This document shows, one piece after another, positions 1 to 64,000 of a stretch of 64,000 bases of DNA. A program made the translations under genes and the position numbers. The stretch is from contig JAPVWO010000059.1 in assembly GCA_027493375.1 (NCBI GenBank), positions 6,507 to 70,506 on the forward strand, read 5' to 3'. Numbering within the stretch: the first letter of the stretch is position 1; every line of letters begins with the position of its first letter. The notes below the pieces were generated by a model that saw only the letters and a program-made list of their open reading frames with translations, searched no databases and was not told the DNA's origin. The stretch comes from Candidatus Multivorans thiocomprendens. Lineage in GTDB: Bacteria > Acidobacteriota > Thermoanaerobaculia > Multivoradales > Multivoraceae.

Positions 1-186
1 CCACAGAGGTTCGCCGACCTGGAGTGGCGTCATCGCCTCGGCCAGAAAGGCGAAGGCGTCCACGAAGCTGCTCTTGCCCGAGCCGTTCCTGCTGGCGAGA
101 AACATCGGATTGGCGAGGACCACCTCTTCGGAAGACGGGCTCCGGGAGCGGTGAAGAAGAAGCCGATTCAAGACCGGGCCCGTCAT
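1..186 (-). CDS. P-loop ATPase, N-terminal fragment; the gene continues beyond the window edge
   Basis: Reverse-strand ATG at 184-186, 4 nt downstream of the methyltransferase stop. Translation MTGPVLNRLLLHRSRSPSSEEVVLANPMFLASRNGSGKSSFVDAFAFLAEAM contains a Walker A motif (NGSGKSS) of the AAA_15/OLD-like 'GxNGSGKS' kind. Confidence 0.5.
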   Translation of the reverse strand, partial: MTGPVLNRLLLHRSRSPSSEEVVLANPMFLASRNGSGKSSFVDAFAFLAEAMTPLQVGEPLW

Positions 187-190
187 GGGG

Positions 191-3160
191 TCACCTTGGC
201 ACCGCCAGCAGCATGGCGTCGAGGAGCCGTTTCTCGGTTGAGCCGCGAGGGTAGAGGGCCGAGAGGGCGTTGGCGAGACGCAGGAAGTAGGGGCCGCGCT
301 CTTGCTCCGCCTCGATCAGGCGGCGCAACGCATTCGCGTGGCCGTTTGATTGGAGCAGCATGGCGGCGTGAACTCGGTCGAGTGTCGTGGCGCCTGCCGG
401 GTCGAGGGCCGGGTCCGCGTCCAGCCGGACTTGCCTTCTGCGGCCGCTGCCGGCATTTCGGCGACCCCGCCGAGATACCTGCGGAGCAGCCGCTTCTGGG
501 AACAAGACCTGTTGAAGACTCCCGATCGGGTCGCGCTCGATGACGACCGCGGCTTTAGCGGTGCCGTCATCGCCGAAGAGTTCGCGCGCCCGCTCCGTAA
601 CCGGTAGCAGGCGTACGACGCCCTTCTTCTGGACGACGATGCGGCCCGTCCAGGCACCAAGGTCGATGCCCATCGGCTGGGCGAAACGGCGGACGACATC
701 AAATGGAAGGCTGAAGCCTTTAGAAGCGGCCTTGGCGACGGTAGCGCGGGCGTGTACTTGCTTCCTTAGGGCCTCATCTGTCGGGTCAGTAAGCTGCACG
801 GTCCAGAGGAAGAGTGCGGTCAACCGGGCGTCCTCTTCCAGATTCCGGGCGAACTCCTCGCGACCGACCTCACTACCGTGCTTGAGCACCTGCCTCAACG
901 CCGCTCTCGCGACCTCCTCCCAGACCTTCTCGAGATACTCCGGTAGGCCCACAGTGGAACCCTCCGCGGTTTCGACCCGCCCGTACCGACTGAAGATCTC
1001 GAGCGCGGGGCCGATGCAAGAGAAGACCAGATCCGCGCCGCGGACGCCTTCCCCCTGTAGGCGTTTCATGGAGTCGGCGACGCGAACGGGCAACTCGCGT
1101 AGGACATCGGCCCAATCGCCAGCAGGGCTACCTATAGCACGTGGTCGGCAGACGAGATGCACACTTGTCGCCAGAGCCGCCGAGTCTCGAGCCCGGATGC
1201 GATGAGGCATCTCCGTTGCTATGGGCCACGACGCGGTAATCGTCCAGCCACCGCCAATCATCCCGGAGAGAAAGGCCTCCCAGCCTTCTGTTGTCTGATG
1301 CGCGAACACGACCGCGCCGATACCGTTCCCCTGTAGAATGCGCCTGCCTTCGATAAACGACTGCTCCATCGCTCGGTTGAAGAACAGCGCATCTTTGGGA
1401 CGACCGTCAACGGCTTTCGAAGAGTCTTGAACCGCCTCTTGGCGCTTTGGAGAGAGAGGATTGTCAGGGTCAAAGGAGTCTCGCAGCAGAGGATGCCCCG
1501 GCAAACTTCGCTTTAGCCAGACCAAGAACGCGTCAGCGAGGTCAGCGTAGGGAATGGCGTCATAGTATGGCGGATCCGTGAAGAAAAGAGATGCCGAGTT
1601 GTCTGGAAGTGGGGACCGTTGAGCCATGGCTTGACTTGCCTGGCCGACGCGTGGGGGAGCCACGTCAGCGGAGCGGATGCCGGCACGAAGGTTGGCTGTA
1701 CACTTCTCCAGCGACCCACTTGATTGGCTTAGCGGGCACGCCTCCACGAAGTCCCAACTCATCTTCAATCTTCCCAGTTTGAGAACTGCTGAGGGACATT
1801 CTTGGCCAGGCATCCAGGAGCAAAGGCTGTTTCCGAGGTCAACTAGCTTGCCAATCGCCAAGGCCGAAGCGTCGATGGAGCGCTGGTCGACAGTGGCGGT
1901 CGCTAGAGCCAAGGCAGAGTGGGCTACTGCTTGCCGAGCCGTGAACAAGTCGGACCAACGGCGCATCCCGTACCGTTGAACACGGAAACCAAGAGTGCCG
2001 ATTGGCGGTAGTGGTTCGTCAGGCACCGGGCACAGGCCCTGTCTTCCACCGGAGTCCCAATCGTCTCGGATGGCCGAAAGCAGCATCTGGGACCGAAAGA
2101 CCGGGGCGTAGTCGGCCTCTGTCGGTTCTCTGTAGAGCCTGCCGGGCTTGCCAGACTTGAGTGTGACCACCGCGAGCAGTCGCGCCCCACTGGTCCGCCC
2201 GCCTTCGGAATCGAAAGCCGGGTCGGCTCCGCCGCGCTGAGCGACGAGCTGTGCCTTCACCCGTTCCGGGGACAGGACGCTGGGACAACACAAGCACGAC
2301 GCCTTGGCGCGCGTAATGTTGGCGCGGCGCACGTCGCCTTCGGCCTGCGGCTCGAAAATCTCGAACTCGACCTGCGGCGGCTGTCCCGAAAGGCGTCTAG
2401 TCCGCGGACGCAGGGCTCGCCTGCGGTTGGGCTTCTTGCATAGCCAGAATGAACGCAAGAGCGGAAGCTCGGCGCCGCAGTCAGGCGCTTCGCAGCGCAC
2501 GGTGCGGGCCCAGAGATAGGCGATCGGTTCTGCACCATCCGGGTCGGCTGGATAGAGGTCGGCGAGCTTCTGTGTGGCTTGTTCCTGGATCTCCGACCCC
2601 AAGCGGCGAAGGGTGCCGGTTAGGCCGGGTCCGTGCCGCGGAAGGTCCTCCAGAATGACCTTTAGGATGAGGCATGCCACTGGGTTCAGATCGCTGGCGA
2701 AAGCGTCGCAGCCGAGCCGCAGGGCCTCTAGGGGTATTGAACCGCCGCCGGCGAAGGGGTCTACGACGAGCGGGGCACGTTCGCCGTGAGCCGCAAGCAG
2801 TAGGTTCCGGGCGACCCGAACGTAGGTCGGTTCCCCTGCCATGTCCCAGTTCGCGAAGGCTCCGATGAACCAAAGAAGAGCCTTCTTGGTCTCCTCGTCG
2901 TCGGTGGGCGGCTGCCGCACCTCCTTGAGGATTCCACGCGCCTGCTGTTTGAAAGCCTCGGGACAAAGAGGATCGCAAGGGTCCGGCAGTAGCAGGGCCA
3001 TCAGCATCGCCCGGGACGACGCCAATGGCCGTCGCGCCCACCACAGGTGGATCGTCGACGGATGTCCGTGCCGGATCGACTTCTCGCGCACTGCGTGCCG
3101 CGAGACCTCGGCGATCGGGAAGTCGACCTCAGCGAGGCGCTTGCACTCGCGGGGGATCAA
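191..3160 (-). CDS. DUF1156-family DNA methyltransferase, N6-adenine/N4-cytosine class, 989 aa, probably TTG start
   Basis: N-terminus MIPRECKRLAEVDFPIAEVSRHAVREKSIRHGHPSTIHLWWARRP is the DUF1156 signature. Motif I VVDPFAGGGSIP and motif IV FFTDPPYYD are both visible. The start overlaps the stop of the upstream small ORF (TTGA). Confidence 0.8.
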   Translation of the reverse strand: MIPRECKRLAEVDFPIAEVSRHAVREKSIRHGHPSTIHLWWARRPLASSRAMLMALLLPDPCDPLCPEAFKQQARGILKEVRQPPTDDEETKKALLWFIGAFANWDMAGEPTYVRVARNLLLAAHGERAPLVVDPFAGGGSIPLEALRLGCDAFASDLNPVACLILKVILEDLPRHGPGLTGTLRRLGSEIQEQATQKLADLYPADPDGAEPIAYLWARTVRCEAPDCGAELPLLRSFWLCKKPNRRRALRPRTRRLSGQPPQVEFEIFEPQAEGDVRRANITRAKASCLCCPSVLSPERVKAQLVAQRGGADPAFDSEGGRTSGARLLAVVTLKSGKPGRLYREPTEADYAPVFRSQMLLSAIRDDWDSGGRQGLCPVPDEPLPPIGTLGFRVQRYGMRRWSDLFTARQAVAHSALALATATVDQRSIDASALAIGKLVDLGNSLCSWMPGQECPSAVLKLGRLKMSWDFVEACPLSQSSGSLEKCTANLRAGIRSADVAPPRVGQASQAMAQRSPLPDNSASLFFTDPPYYDAIPYADLADAFLVWLKRSLPGHPLLRDSFDPDNPLSPKRQEAVQDSSKAVDGRPKDALFFNRAMEQSFIEGRRILQGNGIGAVVFAHQTTEGWEAFLSGMIGGGWTITASWPIATEMPHRIRARDSAALATSVHLVCRPRAIGSPAGDWADVLRELPVRVADSMKRLQGEGVRGADLVFSCIGPALEIFSRYGRVETAEGSTVGLPEYLEKVWEEVARAALRQVLKHGSEVGREEFARNLEEDARLTALFLWTVQLTDPTDEALRKQVHARATVAKAASKGFSLPFDVVRRFAQPMGIDLGAWTGRIVVQKKGVVRLLPVTERARELFGDDGTAKAAVVIERDPIGSLQQVLFPEAAAPQVSRRGRRNAGSGRRRQVRLDADPALDPAGATTLDRVHAAMLLQSNGHANALRRLIEAEQERGPYFLRLANALSALYPRGSTEKRLLDAMLLAVPR

Positions 3161-3354
3161 AGGCGTTCCTCGACCCAGCGAACGACGCTCCTGGAAAGCT
3201 GGAGGTGTTCGAGAAGTACGCCCTGCTGGCGCGGCCCCGTCTCGCCCCGCGCCGCCGAGCCGAACAGGATGATCTTGTCCGGTTCGGCGACCTCGACTAT
3301 GCGCCTGACGATCTCGTTCGACGTTCCCTGATCGACTGTGGGTCCCTGGTTCAT
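3157..3354 (-). CDS. Small translationally coupled ORF (65 aa) with a degenerate minimal-nucleotidyltransferase (MNT-like) motif
   Basis: Its ATG overlaps the DUF262 gene stop (ATGA) and its TGA overlaps the methyltransferase TTG start (TTGA). Sequence IVRRIVEVAEPDKIILFGSAARGE matches the NTase hG[GS] strand, but the downstream catalytic DxD is replaced (GVLLEH). Confidence 0.4.
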   Translation of the reverse strand: MNQGPTVDQGTSNEIVRRIVEVAEPDKIILFGSAARGETGPRQQGVLLEHLQLSRSVVRWVEERL

Positions 3355-5465
3355 GTGGAGCGTCCCCACCGGCGGCCGACGTAGGCGACGGCCTCGTTCA
3401 CGGGCAGCGCCTTGGTCGCGTTGCCGCTGCGCACGTAGAACAGCGCTTGGTTGGGATGTTCTACGTAGATCGGATGATCGCTCGGTTCCACGGTAACCTG
3501 ACAGACATCTTCACCGTCGATTTCGTGGAAGTTGACCGTCAGGAAGGACGCCGCCGCGGCTTCACCCAGATCCCGTTCCACGACTTGGCGGAGGTGGAGC
3601 TCAAGACCGTCGCGGTCCGGTTTCTTTAGAGTGCCGTAGTCGGTGCCTACTCCGACCGGCAGACCGGCATCGTCAACGCCGATCAGCAGCGTTCCGCCGT
3701 CGGCGTTCAGGAACCCGGCGATCGTCTTGACCACGGTGCCTTCGAGCGCCTTGTTGACTCGTTCTTCCCGGCGGTCCCAGCGGAGGCTCGACTTGAACTC
3801 GACCAGTTCGTTCTCTCCTTCGGCCAGCAGGCGCCGGGCGCCCTGTTCGTCGATGGCATCCGGATCGGTGTCCGGTATCCAGCTCGCGATGAAGTCGTTC
3901 ATCGCCTGGGCCAGAAGGCGGCGCCGCTCGGCGAGAAAGGCGAGGAAGTTCTCGGTCGTCCAGAGTTCCCGGTTCAGCGGAATCGACTGGGCCTGGAGCG
4001 CCCCGGGTTGAAGCGTCTCGATCTCCGGCAGGTACTCGGTAGGCGGCAGGTTGCGCCGGTCCTTGGGCGGCTTGGTGCCGAGTGCGGCCCGGTTACCCAC
4101 GGCGTTGATTCGGGCGTTGTCGTCGAACCCGTGCTGCCGGAGCAGCTTGCCGGGGAAGATGTAGTGCCGTTCCTCCTTCTGGCTTGCTGCGGTCGCACTG
4201 TCGAAGATCGGAATACCCGTGAACCAGTCCCGTGCGCCCCGGGAGCGCGCAACGACCCGGCTCAGCCGGGCCACGGCGGAGTTGATCCCCGCCCGCTCGA
4301 GATCGGCCGCTTCCAAGGTGGTTCTTCCGCGTTCGCGGAGGATGGCTGCTTCGAGTTCGTGCGTTGGGTCGAGGTCCTTGCCCGTTACCAGGGCGACATC
4401 CTGCTGGAGTTTCGTCTCGCTGGCCCCGGAGTAGCGGGTCCACAGGCCGGCAAGGTGAACCCAGCGAATGAACCGGTGCCGGATCGCCTCGCTGGGAAAG
4501 CGCCCGCCTTGCCCGGCGAGGTAGACGGTGGCCGGCACCAGCACGTAGTTCGTCGCCAAGTCCCCCAGGCCGCGAACGAACGTCTCGTGACGCAGGACGC
4601 TCGCCAGATGCTCGAAGGCCGGCTGCATTCTCTTCCACGCGCTCTGCAGTTCGTCGGGCGGCGTCCTCAGGAATACTCCTTCGAGCAACACCGAACCGGT
4701 TGCTACGCCCGCCAGACAGCGCACCAGGAAGTTCAGGTCGACTCCGAATCCGCGTTCCCCCATCTTCGCGCTGAAGGCTCGCAGTTCTCCGCGGGCCTCG
4801 GGCCACAGGCCGCAAATGTGGGCAAGAGCGAGGTCGGCCTTGGTCAGGGGCGTGCCCTTGCTGTTGACGCGGTTGAAGATGTCGACGACCTCGTCGACAG
4901 TGAATTCGTCTCCGGAGACCTCGTCTACGGTGTAGGTGTAGTCGCGGACCTTGTCCAGGCGTCCCAACCGGGCGAGGTTGCTCTGGAAGACCGCGCGCCG
5001 CTCCATCTCCAGCTCCTCGATCCGTTCGAGCAGGCCGGTAAGACCCTCCTTCAGGAACTCGTGGACGCCGATCCAGGCCGGGTCGTTCTGCATTCGCGAC
5101 CGTTGCCAGAACCTGAACTCCTCGGTTTGGACGTTGAAGTACAGGTCAAAGAAGAGGGACTCGCCTTCGTAGAAGTCGGGTGCTTCGCCAGCGAAGAGCA
5201 CGTACAGGGTGGTCAGCCGCTGCTGGCCGTCGAGGAGCAGGAGCGTGTGGCCGTCGCGGGGCGGTGCGGCGCCTCGTACTAGCGAGGGCTTGTACGTGCT
5301 CCAGATGAGCAGATGTCCGGTCGGGTGTCTGCGATACAGGGAGTGCAGAAGGCTCCGAACCTGGTTCCGATTCCACACATAGCCGCGCTGGAACTCGGGC
5401 AGCAGGATCTCGCCGCGGCGGATCTGGTTCAACAGTTCCGATATCGATCTCGTCTGGTGCATCAC
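3351..5465 (-). CDS. DUF262 (ParB/GmrS-like NTPase) - DUF1524 (HNH/His-Me nuclease, GmrD-like) - C-terminal Schlafen/AlbA_2 domain fusion protein, 704 aa
   Basis: N-terminus ELLNQIRRGEILLPEFQRGYVWN plus DGQQRLTTL is the DUF262 signature. A mid-region EERHYIFP...N...GN...N fits DUF1524. The C-terminus ELVEFKSSL...TIAGFLNADGGTLLIGVDD matches AlbA_2/SLFN-like. GTG start overlaps the SNF2 gene stop (GTGA). Confidence 0.8.
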   Translation of the reverse strand: MMHQTRSISELLNQIRRGEILLPEFQRGYVWNRNQVRSLLHSLYRRHPTGHLLIWSTYKPSLVRGAAPPRDGHTLLLLDGQQRLTTLYVLFAGEAPDFYEGESLFFDLYFNVQTEEFRFWQRSRMQNDPAWIGVHEFLKEGLTGLLERIEELEMERRAVFQSNLARLGRLDKVRDYTYTVDEVSGDEFTVDEVVDIFNRVNSKGTPLTKADLALAHICGLWPEARGELRAFSAKMGERGFGVDLNFLVRCLAGVATGSVLLEGVFLRTPPDELQSAWKRMQPAFEHLASVLRHETFVRGLGDLATNYVLVPATVYLAGQGGRFPSEAIRHRFIRWVHLAGLWTRYSGASETKLQQDVALVTGKDLDPTHELEAAILRERGRTTLEAADLERAGINSAVARLSRVVARSRGARDWFTGIPIFDSATAASQKEERHYIFPGKLLRQHGFDDNARINAVGNRAALGTKPPKDRRNLPPTEYLPEIETLQPGALQAQSIPLNRELWTTENFLAFLAERRRLLAQAMNDFIASWIPDTDPDAIDEQGARRLLAEGENELVEFKSSLRWDRREERVNKALEGTVVKTIAGFLNADGGTLLIGVDDAGLPVGVGTDYGTLKKPDRDGLELHLRQVVERDLGEAAAASFLTVNFHEIDGEDVCQVTVEPSDHPIYVEHPNQALFYVRSGNATKALPVNEAVAYVGRRWGRST

Positions 5466-8400
5466 ATGGTTCCTGTCGGATCGGTCTGGCGCAGTGCGTC
5501 AACATCCAAATGGTAGTGCGCCACCTTCGTGACGTCGCGCCACGGAAACCGGGCGGGATCGTGAACCGGTTCCTGTAGCTGGGGAGTCTTCGCGCAGTCG
5601 GTGACCACGTAGAGCCAGTAGCAGTCCCGCCGATCCTCGGCGACGCGCCGCTCGTTCGGTGTAAGCAGGACACTCCCCTTCGTGCCGGCAAGACCCTTGA
5701 TCTCGATCAGGCGGAGTTCACCGGATTCCAGGTCGAGGCTGGTGATGTCGTAGCCGAGATTCTGCTGGTGAACGTCCTCGACGTGGCGGCCCCGCGCCTT
5801 CTCGTGTTCGATGACGATCTGCATGGCGGTCATTTCGGTCTCGGGGTGGGGGCGGAGATTCCTGAGGTCGGGCGCGTTCCTGTCGGGGTGGGGCAGGATG
5901 AGCGCGCTCGCCAGGCGTTCCACCGCCTGCAGGGTCACGGCTCGCTGCCGGTCGAGTTCGTCGCGGCGTTGGTCTCGTCGGGCCAGCAGTTCGGCATGGC
6001 GGTTCTCGGCCCGGGCCAGACGGCCCTGGGCGCCTTGCACGTCTTGCTGCGTCTCCTGGGCCGCATGGCCGATCTCGTCGTCGGTCCGCTGGATGGCGGC
6101 GGTCAGCGAGAGGCCGACGTGCTCGGCGATCCGCTCGACTTCTTCGAGGCGTTCGTCCCGGACTTCGCGCAGGAACGGACGGAGCGCGTTCTCGTCCAGC
6201 CAGGCGGTTGCCTCCGGGAGGAATGCCGCTGCGGGGAGTGGTTCCGGGGAAGAAGCAGGCGTCAGGTTGCCGAGCGCGTCCGGAGCCCGAAGCCGAGGGG
6301 GACCGTCTGGTTGGAGTTCCAGGGCGAACAGCCGCTCATGGATCACCTTGCCGAGGCCGTCCACGACGCGGGCTCGATAGAAGTCGAGGCGCGCCGGCGC
6401 CTCGTGGGCGATGGAGTGGAAGCACGCGCCCCGGGCGAGGGAGTCCTGGCCCTGGTCGAGGCTGTGCAGCCGCAGGGCCTCGAAGAGCGGGTGGCCGGGC
6501 GTAACCCACTCGAGGCTGTGCTGTTCCGCCGTGTGGCGGTCAGTGGACAGGCGCGGATAGCGTGCCGCCAGCTCGGGCCGCCTCCAACTGGGCCGGCGCT
6601 CGTACTTCTTGAGGTCGAGGGGCGTGCGCCCGGGGTCGAAGCCGTGAGGCAGGTTGGTGACAGGCCTGAGCCGGAGGTTCGCGTTGCTCGCCGTCTCGCC
6701 GATGAACCGCGCGATCGTCTCCGGGACCACGCGGCGCTCCCGCGCCCTGGCCTGACGTTCGACGAGCATGTCGAGATTGAGCTTCCTGGACGCGAGGCCT
6801 TCGAGCGCCGTCTGACAGATGTCGCGGAAGCGGCCCTCGTCCACGTTCCTCAGGAGCCGGTCTTCGAGGTCGGCATCCCCGAGCTTCCCGGCGTAGTAGT
6901 CGCGCAGCGTCCGCTCGACCTGGGCCGACGGCAGAATCTCGCCGACCACGTTAAACACCGCGTCGTCGTCGAGCGCGTCGCGGATCTTCTGGAGCTTCTG
7001 AAGCAGCCGTTGGAGCACCCGGCCTTCGATCGTATTCGTGGCCACGAAGTTGAAGATCAGGCAGTCGTGCTTCTGTCCATAGCGGTGGATGCGGCCCATT
7101 CGCTGTTCGAGCCGGTTCGGATTCCAGGGAATGTCGTAGTTGAAGAGGATGTGGCAGCACTGCAGGTTGATGCCTTCGCCGGCCGCTTCGGTGGCGACCA
7201 GGACCTGGATTGCACCTTCGCGGAACTGCTGTTCGGTGTAGAGCCGCGTCCCTGGTTCGTCGCGGGACCCCGGCTTCATGCTGCCGTGGATGCAGCCGGC
7301 GCTGAAGCCCCAGGTTCTCAGGTGACCGAGGAGGTGATCCAGGGTGTCCTTGAACTCGGTGAAGATCAGTAGGCGTTGGTCGGGCCGGTCGAAGAACCCC
7401 TCGTCCCGCAGCACCTGTCTGAGGTGCCCCAGCTTCGCCTCGTTCCCGGCGCCTTCGACCGCCGCCGCTTCTTCGGCCAGTTGGCGAAGTTCGTCGATCT
7501 CCTCGCCCACCTGCTCGGCGTTGCCGGTCAGCGTGATCGCTTCGAGCAGCCGCTCCAGTTCCTCGCGTGCGGCGTCCTCGAACTCTTCGAGTTCCTCGGC
7601 CGTAGGGAGAATCGGGGGCGCTGCCACGACGATGTCCTCCGCTTCCGTGAGCGCCTTCTCCAGGCGCGTGGCGCGGTTCTCGAGTGAACGCCGCATGGCG
7701 TAGGTGCTCGAGGCGAGACGCCTCTGGTAGAGAGCCATCAGGAAGCCGACGGCGCGCGCCCTGGGGTCGTCGCCGCGGGCCGCGGCGAGGCGGCTCTGCC
7801 GCTTCACGAACCGTGTCACGCGGTCGTAGAGGTCAAACTCCGGGCCGTCGATGGCGAAGTCGGCTGTGCGCGGGATTCGCTTCGTGAACACCGGTTTCGC
7901 CGCCCATGAGCCGTCCTCCTGCCGGTCGGGGAAGTAGACCATGGCCTCCTTGGTGCGGCGGAGATAGAAGGGGGCCCTGCGTTGGTTCATGGCGGCTCGA
8001 ATCGACGTTACGTCGGCGTAGACGTCCCGATCGAGTAACTGAAGGAACAGGCTGAAGTTCTTCGGATCGCCCTTGTGCGGCGTCGCGGTCAGCAGCAGGA
8101 TGTGGTCCGCGCGGTCGCGGAGCAGTTCTCCCAGCTTGTAGCGGAGGCTCTTGTGGCTCTCGTCCCGCGCCGACATGCGGTGCGCCTCGTCGACGATCAC
8201 GAGGTCCCAGTGAACCTGTTCGAGTCCGGGCAGGATCTCGTCGCGCTTCGCCAGATCGAGCGACGTGATGATCTGGTTCCGCTCCATCCATTGGTTGACG
8301 CCGAACTGGTCGCGGATGTCGCTGCCCTTGAGGACGATGAACTTCTCGTCGAACTTCTCGCTCAGTTCGCGCTGCCATTGGAACGTCAGGTTCGCCGGGC

Positions 8401-8872
8401 AGACGACCAGGACGCGCTCGACGAGTCCGCGGAGCTTGAGTTCACGAAGCAAGAGCCCCGCCATGATCGTCTTGCCGGCACCCGCGTCGTCGGCGAGCAG
8501 GAACCGCACGCTCGGCAGCTTGAGAAGGTGGTCGTAGACGGCCTCCAATTGGTGAGGCAGCGGATCGACCCGGGAGGTCGACAGGCCGAAGTAGGGGTCG
8601 AACTCGTAGGCGATGCCCAGCGCGTAGGCCTGAAGCCCCAGGCGCAGCAACCGTCCATCGCCGTTGTAGGAGAGAGACGCGTCGGCCACGTCGAGCCTGG
8701 CGATGTCGTCCGGCGTTAGCGTGACTCGGCGGAACCGCTCGCTTTGTTGGCCGACTAGGCCGGCTACCCACACGCCGGGACCGTTCGGCCGGACGGTTTC
8801 GACCCGCATCGGCTCGCTGAACAGCGGACCGGTCAGAACTTGTCCTTCGCGGATGGCGGCCTCGGTTTTCAA
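5462..8872 (-). CDS. SNF2-family helicase (DEAH box plus helicase-C) with a C-terminal DUF3883 restriction-endonuclease-like domain, 1136 aa, TTG start
   Basis: Motifs LLADDAGAGKT (Walker A), VIVDEAH (DEAH), and helicase-C ...VATEAAGEGINLQ...QRMGRIHRYGQ. The C-terminus ...GYDITSLDL...LIEIKG...YWLYVV resembles DUF3883. Confidence 0.85.
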   Translation of the reverse strand: MKTEAAIREGQVLTGPLFSEPMRVETVRPNGPGVWVAGLVGQQSERFRRVTLTPDDIARLDVADASLSYNGDGRLLRLGLQAYALGIAYEFDPYFGLSTSRVDPLPHQLEAVYDHLLKLPSVRFLLADDAGAGKTIMAGLLLRELKLRGLVERVLVVCPANLTFQWQRELSEKFDEKFIVLKGSDIRDQFGVNQWMERNQIITSLDLAKRDEILPGLEQVHWDLVIVDEAHRMSARDESHKSLRYKLGELLRDRADHILLLTATPHKGDPKNFSLFLQLLDRDVYADVTSIRAAMNQRRAPFYLRRTKEAMVYFPDRQEDGSWAAKPVFTKRIPRTADFAIDGPEFDLYDRVTRFVKRQSRLAAARGDDPRARAVGFLMALYQRRLASSTYAMRRSLENRATRLEKALTEAEDIVVAAPPILPTAEELEEFEDAAREELERLLEAITLTGNAEQVGEEIDELRQLAEEAAAVEGAGNEAKLGHLRQVLRDEGFFDRPDQRLLIFTEFKDTLDHLLGHLRTWGFSAGCIHGSMKPGSRDEPGTRLYTEQQFREGAIQVLVATEAAGEGINLQCCHILFNYDIPWNPNRLEQRMGRIHRYGQKHDCLIFNFVATNTIEGRVLQRLLQKLQKIRDALDDDAVFNVVGEILPSAQVERTLRDYYAGKLGDADLEDRLLRNVDEGRFRDICQTALEGLASRKLNLDMLVERQARARERRVVPETIARFIGETASNANLRLRPVTNLPHGFDPGRTPLDLKKYERRPSWRRPELAARYPRLSTDRHTAEQHSLEWVTPGHPLFEALRLHSLDQGQDSLARGACFHSIAHEAPARLDFYRARVVDGLGKVIHERLFALELQPDGPPRLRAPDALGNLTPASSPEPLPAAAFLPEATAWLDENALRPFLREVRDERLEEVERIAEHVGLSLTAAIQRTDDEIGHAAQETQQDVQGAQGRLARAENRHAELLARRDQRRDELDRQRAVTLQAVERLASALILPHPDRNAPDLRNLRPHPETEMTAMQIVIEHEKARGRHVEDVHQQNLGYDITSLDLESGELRLIEIKGLAGTKGSVLLTPNERRVAEDRRDCYWLYVVTDCAKTPQLQEPVHDPARFPWRDVTKVAHYHLDVDALRQTDPTGTM

Positions 8873-9025
8873 TGTGTTGAGTAGTCCTGGATGCGCGACC
8901 TTGGACCAGCCTCGAACGAGAGGCGACTGCTTCTCAAGGACGACGGCAGAAGATAGGCGGTGGCGAATGTGGCGTCAATGGTCTGACTGGCCTGACGGCG
9001 TAGATCGCGCAAGGTCTGTTCCCGG

Positions 9026-10954
9026 CTACTCCCGCGGCCGCAGGACCCGCCGCCGGTCGCCCTCCCGCCGCGTCAGCCGCTGCCGGTCCAGGTGCTCGAG
9101 CAGCGGAATCGCCCACTTGCGGGTCAGGCCGAAGCGGTCCTTGAAGTCGGCGACGGTGAACGTGTCCCAGCCGGTGGCGAGAAGGTCGGCCTGAAACCGT
9201 TCCAGGGCGGACGCTGCGAGGAGGAGGCCGCTGGGCAGCCGGACCAGCTTGCCGCGCTCCACCAGGTAGCGGAGCACGCCGTCGAAGACCTGGGGCTTGG
9301 CCCCCAGGGTGCGGCAGAGCTCCTCGGGAGAGCCGGGGGTCAGTCCCTGTTCCTTGAAGCCTCCGACGATGTCCCGCGCCAGCCTGGACTCTGCGCCGGT
9401 CAGTTCGCTGGCGCGGCCCGGGAGAGTCACGAGTTCGCCGTCCGTGACGACGCTCAAGTCCTTGCCGCCGCGGCTCGACCAGTCCAGGTAGGCCGGGGCG
9501 AGGTCGGCGGCGCGCGCGCCCAGCAGCCGGCGGACGAGCTCGGCCTTCGGCATGCCGCGAGACAGGCGGTCGGCGGCGAAGTGCGCCTCGACGAGACGCC
9601 GGGCACGGCGTGTCACGCGACGGACGGTCGCCGCGGTGACGAAGCGGCCGCCGGCGCCCGCCTCGAGCAGCAGGCTCGCCTGAGCGGCGCCGTTCAGCAC
9701 CTCCCGGGCGTCGGCGGGGACGACGCCCAGGCGCAGGGCGAGTTCGGTCACGGCCAGACCGGCCTCGCGGCTGTCGGCGGCCCACTGCACGGCGGCGGCC
9801 TGCCGGTCGCCGGCGTCCAGCGCCTCGATCGTCGGCGCGAGAGCCTTGCCTCGAGGACGCCTCCAGGCCGGGTCGAGCACCGCGCCGCCGCCTAACGTTG
9901 TCTGGGGCGAGGGCCTGCGGATGACGAAGCGGTCGCCGCGAACCGCCACCAGGGGCTCGTCGAGCCGGATCTCCGCCAGCGCTTCCTGGCCCGGGACAAG
10001 CCGTTCGGTCTCGAGCGGCCGGAGCTTGCCGATCCGCTGCGCTGCGTTGACGTGAAGCCGCACCGGGCTGCTGCCGTCGAGCGGTTCGGGCGCCGTGGCG
10101 AGCAGCCGGCAGCGCACGAGCAGGGAAGTCGTGGCGCGGTAGACGGCGGGGGCGGTCAGTTCGTGGCCGCGGGCGACCTGCTCAAGATCGACGCCGACGA
10201 GCTGGAGCGACGTGCGCTCGCCGGCTTCCGCCTGCTGGCGGCGGTCGCCGTGGACCTCGATGCTGCGCACCCGGGCACGGCCGGCGGCGGGCAGGATATC
10301 CAGCTCATCGCCGACGCATACGGTCCCGCGGGCGAGCGTGCCGGTGACCAGCACGCCGAGTCCCCGCAGGTGAAAGGCCCGGTCGATCGGCAGCCGGGCG
10401 GGCAGACGGCGATAGCGGTCGATCGGGGCCGCCGACCTGGCGAGCTCCACCAGGGCCGCGCGGAGCTGCTCCAGGCCTTCGCCGCTCTGGGCCGACACCG
10501 GCAGGATCGGCGCGCCGGCGAACGGGGTGTCGGCCAGCGCCTCCTTGAGCTCCAGCTCGGCAAGCTCCACCAGGTCGGGCGACACGAGGTCCGTCTTCGA
10601 CAGCACCGCCAGGCCGGCCGGGATCCGGAGCAGCGAGCAGATCGCGAGGTGCTCCAGGGTCTGCGGCATGACCCCTTCGTCGGCGGCCACGACCAGCACC
10701 ATCATCTGGATGCCGCCGAGCCCTGCGAGGGCGTTGTGGACGAAGCGCTCGTGTCCGGGCACATCGACGAAGCCGATCTGCCAGCCGTCCTCGACCATCG
10801 AGGCGAAGCCGAGGTCGATCGTGATGCCGCGCTGCTTCTCCTCTTCCCAGCGGTCGCAGTCGACCCCGGTCAGGGCCTGGACCAGCCGTGTCTTGCCGTG
10901 ATCGACGTGGCCCGCGGTGCCGACGACGAACCGGTTGGCGGCTATCTCGCTCAC
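9026..10954 (-). CDS. selB: Selenocysteine-specific elongation factor SelB (GTG start overlapping the upstream regulator stop)
   Basis: GTAGHVDHGKTRLVQALTG...DLGFA GTPase motifs plus a long C-terminal winged-helix region. The ORF-track N-terminal extension has no start candidates; GTGA overlap at 10951-10954. Confidence 0.85.
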   Translation of the reverse strand: MSEIAANRFVVGTAGHVDHGKTRLVQALTGVDCDRWEEEKQRGITIDLGFASMVEDGWQIGFVDVPGHERFVHNALAGLGGIQMMVLVVAADEGVMPQTLEHLAICSLLRIPAGLAVLSKTDLVSPDLVELAELELKEALADTPFAGAPILPVSAQSGEGLEQLRAALVELARSAAPIDRYRRLPARLPIDRAFHLRGLGVLVTGTLARGTVCVGDELDILPAAGRARVRSIEVHGDRRQQAEAGERTSLQLVGVDLEQVARGHELTAPAVYRATTSLLVRCRLLATAPEPLDGSSPVRLHVNAAQRIGKLRPLETERLVPGQEALAEIRLDEPLVAVRGDRFVIRRPSPQTTLGGGAVLDPAWRRPRGKALAPTIEALDAGDRQAAAVQWAADSREAGLAVTELALRLGVVPADAREVLNGAAQASLLLEAGAGGRFVTAATVRRVTRRARRLVEAHFAADRLSRGMPKAELVRRLLGARAADLAPAYLDWSSRGGKDLSVVTDGELVTLPGRASELTGAESRLARDIVGGFKEQGLTPGSPEELCRTLGAKPQVFDGVLRYLVERGKLVRLPSGLLLAASALERFQADLLATGWDTFTVADFKDRFGLTRKWAIPLLEHLDRQRLTRREGDRRRVLRPRE

Positions 10955-12318
10955 GAACCGCGTTCGGGGTCGATGCCGTAGGCCTGGAGCTTGCGGTACA
11001 GGTGGCGGCGGTCGACTCCGAGGTCCCGGGCGGTCTGGGAGACGTTGCCGCCGGCGGCGCCGAGCCGGCGCTCGATGTAGAGCCGCTCGAAGGTCTCGCG
11101 GGCCTCCTTGAGCGAGGCGTAGTCGTTGCCCACCTGGGCGATCGCGTCCGCCCCGCGTACCCGAGGCGGCAGGTCCCCTTCCATGACCACGTCGCCGGGC
11201 GCCATGATCATCAGGCGTTCGCTCAGGTTGCGGAGTTCCCGCACGTTCCCCGGCCACGAGTAGGCGACCAGCCGTTCGAGCGCCCGGGGGTCGACCGTCT
11301 TCGGACGGCGGCCGGCCTCGGCGGCGAAGCGTTCGAGGAAGTGGTCGATCAGGGCCGGGATGTCCCGGCGCCGCTCGCGAAGGGCCGGCACGTGGAGCGG
11401 AATGACGGCGAGCCGGAAGTAGAGGTCCTCGCGGAACCGGCCGGCGGGGAGTTCGTCCTCTTCCAGGTTCTTGTTCGTCGCCGCCAGCACCCGCACGTCA
11501 ACGTCGATCGGCTCGGAACCTCCCACCCGCTCGAACCGTTGCTCCTCCAGCACGCGCAGCACCTTGGCCTGAGTGTTCAGCGACATGTCGGCGATCTCGT
11601 CCAGAAACAGGGTGCCTCCGTCGGCCTGTTCGAACCGTCCGCGGCGGTTCTCCGAGGCGCCGGTGAAGGCGCCCTTGATGTGCCCGAAGAGCTCGCTCTC
11701 GATGAGTTCCTCCGGGATCGCGGCGCAGTTCACTTCGACGAAGGCGCGGCTCCTGCGCTGGGAGAGGCCGTGGATGCGTCTCGCGACGAGCTCCTTGCCC
11801 GTGCCGTTCTCGCCGGTGATCAGGATCCGGCTCTCGGCGCGCGCCGAGAGCTTCAACTCGTCCTTCAATTGCCGCATGGACGGCGAGTCGCCGATGAGCT
11901 GCCGCTCGGGATCGAGCCGGTTCGACAGTTCCCGCACCTCGCGTTCGAGACGTTTCCGCTCCAGGGCGTTCTCGACCGACACGACGACCCGGTTGAGCGC
12001 CAGCGGCTTCTCCAGGAAGTCGTGCGCGCCGATGCGCATCGCCTTGACCGCCGTGTCGATGTTGCCGTGGCCGGAGATGACGATGACCGGCGTCTGGAAG
12101 TCGCCCTCGCGGAGTTCCTCCAGGATCTCCAGGCCGTCGCGGTCGGGCAGCCAGACGTCGAGCAGGACGAGGTCGAACTCGTCGCTCGCCATCAGCGCCT
12201 GGCCGCTCACCGCGTCCGCCGCCGCCGCCACCGAGTGGCCTTCGTCCTCGAGGATGTCCCGCAGGGTCTGGCGGATGCCGGCCTCGTCGTCGACGATCAG
12301 AATGCGCGCCTTGCTCAT
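10951..12318 (-). CDS. Sigma-54-dependent response regulator (NtrC/NtrX family)
   Basis: REC domain (ILIVDDE...D), AAA+ sigma-54 interaction domain (GENGTGKELVAR, GAFTGA), C-terminal Fis-type HTH. Confidence 0.85.
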   Translation of the reverse strand: MSKARILIVDDEAGIRQTLRDILEDEGHSVAAAADAVSGQALMASDEFDLVLLDVWLPDRDGLEILEELREGDFQTPVIVISGHGNIDTAVKAMRIGAHDFLEKPLALNRVVVSVENALERKRLEREVRELSNRLDPERQLIGDSPSMRQLKDELKLSARAESRILITGENGTGKELVARRIHGLSQRRSRAFVEVNCAAIPEELIESELFGHIKGAFTGASENRRGRFEQADGGTLFLDEIADMSLNTQAKVLRVLEEQRFERVGGSEPIDVDVRVLAATNKNLEEDELPAGRFREDLYFRLAVIPLHVPALRERRRDIPALIDHFLERFAAEAGRRPKTVDPRALERLVAYSWPGNVRELRNLSERLMIMAPGDVVMEGDLPPRVRGADAIAQVGNDYASLKEARETFERLYIERRLGAAGGNVSQTARDLGVDRRHLYRKLQAYGIDPERGS

Positions 12319-12342
12319 CGTTGGATGCCGGTGAGCGCGGTT

Positions 12343-14616
12343 CTACCGCTGCGCCTCGGACTGGGGCAGTTCGGACTGGGGTAACTCGATGGTGAAGGTC
12401 GTGCCGCGAGGCTCGTTGTCCTCGACCCGGATCGAGCCGTTGTGGTCGCTGACGATGCGCTGGACGATGGCCAGGCCCAGCCCAGAACCCCGTCCCTTGG
12501 TCGAAAAGTAGGGCAGGAAGAGTTTCTCGCGGGCTCCCTTCGGCACACCGCTGCCCGTGTCCCTGACCGAGAGGTCGAGGACCCCGTTGCCGCGGCCGGC
12601 CCGGACCGTCACCTGGCCGGGCGGGTTGGTGGCGGCGATGGCGTTGTCCAGCAGGTTGACCAGGGCGGAGCGCATCTGGTCGGCGTCGAGCTTGGCGTGG
12701 AGACCCTCCTTGCCGGCCTCGATGCGCGCCTCGATCTCGACGCCGGGTTTCAGCTCGCGGTAGAGGTCGACCGTTTCGCTGATGAGCTTCGCCATGTCGA
12801 CATCGCGGGGCTGGGGGCGCCGCATGCGGGCGTAGCGCGCGAACTGGTCCACGAGGTTCTGCATGTTGCCGACCTCGCGGACGACGATCTGCGCTCCCTC
12901 CTCGACCGCGGCGCCGAGGCTCGCGTCGTTGCTCTGCGCCTTGCGCAGCAGTCGCTCCGCGGCCAGCTTGATCGGAGTCAGCGGGTTCTTGATCTCGTGG
13001 GCGATCCGGCGCGCGGCTTCCGTCCAGGTGGCGGCCTTCTGGGCGTCGAGCAGCGCGGTCAGATCCTCGATCACGAGGACGTGGCCGAGCAGCTCGAAGC
13101 CGCCGCTGCCGTCCGGCGCGCGCAACGGGCTGGTCTTGACCTCGAGAGTCTTCCAGTCGTCCCTGCCGCCGAGGCTGACTTCGCGGCGGGCCGGGGTCGC
13201 CCCCGAGCGCCGCGGGCCGGTCGCCCCCCGGACCGTCGAATCCGGCAGATCGGCGAACACGGCCTCGACGCCCTTGTCCGGGAGCAGCTCGCTCAGGGCC
13301 TCGGGCGGCGCGCCGGCGAGCGAAACGTGCGATGGAAGCCCCAGCATCTCCACCGCGGCACGGTTGCACGTCAGGATACGGCCGTCACGATCGAGCGAGA
13401 GCACGCCGGCCGGCCCGCTCTCCAGCACCGCTTCGATGCGGGCGCGCTCGGCGTCCAGGCGGCGGTTCGTCGCCACCAGGTCCCGGTTCGATTCCTGCAG
13501 CGCGTCGGTCATCCGGTTGAAGGAGTCGACCAGGATCTGGACCTCGTCGTCGGCGGCTGCCTCGACCCGGTGTTCCAGGTCGCCGCCGGCGATGCGCCGG
13601 GTGCCGTCCGCCAGCGCTTCGATCGGGCCGGTGACCCGGCCGGCGAGGTAGAGACCGACCCAGCAGGAGACGAGCAGAATGCACAGGGTCACGGTCAGGA
13701 AGAGGAGCCAGTACGCGGCCCGGATCTCGTCGCGTTGGGCGTGCAGTTGCCGCCGGGACTGGTAGGCGGCGATCAGGGTCTCCGTGCTGCCGGCGAGCTC
13801 GGCATCGAGCAGCCTGCCGGCGACGGCCACGGTGGTCTCGGCGCCGCCTTCCCGGGCCGCCGCGGCGAGGATGAGTCGCTCCTCGCTGCCGGACACTTCG
13901 CCGATGGCCCGGGCGGCGCCGGTGCGGACCGCTTCGAGCAGCATGCCGCGGGTCGGCTCGGGTACCTCGGAAAGAGCCTGGGGATTCACTGTGGCCTGGA
14001 GGAAGGTGGTGTTCCGGTAGACCGCCAGGTAGTCGAGGTCGGCTTCGGAACGGGCCTCGCCGAGCGCCCCCAGCAGCCGGCCGCGCCCGCGCGGACTATC
14101 CAGGTCCAGGCTCCCGGTGTCGGTGAGAAAGCGTTCGGCGTCGCGCAGCAATTCGTCCTGCCGGGTCGAGGTCAGGGCCTGGGAGACCTGGTTGGCCGGT
14201 TCCAGCAGGTCGTCGATGTCGGTCCGGAACATGCGGTCGATCGAGCCCTGGAGCAGTTCCGTGGCGTAGGCGAACAGGACGAGTCCGGGGATCAGCGACA
14301 GGCCGATGTAGGTGAGGATCAGCTTCGTCCGGAACTTGGCGCCCAGACGCTGGCGCCGGCGCTCGATCCACAGCTTGGTCAGGTTGCGGACGAGCACGAA
14401 GGCGACGACCAGGATCAGCACCACGTTCAGATTGCGCAGCGCGAACAGCAGGATGCTGTTGTTGAGCACCGTGGGGTCGATCTCGCGGCCGCGCTGGAGC
14501 GCGTAGTAGCCCGCAGTCGGTACGGCGAGGGAGAGCGCCAGGAGCCAGACCAGGAAGCGGTTGGTCTTGATGAGTTCGCGCAGGGGCGGGCGGCTCGCGG
14601 TCAGGCGTTGGATCAC
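12343..14616 (-). CDS. Sensor histidine kinase, NtrY-like (TM-HAMP-PAS-HisKA-HATPase)
   Basis: N-terminal transmembrane segments, H-box IAHEIKNPLTPI, C-terminal HATPase G-boxes (GSGLGLAIV). Confidence 0.85.
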   Translation of the reverse strand: MIQRLTASRPPLRELIKTNRFLVWLLALSLAVPTAGYYALQRGREIDPTVLNNSILLFALRNLNVVLILVVAFVLVRNLTKLWIERRRQRLGAKFRTKLILTYIGLSLIPGLVLFAYATELLQGSIDRMFRTDIDDLLEPANQVSQALTSTRQDELLRDAERFLTDTGSLDLDSPRGRGRLLGALGEARSEADLDYLAVYRNTTFLQATVNPQALSEVPEPTRGMLLEAVRTGAARAIGEVSGSEERLILAAAAREGGAETTVAVAGRLLDAELAGSTETLIAAYQSRRQLHAQRDEIRAAYWLLFLTVTLCILLVSCWVGLYLAGRVTGPIEALADGTRRIAGGDLEHRVEAAADDEVQILVDSFNRMTDALQESNRDLVATNRRLDAERARIEAVLESGPAGVLSLDRDGRILTCNRAAVEMLGLPSHVSLAGAPPEALSELLPDKGVEAVFADLPDSTVRGATGPRRSGATPARREVSLGGRDDWKTLEVKTSPLRAPDGSGGFELLGHVLVIEDLTALLDAQKAATWTEAARRIAHEIKNPLTPIKLAAERLLRKAQSNDASLGAAVEEGAQIVVREVGNMQNLVDQFARYARMRRPQPRDVDMAKLISETVDLYRELKPGVEIEARIEAGKEGLHAKLDADQMRSALVNLLDNAIAATNPPGQVTVRAGRGNGVLDLSVRDTGSGVPKGAREKLFLPYFSTKGRGSGLGLAIVQRIVSDHNGSIRVEDNEPRGTTFTIELPQSELPQSEAQR

Positions 14617-15227
14617 TCGGCCTCCCCGCTGCCGATCCGGCGCTGGGCGGACGGGAAGGGCGTCGTCTGGGCCCAGGCGGTGTGGACCCGGTCCGGAATC
14701 AGGCCGAGCCGGGTTCGGGTCCGGACTTCGGCGCGCACTCGCAGCACGAGTCGCCCCGGCGGTTCATCGACGAGCTCTACCGACGGCAGTCGCTCGAAGG
14801 TCGTCAGCGCTCGCTCCAGGTCCTCCGGCGAGATCACGACCCGGCTGGCGTAGAGCTCCCCGTCGCGCTTGAAGTTGACGAGGTACTCACGGGTGAGGGC
14901 GTTGTACATCGCCACGACCTGCAACCGGGTGGCGGCGACGGCCTTGTCGAACCAGCGCCGCCTGATCCGCCGGACCTGGATGTCGTAGGTGAAGCCGGTC
15001 GGCAGTCCGCTCTCGATCTTCTCCCAGGTGCGTTCGTCAAGCGCCCGGTCCAGGCGGAAGCTGACCAGCAGCACCGGACCCTCGCGCACGGCGGAGAGTG
15101 CGGTGATGGCGGCTTTGGCGGACCGGCCGGAGGCTTCTCGCGGAGGCTGTGCCGCGAGTGCGTCGCCGCCCAGAACGCTCGACAGGCTGAGCGCGCAGAT
15201 CAGCCGTCCCGCCCGCGGGACTCTCAT
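14613..15227 (-). CDS. DUF4390-family periplasmic protein (signal peptide)
   Basis: The position just upstream of the NtrY-like kinase is typical; secreted about 200 aa; LVSFRLD...TYDIQVRR pattern. Confidence 0.55.
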   Translation of the reverse strand: MRVPRAGRLICALSLSSVLGGDALAAQPPREASGRSAKAAITALSAVREGPVLLVSFRLDRALDERTWEKIESGLPTGFTYDIQVRRIRRRWFDKAVAATRLQVVAMYNALTREYLVNFKRDGELYASRVVISPEDLERALTTFERLPSVELVDEPPGRLVLRVRAEVRTRTRLGLIPDRVHTAWAQTTPFPSAQRRIGSGEAE

Positions 15228-15282
15228 GGCGTGACCCTACCAGTCCGCGGCGTACCTGCGCCCCGCGGGAGGATCGAGGCGG

Positions 15283-16281
15283 CTACGGGGGCGGACCGGC
15301 GAAACCGGGATGCCAGGTCGGCGGCCGGTCGCCGTCGAGCGGGCGATCCGCTTCCGGCGGCAGTTCGTCGCCGCGCAGCCAAGTCCAGCAGCGCGAGTTG
15401 GCGACGAGTTTCCTCAGCAACTCGTAGTGGAGTTGGTGGCCGCCCCGCAGAACCTCGAAGTGGCCCCAGATCGGCGCTCCGAGCAGGGTGAAGTCTCCCA
15501 CCGCGTCGAGCGCCTTGTGCCGAACCGGCTCGTCCGTGAAACGGAGGTCCGTGTTCACCGCGCCGTGTTCGTCGAAGACGATGCAGTTGTCGACCGACCC
15601 GCCCAGCCCCAGTCCGGCTCGCTGCATCTGTTCGACGTCCATCTCCCGGCAGAAGGTCCGCGCAGGCGCCAGACCGCGCTCGAAGCTGCGCGTGTCGACG
15701 TCGATCTGCAACCTCTGGCGTCCCACGGCGCAGCCTTCGAAGTCGATCGTGTAGTCCAGGCGCAGGCCGGGGTAGGGCGATGCGCGCAGCCACTTGTCGC
15801 CGCGGTCGATCTCGATCACCGAAGTGATCGCGAGGATCTGCCGGTTCGCGTTCTGGGACCTCACTCCCGCCGCCTGCAGCAAGAGCAGGTAGGGCATCGC
15901 CGAGCCGTCGAGGATCGGCACCTCGGGGCCGTCCATCTCGACGACCAGGTTGTCGATGCCGAGGATGTAGACGGCGGCGAGGAGGTGCTCGACGGTGGAG
16001 ACGGTCACATCGTCGCGACCGAGCGTGGTGGCGAGTTCGAGGGAACTGACGCTCGTCAGGTCGGCGGGAACCTCCACGTTGCCGGCATCCGCGCGGCGGA
16101 AACGGATGCCCGCGCCGGGCGGCGCCGGCAGGATGCGCAGATTCGTCTCCCGGCCGGTGTGAATGCCCACGCCGGAGATCGCCGTCGGACGCCGGATCGT
16201 CTGCTGGAGGAAGAGGCGGTCACGCGTGTCGTTGGACCGTCGCCGGGAGTTCCGGCCGGATCCGTTGGGGCGCTTTGCCAT
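15283..16281 (-). CDS. lpxC: UDP-3-O-acyl-N-acetylglucosamine deacetylase LpxC (true start probably near 16200)
   Basis: TIRRPTAISGVGIHTGRETNLRILPAPPGAGIRFRR aligns to the LpxC N-terminus; the ORF-track start gives a non-homologous 25-aa extension. Confidence 0.85.
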   Translation of the reverse strand: MAKRPNGSGRNSRRRSNDTRDRLFLQQTIRRPTAISGVGIHTGRETNLRILPAPPGAGIRFRRADAGNVEVPADLTSVSSLELATTLGRDDVTVSTVEHLLAAVYILGIDNLVVEMDGPEVPILDGSAMPYLLLLQAAGVRSQNANRQILAITSVIEIDRGDKWLRASPYPGLRLDYTIDFEGCAVGRQRLQIDVDTRSFERGLAPARTFCREMDVEQMQRAGLGLGGSVDNCIVFDEHGAVNTDLRFTDEPVRHKALDAVGDFTLLGAPIWGHFEVLRGGHQLHYELLRKLVANSRCWTWLRGDELPPEADRPLDGDRPPTWHPGFAGPPP

Positions 16282-16515
16282 CGAACAGGTGTTTCAGCAC
16301 GGATCGTGCCAGCCCGGCGATGGTCTTCGCTCCTTTGCAAGTTCCTTGTTTTTCGGGGATTTACGTCGGTGTCCGGGACTCGTCGGTGATCCGGTATGTG
16401 GCGTTTACGCCACACCTCTGTGGCGCTTCGGCCGCATCGCGACCGCCTGCGTCGGGGCGTCCGCGGAGAGTAGACTCACTCGGCAAGATGTACCGAACGC
16501 CGGAAACGAACACCG

Positions 16516-17037
16516 ATGGCCAGGCGCAGCAAACAGAAGCAGCGGTCGCTCGCGGGCGGGAACGCTCTGGCGGTCAATCGAAAGGCCCGGCGGGAGTATC
16601 GCGTCCTGGAACGGCTGGAGGCCGGCATCGAGCTCCTGGGCACCGAGGTCAAGTCGATCAGGGGCGGCAAGATCCAGCTACGCGACAGCTACGTGGCCTT
16701 TCGTGACCACGAGGCCTGGCTGCTGGACGCTCACGTTTCGGCGTACAGCCACGGGAACCGGGAGAACCACGATCTCGAGCGGCCCAGGCGGCTGCTCCTG
16801 AATCGGCGCGAGATCGACCGCCTGTTCGGGCGTACCCGCGACCGGGGCCTGACGGTGGTGCCGCTGTCCGTCTACCTGAAAGGGAACCGGATCAAGGTCG
16901 AGCTGGCCCTGGCCGAAGGCAGGAAGTTGCACGACAAGCGCGAACGGGAACGGGAGCGGACCCTCGACCGCGAGGCCGGCGAGGTGTTCCGCGGCCGGCG
17001 GCGCATGCGGTCGGACGCGCCGGAGGAAACGCGGTGA
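16516..17037 (+). CDS. smpB: SsrA-binding protein SmpB
   Basis: VKSIRGGK...LRDSY...LLNRREI motifs. Confidence 0.9.
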
Positions 17038-19895
17038 GCGGGAAGAAGATCGTCGTCCGCGGCGCCCGCGAACACAACCTGAAGAACCTGACGGTCGAGA
17101 TCCCGCGGGATCGACTGGTCGTCGTCACCGGCGTTTCGGGCTCGGGCAAATCCTCCCTCGCCTTCGACACGCTGTTCGCCGAGGGGCAGCGTCGCTACGT
17201 CGAGTCCCTTTCCGCCTACGCGCGGCAGTTCCTGCACCAGGTTGAGAAGCCGGACGTCGACTCGATCGAGGGACTCTCGCCCGCGATTTCGATCGAGCAG
17301 AAATCGGTGTCCCGCAACCCGCGGTCGACGGTGGGGACGGTCACCGAGATCCTGGACTACCTGCGGTTGCTCTATGCCTCGGTGGGAGTGCCGCACTGCC
17401 CCGAGTGCGGCAAGGTGATTCGGCCGCAGACCGTGCAGCAGATGGTCGACCGGGTGGCGGCCATGCCGGAGGGCACCCGGCTGTTGCTGCTCGCGCCGTA
17501 CGTGCGGGGCAAGAAGGGCGAGTACCGGCGCCAGCTCGAACAGATGGTCCGCGAGGGCTTCCTGCGGGCGCGCATCGATGGCGAACTCCGCGAGCTTTCC
17601 GGCGACCTCCCCGCTCTCGACAAGAACAGGAAGCACGACATCGAGATCGTGATCGACCGTCTCGTCGTCCGGCCGGGCATCGAGCAGCGGCTCGCGGCAT
17701 CGGTCGAGACCGCGCTCGACGTTGGCCGCGGGTTGCTCGTCGTGGCGCCCCAGGGGTTGCCCGAGGAGACGATGTCGCAGCACTACGCCTGCGCCGACTG
17801 CGGCACCAGCCTGGCCGAGGTCTCGCCGCGGCTGTTCTCGTTCAACAGCCCCTACGGTGCGTGCCCCGAGTGCGGCGGCCTGGGTTCGTCGATGGCGGTC
17901 GACGAGGAGAGGATCCTGGACGATCCGCGGCGGTCGATCCAGGCCGGCGTGCTCCGGCCCTTTCCGACGAGTTCGTCGTCCTGGCGGCTCAGGATGCTAC
18001 GGACGGTCGCCGCGGAGATGGGCTTCGATCTCTCGACGCCGTGGCGCGAGCTGTCCGACGAGGTGCGGCAGGTCGTGCTCTACGGTTCGGGCAGCCGCGA
18101 GATCGCCTTCGAGATCAAGGGCCGCCGCTCGTCCTACCAGTGGCGCGGGCGGTACGAGGGCGTGGTGCCGATGCTCACTCGCCGCCACGCCGACACGGAG
18201 TCCCCGGGCGTTCGCGCGGAGATCGAGAAGTACATGTCGGTGCGCACCTGCGGCTCGTGCTCGGGCCGCCGGCTCCGTCCCGAAGCGCTGGCGGTCACCG
18301 TCGGCGACCGTTCGATCGACGATCTGACCTCGATGCCGATCGGCGACCTCCGGCGGGTGGTCGGAGCGTTGGGGCTGAGCACGAAGGAACGGCAGATCGC
18401 CGGCAAGATCCTGCAGGAGGTGGAGGACCGGCTGACGTTCCTCGATGATGTCGGTCTCGGTTATCTGCACCTGGACCGGGCCTCGGGAACCCTCTCGGGA
18501 GGCGAGAGCCAGCGCATCCGGCTCGCGACGCAGATCGGAAGCAAGCTCCAGGGAGTGCTCTACGTGCTGGACGAGCCCTCGATCGGCCTGCACCAGCGGG
18601 ACAACGCGAAGCTGCTCCGGACGCTCAAGGGCATGCGTGACCTCGGCAACTCCGTGCTCCTGGTCGAACATGACGAGGAGACGATCCGCGAGGCGGACTG
18701 GATCGTCGATCTGGGCCCGAAGGCGGGCGAGCACGGCGGCGAGGTGGTCGCCGAGGGATCGCTCGACAGGGTCGAGAAGGCGAAGGGGTCGTTGACCGCC
18801 GCCTACCTCCGCGGCGAAGCGGAGGTGCCGGTGCCCGCCGCGCGGCGGCCGGGTAACGGCGCCTGGCTGGGCATCAGGGGCGCGCGCCAGAACAACCTGG
18901 CCGAGCTCGACGTCGACGTGCCGCTCGGCTGCTTCGTCCTGGTCACCGGGGTCTCCGGTTCAGGCAAGAGCAGCCTGGTCAACGAGGTGCTGTACAAGGC
19001 CCTGGCGCGCCACTTCTACCGCGCCGTCGATCCGGCCGGCGATCACGATCGGATCGAGGGGCTCGAGCATCTCGACAAGGTGATCGCCATCGATCAGAGT
19101 CCGATCGGTCGCACGCCGCGCTCCAACCCGGCGACCTACACGAACGTCTTCACGCCGATCCGCACCCTGATGGCGAAGACGCCGGAAGCGCGGGCCCGCG
19201 GCTACAAGCCCGGCCGCTTCAGCTTCAACGTCAAGGGCGGCCGCTGCGAAGCCTGCGCGGGTGACGGGCAGAACAAGATCGAGATGCACTTCCTGCCCGA
19301 CGTCTACGTGACCTGCGACATCTGCGGCGGTCTGCGCTATGACCGCGAGACCCTGCAGGTCCGCTACAAGGGCAAGAACATCGCCGACATCCTCGCCATG
19401 AGCGTCGAGAACGCCTGCGAGTTCTTCGCCAACGTCCCGGCCATCGACCGTATCCTCTCGACGCTGGACGAGGTGGGGCTCGGCTACATCCGCCTCGGCC
19501 AGCCGGCGACCACGCTGTCGGGCGGCGAGGCGCAGCGGGTCAAGCTGGCCACCGAACTGTCCAAACGGGCGACTGGCCGGAGTCTCTACCTGCTGGACGA
19601 GCCGACGACCGGTCTCCACTTCGACGACGTGCGGCGCCTGGTCGGCCTTCTGCAGCGTCTGGTGGACCGGGGCAACACGGTGCTGGTCGTCGAGCACAAC
19701 CTCGACGTGATCAAGAACGCGGACTGGATCATCGACCTGGGCCCGGAGGGCGGCGTCGGTGGCGGCAGGCTGGTGGTGGCCGGTACGCCCGAAGAGGTAG
19801 CGGCCTTGCCGGAGAGTCACACCGGGGAGTTCCTGAGCAAGGCGCTGGCGACCCCGGCACCGGTGCACGCCACCCAGGAAAGAAAGGCGAGCTGA
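17034..19895 (+). CDS. uvrA: Excinuclease ABC subunit A
   Basis: Two ABC ATPase modules ([10 protein letters not shown] twice), zinc fingers, 953 aa. Confidence 0.95.
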
Positions 19896-19897
19896 GC

Positions 19898-21406
19898 GTG
19901 GCCGACCGCGGATCCTCCCCCTCCCGGAAGGCGTCCACGGACTTTGCCGGCCGCCGCCAGCGGCTGCGGCTCGAGACCCTCTACGACCTGGTCGTGGCGC
20001 TCCATTCCCACGAATCCGAGCAGGGGCTGCTGGACGACCTCCTGCAGCGCCTCTGCACCATCGTCGACCCGGCGGCTGCAGCGGCCGTCACGCGCGACCG
20101 CTTCGGCGTCGCGCGGTCGGCGTCCACGGTCGGTTTCGGCAGCGATTCCCCGGCAGCCGAGGTACTGCTTGCCGGACCCTTGTGGGACGACCTCCTGGCC
20201 CGGGACGACGTTCTGGCGCGGAGCGGCGGCTCGCTGGCCGGCCGGGAGTTCCAGTCCCTGCTGGCGGCGCCGCTCAAGTCCCGCGATGCCGTGCTGGGCT
20301 TCGTCGCCGTCCTCGACAAGGAGGTCCGCGGCAAGGGCGAACCGGGCTTCAGCGACGGCGACCGGAGGTTCCTGCGGTCCGTCGCGGCGCTGGCCGGGGT
20401 GGCCCTGGACGGCCTGCGCCAGGTGGAGCGGCTGGTCGTCTCGCGGGAACGGCTGGCGGAGGAGAACAAGCTGCTCAAGGAGCGCCTCGACGATCTGGCG
20501 GAGGTCGGCGGCAGGCGGATCGTGGCCCATGCGCCGACGATGCGCCGCATTCTGGAGATGCTCGACCGGGTGGCGCCGCGGAGCGTGAGCGTCCTGCTGC
20601 GCGGGGAGAGCGGCACCGGCAAGGAACTGATGGCGGCGTTCCTGCATCAGCGATCCGAGCGGACGGGCCCGCTGGTGGCGGTCAACTGCGCCGCGCTTCC
20701 GGAGAGCCTGCTGGAGAGCGAGCTGTTCGGCATCGAGGGCGGCGTGGCCACCGGCGTGAGGGCGCGAATCGGTCGCTTCGAACTGGCGGAAGGGGGTACC
20801 CTCTTCCTCGACGAGGTGGCCGACCTCGACGTGGCGCTGCAGGTCAAGCTGCTGCGCGCCCTCCAGGAGCGCGAGATCGTGCGCGTCGGGGGCCAGCGGC
20901 CGATAGCCGTCGACACCCGCGTCATCGCCGCGACCCACCAGCCGCTGGAGCGGCTGGTCGAGGAGGGCCGGTTTCGCGAGGACCTGTACTACCGCCTGAA
21001 GGGAATCAGCGTGGAGCTGCCGCCGCTACGGGAGCGGCGGCGGGACATCCCTCATCTGATCCGCCACTTCGCCGAGACGTTCTGCGCCCGGGAGTCGATC
21101 GAGCTCGCCCACTTCGACCGGACGGCGCTGAACCTCCTGCTCGCGCACGACTATCCCGGCAACGTGCGGGAACTGCAGAACATCGTGGAAGGCGCGGTCT
21201 CCCTGGCCGACGGCGTCGTCGACGCGGCCCTGATCCAGTCGCTGATGGGCGGCGCGGTCGGTCTTCAGAGCCCGGAGCCGCTCGACCTCGAGACGGTCAA
21301 GCGGCGTCACGTACGCCGGGTCATCGGGATGACGGGGGGCAACAAGAGCGCCGCCGCGAGGCTTCTCGGCGTCAACAGGCGCACCCTGACGCGCGGAAGG
21401 TACTGA
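19898..21406 (+). CDS. Sigma-54-dependent transcriptional activator with N-terminal GAF domain
   Basis: GESGTGKE, GGVATG, and a C-terminal HTH. Confidence 0.85.
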   Translation: MADRGSSPSRKASTDFAGRRQRLRLETLYDLVVALHSHESEQGLLDDLLQRLCTIVDPAAAAAVTRDRFGVARSASTVGFGSDSPAAEVLLAGPLWDDLLARDDVLARSGGSLAGREFQSLLAAPLKSRDAVLGFVAVLDKEVRGKGEPGFSDGDRRFLRSVAALAGVALDGLRQVERLVVSRERLAEENKLLKERLDDLAEVGGRRIVAHAPTMRRILEMLDRVAPRSVSVLLRGESGTGKELMAAFLHQRSERTGPLVAVNCAALPESLLESELFGIEGGVATGVRARIGRFELAEGGTLFLDEVADLDVALQVKLLRALQEREIVRVGGQRPIAVDTRVIAATHQPLERLVEEGRFREDLYYRLKGISVELPPLRERRRDIPHLIRHFAETFCARESIELAHFDRTALNLLLAHDYPGNVRELQNIVEGAVSLADGVVDAALIQSLMGGAVGLQSPEPLDLETVKRRHVRRVIGMTGGNKSAAARLLGVNRRTLTRGRY

Positions 21407-21782
21407 TCGATCCCCTGTCGCTGCGCCGGCCTGACATCCGACCGCTCGCAGACGAGCGCTCGGACTGTGACGCTGGTGGCGCGGGGACGCGCCACCAGGG
21501 TTCTGGCCGGCATCCCGCAGTGGCAATGGGTCATTTCATCCCACCATAGGACATATTGCCCCAGATACATGTGGGACGGGCGTAACGTCTCACCAGAGCC
21601 GACCCAAGCCCGAGTGGCGCGACTCGGTCGGGACAAATTGCCCCGAATCGACCATCCGGTCGCGACGGTGCTGCTCGTCGCAAACCCGCGTGAAATCCGG
21701 GTTTGCGGGCGGTTTGCCCTCGTATCCCCCCGGCTGGCAGGGGACTTGCTCTCTACCAGGGTCACCAACGGGGAGGTCGAAC

Positions 21783-21863
21783 ATGATGCCAGTAGTGGTG
21801 CGAGTCGCCGTCGACGGCCGGGATCTCTCTGATGGGCGCCAGCAACGGGGAGGTCGAACATGA
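21783..21863 (+). CDS. Putative upstream ORF (26 codons), coupled ATGA to the next small ORF
   Basis: Preceded by a GGAGG element 8 nt upstream; its TGA overlaps the second ATG. Confidence 0.25.
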   Translation: MMPVVVRVAVDGRDLSDGRQQRGGRT

Positions 21864-22048
21864 TGGTAGGGTCGCCGTTCAGTTTTTTGGACCGTGGGGG
21901 CGTCACCGCGCCGGCTTCGTGGGCGGGGAGTCTCTCCGCCGGTGTGTTCCGGTCGTCCGTCGTGGTCGCCAGCTTTCTTTGGTTTCTTCTGAACGACCGG
22001 ATCCAACCCGTGGTGATCTACTGTCTCAAGCTCTTCCTTGTCGCCTAG
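21860..22048 (+). CDS. Small hydrophobic protein (62 aa), hypothetical
   Basis: Preceded by a second copy of the same 23-nt GGAGG...ATGATG initiation element; the C-terminal half is hydrophobic. Confidence 0.3.
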   Translation: MMVGSPFSFLDRGGVTAPASWAGSLSAGVFRSSVVVASFLWFLLNDRIQPVVIYCLKLFLVA

Positions 22049-22084
22049 GATCCCGGCCGCAGGGGCGCCGGTCGCTTACCCCCG

Positions 22085-22528
22085 ATGTCTGAGCTCGGAG
22101 TTCTTGAAGAAACCCACCTGACCTTCAGGCTCGCGCCTGAAATGGAACTGGAAGTACGGGCCTGCGCCTGCGAGATGGCGAAGTCCATCCGGATGAGCAC
22201 GGACAAGGTCGAGGAAGTGGGCATGGCGGTCGTCGAGGCGTGCATCAACGCGATCGAACACAGCCGGGCCGCCGACGGCCAGCTGCATCTCGGGCTTGCG
22301 GTACTGGGTTCGGCCGGGGCGGACGAGCCGCAGGGGCTCCGGATCACGATTCAGGATCAGGGAGTCGGCTTCGATTGTTCGAAGCTCGTGCCGCCCCGGA
22401 TCGAGGACAACCTGAAGGCGATCCGGAAGCGTGGCTGGGGGTTGAAGATCATTGAAGGACTGATGGACGAGGTGAACGTGCTCTCGGGCGAGGGCGGCAC
22501 CTCCGTCGTGATGTTGAAGGCACTCTGA
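22085..22528 (+). CDS. Anti-sigma factor serine kinase (RsbW/SpoIIAB-like HATPase)
   Basis: EACINAIEHS, GVGFD, GWGLKII motifs. Confidence 0.8.
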   Translation: MSELGVLEETHLTFRLAPEMELEVRACACEMAKSIRMSTDKVEEVGMAVVEACINAIEHSRAADGQLHLGLAVLGSAGADEPQGLRITIQDQGVGFDCSKLVPPRIEDNLKAIRKRGWGLKIIEGLMDEVNVLSGEGGTSVVMLKAL

Positions 22529-22571
22529 CGCACTCTGACGCTACTTTGAGCGAGGAAGTCTGGTTGGTTCC

Positions 22572-22931
22572 ATGAACGAGGGTCTGAAGTTGAACGTGGA
22601 GCGCCGCGACGGTCTGGCGGTGATCTACACGGACGGTTACATCAACAACCAGGGCGGCGAGGAGATCGCGGAGGCGGCGTACGGCCTGCTGGACGAGGGC
22701 TTCGGGACCCTGCTGCTGAACCTCGCCGGGACGAAGATCGTCAACTCGATCGGCATCTCCATACTGATCGAGATCATCGAGAAGATGATCGAAGTGGAGG
22801 GCCGGCTGTCCTTCTGCCATCTCACCCCGACGATCGAGAAGACCTTCCACATCATGGGCTTGGCGCAGTACGCCAGCATCTTTCCCGACGAACAGGCGGC
22901 GGTGACCGAGCTTCAGGCCGGGGCTTCGTGA
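22572..22931 (+). CDS. STAS-domain anti-sigma-factor antagonist (RsbV/SpoIIAA-like)
   Basis: 119 aa; NSIGISILIEI STAS core. Confidence 0.85.
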   Translation: MNEGLKLNVERRDGLAVIYTDGYINNQGGEEIAEAAYGLLDEGFGTLLLNLAGTKIVNSIGISILIEIIEKMIEVEGRLSFCHLTPTIEKTFHIMGLAQYASIFPDEQAAVTELQAGAS

Positions 22932-24574
22932 CTTCGCCGGCCGCCGGTGCTGCTCAGGCGCCGGAGTCGACCTCGGCGGCTGGAACGGGTCTCGGAGCCG
23001 AACTCTGGCGGCTGGCGGCGGCCGCGGAGACCGCGGAGTGGGAGAGCGGCGCGGCGCAGACCCGGCTGGTCGGGCACTGGTGCCGGACGCAGGGCCTGGC
23101 CGGCGCCCAGATCTACCGCCGCGACGGCGGTCCGGTGGCGTCGTGGGGCGTGCTCGGCACCCGCGAACGGAGCCTGGAGCACGACCTGATCCTCTACTAC
23201 GCCGTCGCGGACGATGCGGCTCCCGATGACGGCGCCGGCGGCGGAGAGGGGAGCACGCCGGAGGAGCACGACCTCGCCGGAGTGCTGGCCATCGGCCTCA
23301 GGCTGCGGGAACTGGCCGACGAACTGAAGGACCGGAGATTCCAGGACAACTACAACGTCGTCACGCTGCAGGCGGTCTACGACGTGGGGCTGGCGATCGC
23401 TTCGACATTGAACCTGGACGAACTGACCGAGGAGATCCTGCTGCGCGCGGTTTCGCTCCTGGACGCCCGGCGCGGCGCCTTCTACCTGCTGGACGACGAA
23501 GGCCGCCTCGCGCTCGCCGGCACGATCGGCGGCGGCGCCCGCGAGGCGCTCGAAGCCCCGCCGGCATCCGGTTTCGACGAGGCCGGCGTCAAGGCGGTAG
23601 CGGCGGGCGTCATCCCGGCCGCGGAACACTCGCTCGCGGTCCCCATCGAAGGCGACGGGGGCAGCGGCAGCGTCGGCCTGCTGGTGGTCGCGGACAAGGA
23701 GAGCCGGACCGGAGTCGGCCCGTTCGCCGCGGCCGATCATCGGGCGCTTTCGCTGTTCGCCAACCAGGCCGCGATCGCGCTGACCAACGCGAAGCTCCAT
23801 CGGCAGGCGCTCGAGAAGGAGCGCCTGGAGCGGGAGGTGGAGCTCGCCGCCGAGATCCAGCGCAACATCCTGCCCGCCGAGATGCCGAGCGCGGGCTGCT
23901 TCGAGACCGTTGGCTGGAGCCGTCCCTCACGCCAGGTCGGCGGCGACTACTATGGCTCGCTCCGGTTCGCCGGGTCGCGCCGTGGCCTGGTGGTCGCGGA
24001 CGTCACGGGCAAGGGCATGCCGGCCGCGCTCCTGGTCTCTACTCTGGACTCGGCGTTGCGGTTGCTCGTCGACGACTGCCGGCTGGGCGGAGAAGGCGTG
24101 GGGGCGGAACTCTCGCCGGAACTCTTCGACCGTCTGAACAAGCACATCGTCGAGAGCAGCGCCAGCAACTGCTTCATCACCCTGATCCTCGCCGAGATCG
24201 ACCCGCGAAACCGCGGCGTCCGCTACCTCAATGCGGGACACAACCCGGGGCTACTGGTGCGCGGGAACGGCGAAGCCACGCTCCTTCCGGCCAGCGGCCT
24301 GCCGCTGGGCCTTCTTCCCACGGCGAGCTACCAGGTGGAGCCTCTCGAGATGGCTCCGGGCGACCTCCTCTGCCTGTACAGCGACGGGATCACGGAGTGC
24401 GAGTCACCGGACGGCGAAGAGTACGGCCAGGAGCGGCTCGAGGACTTCCTTCGCGCCCGCCGCGAGCGGCCGCTGTCCGAGATCGTGGACGCGATCGATG
24501 CCGACGTGAGGCGCTTCGGGGCCGGCCTGCCGCAGGGCGACGATCAGACCGTCGTGCTGATTCGCCGCGGCTAG
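22928..24574 (+). CDS. GAF-domain PP2C/SpoIIE-family serine phosphatase (RsbU-like)
   Basis: GGDYY...VVADVTGKG...YSDGITE PP2C motifs. Confidence 0.85.
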   Translation: MTSPAAGAAQAPESTSAAGTGLGAELWRLAAAAETAEWESGAAQTRLVGHWCRTQGLAGAQIYRRDGGPVASWGVLGTRERSLEHDLILYYAVADDAAPDDGAGGGEGSTPEEHDLAGVLAIGLRLRELADELKDRRFQDNYNVVTLQAVYDVGLAIASTLNLDELTEEILLRAVSLLDARRGAFYLLDDEGRLALAGTIGGGAREALEAPPASGFDEAGVKAVAAGVIPAAEHSLAVPIEGDGGSGSVGLLVVADKESRTGVGPFAAADHRALSLFANQAAIALTNAKLHRQALEKERLEREVELAAEIQRNILPAEMPSAGCFETVGWSRPSRQVGGDYYGSLRFAGSRRGLVVADVTGKGMPAALLVSTLDSALRLLVDDCRLGGEGVGAELSPELFDRLNKHIVESSASNCFITLILAEIDPRNRGVRYLNAGHNPGLLVRGNGEATLLPASGLPLGLLPTASYQVEPLEMAPGDLLCLYSDGITECESPDGEEYGQERLEDFLRARRERPLSEIVDAIDADVRRFGAGLPQGDDQTVVLIRRG

Positions 24575-25971
24575 GAATCCGTCGCGGTCAGACCGTCCAC
24601 GTCGGCCACCGCCAGGGCCGGTGCCGACGTGCCGCCGAGGAAACCGTCGCGCGAGGGACGGCAGAACAGGGTGTCGCCGATAGCCAGCAGGTTGGAGAAC
24701 ACGCGGAGCAGGCTGTCCTCCCAGACGAGATCGATCACCGGTTCGGCGAGCCGGCCGCCCCGCAGGCGACGCACCCCGCGGGCCCGTGCCCGCACCCGCA
24801 TGCGAACGGGGTCGAAGCACTCGACCTCGTCCAGCCTGCTGACCCAGACGCCGCCGTCCGCGATGCGGAACAGGTCCCGCTCGCTGTGCTCGCCGGGTCG
24901 GAGGAACGTGTTGAGGGGGCATGCCTCCTCGCCGCCCGTGCAGTGGCAGGTAGGAGAAAGCCCCACGCGGGCAGCGGTGGCGGTGTCCAGCGCCGGTGTT
25001 CGCGGCACTCCCGCGGACACCAGCTCGACGGAAGTCTTCGAGACGCCCTCCAGGTCGAAGGGAAAGGGCAGGCCGCTCTCGCGGCAGGCGTCGTCCGTCA
25101 GATCGAGGCGGCGGTCGAAGACCTGCACGCCCGTGTGCTGAAGCAGGAAGGACTCTCTCTCGAGGATCGAGCGTGAGGAGAACGCGTGGAGGTTCAGCAG
25201 TTCGACGAGCTCGATCGTCGCCTCGGGCGCCAGGAGGACGGGCGCGCCGCTGGGCGGCGTCGCGGCCGTGCCTTCGGGTGCCCTCCGCTCGCGCGCGGTC
25301 TCGACGAGTCGGGCAAGCTGGAGGTCGCCGAGCGAACGGGCGGCGTGGCGGGCGAAGCCGGCGCCCGGATCGGCGCCGCTTCGCACCTCGACCATGACGG
25401 AACTGGCCCGTTCGCCTCGCGCGAGTTCCCGGCTGTTGGCGATGGCGGCCTGTCCGATGGTCCATTCGATGATCGCCGCTTCGTCGTCCCTGAGCGCTTC
25501 TCGCAGCAACCGCCGGGCCGCCTTGGCGTGCAGGCGTTCGATATCCCGGTCGCAGACGGCGGCCGACGTGGCTTCCGGTTGGTTGCCCTCGGGCAACGCG
25601 GGGAGCGACTCGGGGGGCGCCGCCCGGGCTGCCGCGAGCGCGAAGCGGACCCCACTGTCGAGCTCGCCCTTGCGTGCGCCTCCCGTGCGGTGGATTCCCG
25701 AGCGTCGTCCCTCCCGAACCCTCAAGGTGACCAGGCGGGAGCGCCGCCGGTAGCTGTCGAGGTCGGGAACACGGAAGCCGGTGCGGCCGCGCCGGCTTTC
25801 CAGCCAGAGGATCTCCGTTTCGTCCGCCGGCGAGCGGTCCACCGCGGCGACGAGTTCCTCACGGACCCGGCCCAGGGAGCGCAGGCGGGGTTCGGCCTCG
25901 GCACGTCCGGACCGCCTCCTCCCCGATCGGCGGTTCGGCCTGGCCGGTCTCGGGGGGCGACGATCCGGCAC
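24571..25971 (-). CDS. TldD/PmbA-family putative metallopeptidase
   Basis: Size and the C-terminal GGVWVSRLDEVECFD pattern; weak. Confidence 0.45.
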   Translation of the reverse strand: MPDRRPPRPARPNRRSGRRRSGRAEAEPRLRSLGRVREELVAAVDRSPADETEILWLESRRGRTGFRVPDLDSYRRRSRLVTLRVREGRRSGIHRTGGARKGELDSGVRFALAAARAAPPESLPALPEGNQPEATSAAVCDRDIERLHAKAARRLLREALRDDEAAIIEWTIGQAAIANSRELARGERASSVMVEVRSGADPGAGFARHAARSLGDLQLARLVETARERRAPEGTAATPPSGAPVLLAPEATIELVELLNLHAFSSRSILERESFLLQHTGVQVFDRRLDLTDDACRESGLPFPFDLEGVSKTSVELVSAGVPRTPALDTATAARVGLSPTCHCTGGEEACPLNTFLRPGEHSERDLFRIADGGVWVSRLDEVECFDPVRMRVRARARGVRRLRGGRLAEPVIDLVWEDSLLRVFSNLLAIGDTLFCRPSRDGFLGGTSAPALAVADVDGLTATDS

Positions 25972-25995
25972 GGTGTTTGCCTATCATAGGGAATC

Positions 25996-26766
25996 GTGCG
26001 GGAACTCTGGCAGTCGAGGTCCGGATCGCCGCGGTCCGTTGCGCTCGCCGGCGTGGCATGCGCCTTTGCGGCGGTCGGCGTCGTGGGGCAGCCGCCTGAC
26101 CGGAACGATCCGTTCGCGGCCCAGCGCACCGCCATGGTGGAAGAACAGATCAGAGGCCGGGGAATCGAGGAACCGAAGCTGCTGAACGCGCTCAGAACGG
26201 TTCCCCGGCACGAGTTCGTGCCGGACTCCCTGCGTGACGACGCCTACGGCGACGAGGCCGTCCAGATCGGCTCGGGTCAGACCGTCTCCCAGCCCTACCT
26301 GGTCGCCTTGATGGCGGACCTTCTCGAGCTCGACGGCGACGAGAAGCTGCTCGAGATCGGTACCGGCTCCGGGTACACGACGGCGGTGCTGGCGCGTCTC
26401 GCTCGCCGCGTCTACTCGATCGAGATCATCGACGATCTGGCGGAGAGGGCGGTGGGGGTTCTGGACGAGCTGGGCTACGGCAACGTCGAGGTCCGCGTAG
26501 GTGACGGCTACCGCGGGTGGCCGGAAGAAGCGCCCTTCGACGGCATCCTGGTCTCCGCCGCGCCCGAGGAGGTGCCGCCGCCGCTGATCGAACAGCTCAA
26601 GGTGAACGGCATCCTGGTTGCCCCGGTCGGTGGACCCCTGCAGGACCTGGTGGTCATCCGCAAGACCCCGGACGGACTCGAACGCCGCCAAGTCGACGTC
26701 GTCCGGTTCGTGCCCATGGTGGGGCGCGCGCAGGAGGACCCGGAAGGGGAGAACCCGAACTTCTAG
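25996..26766 (+). CDS. pcm: Protein-L-isoaspartate O-methyltransferase
   Basis: VSQPYLVALM...LEIGTGSGYTTAVLA SAM motifs; signal peptide. Confidence 0.9.
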   Translation: MRELWQSRSGSPRSVALAGVACAFAAVGVVGQPPDRNDPFAAQRTAMVEEQIRGRGIEEPKLLNALRTVPRHEFVPDSLRDDAYGDEAVQIGSGQTVSQPYLVALMADLLELDGDEKLLEIGTGSGYTTAVLARLARRVYSIEIIDDLAERAVGVLDELGYGNVEVRVGDGYRGWPEEAPFDGILVSAAPEEVPPPLIEQLKVNGILVAPVGGPLQDLVVIRKTPDGLERRQVDVVRFVPMVGRAQEDPEGENPNF

Positions 26767-26783
26767 GCCCGAACTTCCAGAAG

Positions 26784-26859
26784 TGGTGGAGCAGAAGGGA
26801 CTTGAACCCTCGACCCCCACGTTGCGAACGTGGTGCTCTCCCAGCTGAGCTACTGCCCC
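26784..26859 (-). tRNA. tRNA-Ala (anticodon CGC)
   Basis: Cloverleaf GGGGCAGTAGCTCAGCTGGGAGAGC...TTCGCAA...GGTTCAAGTCC...CTGCTCCACCA with G3:U70 and encoded CCA. Confidence 0.85.
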
Positions 26860-26926
26860 ACGAGAGTTCTCCCGTACCTCGGGGGCGACGGATTGTAGCA
26901 GCGCCGGACACGTATATGATCGGGCC

Positions 26927-27316
26927 ATGAGCAACGCCAAGAAAAAAGAAGGCGGCGAGGACGGCGGCAACGTCACGTCGATGGATCTGGCCCGGGAGGC
27001 GGTCGCCGAGGGGGTGGAGAAGGCCCGCTCGGCTGTCGGTCACGGCGTCGACGCGGCGCGCGAGCGGATGCGGGACTCCCCGCTGTCGGAACGGGTCAAG
27101 AAGGCCTCGGCCCGGGCTGGCGAGGCGGCCAAGGGAGGCTACGGTGCCGCCAAGGAGAAGCTCGGTCACGGCTACGAACGGGCGCGCAAGGACCTGGATC
27201 AACTGGTTGGCGACGTGAACGTGTACGTCCGTGACAATCCCGGCCGGGCAGTGCTGATCGCGGCCGCCGCGGGCTTCGTCCTGGGATTCCTGCTGCGTCG
27301 TGACCGCCGATCCTGA
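26927..27316 (+). CDS. DUF883 (ElaB/YqjD-like) membrane-anchored protein
   Basis: C-terminus VRDNPGRAVLIAAAAGFVLGFLLRR. Confidence 0.7.
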   Translation: MSNAKKKEGGEDGGNVTSMDLAREAVAEGVEKARSAVGHGVDAARERMRDSPLSERVKKASARAGEAAKGGYGAAKEKLGHGYERARKDLDQLVGDVNVYVRDNPGRAVLIAAAAGFVLGFLLRRDRRS

Positions 27317-27530
27317 CCAGCCGGCGATCGAAGATCGGATTGTCGGCAGTCTGACGCCCGGTCTCGACTGGGTGGCGCTTGTGCGCGCGTATCCGCTGGC
27401 GTCCGTGGCCGTGGCGGCTTCGCTCGGTTTCCTGATCGGACGCGCCCGTGGCCGGGAGATCCTCGGCATTCTGGGCGACCTCGCCGGCGAGCGGGTCGAC
27501 GAGAGTGTACGCAGCGTCCTGATCCGCTAG
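27300..27530 (+). CDS. Small hypothetical membrane protein (76 aa), ATGA-coupled to the DUF883 gene
   Basis: Single transmembrane segment LASVAVAASLGFLIG. Confidence 0.35.
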   Translation: MTADPDQPAIEDRIVGSLTPGLDWVALVRAYPLASVAVAASLGFLIGRARGREILGILGDLAGERVDESVRSVLIR

Positions 27531-27636
27531 GGCCGAACACTCCCGACCCAGCCGCGGGACGACTCCGCTGCGCCGTCTGCTCCACCTCTCCGACATCCAC
27601 TTCGGGCCGCCGCACTACCGGCCGGCGGCCGCGGGC

Positions 27637-28398
27637 GTGGAGGCGCTGGTCGCGGACCGGCGGCCCGACCTCGTCGTCGTGTCGGGAGACCTGACCCAGC
27701 GGGCGAAACCTCGGCAGTTCCGGCAGGCGCGGCGGTTCCTGGAAGGTCTCGGGCCGCCGTTCCTGGCCGTACCGGGCAACCACGACGTTCCGATGTACCG
27801 GGTGTGGGAGCGTCTGCTCGACCGTTACGGCGCCTACCGTCGCCACTTCAGCCCCGACCTCGAGCCCAGCTTCCGGGACGCGGAACTGGAAGTCGTCGGG
27901 TTGAATACGGCGTTCAACCTGACGATAGAGGACGGGCGGTTCACGCCGCACCAACTGGCTGCGGTGAGGGAGCGCTTTCTTGGTGACGGCTCGACGGAAG
28001 GCGACGTGCCGAAGGTGCGGATCGCCGTCGCCCACCATCCCCTGGCGGCTCTGCCCGAGCTGATGGGCTGGCGGACGGCGCGCCGGAGCGGCGAGGCCCT
28101 GACGGCGTTTGCCGCGGCCGGCGTCGACCTGGTGCTGGCCGGGCATGTCCACGTAGCGGCCGTGGGTCCGGCGCCGGACCGCGGCAGGAGGCTGTGGCTG
28201 GTGCACAGCGGTACGTCCACTTCAAGGCGCGGCCGGGGCACGGAACGAGGACGGAACACCTGCAACCTGATCACCCTGGATACGGGGCCCCAAGACGCGG
28301 GGTGCTTGCGCCGGTCGGCGACGGTCGAGCAGATGCTCTGGTCGGAGCAGGCCGAGCGCTTCGAGGTGGAAGCGGTTCACGACTGCGCACTGGCATGA
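27637..28398 (+). CDS. Calcineurin-like metallophosphoesterase (true N-terminus lies upstream, see findings)
   Basis: VVVSGDLTQ...AVPGNHD...GHVHV motifs; the conserved LLHLSDIHFG motif I lies in frame upstream at about 27568-27600. Confidence 0.8.
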   Translation: MEALVADRRPDLVVVSGDLTQRAKPRQFRQARRFLEGLGPPFLAVPGNHDVPMYRVWERLLDRYGAYRRHFSPDLEPSFRDAELEVVGLNTAFNLTIEDGRFTPHQLAAVRERFLGDGSTEGDVPKVRIAVAHHPLAALPELMGWRTARRSGEALTAFAAAGVDLVLAGHVHVAAVGPAPDRGRRLWLVHSGTSTSRRGRGTERGRNTCNLITLDTGPQDAGCLRRSATVEQMLWSEQAERFEVEAVHDCALA

Positions 28399-29732
28399 CC
28401 ACGGTCGATCCGCGGGTGTTCGATCGCGTAGAGGGTCGGACCGAGACGCTGGACAACGGCCTGCGCGTGGTGCTCCTGCCGCGGGACGGGGCCGAGTCGA
28501 TCGTCGTTGCTCTCTGCTACCGCGCCGGCAGCCGGGACGAGGAGCTTGACGAGTCCGGTCTGGCCCACTTCCTGGAGCACATGATGTTCAAGGGCTCGGC
28601 GGCCTACGGGCCGGGCGCGATCGACCGTCTGACTCAGCGCCTGGGCGGCACGAACAACGCGTTCACGTCCCACGACGCAACCCTCTACCACTTCCAGTTC
28701 GAGCGCGGATCGTGGCGGGAGGCGCTCCGGATCGAGTCCGACCGGATGCGGGGCCTGAGCCTGCTGCCGGAGGAGGTGGACAGCGAGCGCGAGGTGATCC
28801 TCGAGGAGATCCGGATGGTCGAGGACGATCCCTGGGACGGGCTGGAGCAGGCGGTGGCCCGGCGCGTGTTCGGCGGCCATCCCTACGGGCGATCCGTGCT
28901 CGGCACGAGGGAGAGCCTGCGCTCGCTGGACGCCGGGGCGCTCCGCTCGTTTCATGACCGGCACTATCGGCCGGGTCGTGCGGTCCTGGTCTGCGCCGGC
29001 GGCTTGCCCCCGGACGCGATGGAGCTTGTCGAGGCGGCGCTGGGAGGCGAGGCGCCAGTCACGAAGGAGCCGACCTCCGACCGGCGCATTTCCCGGCCGC
29101 CTGCGGCGGCAGCCGGCGGAGGCGCCGGCGCACCCAGTGGGTCAAGCCGCGCGGGCCTCGGGCCGCCGGTCTTCGACCCCGCCGCCGGCAGGCGCGTCGA
29201 ACTCGAAGGGGGCGAAACGTCCCGGCTGCTGGTCGCCCATCCGGCGCCGGCGCCCGACGACCCGGCCCATGTCCATCTCCGGCTGGCGCTGGCCGTCCTC
29301 TGCAGTGGGCGCTCCAGCCGGATCCAGCGCGAACTCGTGGAAGAGAACCCTCTGGCGCTCTGGGCCTCGGCAGCCGTAACCGGTCACCGGCTCGGGGGCA
29401 TGGCGGTCTTCTCCGCCGAGGCGGCGGCCGGGGCCGATCCGGCGCGCCTGGAGGAAGAGCTGTGTTCGCGGGTCGACCGCGTCGCGGTACGTCCGCCGGA
29501 CGGGGAAGAACTCGAGCGGGCGAAGCGGATCCTGTTCGTGGACTGGGTCTTCCTGCACGAAGCGATCGCCGAACGGGCGGTGACGGCCGCGCTCGAGCAG
29601 GCTCTGTTCCGACCGGGCTTCAGCCGCGATTCGTTCGAGGCGTTGTCCGCCGCGACCGCATCCGACGTCGCCGCGGCCTGCGCCGCCCTGCTGTCCGGGG
29701 AAACGCGGGTCGTCGGCTGGTCTCGCCCGTGA
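28395..29732 (+). CDS. M16-family zinc peptidase (pitrilysin-like, active-type HxxEH)
   Basis: GLAHFLEHMMFKG inverted zinc motif; ATGA overlap with the upstream gene. Confidence 0.85.
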   Translation: MTTVDPRVFDRVEGRTETLDNGLRVVLLPRDGAESIVVALCYRAGSRDEELDESGLAHFLEHMMFKGSAAYGPGAIDRLTQRLGGTNNAFTSHDATLYHFQFERGSWREALRIESDRMRGLSLLPEEVDSEREVILEEIRMVEDDPWDGLEQAVARRVFGGHPYGRSVLGTRESLRSLDAGALRSFHDRHYRPGRAVLVCAGGLPPDAMELVEAALGGEAPVTKEPTSDRRISRPPAAAAGGGAGAPSGSSRAGLGPPVFDPAAGRRVELEGGETSRLLVAHPAPAPDDPAHVHLRLALAVLCSGRSSRIQRELVEENPLALWASAAVTGHRLGGMAVFSAEAAAGADPARLEEELCSRVDRVAVRPPDGEELERAKRILFVDWVFLHEAIAERAVTAALEQALFRPGFSRDSFEALSAATASDVAAACAALLSGETRVVGWSRP

Positions 29733-31000
29733 CCGATCGCGAGCCGCTGCGTCTCGACCTGTGGTCGGGCCGGCTGCGCCTGACCGCCATGCGCGTGCCG
29801 GACTCCGGCGTCGTGGCGGCCCGAGCCTGGCTTCGCGGCGGCGCCCGCGTCGATCCGTCGCCCGGGCTGGCGCTTCTCTGCGGCCGCATGCTGGTCGAGG
29901 GCAGCGCCCGCCGAACCTGGCGCGAAATCGCCGAACAGGCCGAAGCGCGCGGCGTGTCCCTGAACGGCTTGGCGAGCGCCGAGGTCCACGGCCTCTCGGT
30001 CGACGCGCTGGCCGACGACGGGGATCTGGCGCTCGAGTGGCTGGCCGAGCTGATGCTCGAACCCGGTTTCGACCGGGCGCGCTTCGAGCTGCTGCGCGAC
30101 CAGACCCTGGGTGAGCTTCTCAGTCTCGCGGATCGCCCCGAAGTCGTGACCGGCTGGGCCTTCCGGGATCAGCTCTACCGCCCGCATCCGCTCGCGTCGC
30201 CGAGTCAGGGTACGAGCGAGTCGCTGGCCGCGCTGACGCCGGAGGCCTGCAAGCGGTTTCACGGCGATGCCCTGGCGCGGGGCGGCGTGGTCGCGGTGGC
30301 GGGCGACATCGACGAGGACGCGGTGCTGGCGGACCTGGAGCGTCTTTTCGGAGGCTCACCTGCAGACGCCATCCGTACCGTCGACCCGCCGGCGCCGCGC
30401 GGCCGGAGGAAGAAGCGGATCGAGATCGTCACCGGGTCCCGAGAGCAGGCGCACGTGTACGCGGGACACTTCACGGTCGAACGGCGGCATCCCGACTTGC
30501 CCGAGCTGCGGGCGCTCGGGATCCTGCTCGGCTCGGACGGTATGGCCGGCCTGATTCCGAATCGGATCCGCGAACAGGAGGGTCTCGCCTACGCGACCCA
30601 CGTCGATCTCCTGGCTGGGGCCGGCACGGATCCCGGCGCCCTTTCCGTCTACCTCGGCACGCACCCCGACCGCGTCGCCCGCGCCCTCGAACTGGTACGG
30701 GATTCCCTGCGACACGTCCTGGAGCGACCGCCCGAGGCGGCGGTTCTCGAGGAGTGCAAGACGGGCATGTTCGGCCGTGAGCCCTTCGTTGCCGAGACCG
30801 CCGGCCAGTGGGCCGGCCTGCTGGTCGACGCGCTGCTGTTCGACCTCCCCAGCTACCGGCGGAGCTTCCGGCTCGAACGGATCGAGCGGCTCACTCCCCG
30901 TGGCGTTTTCGAGGCCGCTCGACGGCACATCGACCCGGATCGGATGCGGGTGACCGTCGGGCTCCCCGAAGGGAACGGCGGGGAGGGGTCGCCGGGGTGA
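29729..31000 (+). CDS. M16-family peptidase, non-catalytic partner subunit
   Basis: M16 fold signatures without HxxEH; GTGA overlap with the upstream M16 gene. Confidence 0.8.
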   Translation: MTDREPLRLDLWSGRLRLTAMRVPDSGVVAARAWLRGGARVDPSPGLALLCGRMLVEGSARRTWREIAEQAEARGVSLNGLASAEVHGLSVDALADDGDLALEWLAELMLEPGFDRARFELLRDQTLGELLSLADRPEVVTGWAFRDQLYRPHPLASPSQGTSESLAALTPEACKRFHGDALARGGVVAVAGDIDEDAVLADLERLFGGSPADAIRTVDPPAPRGRRKKRIEIVTGSREQAHVYAGHFTVERRHPDLPELRALGILLGSDGMAGLIPNRIREQEGLAYATHVDLLAGAGTDPGALSVYLGTHPDRVARALELVRDSLRHVLERPPEAAVLEECKTGMFGREPFVAETAGQWAGLLVDALLFDLPSYRRSFRLERIERLTPRGVFEAARRHIDPDRMRVTVGLPEGNGGEGSPG

Positions 31001-31029
31001 GAGCGGCGCCTGCCCGCACGGCGTCACGC

Positions 31030-31110
31030 GCTCGGTCTCTCCGGGTAGAGTCCGTCGACGGCGAGTTGCCGAGGGGCGATCTACGGGGACGGGACAGGCG
31101 AGCTTTGGCT
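31030..31110 (+). ncRNA. Candidate glycine riboswitch aptamer (weak)
   Basis: GGGTAGAGTCC...GCCGAGGGGCGA...GGGACGGGACAGG resembles the GGAGAG / GCCGAAGGGGCAA / AAGGACAG elements, immediately upstream of gcvT. Confidence 0.25.
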
Positions 31111-31113
31111 GAG

Positions 31114-32226
31114 GTGCAACGGACGGTCCTGTACAGGCGTCACGTCGAGTCGGGAGCCCGCTTCGGGCCCTTCGCCGGCTACGAGATGCCGATCCAGTAC
31201 GAGGGAGTGCTGGCGGAGCACCGCGCGGTGCGTGAGCGTGCCGGGATGTTCGACGTTTCCCACATGGGGGAGATCCGGGTGCGTGGACCGAGGGCCCTGC
31301 CTCTCCTCCAGCGGCTGACGCCGAACGACGTCGGCGCGCTCCATCCGTTGCGCGCCCAGTACAGTGCGCTCCTGACCGAGCGGGGCACCTTCATCGACGA
31401 TCTGCTCGTCTACTGTCTCGACCCGGAGGACTACCTGCTCGTGGTCAACGCCGCCTCGCGGGCGCGCGACCTGGAACTGCTCGAGACGGCGGCAGCGGCG
31501 GAGGGCCATGGCGTCCAGGTCGACGACCAGAGCGACGAGACCGCCCTGATCGCCGTCCAGGGGCCGCGGGCGGCGGAGATCGTGGCGGACGTCGTGGGCG
31601 GAGAAGCCGCCGAGCTCCGGTACTACTCGTTCCTCCACCAGGACGGGGCGAACAGGATGACTTCGCGCACGGGCTACACCGGCGAGGACGGCTTCGAGAT
31701 CTACCTCCCTTCCGAGCGGGCGGAAGACCTGTGGGCGGAGTTCCTGGAGCGGGGCCGCGATGTCGGCCTGGCGCCGGCCGGTCTGGGCGCGAGAGACACG
31801 CTGCGGCTGGAGGCCGGGATGATGCTCTGCGGCCAGGACATCGGCGAGGAGACGACGCCCCTTGAGGCCGGGCTGTCCTGGATCGTCAAGTGGAAGAAGG
31901 GCGACTTCACAGGCCGCGACGCCCTGGCCCGCCAGCGGGAGAAGGGTTGCCGCCACCGGCTGGTCGGCTTCGAGGTGGAGGGCCGCGGCATCGCCCGGCA
32001 CGGCCACCGGCTGACGGTCCGCGATGCTCCCGGCGCCGCAGGCCCGGTGACCAGCGGCGCCTTCGCACCCACGCTGGGGCGGGCGATCGGCATCGCCCGG
32101 CTGGATTGCAGTAGCGGCGGGCCGCCCGCGCCCGACAGCGCGGCTTCGGTTACGGTTCGCGGCCGGGAGATCGACTGCCGTATCGTCAAACTACCCTTCT
32201 ACAGGCGCCCCAAGGCGGGCGCCTGA
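31114..32226 (+). CDS. gcvT: Glycine cleavage system T protein (aminomethyltransferase)
   Basis: GTG start; LYRRHVESGARFGPFAGYEMPIQY N-terminus. Confidence 0.9.
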   Translation: MQRTVLYRRHVESGARFGPFAGYEMPIQYEGVLAEHRAVRERAGMFDVSHMGEIRVRGPRALPLLQRLTPNDVGALHPLRAQYSALLTERGTFIDDLLVYCLDPEDYLLVVNAASRARDLELLETAAAAEGHGVQVDDQSDETALIAVQGPRAAEIVADVVGGEAAELRYYSFLHQDGANRMTSRTGYTGEDGFEIYLPSERAEDLWAEFLERGRDVGLAPAGLGARDTLRLEAGMMLCGQDIGEETTPLEAGLSWIVKWKKGDFTGRDALARQREKGCRHRLVGFEVEGRGIARHGHRLTVRDAPGAAGPVTSGAFAPTLGRAIGIARLDCSSGGPPAPDSAASVTVRGREIDCRIVKLPFYRRPKAGA

Positions 32227-32243
32227 GTTCATGTGAGGTTCCG

Positions 32244-32621
32244 ATGATTCCCGACGACCGCCTCTACACGGAGCAGCACGAGTGGCTCAAGGTCGAGGAC
32301 GGCGAGGCCGTGCTCGGCATCACGGACTTCGCCCAGCAGGAACTGGGCGACGTCGTGTTCGTCGAACTGCCGGCGCCGGGACAGGAGTTCGCGGCCGGAT
32401 CCGAAATCGGCGCGATCGAATCGGTCAAGGCGGTGGCGGAGATCTACACGCCCGTGGCGGGCTCGATCGAGGCCGTGAACGATGGACTCGAGGACGCTCC
32501 GGAAGTGGTCAACGAGGATCCCTACGGCGAGGGTTGGCTGGTGCGCCTCCGACTTCGGGAGGAAGGACCGCCGAACGACCTGATGACGGCCGCCGCGTAC
32601 GAGGCGCAGTTGGCGGGCTGA
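32244..32621 (+). CDS. gcvH: Glycine cleavage system H protein
   Basis: Lipoyl-lysine motif ESVKA; 125 aa. Confidence 0.9.
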   Translation: MIPDDRLYTEQHEWLKVEDGEAVLGITDFAQQELGDVVFVELPAPGQEFAAGSEIGAIESVKAVAEIYTPVAGSIEAVNDGLEDAPEVVNEDPYGEGWLVRLRLREEGPPNDLMTAAAYEAQLAG

Positions 32622-32636
32622 TTCGGACGCGCTGCG

Positions 32637-33083
32637 ATGAAGGGCCTGGAGACCGTCATCCTGTCGTCGAGCCTGGCGGCGTGGTCGGTCGGCATCCTGG
32701 CCCAGATCGGCATTCTGCGGTGGAACCTGACGTTCGAGCTGGAGCTCTACCCTCTCTACATCCTGGCCGCGTTCACCGGCTGGTTCTTCGGCAACGTCTA
32801 CGTTCACCGTTCGGGCCGCGAACGCCGCTTCGCGGGCCGGGCTCTGGACGAGGTCATTCTCCAGGTGGCCCGCACCCGGCTCCTGTTCGTGCTCTACCTG
32901 TTCGGGCCGCCCGGCTGGCTGTACCTGGTTCGTTCCATGGGCCGGAGGGAACAGCTCCAGGAGATGCCGTTGGTGCCGATCCTCACCTTCGGGGTGTACG
33001 CGGCGCTGTTCGCGGTGCCCGTCCTGCTGCGGGGCACGGCCGCCCAGCGGCGGAAGCTCGAGCTGGGCGGAGGCGATGACTAG
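32637..33083 (+). CDS. Hypothetical multi-pass membrane protein
   Basis: Four predicted transmembrane helices. Confidence 0.45.
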   Translation: MKGLETVILSSSLAAWSVGILAQIGILRWNLTFELELYPLYILAAFTGWFFGNVYVHRSGRERRFAGRALDEVILQVARTRLLFVLYLFGPPGWLYLVRSMGRREQLQEMPLVPILTFGVYAALFAVPVLLRGTAAQRRKLELGGGDD

Positions 33084-33954
33084 GAGCGGCGACGCCGGGC
33101 GGAGGCGCCACGATGCCGGGCGGGATGCCTGGCCGTTCGAAGGCGGCGAGGCTTCGCCGCGGGCGGCCGAGATGCTCGCGCGGAGGATCGAGGACGACCT
33201 GAGGCGGCGCGGCCCGGTGCTGGTCGCCTTCTCGGGCGGGGTCGACTCCGGGCTGGTGGCGGCCCTGGCCCAGCGCGTCCTGGGCGACCGGGCGCTGGCG
33301 GTGACGGCGGCGGCCGAGACCCTCGCCGGCTCGGAACTCGATCACGCGCGCAGGCTGGCGGCCGAGATCGGCATCCGCCATCAGGTGACCACCTACAGCG
33401 AACTGGACGAGCCCGAGTTCCGGGCCAACCCCCGTCACCGTTGCTACGTGTGCCAGGGCCTGCGCATGGACCGCATGGTGGAACTGGCGGATTCCGGGGG
33501 CTTCGCCACCGTCTGCGACGGCACGAACGCCTCGGATCCGGGCCCGGACCGTCCGGGCCTGCGGGCCGTGCGCGAGCGAGGGGTCTACAGCCCGTTGCTG
33601 GAGCACGGCGTGACGAAGGCGGATGCCCGCGGGCTGGCGCGGGCGCTTGGTCTCACGGTCTGGGACCGGCCGGCGAATGCCTGCCTGTCTTCGCGGATAC
33701 CTCACGGCCAGCTCGTCACGCTGCCCAAGCTCCGGCGCATCGAGGACGCCGAGGCGGAACTCCAGGGCCGCGGCTTCCGCGTCCTGAGAGTTCGTCACGA
33801 CGGCGACTCGGCGCGGGTCGAGGTGGGGAAGGGCGAACTGCCGGCAGCCGAGAGGCAGTGGAGCGAGATCGAGGCGCGTCTGCTCGAGCTCGGTTTCGAG
33901 GGAGCGGCGCTCGACCGGCGCGGCTATCGAACCGGCGGCGCGGACGCTGCCTGA
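33076..33954 (+). CDS. larE: PP-loop ATP pyrophosphatase, LarE-like (nickel-pincer cofactor sulfur insertion)
   Basis: AFSGGVDSGLVAALA PP-loop; TIGR00268-like layout. Confidence 0.65.
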   Translation: MTRSGDAGRRRHDAGRDAWPFEGGEASPRAAEMLARRIEDDLRRRGPVLVAFSGGVDSGLVAALAQRVLGDRALAVTAAAETLAGSELDHARRLAAEIGIRHQVTTYSELDEPEFRANPRHRCYVCQGLRMDRMVELADSGGFATVCDGTNASDPGPDRPGLRAVRERGVYSPLLEHGVTKADARGLARALGLTVWDRPANACLSSRIPHGQLVTLPKLRRIEDAEAELQGRGFRVLRVRHDGDSARVEVGKGELPAAERQWSEIEARLLELGFEGAALDRRGYRTGGADAA

Positions 33955-33966
33955 TCCGGCGTCTCA

Positions 33967-34725
33967 ATGAAACGGGAGCGACTCCTCGAGCTGCTGCGGG
34001 CCGTAGCCGCCGGCGAAGTCTCCCCAGAGGCCGCGCACGAACGCGTGGCGCGTTTGCCCTACCTGGACGTGGGCGCCGCCAGGCTCGATCTCGATCGGGA
34101 ACTCCGGACCGGCCTGCCCGAGGTCGTCTTCGCTCAGGGCAAGAGCGACGACGAGCTGGTTCGGATCGTTGAAGCGATGATGGCGGACGCGGGCCGGGTG
34201 CTGGTCACGCGGGTGGCGCCGGCTGCCGGCGAACTTCTGAGCGCGGCGATTGCCGGCGGCCGCTTCGAGCCCCGGGCGGGGGTGTGGAGCGCCGGCCGCC
34301 TGGGGCCGCCGTCCGGGCGAAGGGTCGCCGTGCTGAGCGCCGGAACGTCGGACTTTCCGGTGGCGGAGGAGGCCGCGTCGTGTACCGAATGGCTGGGGCA
34401 CGAAGTCGAGCGGATCCGGGATGTCGGCGTCGCCGGCATCCAGCGCGCGCTCGACTCGATCGATCCCCTCCGCCGGGCCGATGTGGCCGTCGTCGTGGCG
34501 GGAATGGACGGCGCCCTGCCGACGGTGGTCGCCGGCCTGGTGTCCTGTCCGGTCGTCGCGGTGCCGACCAGCGTCGGCTACGGCGCGAGCTTCGAGGGGC
34601 TCGCGCCGTTGCTGACCATGCTGACGGCCTGCGCCCCGGGCATCGCCGTCGTCAACATCGACAACGGGTTCGGCGCGGCGGCGCTGACTCACCGCATTCT
34701 GTCGACCAGCATCGCGTCGCCGTAG
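33967..34725 (+). CDS. larB: PurE-like pyridinium-3,5-biscarboxylic acid mononucleotide synthase, LarB-like
   Basis: VAVLSAGTSDFPVAEEA...DVGVAG...AVPTSVGYG PurE-like core with an N-terminal extension. Confidence 0.65.
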   Translation: MKRERLLELLRAVAAGEVSPEAAHERVARLPYLDVGAARLDLDRELRTGLPEVVFAQGKSDDELVRIVEAMMADAGRVLVTRVAPAAGELLSAAIAGGRFEPRAGVWSAGRLGPPSGRRVAVLSAGTSDFPVAEEAASCTEWLGHEVERIRDVGVAGIQRALDSIDPLRRADVAVVVAGMDGALPTVVAGLVSCPVVAVPTSVGYGASFEGLAPLLTMLTACAPGIAVVNIDNGFGAAALTHRILSTSIASP

Positions 34726-35717
34726 GAATAGAAGCGAAAGCCGCTCCCGGCCGCCTGGCGGTAGGCGTCGAGGACGCGGTTCCGGCCGGCGAACGCGCAG
34801 ACCAGCATGAGCAGCGTCGACCGGGGCAGGTGGAAGTTCGTGATCAACCGGTCGACGACGCGGAACTCGTAGCCCGGACGGATGTAGAGCCCGGTCCGGC
34901 CGGCGCCGGCGGCGACCAGTCCATCCTCCGACGCCGCGGTCTCGAGAGAACGGACGACGGTCGTGCCGACGGCCACCACCCGGCGCCCGCTTCGGCGGGC
35001 GGCGGCGACCGCCCCGGCGGTTGCCTCCGGGATCTCGAAGCGCTCGGAGTCCATGACGTGCGCTTCCGGGTTCTCCGCCTTGACCGGCCGGAAGGTGCCC
35101 GGTCCGACGTGAAGCGTGAGGCTAGTCCGCCGGACCCCCCGCCGTTCGAGCGCCTCGAGGAGCGCGGGGGTGAAGTGGAGGCCGGCCGTTGGCGCCGCGA
35201 CCGCGCCCGGCCGCGCCGCGTAGACCGTCTGGTAGCGCTCCCGGTCCCGCGGCTCGACCGGCCGGTCGATGTACGGCGGCAGGGGCGGCTCGCCGATCTT
35301 CTCCAGGAGCGGTTCGATCGGATGCTCGAAGGCCAGCCGGAAGCGTCCGTCGGCGCGTTCCTCGACCCGTGCCGCCGGCCCGCGCTCGACCTCGATGGTT
35401 GCGCCTGGGACCATGCGCCGGCCGGGGCGGAGCATGCACCACCAGGAGGCGGGACCGTCCCGCTCGACCAGCAGGATCTCCACCGCGCCGCCGGTCGGTC
35501 GCCGGGCCCGCAGCCGGGCCGGGATGACACGGGTGTCGTTGACGACGAGCAGGTCGCCGGGATCGAGCAGGTCCGGCAGCTCGCCGAAACGCCGTTCCCC
35601 GGTGGTCCGGCCGAGCACCAGCAGGCGGCTCTCGCCGCGTTCTCCGGGGTGCTGGGCGATCGCTTCCTGAGGCAGGTGGTAGTCGAAGTCCGAGGTCCGG
35701 AGCCCGCTGCCGGTCAT
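34689..35717 (-). CDS. queA: S-adenosylmethionine:tRNA ribosyltransferase-isomerase
   Basis: FDYHLPQEAIAQ...GTTVVRSLE...ITNFHLPRSTLLMLV. Confidence 0.9.
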   Translation of the reverse strand: MTGSGLRTSDFDYHLPQEAIAQHPGERGESRLLVLGRTTGERRFGELPDLLDPGDLLVVNDTRVIPARLRARRPTGGAVEILLVERDGPASWWCMLRPGRRMVPGATIEVERGPAARVEERADGRFRLAFEHPIEPLLEKIGEPPLPPYIDRPVEPRDRERYQTVYAARPGAVAAPTAGLHFTPALLEALERRGVRRTSLTLHVGPGTFRPVKAENPEAHVMDSERFEIPEATAGAVAAARRSGRRVVAVGTTVVRSLETAASEDGLVAAGAGRTGLYIRPGYEFRVVDRLITNFHLPRSTLLMLVCAFAGRNRVLDAYRQAAGSGFRFYSYGDAMLVDRMR

Positions 35718-36754
35718 GCTTCGCCGAGCCAGGTGCGGATCGCCCACGGTGAGCGCCGGCGCGTCTCGCGGCCGCCGGCCCCCAGCCTGGCAAGACGGTC
35801 GCTCAGGCCGTCGGCGAGCAGGCTCGAGCCGAGCACGGCGGCCGCGACCATCAGGCCGGGGAAGGCGGCGATCCACCATGCCGTGGTCAGGTGGCTCTGG
35901 CCGTCCGCGATCATCGAACCCCAACTCGGCTGCGGCGGCTGGACGCCGAGCCCCAGGAAAGAGAGCGCCGATTCGACCAGAATGCAGGCCCCCACCCGCA
36001 GACTGGCGTCTACCAGCAGGGGCGTCGTCGCGTTCGGCAGCAGATGGCGGATGAGCACGCCCGCTGGTGAGCGTCCGGCGGCGGCGGCGGCGAGCGCGAA
36101 CCGTTCCTGCTTCAGCCGCAGCAGTTCGGCCCGGACCAGGCGCGCGAGACCCATCCAGCCCGTGCCGCCGATCAGCAGCACCAGGAGCGTGGTGTCCGGC
36201 CGGTAGAGCGCCGCCAGCAGGAGCACCAGGGCCAAGTGGGGGAAGCAGAGCAGGCCGTCCACCGTGCGCATCAGCGTCTGGTCGACGAAGCGGCCGCCGA
36301 CCGCGGCGCAGGAGCCGACCAGGGTGCCCGCGGTCAGCGCGAGGCCGGCGGCCAGCAGGCCGATGGTCAAGGACACGCGTGAGCCGTGGAGCAGGCGCGA
36401 AAGGACGTCGCGCCCCAGGGCGTCCGTGCCCAGCCAGTTCCTGCGCCGCTCGGCGATGCCCTCCTCGCGGTGGTTCGTCACGGAACCGAATGGAACGCGA
36501 AGCGAGCCCGAGCGTCGCTCGAGAACCAGGTCGGCGTCGTCGACCGTCACCCGTTCCGCCAGCAACGGCTCGGCGCCGAGCGTGCGGACGACGAGCAGGG
36601 AGGACAGGGGCGGCCGCCGGCTCGACTCGGCGGCGTCGAGCTGCTCCGCGGGGTCGTGTGGCGCAAGCAGGGGGGCGGCCGCCGCGAGCAAGGCCAGACC
36701 GCAGAGGATGCCGGCTCCGGTGCGGGCCGCCGGTGGCAGGGGAGACCGGCTCAT
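35714..36754 (-). CDS. Peptide/nickel ABC transporter permease (DppC/OppC-like)
   Basis: NWLGTDALGRDVLSRLLHGSRVSLTIG signature; ATGA overlaps at both ends. Confidence 0.85.
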   Translation of the reverse strand: MSRSPLPPAARTGAGILCGLALLAAAAPLLAPHDPAEQLDAAESSRRPPLSSLLVVRTLGAEPLLAERVTVDDADLVLERRSGSLRVPFGSVTNHREEGIAERRRNWLGTDALGRDVLSRLLHGSRVSLTIGLLAAGLALTAGTLVGSCAAVGGRFVDQTLMRTVDGLLCFPHLALVLLLAALYRPDTTLLVLLIGGTGWMGLARLVRAELLRLKQERFALAAAAAGRSPAGVLIRHLLPNATTPLLVDASLRVGACILVESALSFLGLGVQPPQPSWGSMIADGQSHLTTAWWIAAFPGLMVAAAVLGSSLLADGLSDRLARLGAGGRETRRRSPWAIRTWLGEA

Positions 36755-37716
36755 TCCACGCGGATCCTCGGGTCCAGCCGGGTGAGGAGGAGGTCCGCGG
36801 CGAGTGACGCGGCGATGACCAGGACGGCGCCGTATGCGGTGGCCGCGAGGACCACGGGAATGTCCCCCGACTGGATCGCCAGGAGCGTCGCGGTGCCAAG
36901 GCCGGGCCAGGCGAAGACGACTTCGGCCACGACGGCGCCGGAAAGCAGGAGGGGCGCCGACACGGAGGCAAGCTGAAGCAGGCGCGGAGCGGCATGAGCG
37001 AGGCCGTGGACGAGCAGGATCCGTGTCTCGGACAGGCCGCGGGCCCGGGCCGCGCGACCGGCCTCGGTGGCCTGGAACTCGATCAGCGAACTCCGGGTAT
37101 AGCGGGCGATGTCGCCGGCCATCGACAGGCCGAGGACCAGCGCCGGAAGCCACAGGTGCGCCAGCACGTCGAGAGCGGCGGCTGCCGGCCCGAGTTCGAA
37201 GGCGGCGGCGGACGTCATGCCGCCGGCCGGCGCCAGCCCCAGACCCACCGCCAGCACGAGGACCGCCATCAGGCCGACCCAGAAGGTGGGCATGGCGTAG
37301 ACCAGCAGACTTGCGACGCGCACGCTCAGGTCGAGCCGCGAGTTCGGGCGGAAGGCCGCGATCAGGCCCAGACCGATCCCGAGCAGGTACTGGGCGAGCA
37401 GGGCGGCGCCGGCCAGAAGGAGGGTGGGCGGCAAGGCATCGAACAGAAGGTCCGCCACGGGCTGGCCGGTCCGGTAGGACTGCCCCCAGTCCCAGCGCAG
37501 GACGACCGCTCCCAGCCAACGGAGATACTGCGCGGGAAGGGGCTGATCGAGCCCGTAGAGCGCGCGCAGCCGCTCCGCCTGCTCCGGCGGAATTCGTGGG
37601 TCGGAGGGCGCCATCGGATCGCCGGGCGCCAGCGCCACGACGGCGAACGCGAGAGTCAGGACGATCAGGAAGAGCACCGCCGCTGCCAGCAGGCGGCGCA
37701 GAACGAATCGGATCAC
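36751..37716 (-). CDS. Peptide/nickel ABC transporter permease (DppB/OppB-like)
   Basis: 321 aa, six transmembrane segments, EAA-like loop. Confidence 0.85.
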   Translation of the reverse strand: MIRFVLRRLLAAAVLFLIVLTLAFAVVALAPGDPMAPSDPRIPPEQAERLRALYGLDQPLPAQYLRWLGAVVLRWDWGQSYRTGQPVADLLFDALPPTLLLAGAALLAQYLLGIGLGLIAAFRPNSRLDLSVRVASLLVYAMPTFWVGLMAVLVLAVGLGLAPAGGMTSAAAFELGPAAAALDVLAHLWLPALVLGLSMAGDIARYTRSSLIEFQATEAGRAARARGLSETRILLVHGLAHAAPRLLQLASVSAPLLLSGAVVAEVVFAWPGLGTATLLAIQSGDIPVVLAATAYGAVLVIAASLAADLLLTRLDPRIRVE

Positions 37717-37732
37717 CAGCGCGGCCGGAGGA

Positions 37733-39334
37733 TCAACGCCACGCCCACTCCTGGAGGTTCGCCAGGGGGCTCAGGGCGTTCGGCGCCACGGATTCGAGTT
37801 CAACGTCGAACGCGGCCAGGCTCAGCGGTTCCCACAGCACCAGCATCGGCTGGTCGTCGTGCAGGATGCGCTGCAGCCGGTGGAGGTCTTCCAGGCCGGC
37901 CGAGGGGTCGGGCCGGACGGCGAAGCTGTCGAGCAGCCGATCGACTTCGGGGTTGGCGTACGCGGCGTAGTTGTCGCCGCCGGGGATCGATTGGCTGTGG
38001 AAGGCGTAACGGAGGTCGAGACTGGTGTCGATCGCGAAGGCGGAGGCCGCGGCGTCGAAGTCCTTGTCGCGCATCCGCTGAATCAGGGCGCCGGATTCGA
38101 CGCGGCGGGGCCGGGCGTCGATGCCGACCGCGCGGAGGTCGGCCTGAATCATCTGCATCGCGTCCCAACGGGCGGGGGCGCCGGCGAAGGTCGCCAGCTC
38201 GAACCGGAACGGCACGCCGTCGCGGTCGAGGATGCCGTCGCCGTCGCCGTCGGTCCAGCCGGCGGCGGCGAGCGCGTCGCGGGCGGCCGGCGGGTCGTGG
38301 GGCCAGGGTTCGAGCGCGGCGTCGTGCGCCCAGACGCTCGAGATGACGGGACTGCTGCCGACTTCGGCGTTGCCGTGCAAGATGGTGGCCACCATTGCCT
38401 CCCGGTCGATCGCCATGGCTAGGGCGCGGCGGGTTTGAGCGTCCTGGAACCAGGGCTTTCGGGTGTTCCACGACACGAAGGTGAACTGGCGGTTGGGGTA
38501 GGCGATCAGGCGGAGGCCGGGCCGATTCGCAATCCGCTGCGCGTCGGTTGCGCCGAGCCCGCTGACGACGTCGACTTCACCCGAGAGCAGCAGGTTCGTC
38601 AGCGCGGCGCTGTCGGTCGCCGAACGCAGGATGATGCGCTCGAGGCGCGGGAGACCGTCCTCGAAGTAGTTCGGGTTGCGGCTCAGCACGAGTTCCTGGC
38701 CGGGCGTCCGGTTCTCCAGCAGGAAGGGGCCGCTGGTGACCAGGTTCTCGAAGAACCAGCCGGGGTCGCCGCGCCACTCGGCGAAGGGCCGCTGCTCCCA
38801 GGCGTGCTTCGGGAGGATGAGTCCGGTCGAGACGTCCGCCAGCACGGTGGGCAGGGCGGCGTCGAGGTGGAAGCGCACCGTTCCGGCGTCGATCACCTCG
38901 ACGTCGGCGATCGACTCCTTGGAGAACGAGTAGTCCCAGGCGACGTTCGCGTCGGTCTGAGCGAGCCAGCTAAACCGGACATCCTCGGCCGTCACCGGTT
39001 CGCCGTCGCTCCATAGCGCGTCCTGACGCAGCCGCACGGTGAGTTGCAGGCGATCCTCGGAGAACTCCCAGTCGGCCGCCAGAGCGGGCGCCCAGGTCGG
39101 CGGACCGTCGCGGAAGTCCGGTCGTTCCGCCATCAGCGGCAGGAAGAACTGGTTGCCGATCGCGCCGTACGAGAGTGTCGCGGGTCCGATCAGCTCGTTC
39201 GGCGTCGGATACTCGAAGCGCATGCCGACGGTGAGGCGCGTCGTGTCCCGCGGGATGTCGGAAGCGCAGCCCCAACCGAGCATGGCAGCCAGTCCGGCCG
39301 CCGCCAGGAGCCGCGTCGCAACCACGGGAATCAT
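37733..39334 (-). CDS. ABC transporter substrate-binding protein, family 5 (peptide/nickel)
   Basis: 533 aa, signal peptide, SBP_bac_5-like. Confidence 0.85.
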   Translation of the reverse strand: MIPVVATRLLAAAGLAAMLGWGCASDIPRDTTRLTVGMRFEYPTPNELIGPATLSYGAIGNQFFLPLMAERPDFRDGPPTWAPALAADWEFSEDRLQLTVRLRQDALWSDGEPVTAEDVRFSWLAQTDANVAWDYSFSKESIADVEVIDAGTVRFHLDAALPTVLADVSTGLILPKHAWEQRPFAEWRGDPGWFFENLVTSGPFLLENRTPGQELVLSRNPNYFEDGLPRLERIILRSATDSAALTNLLLSGEVDVVSGLGATDAQRIANRPGLRLIAYPNRQFTFVSWNTRKPWFQDAQTRRALAMAIDREAMVATILHGNAEVGSSPVISSVWAHDAALEPWPHDPPAARDALAAAGWTDGDGDGILDRDGVPFRFELATFAGAPARWDAMQMIQADLRAVGIDARPRRVESGALIQRMRDKDFDAAASAFAIDTSLDLRYAFHSQSIPGGDNYAAYANPEVDRLLDSFAVRPDPSAGLEDLHRLQRILHDDQPMLVLWEPLSLAAFDVELESVAPNALSPLANLQEWAWR

Positions 39335-39351
39335 CGTACACCGCGGCTGTC

Positions 39352-40704
39352 TTGTACCGTTCGAGCGTGTGGGACTGGATCGGCAGGGACGGAGGTCAAC
39401 GGCGCCGGCGCGCCTGGGCGGCGGTCCTCGGCGCCTTCGTTCTCGCCGACCTCGCCCTGTTCGGCTGGCTGATTTTCCGGTCGCTGTCCGAGCGGGAGCT
39501 GAACCGGATCGTGATCGAGGCCCGGACGGAGGCGGAGGACCTCGCCGAGCGTATCGCGGGCCGGGTGGAGAGCACCGGTCGCGACCTGTACACGGCGATG
39601 GCGACCGAATCGGAGACGCGCAGCTACATCGATTCCGTGCTGGTGCAGCGCGACATCGTCGAGACCGTCGAGGTCTTCGACAGCGAGGGTCACCTGGTGT
39701 TCCGCAATCGCCGGGACGAAACCCGCACCGACGTCGGAAGCCCGCCGAACCTGGAGTCGCCGTCGCTGGTCGCGGAGACGGTGACCAACCAGGTGCCCTA
39801 CGAGATCGTGACGGTACCGGTCGGCACGGTAGGCACCTTCCAGATCGGGATCTCGCGCAGCGAGCTGCAGCAGAGGCTCGTGGCCCTGCGCCGTGAGTTG
39901 CTGCGCCAGACCGCGATCGTCGCGGTGTTGACCGTCGCGCTGTTCGTGGCCGGCTACCTGCTCTACAGCCGCCTTTCGAGGCGGACCGCCCTGGTCGAGC
40001 GGCAGGCGCAGGAGGCGGAACAGATGGCCTACGTCGGCACCCTCGCTTCCGGCCTCGCGCACGAGATCCGCAGTCCCCTGAACTCGTTGAACCTGAACAT
40101 GCAGATGCTCCAGGAAGAGATGCCGGCGGGCTCCTCGGAGCGTCTGGTCGCGATCACGCGTTCGGAAGTCGGTCGCCTGGAACGCCTCGTGTCCGACTTC
40201 CTGAGCTATGCGCGTCCGGAGGAGCTGAAGCTCGAGCAGACGACTGCGTCCGAACTCCTGGGCCACGGCGCCGAGGTGGTGGCCGGCAAGCTCCGGTCCG
40301 CCGGCATCCCCGTGGAGATCGGCGACCGCAGCGGCGGCGTTCCCTTTCAGGTCGATCGAGAGCAGATGAACCAGTTGCTGCTGAACCTGATCGACAATGC
40401 GGTGGCGGCGATGAGCGACTGCGACCGTCCCGTTCTCCGCCTCGAAGCGGAAGCCCGGCCGGGATCGGTCGTGCTCGCGGTCGGCGACAACGGGCCGGGC
40501 GTCGCCCCCGCGGACCGGGAGAGGGTGTTCGACCTGTTCCACTCGGGACGTCGCGGCGGCACCGGCCTGGGACTCGCGATCGTCCGCCGCATCGCCGCCA
40601 CCCACGGCGGGCAAGCGCGGGTGCGGCAGGACGGGAGCGCCGGCGCCACCTTCGAGGTCGAGTTGCCGCTGTCGCCCCGTCGGTTGCGGGGCGATCATGG
40701 CTGA
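39352..40704 (+). CDS. Sensor histidine kinase (orphan; no adjacent response regulator)
   Basis: Two transmembrane segments, H-box LAHEIRSPLNSL, HATPase GTGLGLAIV. Confidence 0.85.
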   Translation: MYRSSVWDWIGRDGGQRRRRAWAAVLGAFVLADLALFGWLIFRSLSERELNRIVIEARTEAEDLAERIAGRVESTGRDLYTAMATESETRSYIDSVLVQRDIVETVEVFDSEGHLVFRNRRDETRTDVGSPPNLESPSLVAETVTNQVPYEIVTVPVGTVGTFQIGISRSELQQRLVALRRELLRQTAIVAVLTVALFVAGYLLYSRLSRRTALVERQAQEAEQMAYVGTLASGLAHEIRSPLNSLNLNMQMLQEEMPAGSSERLVAITRSEVGRLERLVSDFLSYARPEELKLEQTTASELLGHGAEVVAGKLRSAGIPVEIGDRSGGVPFQVDREQMNQLLLNLIDNAVAAMSDCDRPVLRLEAEARPGSVVLAVGDNGPGVAPADRERVFDLFHSGRRGGTGLGLAIVRRIAATHGGQARVRQDGSAGATFEVELPLSPRRLRGDHG

Positions 40705-43203
40705 CGTTCGATCCTCGGTACGATTCCGAACTGGGAGCGCTGGCTGTAGAGGCTTCCCCATGGTCCTTGTTCGACGTCCACGCCAACCGGGACGATGGGT
40801 ACGGTCAACGTCTCCGGGTCGGCACTCCTTCGGAGCAGCGGCGCGGCGGCGGAACAGGCGCCGGGCCTGCACTGCCGCGGCGGACCGACTTCGTCTCCGG
40901 TGTACAACCTGCCCCTGTTCAGCCAGTACCAGGCGCCGTCTTCCAGGCCGTCCGCTTGCAACTCGCCCGCGATCGGGTCGCCGTCGCCGTCGAAGCAGCC
41001 GGGCAACAGGGAAGCGATGATTCCGCTCTCGTCGGCTTCGAGCGGGTAGCTCCCGGTCCGGCCGTCTTCGCACGTCAGACGGAACGTGGCCGCGTTCCCG
41101 TCCAGCGGCCGGCCAACGACTCCGCCGTGACCCTTCCAGTAGGGCGCGACGTGTTCGCCCCCCCCCTTTCGTGTCGGTGAGGTGCGGGACGATCCCCATG
41201 AATCCGGTCCGATCGTGGGTCATCAGGGTGCCGTGAAGGCGTCCCGCAACGGTCAACACGAAACGGCGGTCGCCCCGGGGGTATGCCGTGATCCCGGCGG
41301 GGACCGGCGGTCTCAACCCTGGATTCAGCGACGATTCGCAGACCAAAGGGGCCAGCGCCACGTTCCTGTCGCCGTTGATCCAGTACCAACCGCCATCTTC
41401 TATGCCCTCGATCGCCAACTCGCCCCAAAGAGGCTGCCCGTCTTGAGCGATGCACGTGGACGGGCGGACGGCGCGCACGATCAGGCCGTCGTCGCCGGCG
41501 TACTCCCTGCTCGAGTACGAAGCGCCGCCGCATCGAAGCCGGAGTACCGCGGATCGCCCGTCGGACGGCCTGGCCGCGAAGCCGCCCGTGCCGCGCCAGT
41601 ACGGGGCGACCCGCGACTCGCACGCGGGCGGTTCCGGTGGCGGGTCGGGGTCCGGTTGCGGCGGCGGGTCGGGATCCGGTAGCGGCGGCGGAGTGTCGCG
41701 AATCGTGCCTTCGGCGGTCAAGCGCAGGGCCAGAACGGCCCGACCCCGCGGGACCGCGACGCGTACGGTGAACTCCTCTTCGTCCTCGACGAGGTCGTCG
41801 GTGAAGGCGGCCACGCGGATCTCGGCCGTTGCCGCCGTCTTCGCGGCGCCGATCGCCGGAACCGTCACGCTGCCCGTCGCGGCGGCGTAGTCGGCGCTCG
41901 TGGCCGTGCCGTTCGCGGTCCGAAAGCTCAGAGTCAGACTTTCGCCCCCGCGCACCGGCCAGGTCGAGTGCGCCACGCCGAAGCTCAGGAACGTCCCTTC
42001 CGGACCTTCGGCGTCCGCGAGGCGAAGGCAGGAGTACACGGTCAGCAGATTCCCCGTCCTCCGCGTCTCCAGCGCCGTCGGCAGGGTCGCCGAGGCGGCC
42101 AGGTCGTTCCCGCACAGGGAAAGCTCTCGAAGGGCGGTCAAGTCGTCCAACTGGGGCGAGACACCGCCGGTGAGGCGGTTCCAGGCGAGGTCGAGATACC
42201 GGAGGTTCGCGAGCGCGCTCAGGTCGGGTATCTCCCCGGTCAGGCTGTTGCGATGCAGCCAGAGCGTCCTGAGGCTGGTGAGCTTGCTCGGGTCCGGGAT
42301 GTTCCCCGTCAGTTCGTTGTCGGAGAGCACCAGTGACTGGAGGTTCGCGAGCGCGCTCAGGTCGGGTATCTCCCCGGTCAGGCTGTTGCGATGCAGCCAG
42401 AGTGTCCTGAGGCTGGTGAGCTTGCTCAGGTCCGGGATGTTCCCCGTCAGTTCGTTGTCGGAGAGCCTGAGCGTCCTGAGGCTGGTGAGCTTGCTCAGGT
42501 CCGGGATGCTTCCGGTCAGTTCGTTGTCGTCGAGCGCGAGTGTTCGGAGGCCGGCGAGCTTGCTCAGGTCCGGGATGTTCCCCGTCAAGTCGTTGTCGGA
42601 GAGCACGAGTGTTTGGAGGCCGGCGAGCTTGCTCAGGTCTGGGATGCTCCCGCTCAACCGGTTTTCGGTGAGATTGAGACTCTCGAGGTTGGCCAGTTCG
42701 CTCAGGTCGGGGATGCTCCCCGTCAAGTCGTTGCCTGCGAGATCGAGTTCCTGGAGGTTCGGAGGGAAGTGCGCGGCGACGATGCTCCCGCTCAGTTCGC
42801 TGGCGTGCAGCGTGAGGGACGAGAGGCTGGCGAGAGCGCTCAGGTCCGGGATGGTTCCGCCGGACAGGCCTTTCCTCCGCAGAGTCAGGCCGGCGACGCG
42901 GTTCTTGTTCGAAGCCAGGGCGATCCCGTCCCAGGAAGCGATGCTCAGCGTGTTCGTCCAGTTCAGGGCGCCCGTGCCCCGGAGTGTGTCCATGACGTTC
43001 AGCAAGGCGGCGCAGTCGCCGGCCAGCGCGACCGCGTCGCCTGGATTGACCGCGATGACGGCCGTGTCGCTGGCCGTGCAGGTCGCCTGCGCCGAAGCGG
43101 CGTTCGGCCAAACGGTCACCGTCAAGAGCGACCAAGCGGCGACGGTGAACCGGATCCGCAAGGCCCGCTCCCGTGGTCGGCGGATGTTCCTCTTGCTCGT
43201 CAA
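40695..43203 (-). CDS. Secreted leucine-rich-repeat protein (plant-type 24-residue LRRs) with a Calx-beta-like domain, a Pro/Asp linker and two tandem C-terminal repeat domains; the frame is interrupted at a G9 tract (41158-41166)
   Basis: TTG start, signal peptide ...AASAQA, about 12 LRRs LTGxIPDLSxLxxLxxLxLxxNx, PPPLPDPDPPPQPDPDPPPEPP linker, GWYW(I/L)N repeated twice; removing one G joins the 43203-frame and the 41006-frame into one ORF. Confidence 0.7.
41158..41166. repeat. Homopolymeric C9/G9 tract inside the LRR-protein coding sequence
   Basis: Read directly from the sequence; it lies exactly at the frame break. Confidence 0.9.
42200..42760. repeat. Near-identical tandem DNA repeats (about 138-nt unit, about 4 copies) encoding the LRR units
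   Basis: GAGGTTCGCGAGCGCGCTCAGGTCGGGTATCTCCCCGGTCAGGCTGTTGCGATGCAGCCAGAG... recurs nearly verbatim. Confidence 0.8.
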
Positions 43204-43342
43204 CTTGACGTTGGCGGGGCAATGGCGACGCTACTACATGGCCAGTGGCGTGTGCCGCTCGAGGTTGGGCCGGCGACCCTGTCGCGGCGCCAACCTTGTC
43301 ACGTCTTGTAGTGGCTCAGTACATATGAGACTCGGAGGTCCT

Positions 43343-43500
43343 TCAAGCCGCCGTGTTGTTTGGATACTGCCACGGCGTGAGTCCTCCGAGTGCCTGGTGC
43401 GGTCTTTGCCGCTTGTAGTGGTGGTTGAAGTCGTCGAGGCAGCGGTTGAGGGATTCGATCCGATGGGGCGGTTGGCAGGAGCCGTAGAACTCGTGTCGGT
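43343..43500 (-). mobile_element. IS transposase C-terminal remnant (rve/DDE integrase-core tail), pseudogene
   Basis: ...YRHEFYGSCQPPHRIESLNRCLDDFNHHYKRQRPHQALGGLTPWQY* matches IS3/IS481 C-termini; only about 50 aa is interpretable and the local GC is lower. Confidence 0.45.
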
Positions 43501-44023
43501 AGGTGGCCTGCGCCAACGGTCGACATGCTCTTGTGCTGGAACGTCGCGATACGGAAGAAGGTGAGAGCGTGATGGGTGCCAGGCGGTTGGGCTTGGCGCC
43601 CCTGCCGGTGCTGCCGCCGGTTGAGGCGGTGCCAGGCGGGACTGAGGAACCGCGGGACGTGAATAGGGAGATCGGACAGTAGGGAGAGTCGAGGTGATCC
43701 GGAAGGAACGCACCTGAACCCGACAGAAGGCTGCGTCCTCGCGGAACGTGATCCTCGGAACGGAGGCGACCGCCATCGCGGCCGGGGCGACCCGGACCGA
43801 CTCGGAGTTGCCGGCGCAAGTGGAGGGCGCGCACCCGCGCTCTCGCCCACCGGCGCTGCCGCGAGCCGCTACACACCATTGACCGTTTCGTCCGGCGGAT
43901 GCTACTGTCTGCCGCCGAAATGCCGCTGCGGCGGCGTAGAGCGGGTGCCGGACTCGTCCTTCGGCAACGCCAGATGACGACAACCGGCGCACGGAGCGAT
44001 CGGCGCGCCGCTGAGAGAGAACG

Positions 44024-44353
44024 ATGTACGCAGTGATAGAGACCGGCGGCAAGCAGGTCCGGGTCGAAGAAGGCGATGTCGTCGACCTGGAGCGCCTCGG
44101 CGGCGCCGAGGCCGGTTCGGAGGTGGTCTTCGACCGGGTGCTGATGATCGGTGGCGGCGAGGACGAGCCCGAAGTGGGCGAGCCGGTCGTCGAGGGCGCC
44201 AGGGTGCGGGCACAGCTCGTGAGCGACCTGCGCGGCCCGAAGATCGTCGTGTTCAAGTTCAAGCGCCGGAAGGGCTACCGCCGCCGCCGCGGACACCGGC
44301 AGGAGCTGCAGCGCTTCCGGATAGAAGCGATCGAACGAGACGGCGGGGCGTAA
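44024..44353 (+). CDS. rplU: 50S ribosomal protein L21
   Basis: [21 protein letters not shown]-terminus. Confidence 0.95.
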
Positions 44354-44384
44354 GCCTCTCGCCGGAGCAACGGAGGTCGAAGAG

Positions 44385-44642
44385 ATGGCGCACAAGAAGG
44401 GCCAGGGCTCGAGCCGCAACGGCCGCGATTCGAATCCCAAGAACCTGGGCGTGAAGCGCTACGCGGGTGAGAGCGTGACCGGGGGCACGATCATCGTGCG
44501 CCAGCGGGGTACGCGCTTCTTTCCCGGCGAGAACGTGGGACGTGGCGGCGACGACACCCTCTACGCGCGCGCGGAAGGCGTCGTCGAGTTCCGCAACCGC
44601 GGCCGGCGCGGCACGGTGGTCAACGTCCATCCGGCCGGCTAG
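44385..44642 (+). CDS. rpmA: 50S ribosomal protein L27
   Basis: [25 protein letters not shown]. Confidence 0.95.
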
Positions 44643-44666
44643 GCGTAGCGCCGCGGGGAGCGGCTC

Positions 44667-45728
44667 ATGCACTTCATCGACGAGGCCGTCATCGATGTCC
44701 TCGCCGGTTCCGGCGGAGACGGCTGCCTGGCCTTCCGGCGCGAGAAGTTCGTGCCGCGGGGCGGCCCGTCGGGAGGCGACGGCGGCAACGGCGGCGACGT
44801 CGTTCTGGTCGGTTCGCCCGGGCTCGGCACTCTCTACCGTCTCAGCTTCCCGGCCGCCTACCACGCCGAGCGCGGCAGGCACGGCGAAGGATCGAACAAG
44901 ACCGGCAGGAGCGGCAGCGATCTGGTGATTCCGGTGCCGCTCGGAACCGAGGTCCATGACGCCGCCACCGGCGAGCCGCTGGGCGAGGTCCTGGCCGAAT
45001 CCGACCACCTCGTCGTGGCGCGCGGCGGCGCCGGCGGGCGCGGCAACGCCCGCTTCAAGAGCGCGCGCCAGCGAGCGCCGAGGCGGGTGGAAGCGGGAAG
45101 GCCGGGCGAGCAGCGCCGCCTGCGCCTGGAGCTGAAGCTGCTCGCCGACATCGGCGTCGTCGGCCTGCCGAACGCCGGCAAGTCGACCCTCATCAGCAGG
45201 CTGACCGCCGCGAAACCGAAGATCGCCGACTATCCCTTCACGACGCTGGTTCCCCAGCTCGGCGTGGTCGGACCGCCGGCGCTGCCGGTCGAAACGGAGC
45301 CCTTCGTGATCGCCGACCTGCCCGGACTGATCGCCGGCGCCGCCCAGGGGGCCGGCCTCGGAACCCGCTTTCTGCGCCACGTGGAGCGTTGCCGTGTCCT
45401 CCTGCACCTGGTCGACCTCGGCCCACAGCCGGAGGAGGGAGCGGGCGCGGTTCAGGCGGCCTTCGACACGATCTCGGCTGAACTGGGCGCCTTCAACGAG
45501 GATCTGCTCCGCCGGCCACGAGTCCTTTGCGGCTCGAAGCTCGACATCGCGGAGCCGGATCGGCGACGCGAACTGGCCGCGCTGGCCCGGAGAGAGGGCG
45601 TGGAGGCGTTCGAGGTCTCGGCGGTCGCGGGAACGGGGCTCGACCGCCTGGTTCGTGAACTGCGCCGCCTTCTGGACGCGGACGAGTCGGCCGGCGACGA
45701 AGCTGCCGTGGAAGCCGCCCCGCCATGA
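44667..45728 (+). CDS. obg: GTPase Obg/CgtA
   Basis: Obg fold (GGDGG repeats) plus G-domain GLPNAGKST. Confidence 0.95.
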   Translation: MHFIDEAVIDVLAGSGGDGCLAFRREKFVPRGGPSGGDGGNGGDVVLVGSPGLGTLYRLSFPAAYHAERGRHGEGSNKTGRSGSDLVIPVPLGTEVHDAATGEPLGEVLAESDHLVVARGGAGGRGNARFKSARQRAPRRVEAGRPGEQRRLRLELKLLADIGVVGLPNAGKSTLISRLTAAKPKIADYPFTTLVPQLGVVGPPALPVETEPFVIADLPGLIAGAAQGAGLGTRFLRHVERCRVLLHLVDLGPQPEEGAGAVQAAFDTISAELGAFNEDLLRRPRVLCGSKLDIAEPDRRRELAALARREGVEAFEVSAVAGTGLDRLVRELRRLLDADESAGDEAAVEAAPP

Positions 45729-46378
45729 GGATCGCGCGGAGACGCGCCGACGATCGGGGCGAACGGCACGTGGGCCACCGCGCCGGGAGAGTTGGCCTGT
45801 TCGGCGGCAGTTTCGACCCGATCCACAACGGGCACATCCTGCCGGTGCTCGCCGCGCGGGAACTCCTGGATCTGGACGTCGTCCACTACCTGCCGACCGC
45901 CAGGCCGCCGCACAAGCCCCGGGGGACGGGGGCGCCGGCGCTCGCTCGGAACACGATGGTCGAGCTGGCGCTCCTGCCCTACCCCGAGCTGGTCGTCTCG
46001 GACGCTGAACTCGATCTCGGCCGGACCGCGTACACGGTGGACACGGTCGAGCGCTATGCGGCCGAGGACCCGGAGGCCGACCTGCACCTGCTGCTCGGCG
46101 TCGACAGCTTCAACGACCTCACGGCCTGGCGGCGGTTCGAAGACCTGATCGGCGCCGTCAGGCTGGTCGTTCTGGCACGGCCGGGCGAACGGGGCCTGGA
46201 TCCGGCGGTGCGCGCGGCGGTCGAGGGCGCGCGCGGCTTCGATCTGGTCCGGCATCGCTCGGTCGATGTCTCGTCGAGCTCGATCCGCCGCCGGCTTTCC
46301 CTGGGCGAGGAGGTCGATGCCGGCTTGATGCCCGCCGCCGTGCTGCGGTACTGTCGCAAGTACGGGTTGTACCGTTGA
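45725..46378 (+). CDS. nadD: Nicotinate-nucleotide adenylyltransferase
   Basis: GLFGGSFDPIHNGH. Confidence 0.9.
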   Translation: MRIARRRADDRGERHVGHRAGRVGLFGGSFDPIHNGHILPVLAARELLDLDVVHYLPTARPPHKPRGTGAPALARNTMVELALLPYPELVVSDAELDLGRTAYTVDTVERYAAEDPEADLHLLLGVDSFNDLTAWRRFEDLIGAVRLVVLARPGERGLDPAVRAAVEGARGFDLVRHRSVDVSSSSIRRRLSLGEEVDAGLMPAAVLRYCRKYGLYR

Positions 46379-46827
46379 CGCAACCGCAGACGCTACAGGC
46401 CCGGTTGGGCGCAATCTCCCCAAGTCCCGAGGGGACCCCTGACTCCGAGGAGCGTGTCCGCGCCGTCGCTGCCGCGGCGATCGACCGGAAGGCGCAGGAC
46501 CTTCGGGTTCTGGAACTCACCGACGTCAGCGACTTCACCGACTACTTCGTCATCTGCAACGGCGCCAACGCGCGCCAGGTGAGCGCGATCGCGGAGGCCG
46601 TGGAGCGGCGACTGCGGTCCCGCGGCGCCCGTCCCCTGCACCTGGAGGGGTCGGGACGCGGTCAGTGGGTGCTGCTCGACTACGGCGACGTCGTCGTCCA
46701 CGTGTTCGACCCCGAACGGCGGGAGCTCTACCGGCTGGAGCGCCTGTGGTCCGACGCCCCGGACCGGACAGCGGAGCTGGCTCCGGACGGAGGACCGGTC
46801 TCGCATGGCGTCCCTGCTGCGACTTGA
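46375..46827 (+). CDS. rsfS: Ribosomal silencing factor RsfS (Iojap)
   Basis: DYFVICNGANARQVSAIAEAV...DYGDVVVHVF. Confidence 0.9.
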   Translation: MTQPQTLQARLGAISPSPEGTPDSEERVRAVAAAAIDRKAQDLRVLELTDVSDFTDYFVICNGANARQVSAIAEAVERRLRSRGARPLHLEGSGRGQWVLLDYGDVVVHVFDPERRELYRLERLWSDAPDRTAELAPDGGPVSHGVPAAT

Positions 46828-47026
46828 GGTCAACGGCCGCGAGCGGGAGCTGGCCGTGCCCGGGGCCGACGCCAGCGTGCTCGACCTGCTGGCGAGCCTC
46901 GATCAGCATCCGAAGACCGTGGCGGTCGAGGTGAACCGCGAACTCGTGCCGCGTGCACGGTTCGGCGACACCAGCCTCCAGGACGGCGACCGGGTGGAGA
47001 TCGTCCGTTTCGTCCAGGGCGGTTGA
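46805..47026 (+). CDS. thiS: ThiS/MoaD-like sulfur carrier protein (ends in GG)
   Basis: 73 aa, C-terminal ...VRFVQGG. Confidence 0.65.
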   Translation: MASLLRLEVNGRERELAVPGADASVLDLLASLDQHPKTVAVEVNRELVPRARFGDTSLQDGDRVEIVRFVQGG

Positions 47027-47097
47027 GTGGTTGATCGGGTATAGTCGCCCGTCGCTGCCGGCCGCCCGAGCGGCTCGACAGAGGCGGCGCGGAGGCT

Positions 47098-47173
47098 GGG
47101 CCGCTAGCTCAATTGGCAGAGCAACAGACTCTTAATCTGTGGGTTCTAGGTTCGATTCCTAGGCGGCTCACCA
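47098..47173 (+). tRNA. tRNA-Lys (anticodon CTT)
   Basis: GGGCCGCTAGCTCAATTGGCAGAGC...ACTCTTAATC...GGTTCGATTCC...GCGGCTCACCA. Confidence 0.9.
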
Positions 47174-47208
47174 CGCCTCGCCCGTGGCGGCCTTCGCGGC
47201 ACGATCAG

Positions 47209-47293
47209 GCGAAAGTGGCGGAACTGGTATACGCGCCAGACTTAGGATCTGGTCCCGAAAGGGTTGGGGGTTCGAGTCCCCCCTTTCGCACCA
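47209..47293 (+). tRNA. tRNA-Leu (anticodon TAG), long variable arm
   Basis: GCGAAAGTGGCGGAACTGGTATACGCG...GACTTAGGATC...variable arm...GGTTCGAGTCC...CTTTCGCACCA. Confidence 0.9.
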
Positions 47294-47653
47294 GCGGCGC
47301 GACCCGGTGGCGGACCGCTCCAGCACCCGTCCCCGGCCGGAAGTCGTCTGGACCAACAAGCCCCGCACCGCGGCGGCGGAAACGGCTCAGGGAGCCCACG
47401 ACCCGCTTGGTGACGGACGTTGCCAATGAAGCCCACCACTACCGAAGGCGGATCGTGGTTCCGTCGAGTTCTACCGTCAGCGTGTTCCAGCGAGGTGAAC
47501 GCTGTTGACGTTCGGCTTCCGACTCGGATCAGATTCAGGATCAGAATGCGCCCGGGACGTGAACGAGCTAGCGGGGGCAGAGACTGCGGGCCCCTTGCTC
47601 TTGCGATTCGGCGACCGCGGGTCCACGTTAGGGTCAGGAGGCAGGAAGACGAA

Positions 47654-48570
47654 ATGAGCACGACCGCCCGAATCTTGATGCTCGGTATGGCAGCGACGCT
47701 GTTCGCGGGGGTTGCGGCGGGGCAGCCCTACCCGGACAGCTTGGGTGAAGAGCTCGGAGACTGGCCCCTCTGGAGGGCGGCGTTGAAGTCCCTCGAGCCT
47801 GACGGCTCCATCGAGTGGTCGTTGCCGGATTTCGGGGAGATCGACCCCGTAGCGGCGATCTGGGCGCGGGAACGAATCGACCAGTTCAGGGAGAAGTTCG
47901 GTTCCGCGGAGTCGCAGGGACTGGAGGAACTCAGCTACCCGCCGGAGTCGTACTGCTATGTCCCTGACTACGAGACAGTTGTCGGGACGTATCCGGATCC
48001 GGGGGTCGCTTCTCTGGACGGGATCCTTCTGTTGTCTGAAGTGGCGGTCACGGCGACGGTGTCCGAGATCATCCCTGGGTTTCCGCCGCTCCGGGCCCGA
48101 TGGTGCTATTGGCGCTGTCGGACGGCATCCCACTCACTGAGCGGTCGCCGGTTCCAGACTACGTCCTCTTGCCTCTACGCAGAATGGTGATCGGGGGCAT
48201 CCCCTTTTGTCACAATCGCTTCCGGGGGGCCGACTACGAGCCGGAGCTTGGCGACCGGGTTGTCGTGATCGGGTCTTGGCGGAACGGTATCGTTCCGCTC
48301 GGAAGACTGGCTTTCCGTGACGGTCCGAGGAAGGGGACCGGCACCATCGGTGAACTGACGGCCTACATGGGTCGGCTGGAATCCCGCGGCCTTCTTGAGG
48401 CCACGGCACATGTGGCCCGGCAGTTCGGGGGTTCCGAGGAGCGTCTCAAGCTCGAGCGGGCGTTCCGATCGTTGGAGCCGGCCCGTGCGGATTGTCCCAT
48501 CGACGGCCTTTCCGTCTCCTCCGAAGGCGTTTGGAAGCTCAGCCTCGACTGTTCCGAAGCAGAGCGTTGA
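47654..48570 (+). pseudogene. Secreted hypothetical protein (signal peptide MSTTARILMLGMAATLFAGVAAGQ), frame change near 48100
   Basis: Two overlapping ORFs (47654-48190 and 48100-48570) in different frames with a continuous-looking sequence. Confidence 0.4.
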
Positions 48571-49980
48571 GCCGGTACAGGCCGCGGCGGCACTCGCCGT
48601 GCTGGCCGCTCTCCTGATGCCCCCTCTGCTGGAAGCGCAGACCGGCTGCACCCATGCGTCGCTGACGCAGACGAAGGCCTGGTCTCCGACGCCGAACCGG
48701 ATCGCCATCGACATATCGACCAGTGACACGAGCCTGCCGGGTCCGCGACCGAAGAACATCCGCGACGCGGTGAACGACTGGACCTCCACGACAGCGTGCG
48801 CGGGTTCTTTGCCGGAGATGACGGCGTGGGACAAGAGCATGCGCCCTCTCAGGGGCGACGTCGAGAGGTGGGTCGTCAAGGTCGGCACGTACGAGAGGCT
48901 TGATCAAGAGGAAAGTTCCACGGTCCATCGAGCAGCAAAGGAAGATGACATTTGCGCGAGTGTTCTTCACAGCACGAAGAGGATCTACATCTACACGAAC
49001 GCCGAGCCGCCGGCTGGCCGGTCTTGCAGCTCCTACCGTGGGCGTCTCGCGCACGAGATAGGCCACTTGCGCCGGACCTGCCCGGGGCGCCGATGCTGGC
49101 CGGCCGGGTCAACGTCACGAATCACATTCTGACGTGGACGGCGCCGAGCAGCGGCATCACTCGCTACCAGTTGCAGTCGAAGGACCCGGCCCGCGGCGGC
49201 TGGCACTTTCCGTCGGGCGGCTCGGCGACGCCGTCCAGTCTGAGCGCCACGACGCTGACCTGGAGCATCGTGACGCCGGCTTCGCTGGTTCGGCACTACC
49301 GTGTGCGGGCGACCGACGACGACGGCGACGGTCCCTGGTCGGGCGTTGTCGCGCTGACGTCCGCCGGTCCGCCGGCGCGGGTGTCCACTACCGGCGGCGT
49401 GTCGAACCGGACCCAGACGGTGCGGTGGTCGGCGCCCCGGTCCGATAGTGCGATCACGAAGTACCAGTTGCAGACCAGGAGCGGCGCCACGAGTTCCTGG
49501 AGATGGCCGGGCTCGGGCTCGCCGACGGCGTCGAACATTCCTTCGACGGTGAGGTCGTGGAGCGTCACGACCGCGGCGGGAGCGACCCGGCACTACCGTG
49601 TCCGCGCGGTCAGTGCGCTCGGCGACGGGGCCTGGTCTTCCCATGTCGCGCTCACCTCCGCCTCGCCGCCACCGCCGCCGCCGCCGCCGCTGTCGGCGCC
49701 GGACATCCCGAACTTCAGCAACCTTCCGTCGGGAGGAAGGGTGAACACGCCCTTCCCGGCCGCGACGGGAGGCAGGCCTCTTCCGACTCAGGTCAGATCT
49801 CACCTGCACGAAGACGAGTCCTTCGCTTCGGGCGCAGTTCATCGCACACGCTCCGCTCAAGGGAGAACGATGTCAGGTCGAGACGATGGCGATTGTGGGC
49901 TGAGCAGGAGCACGCGCATCCTGATGCTCGGTATGGCGGCGACGCTGCTGGCGGGGTCAGTAGTGGAAGCTCAGATCTGA
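48545..49980 (+). pseudogene. Unit A: truncated metzincin-like protease (HEIGH) joined out of frame to two FN3 domains, ending in a second signal-peptide remnant
   Basis: ...RGRLAHEIGHLRR followed by a frame switch at the repeat junction (about 49072); the FN3 hallmarks W...Y...RVRA occur twice; a terminal STRILMLGMAATLLAG precedes a stop. Confidence 0.45.
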
Positions 49981-50213
49981 CTGTCCAGACGCCTAAGGGG
50001 CTGTGGCTGACGAGCCGGTCTCGGGCTCGAAGAACTGGTTGCTGAAACTGTCGAGAACAACCTCCGGGAGATGGCGCTTGAGTATCGCTTGCAGCGGGAC
50101 CACTCGGACGAACGATCAAGGTTCGGCTATGACGTCGCGACGCAGAGAGATACCGACGGTTGCGCTCGGCTGCGAGCCACGAACGTAGCAGGTGCGTGGG
50201 TACTGACGCTAGC

Positions 50214-52540
50214 TGCGAAGAACTACCAGCTCGCTGATGCATAGGCCACTGGCCGTTGCGGCCGCCACGTTCTGCTTGCGGCGGGAGCGGCGGCCCAGGA
50301 ATCGACTTGCACGGTTGGAAGTCTGACCGCGCTCACGGAAGCCTTCGGGAACACTCCGAAGAGCATCGCCTTTGACGTCACGACGGACACGACCGGCGTC
50401 AACATTCAAGAGGCCAACGAGGCACTCGGGGACTGGAAGAACTGCGCCGATGACTCGTCCAGGCGTATGCCGACACTGAACCTGAGTGACGGGTCGAGCA
50501 AGATCTATGGAACCGACCCGCCGCAGAGCCTGCCCGAAGGCACCGAAGTCTGGGTTTGGAGGTACGGCCGGAAGGCTGAAGCCGGGCTTACCCCGACAGA
50601 CGACGAGTGAACTCCTGCGGGATGACCAAGTTCTCCAAGAGCCAGAACCTCCGAGAAGTCTGGGTCTTCAGTGATGCTGGAGCGTTCTGCCGAGCCAACG
50701 AAACGAGGCGCCACGAGATGGGGCACCCGCTTCGATTGGGCAATACCACTTCGGCGGCCTGCCGAGATATCAAGTCGATCATGTATGTGGGCGACGAGAG
50801 GAGGCTTCCACGAGGGTGGGCCGTTCAGGGCGCTGACTGCGACTCTGCCGAGAGGGAGTTCGAGATCGACAACCCCCTGGATTGCGATGGCGATGACTCG
50901 GACCACCCAGACTGCCAGGACGACTGTACCGGCGACGGAGAGGAGTCGGGCAGCAGTTCGATCTTCGATGTGGACGAGAACGGCATGCTGGTGTTCGTCG
51001 GCAACCGGTCGAGCACCTCGAGTACCTGCCCGGCACCCGCAAACCCATGTGAGGAGAACCCGGACCTGCCGACGTGCGGCGACGCTTGCGACCTCGACCC
51101 GGACCTTCCGCAGTGCCAGCCGGACTGCGAGGCGAAACCGAGCGCCGAGGGGTGTCCCGTGGACTGCTCGCGTCAGCCGAGCCATCCGGACTGCGACTGC
51201 TCGGTGAACCCGGACATTCCTTGTCCGATCGTGGAGACCTGCGACGGCCTCTGGAACGACCTGAACGGCAACGGGCGGATCGACGATGGCGAGGTGCATC
51301 CCGAACGCGTACTCACCGATCCCCGACGGAGGGGGCAGGCGAACCGGCCGGGTCAGTTTGTCGATGACGAGTTCCAGCGGCGCCGCGTACTGGCTGACGC
51401 TGGCGAAGCGTTCAAGCGTGACGGTGACGCTGAGCGCGCTGAGCCGGGACTTCGATTGTCACGTGGTTCCGGCCGGTGGAACGGTCCGGCCCGGTACTCC
51501 GCCTCCCGACGCCGCCGAGGATGGCGCGGCGAAACCCGAGTCGGCGCCATCTGTGTTCCCGTGCTCGGCCAACGCGGGGACTCGGGGCGATTCGTGGACC
51601 GGCGTCCTGGACGCCGGGACTCACGCGATCCAGGTCTGGCCTTTCGGGAGCGGCGCGGGCGACTTCACGGTGACCGTCTCGCTCACGGAGCTTGAGGACG
51701 GCGCTACGCCCGCCGGCCCCGCGGCGCCCGCGGACCCCGTTCGGACGTTGCCGTTCACGGACTCCGGAACGGTGGCGGCCGGCGCGGGAGAGCAGTCGTA
51801 CACGTTCAAGATCCCGTCGGCCGGCGCGGTGAAGGCGGCGCTCACGAACCTGACGACTGACATCGACTGCTTCGTGACGGTCGGCGCGATCAAGAAGCGA
51901 TGCACGAACCACGCCTCCACCAGGGACGATTCGTGGAGTGGAAGTCTGGACGCGGGCGTTTACTCGCTCCAGGTCTACGCCTGGCGGAAGGACGCCGGCT
52001 CGTACACGGTGAGCGTCGATGGTCCGTCGATTGCGCCTCCCGCGCCTCCGGCAGCGCCGGCGCCTCCGAGGACGACCCCTGACCCTGATCCTGAACCGGA
52101 CCCGGATCCCGAGCCAGAATCTGAGCCGGAGCCGGACCTGCCCGGGGCGCCGACGCTGTCCGGCCGGGTCAACGTCACGAATCACATCCTGACCTGGGCG
52201 GCGCCGACCAGCGGCAGCGGCATCACTCGCTACCAGTTGCAGTCGAAGGACCCGCTCCGCGGCGGCTGGCACTTTCCGTCGGGCGGCTCGGGGACGTCTT
52301 CCAGTCTGAGCGCCACGACGCCGACCTGGAACATCGTGACGCCGGCTTCGCTGGTTCGGCACTACCGTGTGCGGGCGACCAACGACGACGGCGACGGTCC
52401 CTGGTCGGGCGTTGTCGCGCTCACCTCCGCCTCGCCGCCACCGCCGCCGCTGTCGGCGCCGGACATCCCGAACTTCAGCAACCTTCCGTCGGGAGGAAGG
52501 GTGAACACGCCCTTCCCGGCCGCGACGGGAGGCAGGCCTG
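50214..52540 (+). pseudogene. Unit B: secreted metzincin-family zinc metalloprotease module (HEMGHPLRLGN, Met-turn SIMY) with a Cys/Asp-rich EF-hand/dockerin-like region, two PPC domains and one FN3; multiple frame changes (about 50600 and about 51300)
   Basis: HExxHxxGxxN plus IMY; DLNGNGRIDDGE; PPC motifs RDFDCHVV / TDIDCFVT ... DSW.G.LDAG.Y.LQV; FN3 ITRYQLQSK...HYRVRATNDDGDGPWS. Confidence 0.5.
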
Positions 52541-52550
52541 GGATGTCGGC

Positions 52551-53876
52551 GTGTGCCGCCAGGAGTTCGAGATCGAGGTGCCCGCTTCCGAGGTGGACGC
52601 GGAGTACCTCCGGGTCGCCAGGGACTACCGTCGACGCGCGCGCATCGACGGCTTCCGCAAGGGGAAGGCGCCGCTCGACCTGGTGCGCCAGCGGTTCGCG
52701 GGCGCGATCGGCGAGGACGTCTCGGAGCGTCTGGCGCCGAAGTACTGGCAACGGGCGAGCGAAGAGGACGGCGTGCATGCCATGCTGCCGCCGAGCGTGG
52801 CGCCGGTACAGGCCGCTCCGGGCCAGCCGTTTCGCTTTACCGTGACCGTCGACGTCGAGCCCGAGGTCGAGATCGGGAACAGTCGGAGCTTCGAGCTGCC
52901 CCAGCCCGAGACGGAACCCAGTGAGGCCGAGGTCGACGAACTCCTGGAGCAGGTACGGCTCCAGCGTTCGACCTGGGTGCCGGTCGAGCGGGCCGCGGCT
53001 CGCGGCGACCGGGTGCGGGGCAGGATCCACCGCTCCGCGATGCCCGGCTACGCTCCGGAAGCGGCCGCCGAAGACGATCAGGATCGTGACCAGGACGATC
53101 GGGGTCCGGCGACGCACGAGATCGATCTCGAACTCGGAGATGAGCGCGCATGGCCCGAGCTCACGGACAACCTGACCGGCCTGTCGGCGGGCCAGAGGGC
53201 GGACTTCGAGCGCACCGAGACGGACGAGGACGTCGAGCGGCAACGCGGCTACGAGATCGAGGTCGAGGAGGTTCTGGAGCGCAAGCTGCCGGACGTGGAC
53301 GACGCCTGGGCGAGCAGTCTCGCCGCCACGATCGAGACCGTCGACGATCTGCGCCGGCAACTCGGCGAGCAGGTGCGGGCGCAGAAGACCGAGCAGGCCG
53401 GCCAGCAGCGCACCGACGCGCTGCTCGACCAGTTGAGGGAGCGCTATCCGGTCACTCTGCCCGAGGCGGTCGTGGAGCGCGAGGCGCTCCAGATGGCCCG
53501 GTCCTACGCGAACAACCTGGCTCGCCAGGGGTTCGACCTCGAGCGCCAGCAGTTGCCCTGGGAGCAGTTGATGGAGGAGATCCGGCCGCAGGCGGAGAAG
53601 CGGGCGCATTCCTCGTTCCTGCTCGACCGGATCGCCCGCGACGACGGCGTCGAGGCAACGGCGCAGGACCTGGAGCGGGCGCTGGAGATCATGGCCCGGG
53701 CCCGCAACACGAACCGCGGCCGCCTGCGCCGCGAGCTCGAGCGGGACGGCGGCCTGGAGATGTTGAGAGTCGAACTCAGGCGGGATCGGACGGTGCAGGC
53801 TCTTCTGGCGGCCAACGCGCCGCCCGAGGAACCGCGCGCCCCGGCGGACGAGCCCGCCGCGGAAGGAGAGGACTAG
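52551..53876 (+). CDS. tig: Trigger factor
   Basis: RIDGFRKGKAPLDLVRQRF signature; 441 aa with GTG start. Confidence 0.9.
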   Translation: MCRQEFEIEVPASEVDAEYLRVARDYRRRARIDGFRKGKAPLDLVRQRFAGAIGEDVSERLAPKYWQRASEEDGVHAMLPPSVAPVQAAPGQPFRFTVTVDVEPEVEIGNSRSFELPQPETEPSEAEVDELLEQVRLQRSTWVPVERAAARGDRVRGRIHRSAMPGYAPEAAAEDDQDRDQDDRGPATHEIDLELGDERAWPELTDNLTGLSAGQRADFERTETDEDVERQRGYEIEVEEVLERKLPDVDDAWASSLAATIETVDDLRRQLGEQVRAQKTEQAGQQRTDALLDQLRERYPVTLPEAVVEREALQMARSYANNLARQGFDLERQQLPWEQLMEEIRPQAEKRAHSSFLLDRIARDDGVEATAQDLERALEIMARARNTNRGRLRRELERDGGLEMLRVELRRDRTVQALLAANAPPEEPRAPADEPAAEGED

Positions 53877-53880
53877 AGCG

Positions 53881-53934
53881 ATGCTGGTACCAATGGTGGC
53901 CGGGCAGCTGAACCTCGCGGAAGGAGACGGCTAG
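53881..53934 (+). CDS. Putative 17-codon upstream ORF in a duplicated clpP initiation region
   Basis: ATGCTGGTACCAATGGTGG duplicates the clpP start; the ORF ends AEGDG* immediately before the clpP Shine-Dalgarno/ATG. Confidence 0.25.
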   Translation: MLVPMVAGQLNLAEGDG

Positions 53935-53937
53935 ACA

Positions 53938-54528
53938 ATGCTGGTACCCATGGTGGTCGAGCAGACCAATCGGGGCGAACGGGCCTATGACATCTACTCG
54001 CGGCTGCTCAAGGACAACATCGTGTTCCTGGGCCGGGCGATCGACGACGAAGTGGCGAACCTGGTCATCGCGCAGATGCTCTTCCTCGAGTCCGAGAACC
54101 CGGAGAAGGACATCTCGCTCTACATCAACTCGCCGGGAGGTTCGGTGACCGCCGGTTTCGCGATCTACGACACGATGCAGCACGTCAAGCCGGACGTCTC
54201 CACCCTCTGCGTCGGCCAGGCGGCGTCCTTCGCCGCGGTCCTGCTCGCGGGCGGCGCCAAGGAGAAGCGGATGGTGCTGCCCAACGCCCGCGTGCTGATT
54301 CACCAGCCCTGGGTGCAGAGCCTGGGCGGCCAGCAGACGGACATCGACATCCACGCTCAGGACCTGCTGCGGATGCGCGGCCGAATCGACGAACTGCTGG
54401 CGTTGCACACCGGAAAGTCGACGAAAGAGGTGCACGCCGACACCGAGCGGGACAAGATCCTCACCGCCGAAATGGCGGTCGAGTACGGGCTTGCGGACCG
54501 CGTCGTCGAGCGCCGCGGAGCCTCCTAG
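53938..54528 (+). CDS. clpP: ATP-dependent Clp protease proteolytic subunit
   Basis: [12 protein letters not shown]...catalytic Ser/His/Asp context; 196 aa. Confidence 0.95.
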
Positions 54529-54660
54529 CGGAGTCCAGACGGAGCTTCGGCGGCGGGCTCCGGAGTCCTGGCCGTGCTAGCATCCGACTTTGCGCACGGC
54601 CTCTGGAGTGCGTGCGAACGGGCCGAACGAGACGCGAGAAACGAGCCGGAACGACCAATC

Positions 54661-55896
<1,236 letters not shown>

Positions 55897-55898
55897 CG

Positions 55899-58367
55899 AT
55901 GGCCTCGGGATACGTTTCGACCTCGAGCGACCGGCTGCCCGTCGTGCCGCTGCGGGACATGGTGGTCTTCCCGCAGATGATGGCGCCGTTCATCGTCGGC
56001 CGCCGCGGTTCCGTGCTGGCGCTGGAACAGACGCTGCGCACGGCCGGCAAGCTGATCTTCCTGGTCGCCCAGCGGGATCCGAAGGTCGACGACCCGGGGA
56101 TCGACGACATCCACCGGATCGGCGTCGTCGCCCGGGTGGTGCAGAACGTCAAGCTGCCGAACGGCAACGTGAAGGTGATGGTCGAGGGACTGCGACGGGC
56201 CGAGTTGCGGACGCTCGAGGAGATCGACGGCGCCTTCGAAGCGGAGGTCGAGGTCTACGAGATCGACTACCCGGCCGACGACAAGGTCCAGGTCTACATG
56301 AGCCGCCTGCTCAACAGCTTCGAGCAGTACGCGAAGATGTCTCACCATCTGGCCTTCGAGAGCCTGATGTCGACGCTGAAGCTCGACGATCCCGACCGCT
56401 TCGCCGACGCCCTGGCCGCTCACCTGACCGTGTCGACGGCCGAGAAGCAGACGCTGCTCGAGACCCTGAATCCGTACGAACGCCTGCAGGCCGTGCACGA
56501 CCTGCTCGATGTCGAGGTCGAGAAGATCAACATCGACAAGCGGATCAACGTGCAGGTCAAGAAGCAGATGGAGAAGGCTCAGAAGGAGTACTACCTCAAC
56601 GAGAAGATCAAGGCGATTCACCACGAGCTCGGGCGCAAGGACGAGCGCGGCGACGAGATCGCCGAGCTGAAGGAGAAGATCGAGAAGTCGGGCGCCCCGA
56701 AGCTGGTACGCGAGAAGGCGGAGCAGGAGTTGCGGCGGCTGGAGGCGATGCCGCCGGTGTCGGCCGAGGCGACCGTGTCGCGGAACTACGTCGACTGGCT
56801 GGTGTCGGTGCCGTGGAAGAAGCGCAGCCGCGAGCTGAAGGACCTGAAGAAGGCGGCGCGGATCCTGGACGAGGGGCACTACGGTCTGGAGAAGGTCAAG
56901 GAGCGAGTACTCGAGTTCCTGGCCGTCCGCCAGCTCACCCACAAGAACCAGAACTCGATCATCTGCTTCGTCGGTCCTCCGGGCGTCGGAAAGTCCTCGC
57001 TGGCCAAGTCGATCGCCGCCGCCACCGGCCGCAAGTTCGTGCGCCTGTCTCTCGGCGGCGTTCGCGACGAGGCCGAGATCCGCGGACACCGGCGCACCTA
57101 CATCGGCGCGTTTCCCGGCCAGATCATCCAGATGATGAAGCGCGCGGGCACGGTCAACCCGGTCTTCCTCCTAGACGAGGTCGACAAGATGTCGATGGAC
57201 TTCCGCGGCGACCCGTCGTCCGCGCTGCTCGAGGTGCTCGATCCGGAGCAGAACGACACCTTCGTCGATCACTACTTGGACATCGAGTACGACCTCTCCA
57301 AGGTCATGTTCATCGCCACCGCGAACGTCGAGCACCCGATTCCGCCGGCGCTCAAGGACCGGATGGAGATCATCCAGCTCGCCGGGTACACGCCGAACGA
57401 GAAACTGGAGATCGCGCGCCAGTTCCTCGTGCCGAGGCAACTGGACAGCCACGGTCTGACCGAGGACGCGATCCGCTTCGGCGAAGACAGCCTCGGTCAC
57501 CTGATGGACTCCTACACGCGCGAGGCGGGCGTCCGCAACCTCGAGCGCGAGATCGCGGCGGTCTGCCGCAAGCTGGCCCGCCGGCTGGTCGAAGAGGGCC
57601 GCGCGAAGAAGCTGAAGGCCCTTGCGAAGGCCAAGGGCGGTGCGAAGGCCGAGAGTGGCGAGAGTGCGATCGCGGTCGACCGGGAACTCGTCGGCGAGCT
57701 CCTCGGCAAGCCGAAGTTCCGGCCCTACAAGAAGCTCGACGAGTCCGAGGTCGGCGTCGCCACCGGTCTGGCCTGGACCCAGGCGGGCGGCGAGCTGTTG
57801 CAGAGCGAAGTCGGCCTGATGAAGGGCAGCGGCAAACTGATCCTCACCGGCAAGCTGGGCGACGTGATGAAGGAGTCGGCGCGAGCGGCGATGTCCTACC
57901 TGCGCAGCCGCGCCGACGGATTCGGCCTGGAGCCCGGCTTCCATGCCGACCAGGACCTCCACATTCACGTGCCCGAGGGCGCCATCCCCAAGGACGGGCC
58001 GTCCGCGGGCATCACGATGGCGTCGGCGCTCATCTCTTCCCTTCTGCGGGTACCGGTGCGCGGCGACGTGGCGATGACCGGCGAGATCACGCTGCGCGGG
58101 AAGGTGCTGCCCGTGGGCGGTATCAAGGACAAGGTGCTGGCCGCCTACCGCGCGGGGATCTTCGAGATCCTGCTGCCGAAGGAGAACGACAAGGACCTGG
58201 AAGAGGTGCCTGAGGAAGTCCGCGACAAGATGAAGTTCCACCTCGTGGAGTCGATGGACGAGGTCCTGGAGATCGTCTTCGACGGAGTCGTGCAGAGGGC
58301 GCCGGAGGTCGCGGCGGAGTTCCAGAAGCCCGCCTCCGAGGCGCCGCCCGCGAACGTGGCTCACTGA
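55899..58367 (+). CDS. lon: ATP-dependent protease Lon
   Basis: LON N-terminal domain, GPPGVGKSS, catalytic [15 protein letters not shown]. Confidence 0.95.
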
Positions 58368-58419
58368 AACCGCGAACGTGGCCCACTGAAGAGGCCCACT
58401 CAGGAGGTCGAGCGGGACC

Positions 58420-58998
58420 TTGAAGGTCCGTGACGCCCGCTTCGTGGTTTCCGCCGTTCGGGCGGCCGATCTGCCAAGGGACGGCCGGCGGCAGATCGCC
58501 TTCGCCGGTCGCTCGAACGTTGGCAAGTCGAGCCTGATCAACCGGCTGCTGGGCCGCAAGGACCTTGCCCGCACGAGTTCCAGGCCGGGGCGGACCCGGA
58601 GCGTCAACTTCTTCCTGATCGACGACTCCTGGTACGTCGTGGACCTGCCCGGTTACGGCTATGCGCGGGTTTCGAAGAGCGAACGGGAGGCCTGGGGTCG
58701 GAGCGTCGACCGGTACTTCCGTTCGGCTGCCGGACGGGTCCGCGTCGTGCTGCTCGTCGATGGTAAGGTCGCGGGCACGCCGCTCGACTCCGAAGCATAC
58801 GGTTACCTCAAGAGTCTGGGACTCGAACCCGTCGTGGTGGTGACCAAGATCGACCGCGTGAAACGGGGGGCTCGAGCCGGGACCCTTGCCAAGGTTGCAG
58901 AGCTGCTGGGAATGCCGTCCGCGGCTGAGCTGTTTCCCGTGTCGTCTCGAACCGGCGAAGGAGTCTCGCGGCTGTTTGCGGAGTTGCTCGGCCCTTGA
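58420..58998 (+). CDS. engB: Ribosome biogenesis GTPase YihA/EngB
   Basis: GRSNVGKSSLIN...DLPGYGY; located between lon and rho. Confidence 0.85.
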   Translation: MKVRDARFVVSAVRAADLPRDGRRQIAFAGRSNVGKSSLINRLLGRKDLARTSSRPGRTRSVNFFLIDDSWYVVDLPGYGYARVSKSEREAWGRSVDRYFRSAAGRVRVVLLVDGKVAGTPLDSEAYGYLKSLGLEPVVVVTKIDRVKRGARAGTLAKVAELLGMPSAAELFPVSSRTGEGVSRLFAELLGP

Positions 58999-59049
58999 CG
59001 CTCGGATCTCGAATACCGGGGGCGCGTCTCTCGGCGAGGATGAAGAAAG

Positions 59050-60396
59050 ATGACGATCGACGGAGCCCGTGATGCAGGGCGTAGCGGAAACGGCGGCGCC
59101 AGGGCGGCGGAGAGCGCCGATCTGGCCTTCGACCTGAAAGCGCTGAAGGACCTGAGCAATGCGGACCTTCTCGAGCTGGCCCACAAGCTGGAGGTCGTCG
59201 GCGCCACCGGTATGCCGAGGCAGGAGTTGACCTTCAAGATCCTGGAGGCGCAGACGGAGAAGAGCGGGCTGCTGTTCTGCGAAGGGGTCCTCGAGTGCCT
59301 GACCGACGGCTTCGGGTTTCTGCGCGCGCCGGAGTACAGCTACCTGCCGGGGCCGGACGACATCTACGTCTCCCGCAGCCAGATCCGGCGCTTCGACCTG
59401 CGCACCGGCGACACCGTTTCGGGTCAGGTGCGCAAGCCGAGGGAGAAGGGTGAGCGCTATCTCGCCCTGATCAAGCTCGAGGCGGTGAACTTCGAGCATC
59501 CGGACGTGGTCCGGCAGAAGATCTTCTTCGACAACCTGACCCCGCTGTACCCCGAGGAGCGGCTCCAGCTGGAGGTCTCCGGGGACCTGTCGTCTCGCGT
59601 GACGGACCTGGTGACGCCGATGGGAAAGGGCCAGCGCGCGCTGATCGTGGCGCCGCCGCGCACCGGCAAGACGATGCTCCTGCAGTCCCTGGCTCGATCG
59701 ATCGCCACCAACCACCCCGAGGTCGTGCTGGTCGTCCTGCTGATCGACGAGCGCCCCGAGGAAGTGACGGACATGGAGCGGTCGGTGCGCGGAGAGGTCG
59801 TCTCGTCGACCTTCGACGAGCCGGCTTCGCGGCACACCCAGGTCGCCGAGATGGTGATCGAGAAGGCCAAGCGGCTGGTCGAGTACGGCAAGGACGTGGT
59901 CATCCTGCTCGACTCGATCACTCGCCTGGCTCGCGCCTACAACACGGTGCAGCCGCCTTCGGGCAAGGTGCTGTCGGGAGGTATCGACGCCAACGCCCTG
60001 CAGCGTCCGAAGCGGTTCTTCGGCGCCGCCCGGAACATCGAGGGCGGCGGCTCGCTGACCATCGTGGCCACGGCGCTGGTCGACACGGGCAGCCGGATGG
60101 ACGACGTGATCTTCGAGGAGTTCAAGGGCACCGGCAACTCGGAACTGCATCTCGACCGCAAGCTGGTCGACAAGCGGATCTTCCCGGCCATCGACATCGA
60201 GAAGTCCGGCACCCGCAAGGAGGAGCTGCTGCTGACGCCGGACGAACTGCAGCGGGTCTGGGTGCTGCGCAAGGTGCTGAATCCGCTGCCTGTGGTCGAG
60301 GCTATGGAGGTGCTCCAGGAGCGTCTCAAGAACACGCCGTCGAACGCGGACTTCCTGGCGGCGATGTCGAGAGGCGCAAGGGGAGCGTCGAACTGA
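59050..60396 (+). CDS. rho: Transcription termination factor Rho
   Basis: Cold-shock-like RNA-binding domain, [17 protein letters not shown], the R-loop and Q-loop motifs. Confidence 0.95.
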
Positions 60397-60425
60397 GTCC
60401 CGCACCCGCAAGCCCCCGGGTCGCC

Positions 60426-61703
60426 GTGCTGCCGACGGCGCCTGCCTCGATCCTGGCCGACTATCACGAACTCCTGAATCTCGCGGGCTATCGCGAGGTG
60501 ATCGATCCGTCCGTCGATACGGCGCTCAAGATCAACATCTCCTGGCACTTCTTCTACCCTGGCAGCTCGACGACGCCCTGGCAGCTCGAGGGCGTCGTGC
60601 GGGCGATGAAGAAGGACGGCTACGACCCGGCGCTGATTCACGGCTGCCACAACCGGACGGTCGTCATCGACGCCCGCCTGGGCGAGCGGGAGAACAAGCA
60701 GATCGACGTCATCGAGGCGCACGGTCTGCGCAACGTCCACCTCTACGAGGAGGGCGAGGAGTGGCTGCCGGTCCGGGAGGCCGTGGGGGACCTCGCCTCG
60801 CGCTTCCTCTGCCTGAACGACGTCTATCCCCAGGGTTTCCACTTTCCGGCGCGGTTCGTCGGCGAGAACATCATCCACCTGCCGACCGTCAAGACCCACG
60901 TCTTCACGACCACGACCGGGGCGATGAAGAACGCGTTCGGGGGGCTCCTGAACGAGCGCCGGCACTGGACCCATCCGGTCATCCACGAGACCCTGGTCGA
61001 CCTGCTGATGATCCAGCGGCACATCCACCGGGGCGTGTTCGCGGCCATGGACGGCACCTTCGCGGGCGACGGCCCGGGACCACGGTGCATGATTCCGCGG
61101 GTGGGCAACGTGATCCTGGCCAGCGCGGACCAGGTGGCGATCGACGCGGTGGCCGCGAAGCTGATGGGCTTCGACCCGCTGCAGATCCGCTACATCCGCC
61201 TCGCGCACGATCTGGGGCTCGGCTGCGGCGACCCGCGAGACATCGAGATCGTGGGCGATCCGGCCGTTGCCGGCAAGAGCTGGGGCTTCGTCGGCCCCTT
61301 CCGGAAGATGACCTTCGCGGCGCGGATGCAGCACAGGATCTACTGGGGTCCCCTGCGGCGTCCGATCGAATGGTCGCTGCGCACCTTTCTCGCGCCCTGG
61401 GCCTATCTGGCGAGCGTTCTCTACCACGACACCTTCTGGTATCCGTACAAGGCGAAACGGCAGATGGCCGAGGCCCTCTCCAGTCCCTGGGGCCGCCTGT
61501 TCGCGGGCTGGGACAGGGCAGGGGCCGACGGCCGCGGCTATCCGGAGATCGAAGACCGGCCGGCCGCCGTGTTCCGCACCGGCTGGCGGGCCTTCCTGAC
61601 CTCTCTTCGCATCCTCTGGACCTGCCTGCGGGAAGCGCCTGAAGTCGCCATGCGCCTGAGCCGCCGCTCAGGCGCCACCGGCGTTCACGGTTCGGGTTCC
61701 TGA
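60426..61703 (+). CDS. DUF362-domain protein
   Basis: [27 protein letters not shown] resembles the DUF362 core. Confidence 0.55.
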
Positions 61704-61722
61704 GCCTGTCCTCCGCCTGTCG

Positions 61723-63852
61723 ATGAGCGGCCGGCGGTGGCGGGAAACCGGCGCCGCGATCGCGGTCGTGTGTGCTCTGGCGTTGATGGTGTTCCATGCG
61801 GGCACGTTCCACCGCGGGGCCACCGCGTTCTCCCTGGCCGTCGGCGCCACTCTGCTGCTCGTGTTCGCGTTTCTCGGCCGCCGATCGTTCCTGGATCCGC
61901 TGGCGGTGGGAGGTGGTGCCTGGCCGTGGTGGCCGGAGCTTCTCGGAGTCCTCTGGCTTTCGGTCTTGGCGAGCTGGATTCAGTCACCGGTCGGCCGCGC
62001 TGGCGAGGCGATCGTTCTCTTCCTCCTGCCGGCTGCCTGGGCAGCGGCGGGGATCGGGCGGCTCCTGGGCTCGGAGGCAGCCGTGCGCACCGCTCTGGCC
62101 GGCTGCGCCGTGGTTGGCACGGCGGTGTCGACCTGGGCGCTGGCCATGCAGCCGCTCCACGAAGAGGGCCGGGCCGCTCTGCCGATCGGTCACCACAACC
62201 AGTTGGCGCTGGTGCTCGTGGCGATTCTGCCGCCCGCCGTGCTCGGCGCCTGGCGGGCCGCCGGACCGGATCGGCGGAGGTTGCGTCAGGGCGCGGCGCT
62301 CTTCGTCGGCGCGGTCCTGGTCTGGACTCTGGCCGCCACCGGTTCGATGTCCGCGTTGGCGGCGCTGGTTGTCCAGGCGGTAGCGGCCGCTGCCTGGATG
62401 CTGTGGCGGAGCAGGGGGCGCCGCTTGCTCGTTCCGCTCGCTGCGTTGCTGGCTCTGGCCGCCGGCCTGGCGCTTGCGACAGCCTGGGCGGGCTCCCGGC
62501 TCGACGTGCCGGGCCCGCTCGGCCGTCTGGGCGCGGTGCTGCGGCTCGAGGACCCGTCGCTCCTGGCCCGCCGCACCTACGCCGAAGCCGCTGCCTCCGG
62601 CTTCGCGGAGCGTCCGCTCCTGGGCTGGGGTCCAGGGTCGACGAGCTGGACCCTGGCGAACCACTGGCGTCCGGCGCCGGGCGTTCATCCGCCGGGCGAG
62701 GTGGTCACGGACGCCCACAGCCTGGTGGCCCAGGCGCCCTACGAACTCGGCATCGCCGGTTCGGTCCTGTTGCTGTTGCTGGCGGCTCGCTACGGCCGGG
62801 CTCGCCTGGGCGGACTGAGCGATCCTCGCGTGCGCGACCCGGATCTCCTGGCGGCGGCGCTGCTGGGTCTGACCGGCGCCGGAGTCTGCCTGGCATTCGG
62901 GGTCTTCGCCGTGGTCACGGCGGTGCCCGCGGTGCTGATTCTCAACCTGGGCCTGGCGGCCGCGGCGCGGCCGGCCCGGACCGAGGGCAATGACCTGCAC
63001 TCGTTGCCGGCGTGGTGGCGGCGAGGGCTCCAGATGGCGTTCCATCTCTGGCTCGTCGCCGCGCTGGGCTGGACCTGGCAGCGGACCTCGGCTGCCCGGT
63101 CGTACGAACTCGCGGTGGCTGCCGGGACTGCGGCGGTGGGACAGACGCCCGGGGTCCCCGGAGAGGAGGTCGGCGGGGGCACGGACCTGCTCCGGACGGC
63201 CGCTGCCTCCGATCCGTCCTTCCCACTCTACCAGGCGCGGCTCGATCCCTGGGCCGCGGCCGAGGCCGCCGACGGCCTCGCTCCGCTATGGCTCCTGGCC
63301 GGGGTCGATCGGAGCATCGACGCCGGGAGGCGCCGACTGGCGCTCGAGCGAGCCTGCGACCTCGACCCGCTGTCCGCGCTGGCCCCGTTCGAACTCATGC
63401 GTCTGGAGCGGGAGGCCGGCGGCGCGGCCACGGATCCCCGCGTGGCCGCGCCGGCGGCGCGGGCGGTTCTCGCCGAACCTCTCCTTCTGGCCGCGTCGGC
63501 GTTCGAGGGAGACCCGGACCTGCGGTCCGAAGTTCATCGGCGGATCCGGTCGTGGCCGGGCTTGCCGCCGGGTTGGCTGGCCGCGTTCGAGGAGTTGTGG
63601 TTCGGACTCGACTGGTCGAACGGCCGCGAAGATCCCCCGCTCGACGTACTGTCGGTCGATGCCGACAGCCGTCCGGCGGTCTCGTTCAGCCTCTTCGCTT
63701 TCCGCCGTCCGCCCTGGTCGCTCTCTATCGGCGCGGTGCCGCTCCGGAGCCATCGCCTGGAGTTCATCGCGGCCCACGATCTTCCCGCGGTGACCCGGTT
63801 GCCGCAGACCGCTCCCGAACCGTTCTGGTTCCGTCGCTGCGGGGCAGAGTAG
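61723..63852 (+). CDS. O-antigen ligase/polymerase-family (Wzy_C) polytopic membrane protein with a C-terminal TPR-like soluble region
   Basis: About 10 transmembrane segments; GHHNQLALVLV...TGSMSALAAL...LLGWGPGS...DAHSLVAQAPYELGIAG motif. Confidence 0.6.
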   Translation: MSGRRWRETGAAIAVVCALALMVFHAGTFHRGATAFSLAVGATLLLVFAFLGRRSFLDPLAVGGGAWPWWPELLGVLWLSVLASWIQSPVGRAGEAIVLFLLPAAWAAAGIGRLLGSEAAVRTALAGCAVVGTAVSTWALAMQPLHEEGRAALPIGHHNQLALVLVAILPPAVLGAWRAAGPDRRRLRQGAALFVGAVLVWTLAATGSMSALAALVVQAVAAAAWMLWRSRGRRLLVPLAALLALAAGLALATAWAGSRLDVPGPLGRLGAVLRLEDPSLLARRTYAEAAASGFAERPLLGWGPGSTSWTLANHWRPAPGVHPPGEVVTDAHSLVAQAPYELGIAGSVLLLLLAARYGRARLGGLSDPRVRDPDLLAAALLGLTGAGVCLAFGVFAVVTAVPAVLILNLGLAAAARPARTEGNDLHSLPAWWRRGLQMAFHLWLVAALGWTWQRTSAARSYELAVAAGTAAVGQTPGVPGEEVGGGTDLLRTAAASDPSFPLYQARLDPWAAAEAADGLAPLWLLAGVDRSIDAGRRRLALERACDLDPLSALAPFELMRLEREAGGAATDPRVAAPAARAVLAEPLLLAASAFEGDPDLRSEVHRRIRSWPGLPPGWLAAFEELWFGLDWSNGREDPPLDVLSVDADSRPAVSFSLFAFRRPPWSLSIGAVPLRSHRLEFIAAHDLPAVTRLPQTAPEPFWFRRCGAE

Positions 63853-63858
63853 GGGGAC

Positions 63859-64000
63859 TCACGCCGCGCCGGTGGCTTCGGCGTCGTCGGCGGCCACGCG
63901 GTTGCGGCCGGCATGCTTCGCCTGGTACATCGCGTTGTCCGCCAGTTGCAGCAGGCGGGTCGCGGCGCCTTGTGGGCCCGGCGTCTCGTCATGGTCGCCG
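63859..64000 (-). CDS. GGDEF-domain protein, C-terminal fragment (the gene continues beyond the window)
   Basis: ...LADNAMYQAKHAGRNRVAADD* is the GGDEF C-terminal hallmark. Confidence 0.5.
   Translation of the reverse strand, partial: GDHDETPGPQGAATRLLQLADNAMYQAKHAGRNRVAADDAEATGAA

Follow-up and report, generated by a model that had tools for sequence, protein, structure and literature searches.

A probable Hma anti-phage operon with embedded defence genes and cassette relics in an Acidobacteriota-like genome

The stretch of DNA analysed here (the window; 64,000 nt of contig JAPVWO010000059.1) very probably carries, from an Acidobacteriota-like genome, an Hma anti-phage operon (classed also as a Type-1 DUF499-centred BREX-related system) that runs off the window after its 5' two-thirds, in which other defence genes are embedded and the ORFs of 65 and 70 aa are relics. 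The whole operon reads hmaA, a DUF262-Schlafen gene, an MNT-HEPN scar, hmaB, an ABC ATPase scar, HEC-01A, HEC-01B and hmaC, with Drt4 as a neighbour. It is an ordinary case of a system defined in Payne et al. 2021 (PMC8565338), the nesting architecture of which is already published (10.1101/2024.01.29.577857; PMC11232893; PMC12839542); the first of these studies described the embedding of defence genes as well as HEC-01 and HEC-05, the second reported an hmaA-GmrSD-hmaB-AAA_21 pair-hmaC layout, and the third (NAR 2026) reclassified Hma as a Type-1 BR system. An earlier sequence-only reading had seen a methylation-linked defence operon, which stands as a general reading, and had not recognised the five-gene set; this set consists of Hma together with embedded systems that are already known (HEC-05/pSlfn7-type and HEC-01). 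Its tentative comparison with Hma was borne out by the PADLOC scores of HmaA and HmaB and by that of HmaC just outside the window, and the HMM searches it had proposed (Pfam/PADLOC) upheld most of its domain calls.

The five overlapping or nearly abutting minus-strand ORFs of that reading are present (1136, 704, 65 [from ATG] and 989 aa, and an ORF running off the window edge; Table 1), and its junctions were all found, namely GTGA at 5462-5465, ATGA at 3351-3354, TTGA at 3157-3160 and a 4-nt spacer, CCCC, at 187-190 between hmaB and the last ORF. The hmaA/gene 2 junction (5465-5460, ...ATGTGATG...) can be read as a GTGA overlap or as a 1-nt TGATG overlap. The five ORFs are real, but they are only part of the operon, which has further genes beyond the window edge. 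Mean GC was 0.65 in the island, 0.734 in selB and 0.693 in the remaining window. A sigma-70-like promoter candidate lies in the 153-nt selB-hmaA spacer; its pattern had a single match in positions 1-9400, where 0.7 were expected by chance, and its position hints at a promoter. The adjoining selB (Pfam GTP_EFTU, Beta-barrel_SelB and SelB-wing_3) had been called convergent; it instead shares the strand and direction of the operon, upstream of which it lies. Synteny with a related locus, L088 (82% nucleotide identity), extends to the stop codon of selB and ends precisely there (position 9025), and selB is the left boundary of the island, outside the system.

Table 1. Positions of the operon features and the flanking gene in the window.
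Feature	Position	Strand	Basis
selB, selenocysteine elongation factor, flanking core gene	9026..10954	-	Pfam, gene call in L002, synteny with L088
Sigma-70-like promoter candidate, TTGACG-17-TATCTT	8950..8978	-	selB-hmaA spacer, ~78 nt upstream of hmaA start
hmaA, SNF2 helicase with C-terminal NOV_C/DUF3883 PD-(D/E)xK	5462..8872	-	PADLOC, Pfam, motifs
Gene 2, embedded DUF262-Schlafen gene	3351..5465	-	Pfam, PADLOC, AF2, Foldseek, motifs
65-aa ORF, MNT-HEPN deletion relic	3157..3354	-	Intact cassettes of relatives, alignments
hmaB, DUF1156 amino-methyltransferase, probably N6-adenine	191..3160	-	PADLOC, Pfam, motifs, homologues
Hypervariable low-GC hmaB segment, residues about 401-500	1661..1960	-	Identity profile, GC
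First 62 codons of 70-aa ORF, HEC-01A-type relic	1..186	-	L003 contig, PADLOC, intact homologues

HmaA, which has a TTG start codon, matched the PADLOC HmaA model with an E-value of 6.2e-166 over profile positions 44-1131 of 1176. In Pfam, the helicase models SNF2-rel_dom and Helicase_C and the NOV_C (DUF3883) model all matched, in agreement with the SNF2 helicase carrying DUF3883 that had been proposed, and the motifs GAGKT (at 131), DEAH (228) and QRMGRIHR (590) were present. The nuclease-domain residues D1042, E1057-I-K1059 and E1074 correspond to D1084, E1104, K1106 and E1121 of Halomonas HmaA, all of which are required for defence; HmaA by itself protects against T4, for which helicase and nuclease residues are needed (PMC11232893).

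HmaB, likewise with a TTG start, matched its PADLOC model (E 1.2e-96) and Pfam DUF1156 (E 8e-21), and the FxGxG and DPPY motifs noted earlier were located, the first as FAGGG (residues 136-140) and the second as DPPY (529-532). It is probably an amino-methyltransferase of the N6-adenine type; methylation is a predicted activity both here and for other HmaB proteins, and in Halomonas phage from an HmaB-overexpressing host failed to escape HmaA (PMC11232893). Full-length homologues with 57-68% identity were found in 79 genomes. Just upstream of DPPY lies a segment (Table 1) in which mean identity to 75 homologues drops to 0.25-0.35, compared with 0.5-0.9 elsewhere, and in which the nucleotide homology shared with L086 and L087, the nearest relatives, is interrupted. 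By analogy with published systems (PMC12839542), this segment is likely to be the target-recognition region. The earlier reading had also noticed patchy GC with a dip inside the methyltransferase gene; the dip, to 0.57-0.61, coincides with the hypervariable segment.

The 65-aa ORF had been counted as a fifth component of the system; it is a deletion relic in which the N-terminus of an MNT nucleotidyltransferase supplies residues 1 to ~50 and the C-terminus of its HEPN partner the last ~17. Intact MNT (104-122 aa) and HEPN (~130 aa) genes occupy the same position in five relatives (L022, L048, L065, L071 and L083), where they overlap hmaB by 4 nt. An intact pair also adjoins the GmrSD-Slfn gene in L088, to which nucleotide homology runs without a break from the 3' end of GmrSD into MNT, ending at about window position 3210. 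The ORF aligned to MNT with a score of 144, and its tail aligned to HEPN residues 113-130 of 132 with a score of 53 (shuffles, 20.8 +/- 3.9; 0 of 2000 reached 53); Pfam gave just a weak NTP_transf_2 match (E 0.011). As in MNT-HEPN (type VII-like) toxin-antitoxin pairs, the N-terminal 50 residues hold the MNT motif LFGSAARGE and the last 17 match the HEPN C-terminus, but ~500-550 nt have been deleted; lacking the catalytic (DxD) half of MNT and all of the Rx4-6H core of HEPN, the ORF cannot be a working pair. Its 3' end was kept because it holds, in the retained HEPN codons, the hmaB ribosome-binding site (Shine-Dalgarno GAGGAA) and overlapping TTG start.

Similarly, the last ORF, previously taken for a P-loop ATPase truncated at the edge of the window, is a relic rather than HmaC or any other complete ATPase. 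The missing 3' part was to be recovered from a neighbouring contig; instead, a 100% identical contig (L003, positions 5682-5894) showed a complete 70-aa ORF that terminates 27 nt past position 1 of the window, overlapping the GTG start of an intact HEC-01A gene. The ORF comprises a ~56-aa ATPase N-terminus including the Walker A sequence NGSGKS, matched PADLOC HEC-01A (PDLC04178) over profile positions 7-56 of 399 only, and aligned to an ATPase homologue over residues 1-56 (score 156); intact 416-aa homologues lie directly after hmaB in L009 and L022. It is therefore not a truncated call but the N-terminal scar of a second, older HEC-01A-type ABC ATPase, of another HEC-01A subfamily than the intact gene. 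Past position 1, contigs that match the window at 100% identity carry a HEC-01A ABC ATPase, HEC-01B (DUF4276), hmaC (DUF499) and the Drt4 reverse transcriptase, with PADLOC E-values in L003 of 1e-116, 2e-62, 1e-95 and 6e-138, respectively; hmaC, HEC-01 and Drt4 are thus known from identical or near-identical contigs only, the window itself holding just the 62-codon fragment. HEC-01, in which an ABC ATPase is paired with a DUF4276 TOPRIM protein (Payne et al. 2024), is related to OLD, PARIS and Gabija, and gave no protection in the single published test (10.1101/2024.01.29.577857).

Relatives were collected as 79 loci found via HmaB, from many bacterial phyla and one haloarchaeon. The linkage expected of DUF1156 neighbourhoods was confirmed, as hmaA lay upstream of hmaB in 65 of the 79 and hmaC downstream in 73, and the order hmaA-hmaB-hmaC was kept in most. 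The gaps between core genes varied (A-B median, 1975 nt; B-C median, 1105 nt). The GmrSD-Slfn gene occupied the A-B gap in 7 loci and followed hmaB in 4, was missing from most Hma loci, and occurred in L088 with no Hma genes at all; window-type HEC-01 filled the B-C gap in 10 loci. Nested genes in such variable slots therefore move independently of the Hma core.

Gene 2 has the published pSlfn7 architecture with a HEC-05/BrxU-like body. It consists of DUF262 (GmrSD_N; Pfam E 2.3e-31), a helical linker, a DUF1524-like domain and a C-terminal Schlafen AlbA_2 RNase domain (SLFN_AlbA_2; E 2e-16), and it matched PADLOC HEC-05 (E 2e-37) up to profile position 593 of 600. For its AF2 model (pLDDT 93) the top Foldseek match was BrxU (PDB 7P9K; E 1.5e-17), a GmrSD-family Type IV restriction enzyme, over 616 columns and the whole of BrxU, while the C-terminal domain matched SLFN11/13/14 and the SAMD9 tRNase. 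The motifs FQRG (at 25), DGQQR (79) and E551-x4-E556-F-K558 were present. Of the DUF262-DUF1524-Schlafen fusion that had been read from the sequence, the outer domains were confirmed by Pfam; the DUF1524 model (GmrSD_C) found no match in this ORF, a miss that is uninformative alone because the model stays below threshold even in relatives with an intact HH...N...N motif. The fold there is BrxU-like but the His-Me motif is degenerate (EERH434-Y435-IFP): H-Y-I-F-P stands where BrxU has D-H-I-Y-P, and the last Asn is lost. Gene 2 further differs from BrxU in an identity of only ~20% and in an extra ~160-aa Schlafen domain, although BrxU-like genes, too, are embedded in BREX and Hma operons. Like EcoSlfn7 (pSlfn7; Perez Taboada et al. 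2026, PMC13056530), with which it was compared by architecture, it joins an N-terminal DUF262 to a Schlafen domain with intact Ex4ExK and is encoded among defence genes, whereas the His-Me motif has decayed in the clade of the window protein. EcoSlfn7, a DUF262-Slfn fusion, defends E. coli against T7 and other phages; the Schlafen catalytic motif Ex4(E/D)xK is needed for tRNase-based defence in pSlfn5, tRNA cleavage being a result for pSlfn5 and not for pSlfn7 (PMC13056530).

An alternative is that gene 2 encodes a standard Type IV enzyme of the GmrSD/BrxU kind, restricting DNA in a modification-dependent way, with Schlafen/AlbA_2 as no more than an extra nucleic-acid-binding module. Such an enzyme would fit the match to the whole of BrxU, the intact DGQQR and FQR motifs and the defence shown for the BrxU-like HEC-05 (Payne et al., 10.1101/2024.01.29.577857). 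It would also fit the conservation of N458 and of H434, which is invariant in a 20-sequence alignment of close relatives and present in most of 120 close clusters, and the HH(I/V)FP retained by about half of them (second His in ~58, Tyr in ~39, others in the remainder). However, Tyr occupies the position of the BrxU catalytic His and the last metal-site Asn is absent in the window protein; that Asn is missing in 104 of the 120 close clusters while Ex4ExK, a motif required in pSlfn5, is present in all 120. We therefore regard a DNA restriction enzyme as possible but rather unlikely. The His-Me domain is predicted from its sequence to be inactive, and the conservation of H434 leaves room for a possible shifted active site. 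The pSlfn7-type reading has the GmrSD-like body probably sensing phage (modified) DNA or nucleotides and the output probably being tRNA/RNA cleavage by the Schlafen domain, an output favoured because Ex4ExK is invariant while the DNA-nuclease motif has decayed in this clade.

For the operon as a whole, a DISARM or BREX variant, in which the helicase would be DrmD/BrxH and the methylase DrmMI/PglX, is highly improbable. DrmD and BrxHI/II profiles did match the first ORF (E 1e-118 and 1e-110; NCBIfam DISARM_DrmD, E 6e-102), PglX matched the fourth weakly, and Hma-type systems are evolutionary relatives of Type-3 BREX (PMC12839542). However, the HmaA model scored far better (552 vs 395 bits) and spans the nuclease tail, DrmD reached 343 bits where its curated cut-off asks for 610, the ATPase is DUF499 rather than BrxC, and DrmA, DrmB, DrmC, PglZ, BrxA, BrxB and BrxL are all absent from the operon in L001-L003. 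The suggested likeness to DUF1156/DUF499/DUF3780 clusters concerns a related set to which the locus does not belong (NCBIfam, 172 bits vs a cut-off of 1000 and 98 vs 1200). The proposal of a distinct five-gene modification-dependent machine, with the 65-aa protein and the P-loop ATPase acting alongside the other products, drew on co-directional ORFs joined by 4-nt overlaps, and all six contigs with identical HmaB do share the arrangement as far as each reaches. Since the 65- and 70-aa ORFs are pieces of larger genes found whole in other loci, the 70-aa ORF is followed by an entire ATPase bearing a Walker A of its own, GmrSD-Slfn sits in either gap or apart from Hma and is missing from most Hma loci, and the core set is hmaA, hmaB and hmaC, this proposal is largely refuted and barely credible.

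The Hma assignment leaves nothing fundamental that differs from Type-1 BR systems: both have, in the same order, an SNF2 helicase ending in a NOV_C PD-(D/E)xK nuclease (here with the Halomonas catalytic residues conserved), a DUF1156 N6-methyltransferase into which a variable region is inserted, and an ATPase of the DUF499 family, with genes nested between them in the same orientation. The differences are the TTG start of hmaB, the location of hmaC outside the window, and an HmaC that is without the N-terminal HEPN fusion carried by about half of Type-1 BR systems. Halomonas loci (Liu et al. 2024, PMC11232893, Fig. 5) likewise hold hmaA, a DUF262 protein, hmaB, an AAA_21 ATPase with a partner, and hmaC, the described 'defence gene insertion hotspot'; here the DUF262 protein ends in a Schlafen domain, the partner of the ATPase can be recognised as DUF4276, and two more cassettes have left scars.

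Overall, HmaB would methylate the DNA of the host, its hypervariable segment reading the target motif, and HmaC, by analogy to BrxC, may recognise or scan DNA. HmaA would translocate on DNA and nick or cut it via its PD-(D/E)xK domain, as shown for the Halomonas homologue, the catalytic residues of which are also present here. The 65- and 70-aa ORFs are in-frame deletion remnants, presumably with no function of their own. The nested genes, among them HEC-01 as an OLD/PARIS-like ATPase and TOPRIM nuclease pair, would act as independent second-layer defences, co-transcribed and translationally coupled with Hma.

Each of the five minus-strand ORFs proposed from the sequence alone as an antiphage-like operon was present in the ORF table and translations, and the overlaps that join them (GTGA, ATGA and TTGA, together with a 4-nt spacer at 187–190) agreed exactly on reading the sequence. 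The domains assigned to two of them also held, as Pfam matched SNF2-rel_dom, Helicase_C and NOV_C (DUF3883) in ORF1 and DUF1156 (E 8e-21) in ORF4, the latter with FxGxG (FAGGG, 136–140) and DPPY (529–532) motifs. PADLOC profiles identified ORF1 as HmaA (E 6.2e-166 over 1047 residues, near full length), ORF4 as HmaB (E 1.2e-96) and ORF2 as HEC-05 (E 2e-37), and the HEC-01A profile matched the last ORF over its first ~50 positions only. With hmaC just outside the window, the suggested resemblance to the PADLOC Hma class was borne out.

A search for the exact HmaB sequence returned eight contigs, and six of them (L001–L006) were examined. Identity to the window was 100% for L003–L006 (over 5867 nt in L003) and 99.7% for L001 and L002. 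Beyond the 70-aa ORF, the operon continued with a HEC-01 gene pair, hmaC and a Drt4 reverse transcriptase gene, just past which all contigs with the identical operon stop; Drt4 scored 375 bits against its NCBIfam model, below the 450 cut-off. Because of the profile matches and these continuation genes, the locus is a Hma system with embedded HEC-05/pSlfn7-type and HEC-01 systems beside Drt4, and the finding is real and already explained. The helicase-methylase-ATPase system was defined by Payne et al. 2021 (PMC8565338), defence genes embedded between hma genes were described by Payne et al. 2024 (10.1101/2024.01.29.577857), and a near gene-for-gene layout in Halomonas (hmaA, a DUF262 protein, hmaB, an AAA_21 ATPase pair and hmaC) was reported by Liu et al. 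2024 (PMC11232893); a 2026 NAR paper renames such loci Type-1 DUF499-centred BREX-related (BR) systems (PMC12839542). The discovery value is therefore small, since the system type, its nesting of genes and every nested family have been published and are in PADLOC.

Positions of the operon genes, their continuation outside the window, and related loci
Feature	Sequence	Position	Strand	Remarks
ORF1, hmaA	window	8872..5462	minus	1136 aa; ORF table and translation
ORF2, DUF262-Schlafen	window	5465..3351	minus	704 aa
ORF3	window	3354..3157	minus	65 aa from ATG; 70 aa from upstream GTG
ORF4, hmaB	window	3160..191	minus	989 aa
ORF5	window	186..1, runs off window	minus	complete 70-aa ORF in identical contigs, with 27 nt beyond window
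selB	window	9026..10954	minus	upstream of operon, same strand
70-aa ORF	L001–L006	past window position 1		first in order
HEC-01A	L003	5891-7683 (with HEC-01B)		375-aa ABC ATPase, after 70-aa ORF; PADLOC E 1e-116
HEC-01B	L003	5891-7683 (with HEC-01A)		222-aa DUF4276 protein, after HEC-01A; PADLOC E 2e-62
hmaC	L001, L002, L003			923-aa DUF499 ATPase, after HEC-01B, not in window; PADLOC E 9.9e-96
drt4	L003	10554-12107	as hmaC	517-aa reverse transcriptase, after hmaC; PADLOC E 6e-138
selB-GmrSD spacer	L088	9614-10000		388 nt, MNT and HmaA relics
48-aa scar	L087	2340-2486		slot upstream of hmaB
Closest relative with Hma	L086	7042-10148		long-read contig
Decayed MNT or HEPN	L082	8904-10004		upstream of hmaB
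Decayed MNT or HEPN	L050	8749-9450		upstream of hmaB

Several known systems were weighed against this assignment. In agreement with Hma (Type-1 BR), the locus has a SNF2 helicase with a C-terminal NOV_C PD-(D/E)xK nuclease (HmaA), a DUF1156 methyltransferase with SAM-binding and (D/N)PPY motifs (HmaB) and, from the identical contigs, a co-directional DUF499 ATPase in the same operon (HmaC), in a gene order that is conserved across unrelated genomes (79 loci). ORF2 likewise agrees with pSlfn7 in its Schlafen/AlbA_2 domain with Ex4(E/D)xK fused to DUF262, and with GmrSD, BrxU and HEC-05 in its N-terminal DUF262 with FQR and DGQQR NTPase motifs. DISARM, BREX, MADS and the NCBIfam DUF1156/DUF499/PLD-helicase set were set aside, as scores fell under the cut-offs and partner genes were missing. 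DISARM_DrmD of NCBIfam reached 343 bits against a cut-off of 610, and the operon has no DrmA, DrmB or DrmC genes. Scores for the PLD set (NF042963, NF042962) were 172 bits against 1000 and 98 against 1200; the window helicase carries NOV_C rather than PLD, and there is no DUF3780 gene in the operon. MADS (mad1–8) gave mad2 at E 0.0014 on HmaB, mad3 at 84 bits on HEC-01A and NCBIfam MADS3 at 113 bits against 420.

A scan with HmaB, restricted to one genome per species, yielded 79 loci at 57–68% identity from Latescibacterota, Gemmatimonadota, Spirochaetia, Acidobacteriota, Proteobacteria, Chloroflexota, Nitrospirota, Bacillota, Planctomycetota, a haloarchaeon and others. When genes were positioned by tblastn with nine operon proteins, hmaA was found upstream in 65/79 loci and hmaC downstream in 73/79, and 12 of the 20 misses (9/14 for hmaA and 3/6 for hmaC) had a short flank (<8 kb on the side concerned). 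The gap between hmaA and hmaB had a median of 1975 nt (>500 nt in 55/65 loci) and that between hmaB and hmaC a median of 1105 nt (>500 nt in 64/73 loci). By the same search, the GmrSD-Slfn gene lay in the first gap in 7 loci and after hmaB in 4, and the window-type HEC-01 pair occupied the second gap in 10. These positions and variable gaps indicate that the hma core is linked and that the nested genes are mobile passengers. Unlinked genes in relatives, which the sequence-only reading had named as grounds for abandoning its operon, were thus found for the passengers and not for the hma core. Its five-gene unit is supported in part: the third core gene, hmaC, lies beyond the window edge, and two ORFs of the set are scars.

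The 65-aa ORF could have been a small accessory protein, and we rejected this since a scar of an MNT-HEPN cassette fits the intact pairs in relatives and the alignments. Directly upstream of hmaB, five related loci (L022, L048, L065, L071, L083) have an intact MNT nucleotidyltransferase (104–122 aa) and HEPN protein (~130 aa), the HEPN stop overlapping the hmaB start by 4 nt, and in L088, a related 4.8-Mb contig, the pair follows the GmrSD-Slfn gene. The 65-aa ORF aligned with MNT residues 5–53, including LFGSAARGE, and its last 17 residues (EHLQLSRSVVRWVEERL) aligned with the extreme C-terminus of HEPN (EAVELAELVVRWVEDRL, residues 113–130 of 132), with a score of 53 that none of 2000 shuffles reached (20.8 ± 3.9). 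Nucleotide homology to L088 continued without interruption from the 3' end of GmrSD into MNT, up to ~3210 of the window. Of the MNT-HEPN hallmarks (GSx10-13DxD in MNT and Rx4-6H in HEPN), the ORF keeps GSAARGE and has neither the DxD half nor the HEPN core. The Shine-Dalgarno sequence of hmaB consists of retained HEPN codons (GAG GAA CGC) 4 nt upstream of the TTG start, and the same GAGGAA precedes hmaB in relatives with intact HEPN. Related locus L087 has a different 48-aa scar in this slot, with other junctions, also in frame and with 4-nt overlaps at both ends. These two cases are not proof, and they hint that in-frame persistence of MNT-HEPN scars may be selected.

The GmrSD-Slfn protein of L087 is 82% identical to that of the window, and its hmaB-hmaC gap holds a DUF433 and PIN/DUF5615 pair, not HEC-01. 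Upstream of hmaB in L082 and L050, MNT or HEPN copies are decayed, being frameshifted or truncated, and a PIN-like (VapC-type) ORF directly precedes hmaB in L082. Small-cassette decay in the slot upstream of hmaB looks frequent.

The last ORF of the window had been taken for an ATPase gene truncated by the window edge, and it might equally have been the N-terminus of HmaC. Both readings were rejected, as in the identical contigs the frame closes after 70 codons and a separate gene then encodes a complete ATPase that has a Walker A of its own. ORF5 matched residues 1–56 of a 416-aa ABC ATPase encoded directly after hmaB in L009 and L022, and in L022 the cassette of this ATPase stands in tandem with a window-type HEC-01 cassette. 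In the window lineage, deletion has removed the first cassette except for its opening ~56 codons. The phosphate-loop context of the remnant has drifted (FRS to SRS, VGQNGSGKS to ASRNGSGKS). HEC-01 comprises a full ABC ATPase (Walker A, Walker B and signature) with DUF4276; the 70 codons of the window ORF cover profile positions 7–56 of 399, and the pair of genes that follows beyond the window edge encodes the complete set.

In ORF2, the DUF262-DUF1524-Schlafen architecture read from the sequence was matched by Pfam at both ends (GmrSD_N at E 2.3e-31, with FQRG at 25 and DGQQR at 79; SLFN_AlbA_2 at E 2e-16, residues 551–687), and the Pfam DUF1524 model (GmrSD_C) had no match. Family members and relatives gave only sub-threshold GmrSD_C hits (E 0.004–0.009), which made Pfam indecisive, and structure and motif analysis were therefore used. 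The DUF262 region matched BrxU by profile (E 2e-20), and ORF2 matched the HEC-05 profile to position 593 of 600. AF2 gave no usable model with 20 close sequences (pLDDT 49); with 74 diverse sequences, including 50%-cluster representatives, it reached pLDDT 93 and pTM 0.83. Foldseek searches of the PDB with the protein matched BrxU (7P9K, E 1.5e-17, 616 columns of the 580-residue chain) and SspE (E 3e-5), and the C-terminal domain matched an AlbA_2 protein (3LMM), SLFN11/13/14/5 and the SAMD9 tRNase. Since the match to BrxU spans the full chain, a DUF1524-like domain is predicted to be present in ORF2 as a fold.

The two putative catalytic motifs of this protein differ in conservation. At least 120 clusters at ≥66% identity all carry PF03235 and PF04326, and 701 50%-cluster representatives matched at E 1e-30 or better, many being full-length at ~700 aa and many others, at ~530 aa, covering residues 4–528 only, that is, the GmrSD body without Schlafen. 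The His-Me motif of the wider family, ExHHIFP...N..AN..FLT...N, reads EERH434-Y435-IFP in the window and lacks the last Asn, which was missing in 104/120 close clusters; the second His was retained in ~58 of these, replaced by Tyr in ~39 and by other residues in the remaining clusters. The Schlafen motif Ex4ExK (E551-NELV-E556-F-K558 in ORF2) was present in 120/120. As defined previously, Ex4(E/D)xK is the motif on which the tRNase-based defence of pSlfn5 depends, and EcoSlfn7, a DUF262-Slfn fusion of class pSlfn7, shields E. coli from T7 and further phages (PMC13056530). From the invariant Ex4ExK, the decayed His-Me motif and this literature, we infer that the Schlafen RNase would be the conserved effector in the window clade, with the GmrSD body acting mainly as a sensor.

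HmaA retained helicase motifs (GAGKT, DEAH, QRxGRxxR) and nuclease residues D1042, E1057-x-K1059 and E1074, and the nuclease residues match D1084, E1104, K1106 and E1121 of Halomonas HmaA, mutation of which abolished T4 defence and plasmid nicking (PMC11232893). The patchy GC content noted from the sequence was upheld as a dip to 0.57–0.61 inside hmaB (nt 1661–1960), in an island at 0.65 against 0.734 for selB and 0.693 for the remainder of the window. The dip coincides with HmaB residues 401–500, which are the least conserved (0.25–0.35 identity in 75 homologues) and where homology to the nearest relatives breaks. Lying between the SAM motif and DPPY, this segment is consistent with the inserted target-recognition region of BR methyltransferases (PMC12839542). 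The starts of hmaA (8872) and hmaB (3160) appear to be TTG; homologous hmaB genes start with ATG or GTG at the same position, and the hmaA start is without an obvious Shine-Dalgarno, an internal ATG (Met22) being an alternative.

The selB gene, described earlier as convergent, is co-directional with the operon. The related contig L088 was syntenic with the window at 82% identity from 16000 to the selB stop (9025) and then jumped to the GmrSD-Slfn gene, and Hma genes were absent from this contig. Its selB-GmrSD spacer contains relics of the MNT N-terminus (66% identity, 32 aa), HmaA motif VI (82%, 17 aa) and the HmaA C-terminus (48%, 42 aa). Because of the HmaA relics, Hma is concluded to have been lost in L088 by deletions that left the GmrSD-Slfn, MNT and HEPN passengers intact. 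Across its 9025 nt, the island differed from L001 at a single position and from L002 at none; in the selB region beside it (9026–11388), there were 31 mismatches in 2363 nt against L001/L002, with 18 clustered at 9161–9302. This near-identity beside clustered selB mismatches suggests that the island recently passed between strains through recombination, or swept through them, with an end-point in the 3' part of selB. Integration at a tRNA was rejected, as no tRNA was found near the island and no tRNA-Sec beside selB (the nearest tRNA is at 26784). A terminator scan returned nothing above chance, and one weakly supported promoter-like site was found in the selB-hmaA spacer.

Among relatives with Hma, L086 is the closest (GmrSD-Slfn 83% identical) and is a long-read contig at 5x coverage; its hmaB was called as 522 aa only, with ~1.5 kb uncalled before it, which probably reflects sequencing-error frameshifts and not a real truncation. 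In L086, selB is separated from hmaA by an alanine dehydrogenase gene, which in L088 is found on the opposite side and strand; relatives are therefore rearranged downstream of selB.

In a proposed mechanism, HmaB would mark self DNA and HmaC (DUF499, without a HEPN fusion) would recognise targets, with the nested genes, expressed together with Hma, serving as independent second lines of defence. By itself, HmaA can stop T4, for which helicase and nickase residues are needed (PMC11232893); in Halomonas, however, phage protection that depended on HmaB was not observed (PMC11232893), which counts against a self-marking role. BrxU-type HEC-05 defends E. coli, and HEC-01 gave no defence in its only published test (both 10.1101/2024.01.29.577857). 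We also considered a joint reading of two parts, which taken together we regard as tentative and rather doubtful. One part is that in this DUF262-Schlafen clade the ancestral GmrSD His-Me DNA nuclease lost catalysis and that the GmrSD body became solely an NTP-dependent sensor of (modified) phage DNA switching on the Schlafen tRNase. A Type IV restriction enzyme would then have become an abortive, translation-targeting effector, and DUF262-Schlafen inside Hma could serve as a reserve against phages that evade the Hma nuclease through modified DNA. The other, smaller part is that turnover of embedded Hma cassettes proceeds by internal deletions under selection to remain in frame, as the hma genes downstream rely on translational coupling and on ribosome-binding sites inside the upstream cassette.

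Comparative evidence that the RNase motif is kept and the DNA-nuclease motif decays in one DUF262-Schlafen clade provides a testable hint on the mechanism of pSlfn7-type defence. With two scars in one operon, and a sister genome (L088) that retains the passengers without the Hma core, this locus is a clean natural example of embedded cassette replacement, and short translationally coupled ORFs in defence operons may be deletion scars, not components.

Follow-up and report, generated by a model that had tools for sequence, protein, structure and literature searches.

The window analysed here, a stretch of 64,000 nucleotides from Candidatus Multivorans thiocomprendens, carries genes of an Hma (helicase-methylase-ATPase) system on the minus strand, and between hmaA and hmaB lies a gene for a protein combining an N-terminal DUF262 domain with a C-terminal Schlafen domain (Table 1). 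Stop/start overlaps run from hmaA over the fusion gene and a small ORF to hmaB: the stop codon of hmaA and the start of the fusion gene overlap (junction ATGTGATG), and the small ORF overlaps both the stop of the fusion gene and the start of hmaB. Translation of the fusion gene is coupled to that of hmaA and hmaB. HmaB was also matched by the NCBIfam model DUF1156_antiphage (1.6e-50, below the cut-off of that model), and HmaC (1e-95) is encoded next in contig L081, which stems from an independent assembly with 99.7% DNA identity. The small ORF had no Pfam match; using tblastn, intact MNT genes adjoining the fusion gene were found in four related loci (L001, L003, L010 and L083). A scan for promoters and terminators performed no better than shuffled sequences, no tRNA that could mark an island boundary was detected in positions 1..20000, and no meaningful flanking repeats were present in L081.

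Table 1. Features of the fusion gene and its neighbours in the window, with domain assignments as predicted from homology.
Feature	Position	Strand	Residues and evidence
hmaB: DUF1156 DNA methyltransferase of the Hma system	191..3160	-	PADLOC HmaB 1.2e-96; PF06634 8e-21
Small ORF, 5' stump of an MNT nucleotidyltransferase gene	3157..3369	-	65 aa from ATG at 3354; junction sequences
Fusion gene (whole): BrxU/HEC-05-like GmrSD-family core with C-terminal Schlafen domain	3351..5465	-	704 aa
Schlafen (SLFN_AlbA_2) RNase-type domain	3354..3821	-	residues 549-704; PF04326 E 2e-16 to 9e-18
Interdomain linker	3822..3875	-	residues 531-548; pLDDT <50 at 533-537
Divergent DUF1524-type His-Me (ββα-Me) domain	3876..4235	-	residues 411-530; profile alignment to BrxU 7P9K
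Alpha-helical linker domain	4236..4814	-	residues 218-410; counterpart of the BrxU linker
DUF262/GmrSD_N NTPase domain	4815..5444	-	residues 8-217; PF03235 E 2.3e-31
hmaA: SNF2-type helicase with NOV_C/DUF3883 C-terminus	5462..8872	-	PADLOC HmaA 6e-166; Pfam

According to the ORF list, the fusion gene is a single uninterrupted reading frame, and its codon-position GC content follows the pattern of a real gene (GC3 0.82). Translation can start at a GTG at 5465 or at an ATG at 5462, of which the ATG is more likely. The identical protein in the NCBI annotation is 11 residues shorter, the second methionine is the start in most homologues, and protein P0001 of an Acidobacteriota MAG is 100% identical to the fusion protein. 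We dismissed an antisense ORF of 424 amino acids (4008..5282), which is a GC shadow.

The N-terminal 530 residues match HEC-05, a BrxU-like family in PADLOC. The best model, PDLC04151, aligned with residues 72-526 (E 2e-37, model positions 111-593 of 600), and three further HEC-05 models gave values from 8.5e-21 to 2.1e-7. A profile of the family aligned with BrxU (PDB 7P9K) at an E-value of 5.4e-50, pairing profile positions 4-526 with chain residues 7-580, and a Foldseek search with the AF2 model, which is of low confidence in its N-terminal third, returned BrxU (7p9k_A) as top match (5.3e-10). A phmmer search of the whole protein against the PDB yielded weak BrxU matches in the N-terminal half only. 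Judging from these alignments, the fused "DUF262" part is a complete BrxU-type enzyme chassis. Similarity to SspE is weak and N-terminal, with PADLOC models at 2e-5 to 6e-4 (2e-5 over residues 4-42) and PDB 6JIV at 1e-4 over 21 positions of the family profile; an SspE-like identity was rejected due to these short N-terminal matches instead of full-length similarity.

Within the chassis, the DUF262 NTPase assignment of the initial annotation was confirmed by the PF03235 match together with the motifs PEFQRGYVW (residues 23-31) and DGQQR (residues 79-83; nt 5217..5231). S42 is intact as well, and both FQR and DGQQR are conserved to about 100% among 201 relatives. Residues 218-410 pair with the BrxU linker in the profile alignment and are helical throughout in the AF2 model, where pLDDT values per block range from 53 to 93 and mostly exceed 70.

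The adjoining segment is more divergent. Pfam gave no match of PF07510 (DUF1524) at E<=10 on residues 234-549, nor on the full protein, and the same model matches 15 of 49 relatives (best 2e-6). Nevertheless, residues 411-530 can be assigned as a divergent DUF1524 His-Me domain, because the family profile aligns end to end with BrxU. The AF2 model contains the elements of this fold (β432-435, β459-462 and α475-485, pLDDT 79-94). Where BrxU has DHIYP, the protein reads HYIFP (residues 434-438; nt 4152..4166), so that D474-H475 of BrxU are aligned with H434-Y435. N458 is retained, and the distal Asn (N518/N519 in BrxU) is aligned with P467, a position at which relatives have Asn. In BrxU, H475A and D474A abolish both DNA cleavage and defence (PMC8565348). 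The DUF1524 His-Me nuclease named in the initial annotation is thus supported as far as homology is concerned, but the protein is not detected by PF07510 and its catalytic residues are not canonical.

Conservation among 140 close relatives gives a more detailed picture. Position 435 is His in 72 and Tyr in 55 of them, with Arg, Leu, Ser or Phe in the remainder, and the distal Asn is kept in only 11. H434 (137/140) and N458 (139/140) are retained, and, together with F437 and R459, are nearly invariant in the close clade. Because of these four residues, the domain is still under some constraint and might retain a non-canonical activity. Pairwise identity in the clade is 51% for the ββα core, compared to 78% for DUF262, 74% for the linker domain and 68% for the Schlafen domain, which makes the core the least conserved structured segment within this clade; in unfused relatives, this core ranks first in conservation. 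A family-wide link between the Schlafen fusion and the loss of the His-Me site was rejected, as 36 of the 50 fused cluster representatives and 57 of the 81 unfused ones retain both the canonical His and the Asn. The decay of the site is clade-specific, and most fused proteins probably carry two nucleases, with a replacement of the effector specific to this clade.

With 47% pairwise identity, the interdomain linker is less conserved than any other part of the protein, and unfused relatives stop at about residue 526-547. Beyond it, the SLFN_AlbA_2 model of Pfam covers residues 551-687 with 61 bits (cut-off 25.3; profile positions 1-117 of 118). The domain contains an Ex4ExK motif, E551-NELV-E556-F-K558 (nt 3792..3815, checked by translation), and GGTLLIGVDD at residues 590-599; the peptide ELVEFKSSLRWD...GGTLLIGVDD quoted in the initial annotation is indeed part of the protein. 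Fold matches of the model in Foldseek include 3LMM, SLFN11/13/14/5/12 and SAMD9, among them SAMD9 with DNA and nucleic-acid-bound SLFN14. In a phmmer search, the domain alone gave marginal SLFN matches (0.014 to 2), insufficient by themselves, in which EFK and GG..GVDD were aligned to the C-lobe. The PF04326 match and the fold matches speak against the concern that the C-terminal region has no similarity to AlbA_2/SLFN, and homology bears out the proposed order of DUF262, DUF1524-type and AlbA_2/Schlafen domains. The two Glu and the Lys of the motif are found in 140 of 140 close relatives and in 59-60 of 61 distant fused cluster representatives (~97%). Because the motif is kept and invariant in the 140 close relatives, the Schlafen domain is more likely to be an RNase effector than the added sensing or targeting module that had been suggested for it. 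Overall, the DNA-cutting site of this copy looks dead and the RNase site intact.

Based on these observations, we propose that the gene product is a stand-alone anti-phage protein of the DUF262-Schlafen (pSlfn7) class, in which an NTPase-gated RNase is built on a BrxU/HEC-05-type chassis and travels as a passenger of the Hma locus (probability roughly 0.6). The DUF262 NTPase, the helical linker and the vestigial His-Me domain would together form a module, driven by nucleotides, for DNA binding or the sensing of infection, as in BrxU. The output would no longer, or not mainly, be DNA cleavage, but cleavage of RNA, most likely tRNA, by the C-terminal Schlafen domain, leading to a shutdown of translation in the infected cell. 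An NTP-driven change in the oligomeric state of the chassis would gate the RNase. This reading is supported by the domain homologies, the intact and strictly conserved NTPase and Schlafen motifs, the loss of the BrxU-essential His and the relaxed conservation of the ββα core in this clade, the operon coupling and the occurrence of the gene without Hma elsewhere; from these we infer the RNase activity, its tRNA target, the trigger and the gating by oligomeric state in the fusion protein.

Alternatively, the protein could be a dual nuclease, whose His-Me domain continues to cleave DNA using H434 or another residue as general base, so that type IV DNA restriction is combined with RNA cleavage. 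Both activities were probably present in the ancestral fusion, in agreement with the canonical ExHHIFP...N...N kept by most fused relatives outside this clade (36 of 50 representatives), and the retention of H434 and N458 in nearly all close relatives points in the same direction. The missing distal Asn does not settle the matter by itself, because BrxU N519A still cuts DNA in vitro (PMC8565348). However, the position of H475, whose exchange for Ala kills BrxU, is a Tyr in this protein and variable in the clade, the ββα core is the fastest-evolving structured segment there, and PF07510 does not match. Therefore, we consider two active nucleases in this copy unlikely, though worth keeping in mind.

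An even smaller share of our belief goes to the reading of the initial annotation, according to which a non-catalytic AlbA_2/Schlafen nucleic-acid-binding module targets or regulates a GmrSD-type nuclease. Some eukaryotic Schlafens bind nucleic acid without cleaving it, several proteins use the AlbA_2 fold to bind DNA or RNA, and nucleic-acid complexes of SAMD9 and SLFN14 are among the structural neighbours of our model. Moreover, the catalytic residues are absent from some mammalian SLFNs (PMC13462974). Against this, the Ex4ExK triad is intact and invariant in the clade, and the type-IV-like nuclease that such a module should serve has lost the His essential in BrxU. In addition, published prokaryotic Schlafens with the Ex4(E/D)xK motif are active tRNases, and mutation of the motif kills defence.

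The fusion protein might also depend on Hma as one of its subunits, for example as the effector, instead of being an autonomous system. Besides the translational coupling with both neighbours, this would fit the position of the gene between hmaA and hmaB in 8 of the 15 closest genome loci (L001-L015) and its embedding in Hma in L082 and L084-86. In the remaining ones of the 15 loci the gene does not have this position: seven (L001, L002, L003, L010, L011, L013 and L015) harbour homologues with 52-76% identity and no Hma genes nearby. In L083, the same slot adjacent to selB retains an intact fusion gene together with MNT/HEPN, whereas hmaA is reduced to fragments, and further copies of the gene exist on archaeal and rhizobial plasmids. 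HEC-05 genes are BrxU-like and frequently embedded in Hma (Payne et al. 2024, bioRxiv 10.1101/2024.01.29.577857); the same authors regard embedded HEC genes as systems in their own right, and HEC-05/BrxU functions by itself. A dependence on Hma is very improbable. L083 is also an example of how embedded defence genes may persist longer than the system that hosts them, the Hma genes being decayed and the passenger intact.

Finally, an assembly or sequencing artefact that joined two genes, a caveat of the initial annotation, is refuted by conservation in hundreds of genomes and has a negligible probability: all of the 120 best database matches share the DUF262 and Schlafen architecture in a single ORF, it occurs in at least 61 clusters at 50% identity, in 19 of 80 retained genome loci and in 3 plasmid or megaplasmid records, haloarchaea included, and the independent assembly L081 encodes the identical protein. 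The fusion ranges over many bacterial phyla and haloarchaea. The gene is real, widely conserved and of an anti-phage type.

The comparison within the family outlines a possible series for a swap of the effector: unfused proteins, whose His-Me core is conserved more strongly than any other segment; fused proteins with both catalytic sites; and this clade, where the RNase site is invariant and the His-Me site is decaying. We tentatively suggest, with more doubt than confidence, that this clade converted a BrxU-like type IV chassis from a DNA cutter to an NTP-driven infection sensor for a Schlafen tRNase, and that the ATP-driven dimer-to-monomer cycle of the BrxU type would control the assembly of a two-lobed RNA-binding cleft of the Schlafen kind. 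If true, the protein would be a bacterial counterpart of DNA-activated SLFN11. As an addition to the catalogue, the gene is of small value, since both DUF262-Schlafen fusions and Hma-embedded BrxU-like genes have been published. Its value is that of a worked example for a class without an established mechanism. The family offers natural variants with and without the canonical DNase site beside an always-intact RNase site; therefore, whether the GmrSD chassis acts as sensor, co-effector or both is a directly testable question.

Among known systems, BrxU/HEC-05 (type IV; PDB 7P9K; Picton et al. 2021; Payne et al. 2024) is homologous to the whole 530-residue core, although identity to BrxU is only ~18-19% in the structural alignment. 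Both have the NTPase motifs FQR, S42 and DGQQR, a helical linker and a His-Me domain laid out as xHIFP / N / N, and both tend to sit inside larger defence loci (BREX, Hma). In contrast to BrxU, the fusion protein carries an additional Schlafen domain of 155 residues, has H434-Y435 instead of D474-H475 and a Pro in place of the distal Asn. SspE and canonical GmrSD enzymes (Eco94GmrSD, EcoCTGmrSD) likewise combine a DUF262 NTPase with a following DUF1524-type nuclease in a single chain, but lack a Schlafen domain.

The fusion itself had been considered unusual, but the architecture is common and the class was already published in 2025-26: in a catalogue of 5,930 prokaryotic Schlafens, 1.8% belong to DUF262-Slfn ("pSlfn7") (Perez Taboada et al., Nat Microbiol 2026, PMC13056530). 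That study counted proteins with a full-length PF04326 domain of >100 aa as prokaryotic Schlafens and defined the catalytic motif as Ex4(E/D)xK. Our protein has the full-length PF04326 domain, the motif and DUF262 in the same polypeptide, and, like pSlfn7, lies amid defence genes. EcoSlfn7 from E. coli UC4224, a member of the class, protects E. coli from T7 and other phages (PMC13056530). By description, our protein differs from it in its origin, an uncultured Acidobacteriota bacterium, and in its place inside an Hma operon. Among plasmids, tblastn found no enterobacterial full-length homologue of the fusion protein; full-length homologues in complete replicons of the RefSeq type, on a plasmid of Haloquadratum walsbyi C23 and in Sinorhizobium meliloti, would fall into the same DUF262 class (PMC13056530). 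For pSlfn7, that paper gives no mechanism; the BrxU-like linker, the DUF1524-type domain and the condition of the catalytic residues in that domain are not mentioned in it.

RorSlfn5 and CbCash are prokaryotic Schlafens that act as trigger-activated tRNases, with the activity of CbCash depending on an oligomeric rearrangement. In SLFN11, a DNA-binding NTPase-type domain is coupled to tRNA cleavage, and we propose the same logic for the fusion protein. Like RorSlfn5 (Ig-like sensor), CbCash (Csx15 cA4 sensor) and human SLFN11, it couples an RNase module with the same motif to a separate sensor. Unlike all three, its sensor would be a GmrSD/BrxU chassis located N-terminal to the RNase, and a second, decaying nuclease domain is present.

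The fusion gene is a single unbroken open reading frame in the window's ORF list, and its GC content by codon position (0.68/0.43/0.82 at positions 1, 2 and 3, in DNA of 65 % GC) marks it as a genuine gene. An antisense 424-aa ORF on the + strand (4008..5282) was rejected as a GC-rich shadow, because its values (0.83/0.44/0.68) mirror those of the real gene. In a search of 5.8 billion proteins, the best 120 matches were all about 700 aa long and contained both PF03235 and PF04326 at 66-100 % identity. The Schlafen region is present in at least 61 of the 150 best cluster representatives (clusters at 50 % identity), down to 27 % full-length identity, and 19 of the 80 loci kept from species-representative genomes have the complete architecture. 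These 19 belong to Acidobacteriota, Gemmatimonadota, Gammaproteobacteria, Syntrophobacterales, Coriobacteriia and other Actinomycetota, Bipolaricaulota, Latescibacterota, Dehalococcoidia and Limisphaerales. Copies also lie on plasmids or megaplasmids of Haloquadratum walsbyi, the halophilic archaeon DL31 and Sinorhizobium meliloti. An artefact joining two genes is ruled out by this recurrence in homologues, loci and plasmids, and identities of 63-76 % between phyla imply spread by horizontal transfer.

Contrary to the initial annotation, the fusion is not unusual: it is common among its homologues and already published as DUF262-Schlafen. Of the 5,930 prokaryotic Schlafens in the catalogue, 1.8 % are DUF262 fusions, and the E. 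coli UC4224 member EcoSlfn7 lowers T7 plating about 540-fold (PMC13056530); the DUF262-Slfn class receives no further analysis there. The additional domains named in the 2015 GmrSD survey do not include a Schlafen fusion. In a Longimicrobiales MAG (locus L014, 10001..15435) the fusion gene lies in three pieces (residues 1-442, 430-564 and 566-702) set apart by insertions of 1.4-1.9 kb, and hmaA and hmaB are fragmented too; this is a decaying copy of the entire locus.

On the - strand, the gene order is selB, hmaA, fusion gene, a 65-aa ORF and hmaB. The junctions from hmaA to hmaB overlap (ATGTGATG, ACATGA and CTTTGATC, in this order), which indicates one translationally coupled operon.

Features of the Hma operon and its neighbour (window coordinates)
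Feature	Position	Strand	Remark
selB	9026..11257	-	
hmaA	5462..8872	-	PADLOC HmaA, 6e-166
Fusion gene	3351..5465	-	704 aa
65-70-aa ORF	3157..3369	-	wedged between fusion gene and hmaB, overlapping both
hmaB	191..3160	-	PADLOC HmaB, 1e-96

A contig (locus L081) of the Acidobacteriota MAG GCA_028873735.1 shares 99.7 % identity with window 1..11388, encodes an identical fusion protein and extends beyond the window's left edge (L081 11203..17337; window position 1 is L081 11388). In this extension a second cassette, HEC-01A/HEC-01B (AAA_21 ATPase, 1e-116; DUF4276, 3e-59), is embedded, followed by HmaC (DUF499, 1e-95) and a Drt4-type reverse transcriptase (2.5e-117). Based on this continuation, the locus is an Hma system in which two cassettes are embedded, as described for 63 % of Hma systems (Payne et al., bioRxiv 10.1101/2024.01.29.577857). 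Ahead of the second cassette, L081 has a 70-aa ORF resembling the HEC-01A N-terminus. Another Hma locus (L084 6701..8981, L086 7109..8981) has additional embedded genes before its fusion gene, for a DUF1016/YhcG nuclease-like protein, a 227-aa protein with no match and a 130-aa free-standing NOV_C; an AAA_15/21 ATPase follows the fusion gene, and a DUF433-PIN-DUF433 set lies between hmaB and hmaC.

The small ORF is what remains of the 5' end of a gene for an MNT nucleotidyltransferase; it keeps ILFGSAARGE and has lost DxD. Intact MNT (108 aa) and HEPN (131-132 aa) genes directly follow the fusion gene in two related loci (L001 12214..12922, L083 11124..11835), so a HEPN-MNT module, truncated in the window, seems to accompany the fusion gene as it spreads.

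Among the 15 closest genome loci, the fusion gene lies between hmaA and hmaB in eight; the other seven lack Hma in their vicinity, and metabolic genes flank L001. In L083 (76 % identical fusion protein), the same selB-adjacent slot as in the window holds an intact fusion gene and MNT-HEPN, with only hmaA scraps (aa 579-594, 1088-1129) just upstream: Hma has decayed while the embedded gene was retained. The hmaA remnants around the fusion gene, which also include aa 1-32, are at 8613..9001 and 13341..13421, and another MNT fragment lies at 8668..8763. The Hma-free loci and the retention in L083 support a function of the fusion gene independent of Hma; for HEC-05/BrxU, independence has been established by experiment (bioRxiv 10.1101/2024.01.29.577857).

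The three-part layout given in the initial annotation (DUF262, DUF1524-type, AlbA_2/Schlafen) is correct as homology, according to Pfam, profile-to-BrxU and Foldseek evidence. GmrSD_N/DUF262 covers residues 8-217 (E 2.3e-31, above the curated cut-off), and the top PADLOC model is HEC-05 (PDLC04151, 2e-37; residues 72-526 against positions 111-593 of 600), a family defined as a GmrSD-like gene embedded in Hma systems, whose representative shares 99.2 % identity with BrxU (Payne et al., bioRxiv 10.1101/2024.01.29.577857). A direct phmmer search against the PDB matched BrxU weakly, and a profile of 49 diverse relatives aligned with BrxU (7P9K) at E 5.4e-50 (profile positions 4-526, chain residues 7-580). 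BrxU was also the top Foldseek match (5.3e-10) of the AF2 model, which has a mean pLDDT of 70.7, with residues 1-210 poor and about 230-704 mostly good. Pfam detected no DUF1524 (PF07510) on the full protein, nor on residues 234-549 at E<=10; PF07510/GmrSD_C was matched independently by 15 of the 49 relatives, and the modelled domain comprises β432-435, β459-462 and α475-485. Based on the profile match, Foldseek and these relatives, residues 411-530 are assigned as a divergent DUF1524-type His-Me domain; the proposed nuclease thus holds as a homology, without Pfam detection or the canonical catalytic residues. Five relatives of 780-973 aa (P0164, P0174, P0181, P0198, P0180) match over residues 8-528 only and have C-terminal extensions of 250-450 aa without Pfam match; various kinds of C-terminal module can apparently be joined to the BrxU-like chassis.

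In the profile alignment, BrxU D474-H475-I-Y-P corresponds to h-H-I-F-p in the family and to H434-Y435-I-F-P in the window, so that a tyrosine replaces H475. The distal Asn (family kaN; BrxU N518/N519) is Pro467. In BrxU, either D474A or H475A abolishes DNA cleavage and phage resistance, and N519A only weakens defence (PMC8565348). Among 140 close relatives that share the fusion, position 435 is His in 72, Tyr in 55 and R, L, S or F in the rest; the distal Asn is kept in 11, and DGQQR as well as E551, E556 and K558 are invariant. Mean pairwise identities in the window's clade (44 sequences) versus unfused relatives of about 530 aa are 78 % versus 33 % for DUF262, 74 % versus 23 % for the linker and 51 % versus 38 % for the ββα core (428-472); in the clade, Schlafen reaches 68 % and the interdomain loop 47 %. 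The core varies about as much as this loop in the clade, whereas it is the most conserved segment in unfused relatives. A family-wide coupling of Schlafen fusion and His-Me decay was ruled out (canonical His and Asn in 36 of 50 fused and 57 of 81 unfused representatives). Judged from these alignments, the decay is a trait of the window's clade and not of the fused architecture.

The last 155 residues contain SLFN_AlbA_2 (551-687, E 2e-16; 9e-18 with the tail alone; above the curated cut-off). Foldseek matched this domain to the AlbA_2 protein DIP2311 (3LMM, 6.5e-4), human SLFN11, SLFN14, SLFN5 and SLFN12, rat SLFN13 and the SAMD9 DNA-binding/tRNase domain; VEFK and GGTLLIGVDD align with the SLFN11/13 C-lobe in weak sequence alignments. 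[quoted passage not shown] This intact, clade-invariant and widely kept motif argues for a catalytic RNase and not a mere binding module; the added sensing or targeting module suggested initially is accordingly quite improbable.

Just upstream of the Hma locus in L086, a type I restriction HsdR (1..2269; HSDR_N, ResIII, SWI2_SNF2) ends in SLFN_AlbA_2, so that another type of DNA-tracking restriction protein is also joined to Schlafen. On the Methylomonas sp. AM2-LC plasmid CP157006.1 (L087 3575..4480), a 301-aa protein, hydrophobic and probably membrane-spanning in its N-terminal half, has a C-terminal Schlafen 50 % identical to the window's, EFKSSLRWD included: here this Schlafen subtype is combined with a different, unrelated N-terminal module.

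Prokaryotic Schlafens act as tRNases that a trigger switches on, with fused domains as sensors (PMC13056530). In CbCash, the catalytic residues become exposed when a ligand rearranges the oligomer, and SLFN11 is reported to bind ssDNA and, as a dimer holding one tRNA between its two subunits, to cleave tRNA. In the fusion protein, the NTPase motif set is intact and strictly conserved, as is the Schlafen motif; the His-Me site is fast-evolving and without the BrxU-essential residue. With a probability of about 0.6, and partly by analogy, the BrxU-type chassis would act as an NTP-dependent sensor of infection, possibly of phage DNA, and release or assemble the Schlafen RNase, whose action would stop translation, DNA cleavage being lost or marginal. 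The His-Me fold is still under selection, since H434, F437, N458 and R459 are near-invariant in close relatives; the main rival, that both nucleases are active, is unlikely for the fusion protein and probably true for many relatives outside the window's clade.

What the fusion protein adds to its class is modest: its 'DUF262' partner proves to be an entire BrxU-type enzyme, and in the window's clade the DNase site decays while the RNase site next to it stays invariant. As predicted from sequence, the fusion protein acts in the manner of a prokaryotic Schlafen defence protein, with a BrxU-like enzyme as its building material. It has every sequence-level feature of PADLOC HEC-05 and of the DUF262-Slfn class as described in PMC13056530, and differs from a functional GmrSD enzyme in the PF07510 match and the catalytic D/E-H, both absent here.

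Follow-up and report, generated by a model that had tools for sequence, protein, structure and literature searches.

In Bordetella, homopolymeric tracts are polymorphic both among strains and within cultures, and poly-G/C phase variation affects tcfA, bapC, and the fimX promoter of Bordetella pertussis, whose GC-rich genome otherwise avoids long runs (PMC1891110). Frameshifts in the homopolymeric tracts of Mycobacterium are homoplastic; a neutral 7G tract acquires them ~100 times faster than substitutions, and the 7C/7G tract of glpK in the Mycobacterium tuberculosis complex (MTBC) undergoes recurrent frameshifts among near-identical genomes, as inferred by comparative genomics of 31,428 isolates with the support of neutral simulations and experimental work (PMC10334774). 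Intragenic poly-G tracts of 8 to 11 place host-interaction surface proteins in ON or OFF frames in Neisseria (hmbR/hpuA; PMC3786947) and Campylobacter (PMC8355987); these tracts are mostly found near the start of the gene and give true ON/OFF switching at rates that have been measured and are high. For Helicobacter canadensis, the term "C-terminal sequence switching" has been used (PMC2823697). Sponge-associated bacteria encode secreted, eukaryote-like proteins rich in leucine-rich repeats (LRRs; PMC5845141, PMC6306507). Our literature search turned up no case of homopolymer-driven frame switching among these LRR proteins of sponge bacteria; of the 15 papers listed by the one full-text query that joined the two subjects, none mentioned a sponge symbiont.

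Here, we describe a poly-G tract in a 64-kb stretch of DNA (herein the window) from an uncultivated member of the Acidobacteriota, whose relatives carry sponge-related isolate names and which likewise encodes a probably secreted, LRR-rich protein. Like the B. pertussis loci, the tract is an intragenic G/C homopolymer in a gene for a secreted or surface protein, in a GC-rich genome with few long runs, and single-base length differences among close strains shift the frame. Unlike Bordetella, in which polymorphism within cultures and a link at the transcript level were shown, the differences here are between assembly consensus sequences, and the organism is no pathogen. With the MTBC tracts it shares G/C runs in the 7 to 9 nt range, recurrent frameshifts among near-identical genomes, and slippage about two orders of magnitude above substitution, although 16 assemblies are compared here. 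It is intragenic, as in Neisseria and Campylobacter, but lies at 81% of the length of the gene, where only a C-terminal module is affected, and in this respect is closer to H. canadensis. We assign a probability of roughly 0.55 to the tract being a genuine slipped-strand hotspot in an LRR/Calx-beta gene, most likely a poly-G contingency switch of the phase-variation type. The mechanism is already known; what is new is the uncultivated acidobacterial host and an LRR target with an uncharacterized tandem C-terminal module.

Results

A Poly-G Tract Breaks the Frame of an LRR Gene between Two Repeats

As read with eight G, the LRR/Calx-beta/tandem-domain gene defined from ORFs and Pfam matches occupies positions 40695 through 43203 of the minus strand. 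TTG 43161 (MRIRF...) is favored over TTG 43203 as the start and is also the start of the orthologue P0036. It opens a probable Sec signal peptide (MRIRFTVAAWSLLTVTVWPNAASA; 43090 through 43161), recognized by inspection of the translation and its cleavage motif (ASA before QA); with the LRR matches in Pfam, this N terminus, MRIRFTVAAWSLLTVTVWPNAASA followed by QA, makes the protein a probable secreted LRR protein. The LRRs, of 23 residues each (42100 through 42870), match Pfam LRR_4 (6.4e-35), LRR_1 (3.4e-24), and LRR_8 (8.8e-17), and in this block the window is six units short of a 967-residue orthologue. NCBIfam returned only subthreshold similarity in the LRR region, to LRR proteins of Leptospira, Listeria, and Xanthomonas. 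A Calx-beta-like domain follows (41695 through 41943; PF03160, E = 2.6e-5; 24.6 bits, slightly under the 27-bit cutoff), and then a Pro/Asp-rich linker (DTPPPLPDPDPPPQPDPDPPPEPPA; 41623 through 41697), identified from its sequence, which differs among strains by an in-frame indel of 24 nt. The C terminus consists of two related repeats, all features being on the minus strand: repeat 1 (CESRVAPYWRGTGGF...DGGWYWINGD...HLTDTK; 41167 through 41622), assigned by homology and in the gene's own frame, and repeat 2 with its stop codon (EHVAPYWKGHGG...DGAWYWLN...GIVPRIERQP; 40695 through 41157), which is out of frame in the window.

The tract that separates them (41158 through 41166) reads as nine G on the minus strand (C9 on the plus strand), in the context ...ACG AAA GGGGGGGGG CGA ACA..., and its codons specify the glycines of ...TDTK-GGG-EHVAPYW..., where the two repeats meet. 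A preliminary description of this DNA had placed a break in the LRR frame exactly between the two C-terminal repeats, as we find. About 30 homologues carry both repeats contiguously in one ORF, with a junction of the form D-[LM]-E-G-x-G-E-H-V-A-P-Y-W; therefore, both repeats belong to one ORF, and the tract coincides exactly with the point where they join. Repeat 2 is 43% identical to repeat 1 over 81 residues (E = 1e-21), which bears out the proposal that the G8 frame after the tract encodes the preceding domain a second time.

The frame that is read depends on tract length. With G9, the ORF extends from 43203 to 39331 (1,290 residues), and its last 1,827 nt (39331 through 41157, minus strand; from the ORF translation) are Arg-rich nonsense without a stop for >600 codons, antisense to a histidine kinase gene; the >1.8 kb of stop-free nonsense noted earlier is thus real. 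Removal of one G gives an 835-residue protein from TTG 43203, as had been predicted, or 821 residues from the likelier TTG 43161, ending at TGA 40695, with a predicted full-length junction peptide TDTKGGGEHVAPYWK. G7 or G10 leads to a stop at 41075 after a tail of 27 to 28 residues, so that repeat 2 is readable in the G8 (or G11) frame only. Close relatives therefore differ in where the ORF ends: 40695 for G8, 41075 for G7 and G10, and 39331 for G9. In other assemblies, gene callers assigned the G9 contigs to an incorrect frame that stops at 41075; because gene-call output misleads about tract length, lengths were taken from DNA alone.

Apart from the G9 tract, no homopolymer in the window exceeds six bases. 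Runs of G or C number 338 at length 4, 69 at length 5, 11 at length 6, none at lengths 7 and 8, and 1 at length 9, each added base reducing the count ~5-fold; extrapolation gives ~0.1 run of at least 9 and ~0.5 run of at least 8 per 64 kb. G9 is thus an outlier within the window, not at whole-genome scale. A run of ~7 or more lies inside the ORF both here (G9) and in orthologous assemblies (G7 to G10), whereas the junction run of paralogues is at most G6, and these are single ORFs, none of them frameshifted. These junctions come from a scan of species-representative contigs, which returned paralogues, or orthologues at no more than 62% identity.

The Tandem Module Is Rare and Confidently Foldable

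Modeled with AF2, the tandem module reaches a pLDDT of 91.4 and a pTM of 0.89, which suggests that the two predicted repeats form one structural unit; if so, truncation should matter. The module has no match in Pfam or NCBIfam. A profile search of the PDB gave nothing below E = 0.69, and the best Foldseek hit against the PDB had E = 1.7e-3 with a TM below 0.2. Among 1.84 billion sequences, 126 cluster representatives match it. The module is therefore uncharacterized, rare, and in no described family tested. The idea of a strictly C-terminal sorting signal is weakened by relatives that carry the module N-terminally or in single copy. An autotransporter barrel was rejected: the module comprises two soluble-looking β repeats with a conserved Cys and no terminal aromatic residue.

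Tract Length Differs among Assemblies of the Same Organism

The comparison covers 16 conspecific assemblies, including the window; they are 0 to 77 SNPs apart over 13.6 kb, and tract lengths are those of the assembly consensus rather than of reads. Two assemblies have G7, eight G8, five G9 (window included), and one G10, with flanks 100% identical across all length alleles. The five G9 assemblies share one haplotype, differing by 0 to 1 SNP, and represent three or more independent sources: the window itself, JGI 3300009925 and 3300009928, and Logan SRR10406097 and SRR22392484. The in-frame G8 allele is the commonest and is found on haplotypes up to 68 SNPs apart, one carrier being a 2.9-Mb contig (ERZ25069580 ctg105697_73x_l) with long-read-style naming. 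Because G8 occurs on diverse haplotypes and the nearest relative of the G10 assembly (9 SNPs away) has G8, at least three independent length changes are required. Some assemblies perhaps have raw reads in common (L030 and L034; possibly the JGI and SRR10406xxx sets). A metagenome contig collection was scanned twice for the tract, allowing a variable gap in one search and requiring a fixed flank together with G7 in the other, and gave no match; as the locus is present on JGI contigs, this collection is evidently without them. A look-up of the 103-residue downstream ORF returned one contig, already in the set.

These data bear on whether G9 is a homopolymer sequencing error, the first of the two causes named in the preliminary description. 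If the true length were G8 everywhere, G7, G9, and G10 would be miscalls; homopolymers are classic sites of indel error, G10 is seen in a single assembly, and the two G7 assemblies, 1 SNP apart, may derive from one read set. Against this, the same G9 recurs in the four other assemblies of the window haplotype, from different samples, projects, and pipelines (JGI, Logan, and the source of the window); G8, G9, and G10 occur side by side in one uniformly processed JGI sample series; and length correlates with SNP haplotype, unlike random error. Such an artifact is largely refuted and retains next to no probability. The same tract with 7, 8, 9, or 10 G in other assemblies therefore points to a real slippage hotspot.

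Length follows haplotype, all G9 alleles being in one clade and both G7 alleles in another, so that switching is not fast relative to sampling. Within the G9 haplotype, length is constant across samples, which argues against very fast switching. Of the second cause named earlier, slipped-strand phase variation, what stands is a heritable length polymorphism: G7 to G10, identical flanks, at least three changes, and no other frameshifting indel. Phase variation in the strict sense would go further, with frequent, reversible switching inside a clonal population and an effect on expression.

Length Variation Is Specific to the Tract

No single-base indel other than at the tract was found in the 13.6-kb alignment. 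The remaining indels are multiples of 138 nt in the LRRs and 24 nt in the linker (in-frame repeat changes), or are intergenic or due to a scaffold gap. All 102 other runs in the 13.6 kb (84 of length 4, 16 of length 5, and 2 of length 6) are invariant, as checked across 14 assemblies, a further observation that speaks against miscalling. The tract is thus a hotspot and its variation is not indel noise. The alignment holds 105 SNP columns, and its longest SNP-free stretch, of 1,741 nt, surrounds the tract. Repeat 2 is identical in 16 of 16 assemblies, and so are the 473 nt 3′ of the tract, where ~3.7 SNP columns would be expected at alignment-wide density. With at least three independent length changes and zero substitutions in the surrounding ~1.7 kb, the tract changes far faster than bases are substituted, and the out-of-frame alleles are without secondary decay. 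Three events against 0.77% SNP columns correspond to ~400 times the per-site substitution frequency.

The perfectly intact frame downstream of the tract would also be expected under programmed recoding, in which transcriptional slippage, or +1 or -2 ribosomal frameshifting on the G run, would yield the full-length protein from the G9 allele, and long homopolymers do cause RNA-polymerase slippage that can partly rescue frameshifted genes (PMC1088944, PMC5009743). A programmed site would be conserved, however, whereas here the commonest allele (G8, 8 of 16) is in frame and needs no shift, three other lengths coexist with it, and paralogues lack the tract; documented bacterial slippage is, moreover, mainly on A/T runs (PMC1088944, PMC6260861). 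We consider programmed recoding very improbable; incidental low-level rescue of the G9 allele is possible.

The LRR Gene Is Accessory

The convergent neighbor of the LRR gene encodes a histidine kinase (HisKA and HATPase_c domains, from the ORF and domain matches; 39367 through 40704, plus strand), and its stop overlaps that of the LRR gene in the G8 frame by 10 nt. Just upstream of the LRR gene is a remnant of a transposase/integrase C terminus (43343 through 43480, minus strand; rve_3, PF13683, E = 2e-6, 27.9 bits versus a 26.5-bit cutoff). A scan for promoters and terminators around the gene found none. Between rplU and the kinase gene, the related strain L050 has nothing and L051 has an autotransporter-like gene. 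The LRR gene is accessory and copy-number-variable.

This setting is relevant to a neutral account, in which G8 arose by chance from Gly codons and slips no faster than other long G runs, and G7, G9, and G10 are losses or truncations in a dispensable gene that became fixed in certain strain lineages: a mutational hotspot with incipient pseudogenization and no regulatory or adaptive role. The gene's absence or replacement in L050 and L051 and the nearby integrase remnant fit this account, as do the fixation of tract length within haplotypes, the lack of such a tract in paralogues, and the expectation of a G8 run, which is not improbable genome-wide (~0.5 per 64 kb). The number of events agrees with neutral slippage rates (PMC10334774), and as ~400 times the per-site substitution frequency is of the order of neutral slippage in long G runs, selection need not be invoked. 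The late position of the tract also means that "OFF" alleles retain the coding capacity for the greater part of the protein. On the other side, the in-frame allele remains the commonest, with 8 of 16 assemblies, and lies on the most diverse backgrounds, none of the out-of-frame alleles has a secondary lesion in the 473 nt downstream, and three out-of-frame lengths within so shallow a tree would mean that one gene had been lost independently many times. We regard neutral decay as a serious contender whose chance nevertheless falls short of even.

Discussion

Under the contingency-switch reading that we prefer, slipped-strand mispairing during replication would add or remove one G and so generate heritable alleles. 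G8 would keep the gene in frame and specify a complete protein, both C-terminal repeats included; G7 and G10 would lead to a stop 27 to 28 codons past the tract; and in G9, as in the window, a nonsense tail would replace repeat 2, with the signal peptide, LRRs, Calx-beta-like domain, and repeat 1 still translatable. The target would be a host- or surface-interaction protein, and its alleles would change into one another over the time that strains take to diverge. We infer that replication slippage causes the length changes and that the function of out-of-frame alleles would be lost or altered; the changes may be reversible and may have adaptive value. By analogy, the locus appears to behave like a poly-G contingency locus of the Bordetella or Mycobacterium kind.

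Homopolymer frameshifts in metagenome-assembled genomes (MAGs) are usually dismissed as errors or pseudogenes. Public assemblies alone here reveal a real, multiallelic polymorphism, and the annotation best suited to the locus is an intact gene present here as a frameshifted allele, neither a 1,290-residue protein nor two genes.

Eukaryote-like LRR proteins are thought to mediate interaction between symbiont and host. We presume the organism to be sponge-associated, from the sponge-related isolate names of related MAGs; a literature search under the sample and assembly accessions gave no match. A more specific proposal, which we put forward tentatively and hold to be rather unlikely, is that this acidobacterial symbiont, probably of sponges, uses the poly-G tract as a switch for the C-terminal module of an LRR protein that is secreted and eukaryote-like (full with G8, truncated with G7 or G10, garbled with G9), which would make the population heterogeneous in how it presents or anchors a host-interaction protein. 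If true, this would be the first case that we could find in which a eukaryote-like protein of a nonpathogenic animal symbiont undergoes phase variation, and the switch would control the integrity of a previously undescribed, two-repeat, β-rich domain. If the tract is a switch, contingency-locus biology would reach beyond pathogens to uncultivated, animal-associated Acidobacteriota and their eukaryote-like LRR proteins.

Reading Frames at the Poly-G Tract

The LRR gene is read from the minus strand and contains a run of nine G (41158-41166; C9 on the plus strand), read directly in the sequence as ...CAC CTC ACC GAC ACG AAA GGGGGGGGG CGA ACA CGT.... Counted from a TTG at 43203 by ORF reading, the G9 allele of the window encodes 1290 aa and its frame ends at 39331; the 1827 nt past the tract read as Arg-rich nonsense on the strand opposite the convergent histidine kinase gene. 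The G8 allele gives 835 aa, ending at a TGA at 40695, and a G7 or G10 allele gives 708 or 709 aa, ending at 41075 with a tail of 27-28 residues. The preliminary description had placed the break at G9, the 835-aa frame at G8, and its stop at 40695; on re-reading, all of these coordinates and frame consequences were correct. A likelier start is the TTG at 43161, with an N terminus (MRIRFTVAAW...) that matches the orthologue P0036. The G8-frame stop and the histidine kinase stop overlap by 10 nt (40695-40704), and a scan of this region found no terminator-like site between them; the two transcripts must overlap.

The G+C content of the window is 68.7%, yet homopolymers are avoided: there are 338 G/C runs of length 4, 69 of length 5, 11 of length 6, none of 7 or 8, and one of 9. 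Each added base cuts the counts ∼5-fold in this 64-kb window, and extrapolation predicts ∼0.1 run of at least 9 and ∼0.5 run of at least 8 per 64 kb. The G9 tract is a local outlier. Across a genome of several megabases a G8 run is expected, so that the presence of this tract is by itself no evidence of selection.

The Tract Lies between Two Homologous Domains

Pfam matches to the LRRs are strong (LRR_4, 6e-35) and the match to a Calx-beta domain is near threshold; by inspection, the N terminus looks like a Sec signal peptide. A Pro/Asp linker precedes two copies of a ∼145-aa domain. That the sequence past the tract continues as a second copy of the preceding domain, as first proposed from the DNA, is borne out: in the G8 frame repeat 2 shares 43% identity with repeat 1 over 81 aa (E = 1e-21), and all of ∼30 homologues, which match >90% of the restored tandem region at 55-67% identity, carry the repeats contiguously in one ORF, with the junction D-[LM]-E-G-x-G-E-H-V-A-P-Y-W. 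The Gly residues encoded by the tract thus fall precisely where one repeat meets the other, and the frame that follows is genuinely coding. The homologues come from Acidobacteriota/Holophagales metagenome-assembled genomes (MAGs), one Gemmatimonadota and one Bdellovibrionales MAG. None of 17 paralogous or orthologous junctions in species-representative genomes has a frameshift, and their G runs do not exceed 6.

The tandem module (40695-41622; proteins P0001-P0032 and P0050-P0162) constitutes an undescribed domain family with the motifs APYWxGxGGF, DGLIVR, and DGxWYWxNG and conserved Cys. It has no sequence match in Pfam, NCBIfam, or the PDB and no significant fold match in the PDB. The module is rare (126 cluster representatives in 1.84 billion) and mostly C-terminal, behind variable N-terminal domains (LRR, Calx-beta-like repeats, Spondin_N, fn3); our guess is that it anchors or binds.

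Tract Length Differs among Conspecific Assemblies

Conspecific assemblies were found through exact look-ups of the neighboring substrate-binding protein and histidine kinase, and two more via members of the orthologue's protein cluster. Tract lengths were taken from DNA with 100% identical flanks; they represent assembly consensus sequences, some of which may derive from the same reads. Same-locus contigs (L numbers) carry G7 in GCA_028873735.1 (L030) and ERZ23495468 (L034); G8 in GCA_027493435.1 (L032), JGI 3300009934 (L033), the 2.9-Mb contig of ERZ25069580 (L035), GCA_027493315.1 (L036), SRR10406134 (L038), SRR10406098 (L048), JGI 3300009935 (L052), and JGI 3300009939 (L053); G9 in the window, JGI 3300009928 (L037), JGI 3300009925 (L039), SRR10406097 (L045), and SRR22392484 (L046); and G10 in JGI 3300009937 (L031). 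At the start of the short JGI contig L052 (1-210), ∼210 nt of unrelated sequence are joined inside repeat 1; the contig is either chimeric or truly rearranged there.

When 14 of the loci (13.6 kb) were aligned with MAFFT, 105 columns contained SNPs. Besides the tract, the indels of the alignment are four: the LRR copy-number block (138-nt multiples), a 24-nt in-frame linker indel, intergenic indels [(GT)n and 72 nt], and a scaffold gap; none of the 102 other homopolymers (4-6 nt) changes in length. Differences of 0-1 SNP among the five G9 assemblies make them a single haplotype, recovered repeatedly from different samples and by different pipelines. A distance of 1 SNP separates the two G7 assemblies, which may come from shared reads; haplotypes with G8 differ by up to 68 SNPs, and the nearest relative of the G10 assembly, 9 SNPs away, is G8. 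Parsimony requires at least three independent length changes. We consider the polymorphism very probably real; random error in sequencing is excluded as the source of G9 and very unlikely as that of G7, with G10 seen in one assembly, and an artefact of any kind is highly improbable. Where the preliminary description had left a choice between homopolymer error and slipped-strand phase variation, error is rejected, slipped-strand length polymorphism is established, and phase variation in the strict sense is no more than plausible. Slipped-strand mispairing during replication of the G run (replication slippage) is the simplest mechanism.

No SNP occurs in any assembly across 1741 nt that take in the Calx-beta domain, the tract, and the repeats on either side of it, the longest SNP-free stretch of the alignment; the tract has thus changed repeatedly in unchanged surroundings, and the aligned out-of-frame alleles contain no second lesion there. 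The stretch (L035 2909-4650; window ∼40685-42010 plus LRR units absent from the window) has flanks with ∼0.8% SNP columns, which suggests that this part of the gene was recently swept or spread among strains by recombination.

Other Variation around the Locus

In the LRR region (42100-42870), unit number varies among conspecific assemblies (L030-L039, L053), even inside the G9 haplotype, in 138-nt steps equal to two 23-aa units. Relative to the 967-aa orthologue the deficits are 414 nt in the window, 276 nt in L039, and 138 nt in L030/L034; either the copy number truly varies through recombination, or near-identical repeats collapsed in short-read assembly, which may account for part of the deficits. 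The linker indel (∼41688) is one extra PLPDPDPP unit and separates strains, the window, L036, L037, L039, L045, and L046 having the short form. Upstream of the gene (∼43876), an intergenic dinucleotide indel, (GT)3 versus (GT)2, sets L030/L034 apart, a second, smaller slippage-type polymorphism. At ∼33840-34335 (L035 11000-11499), 39 SNP columns in 500 nt and a 72-nt indel lie in an intergenic region and the adjoining 5' end of the AIRC (purE-like) gene, a locally hypervariable or recombined segment.

Related strains differ in the slot that separates rplU from the histidine kinase (40695-44024): it is empty in L050 (4473-4586), and in L051 (3-4430) it holds an autotransporter-like protein (>1475 aa) in which Ig-like units recur and the C-terminal region resembles a beta-barrel; the LRR gene is therefore accessory. 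The 820-nt rplU-LRR gap contains the C-terminal remnant of an IS-type integrase (43343-43480, minus strand; Pfam rve_3, E = 2e-6), hinting that the gene arrived as, or beside, mobile DNA. Both the accessory status and the remnant directly upstream speak for a gene decaying neutrally at a slippage hotspot.

Switching or Neutral Decay

As the tract lies 81% along the gene, everything up to and including repeat 1 (with the signal peptide, LRRs, and Calx-beta domain) can, judged by the frames, still be made from any allele. The change would be confined to repeat 2, which would be missing with G7/G10 and give way to a long stretch of nonsense with G9. The module was modeled with AlphaFold2 from the homologue P0017 with 28 sequences, and the model is confident (pLDDT 91.4, pTM 0.89); its pTM implies packing of the two all-beta repeats into a single unit, so loss of repeat 2 should disable the module.

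We favor a contingency-type switch, with a probability of roughly 0.55: the in-frame G8 allele is the commonest and most widely distributed, and the downstream frame is pristine in every out-of-frame allele. Both observations count against neutral decay, which we regard as possible but the less probable reading; in its favor, tract length is fixed within haplotypes, and three events against 0.77% SNP columns amount to ∼400x the per-site substitution frequency, for which neutral slippage could suffice given that frameshifts at a neutral 7G tract in mycobacteria are already ∼100x faster than a substitution (PMC10334774). Programmed recoding is as improbable as artefact.

The mechanism is well known: like the poly-G/C loci of Bordetella (PMC1891110), Mycobacterium (PMC10334774), Neisseria (PMC3786947), and Campylobacter (PMC8355987), where replication slippage underlies phase variation, the LRR-gene tract would vary most simply by intragenic slippage at a G run. 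In one full-text literature search pairing "phase variation" with "sponge symbiont", the latter term was absent from all 15 papers listed. New here are the host, which belongs to an uncultivated lineage of Acidobacteriota whose relatives are MAGs that bear sponge-related names; the protein affected, which is of the eukaryote-like LRR type; and the position of the tract, late in the gene at a domain junction, where a contingency-type switch would alter the C-terminal module and not switch off the whole protein.
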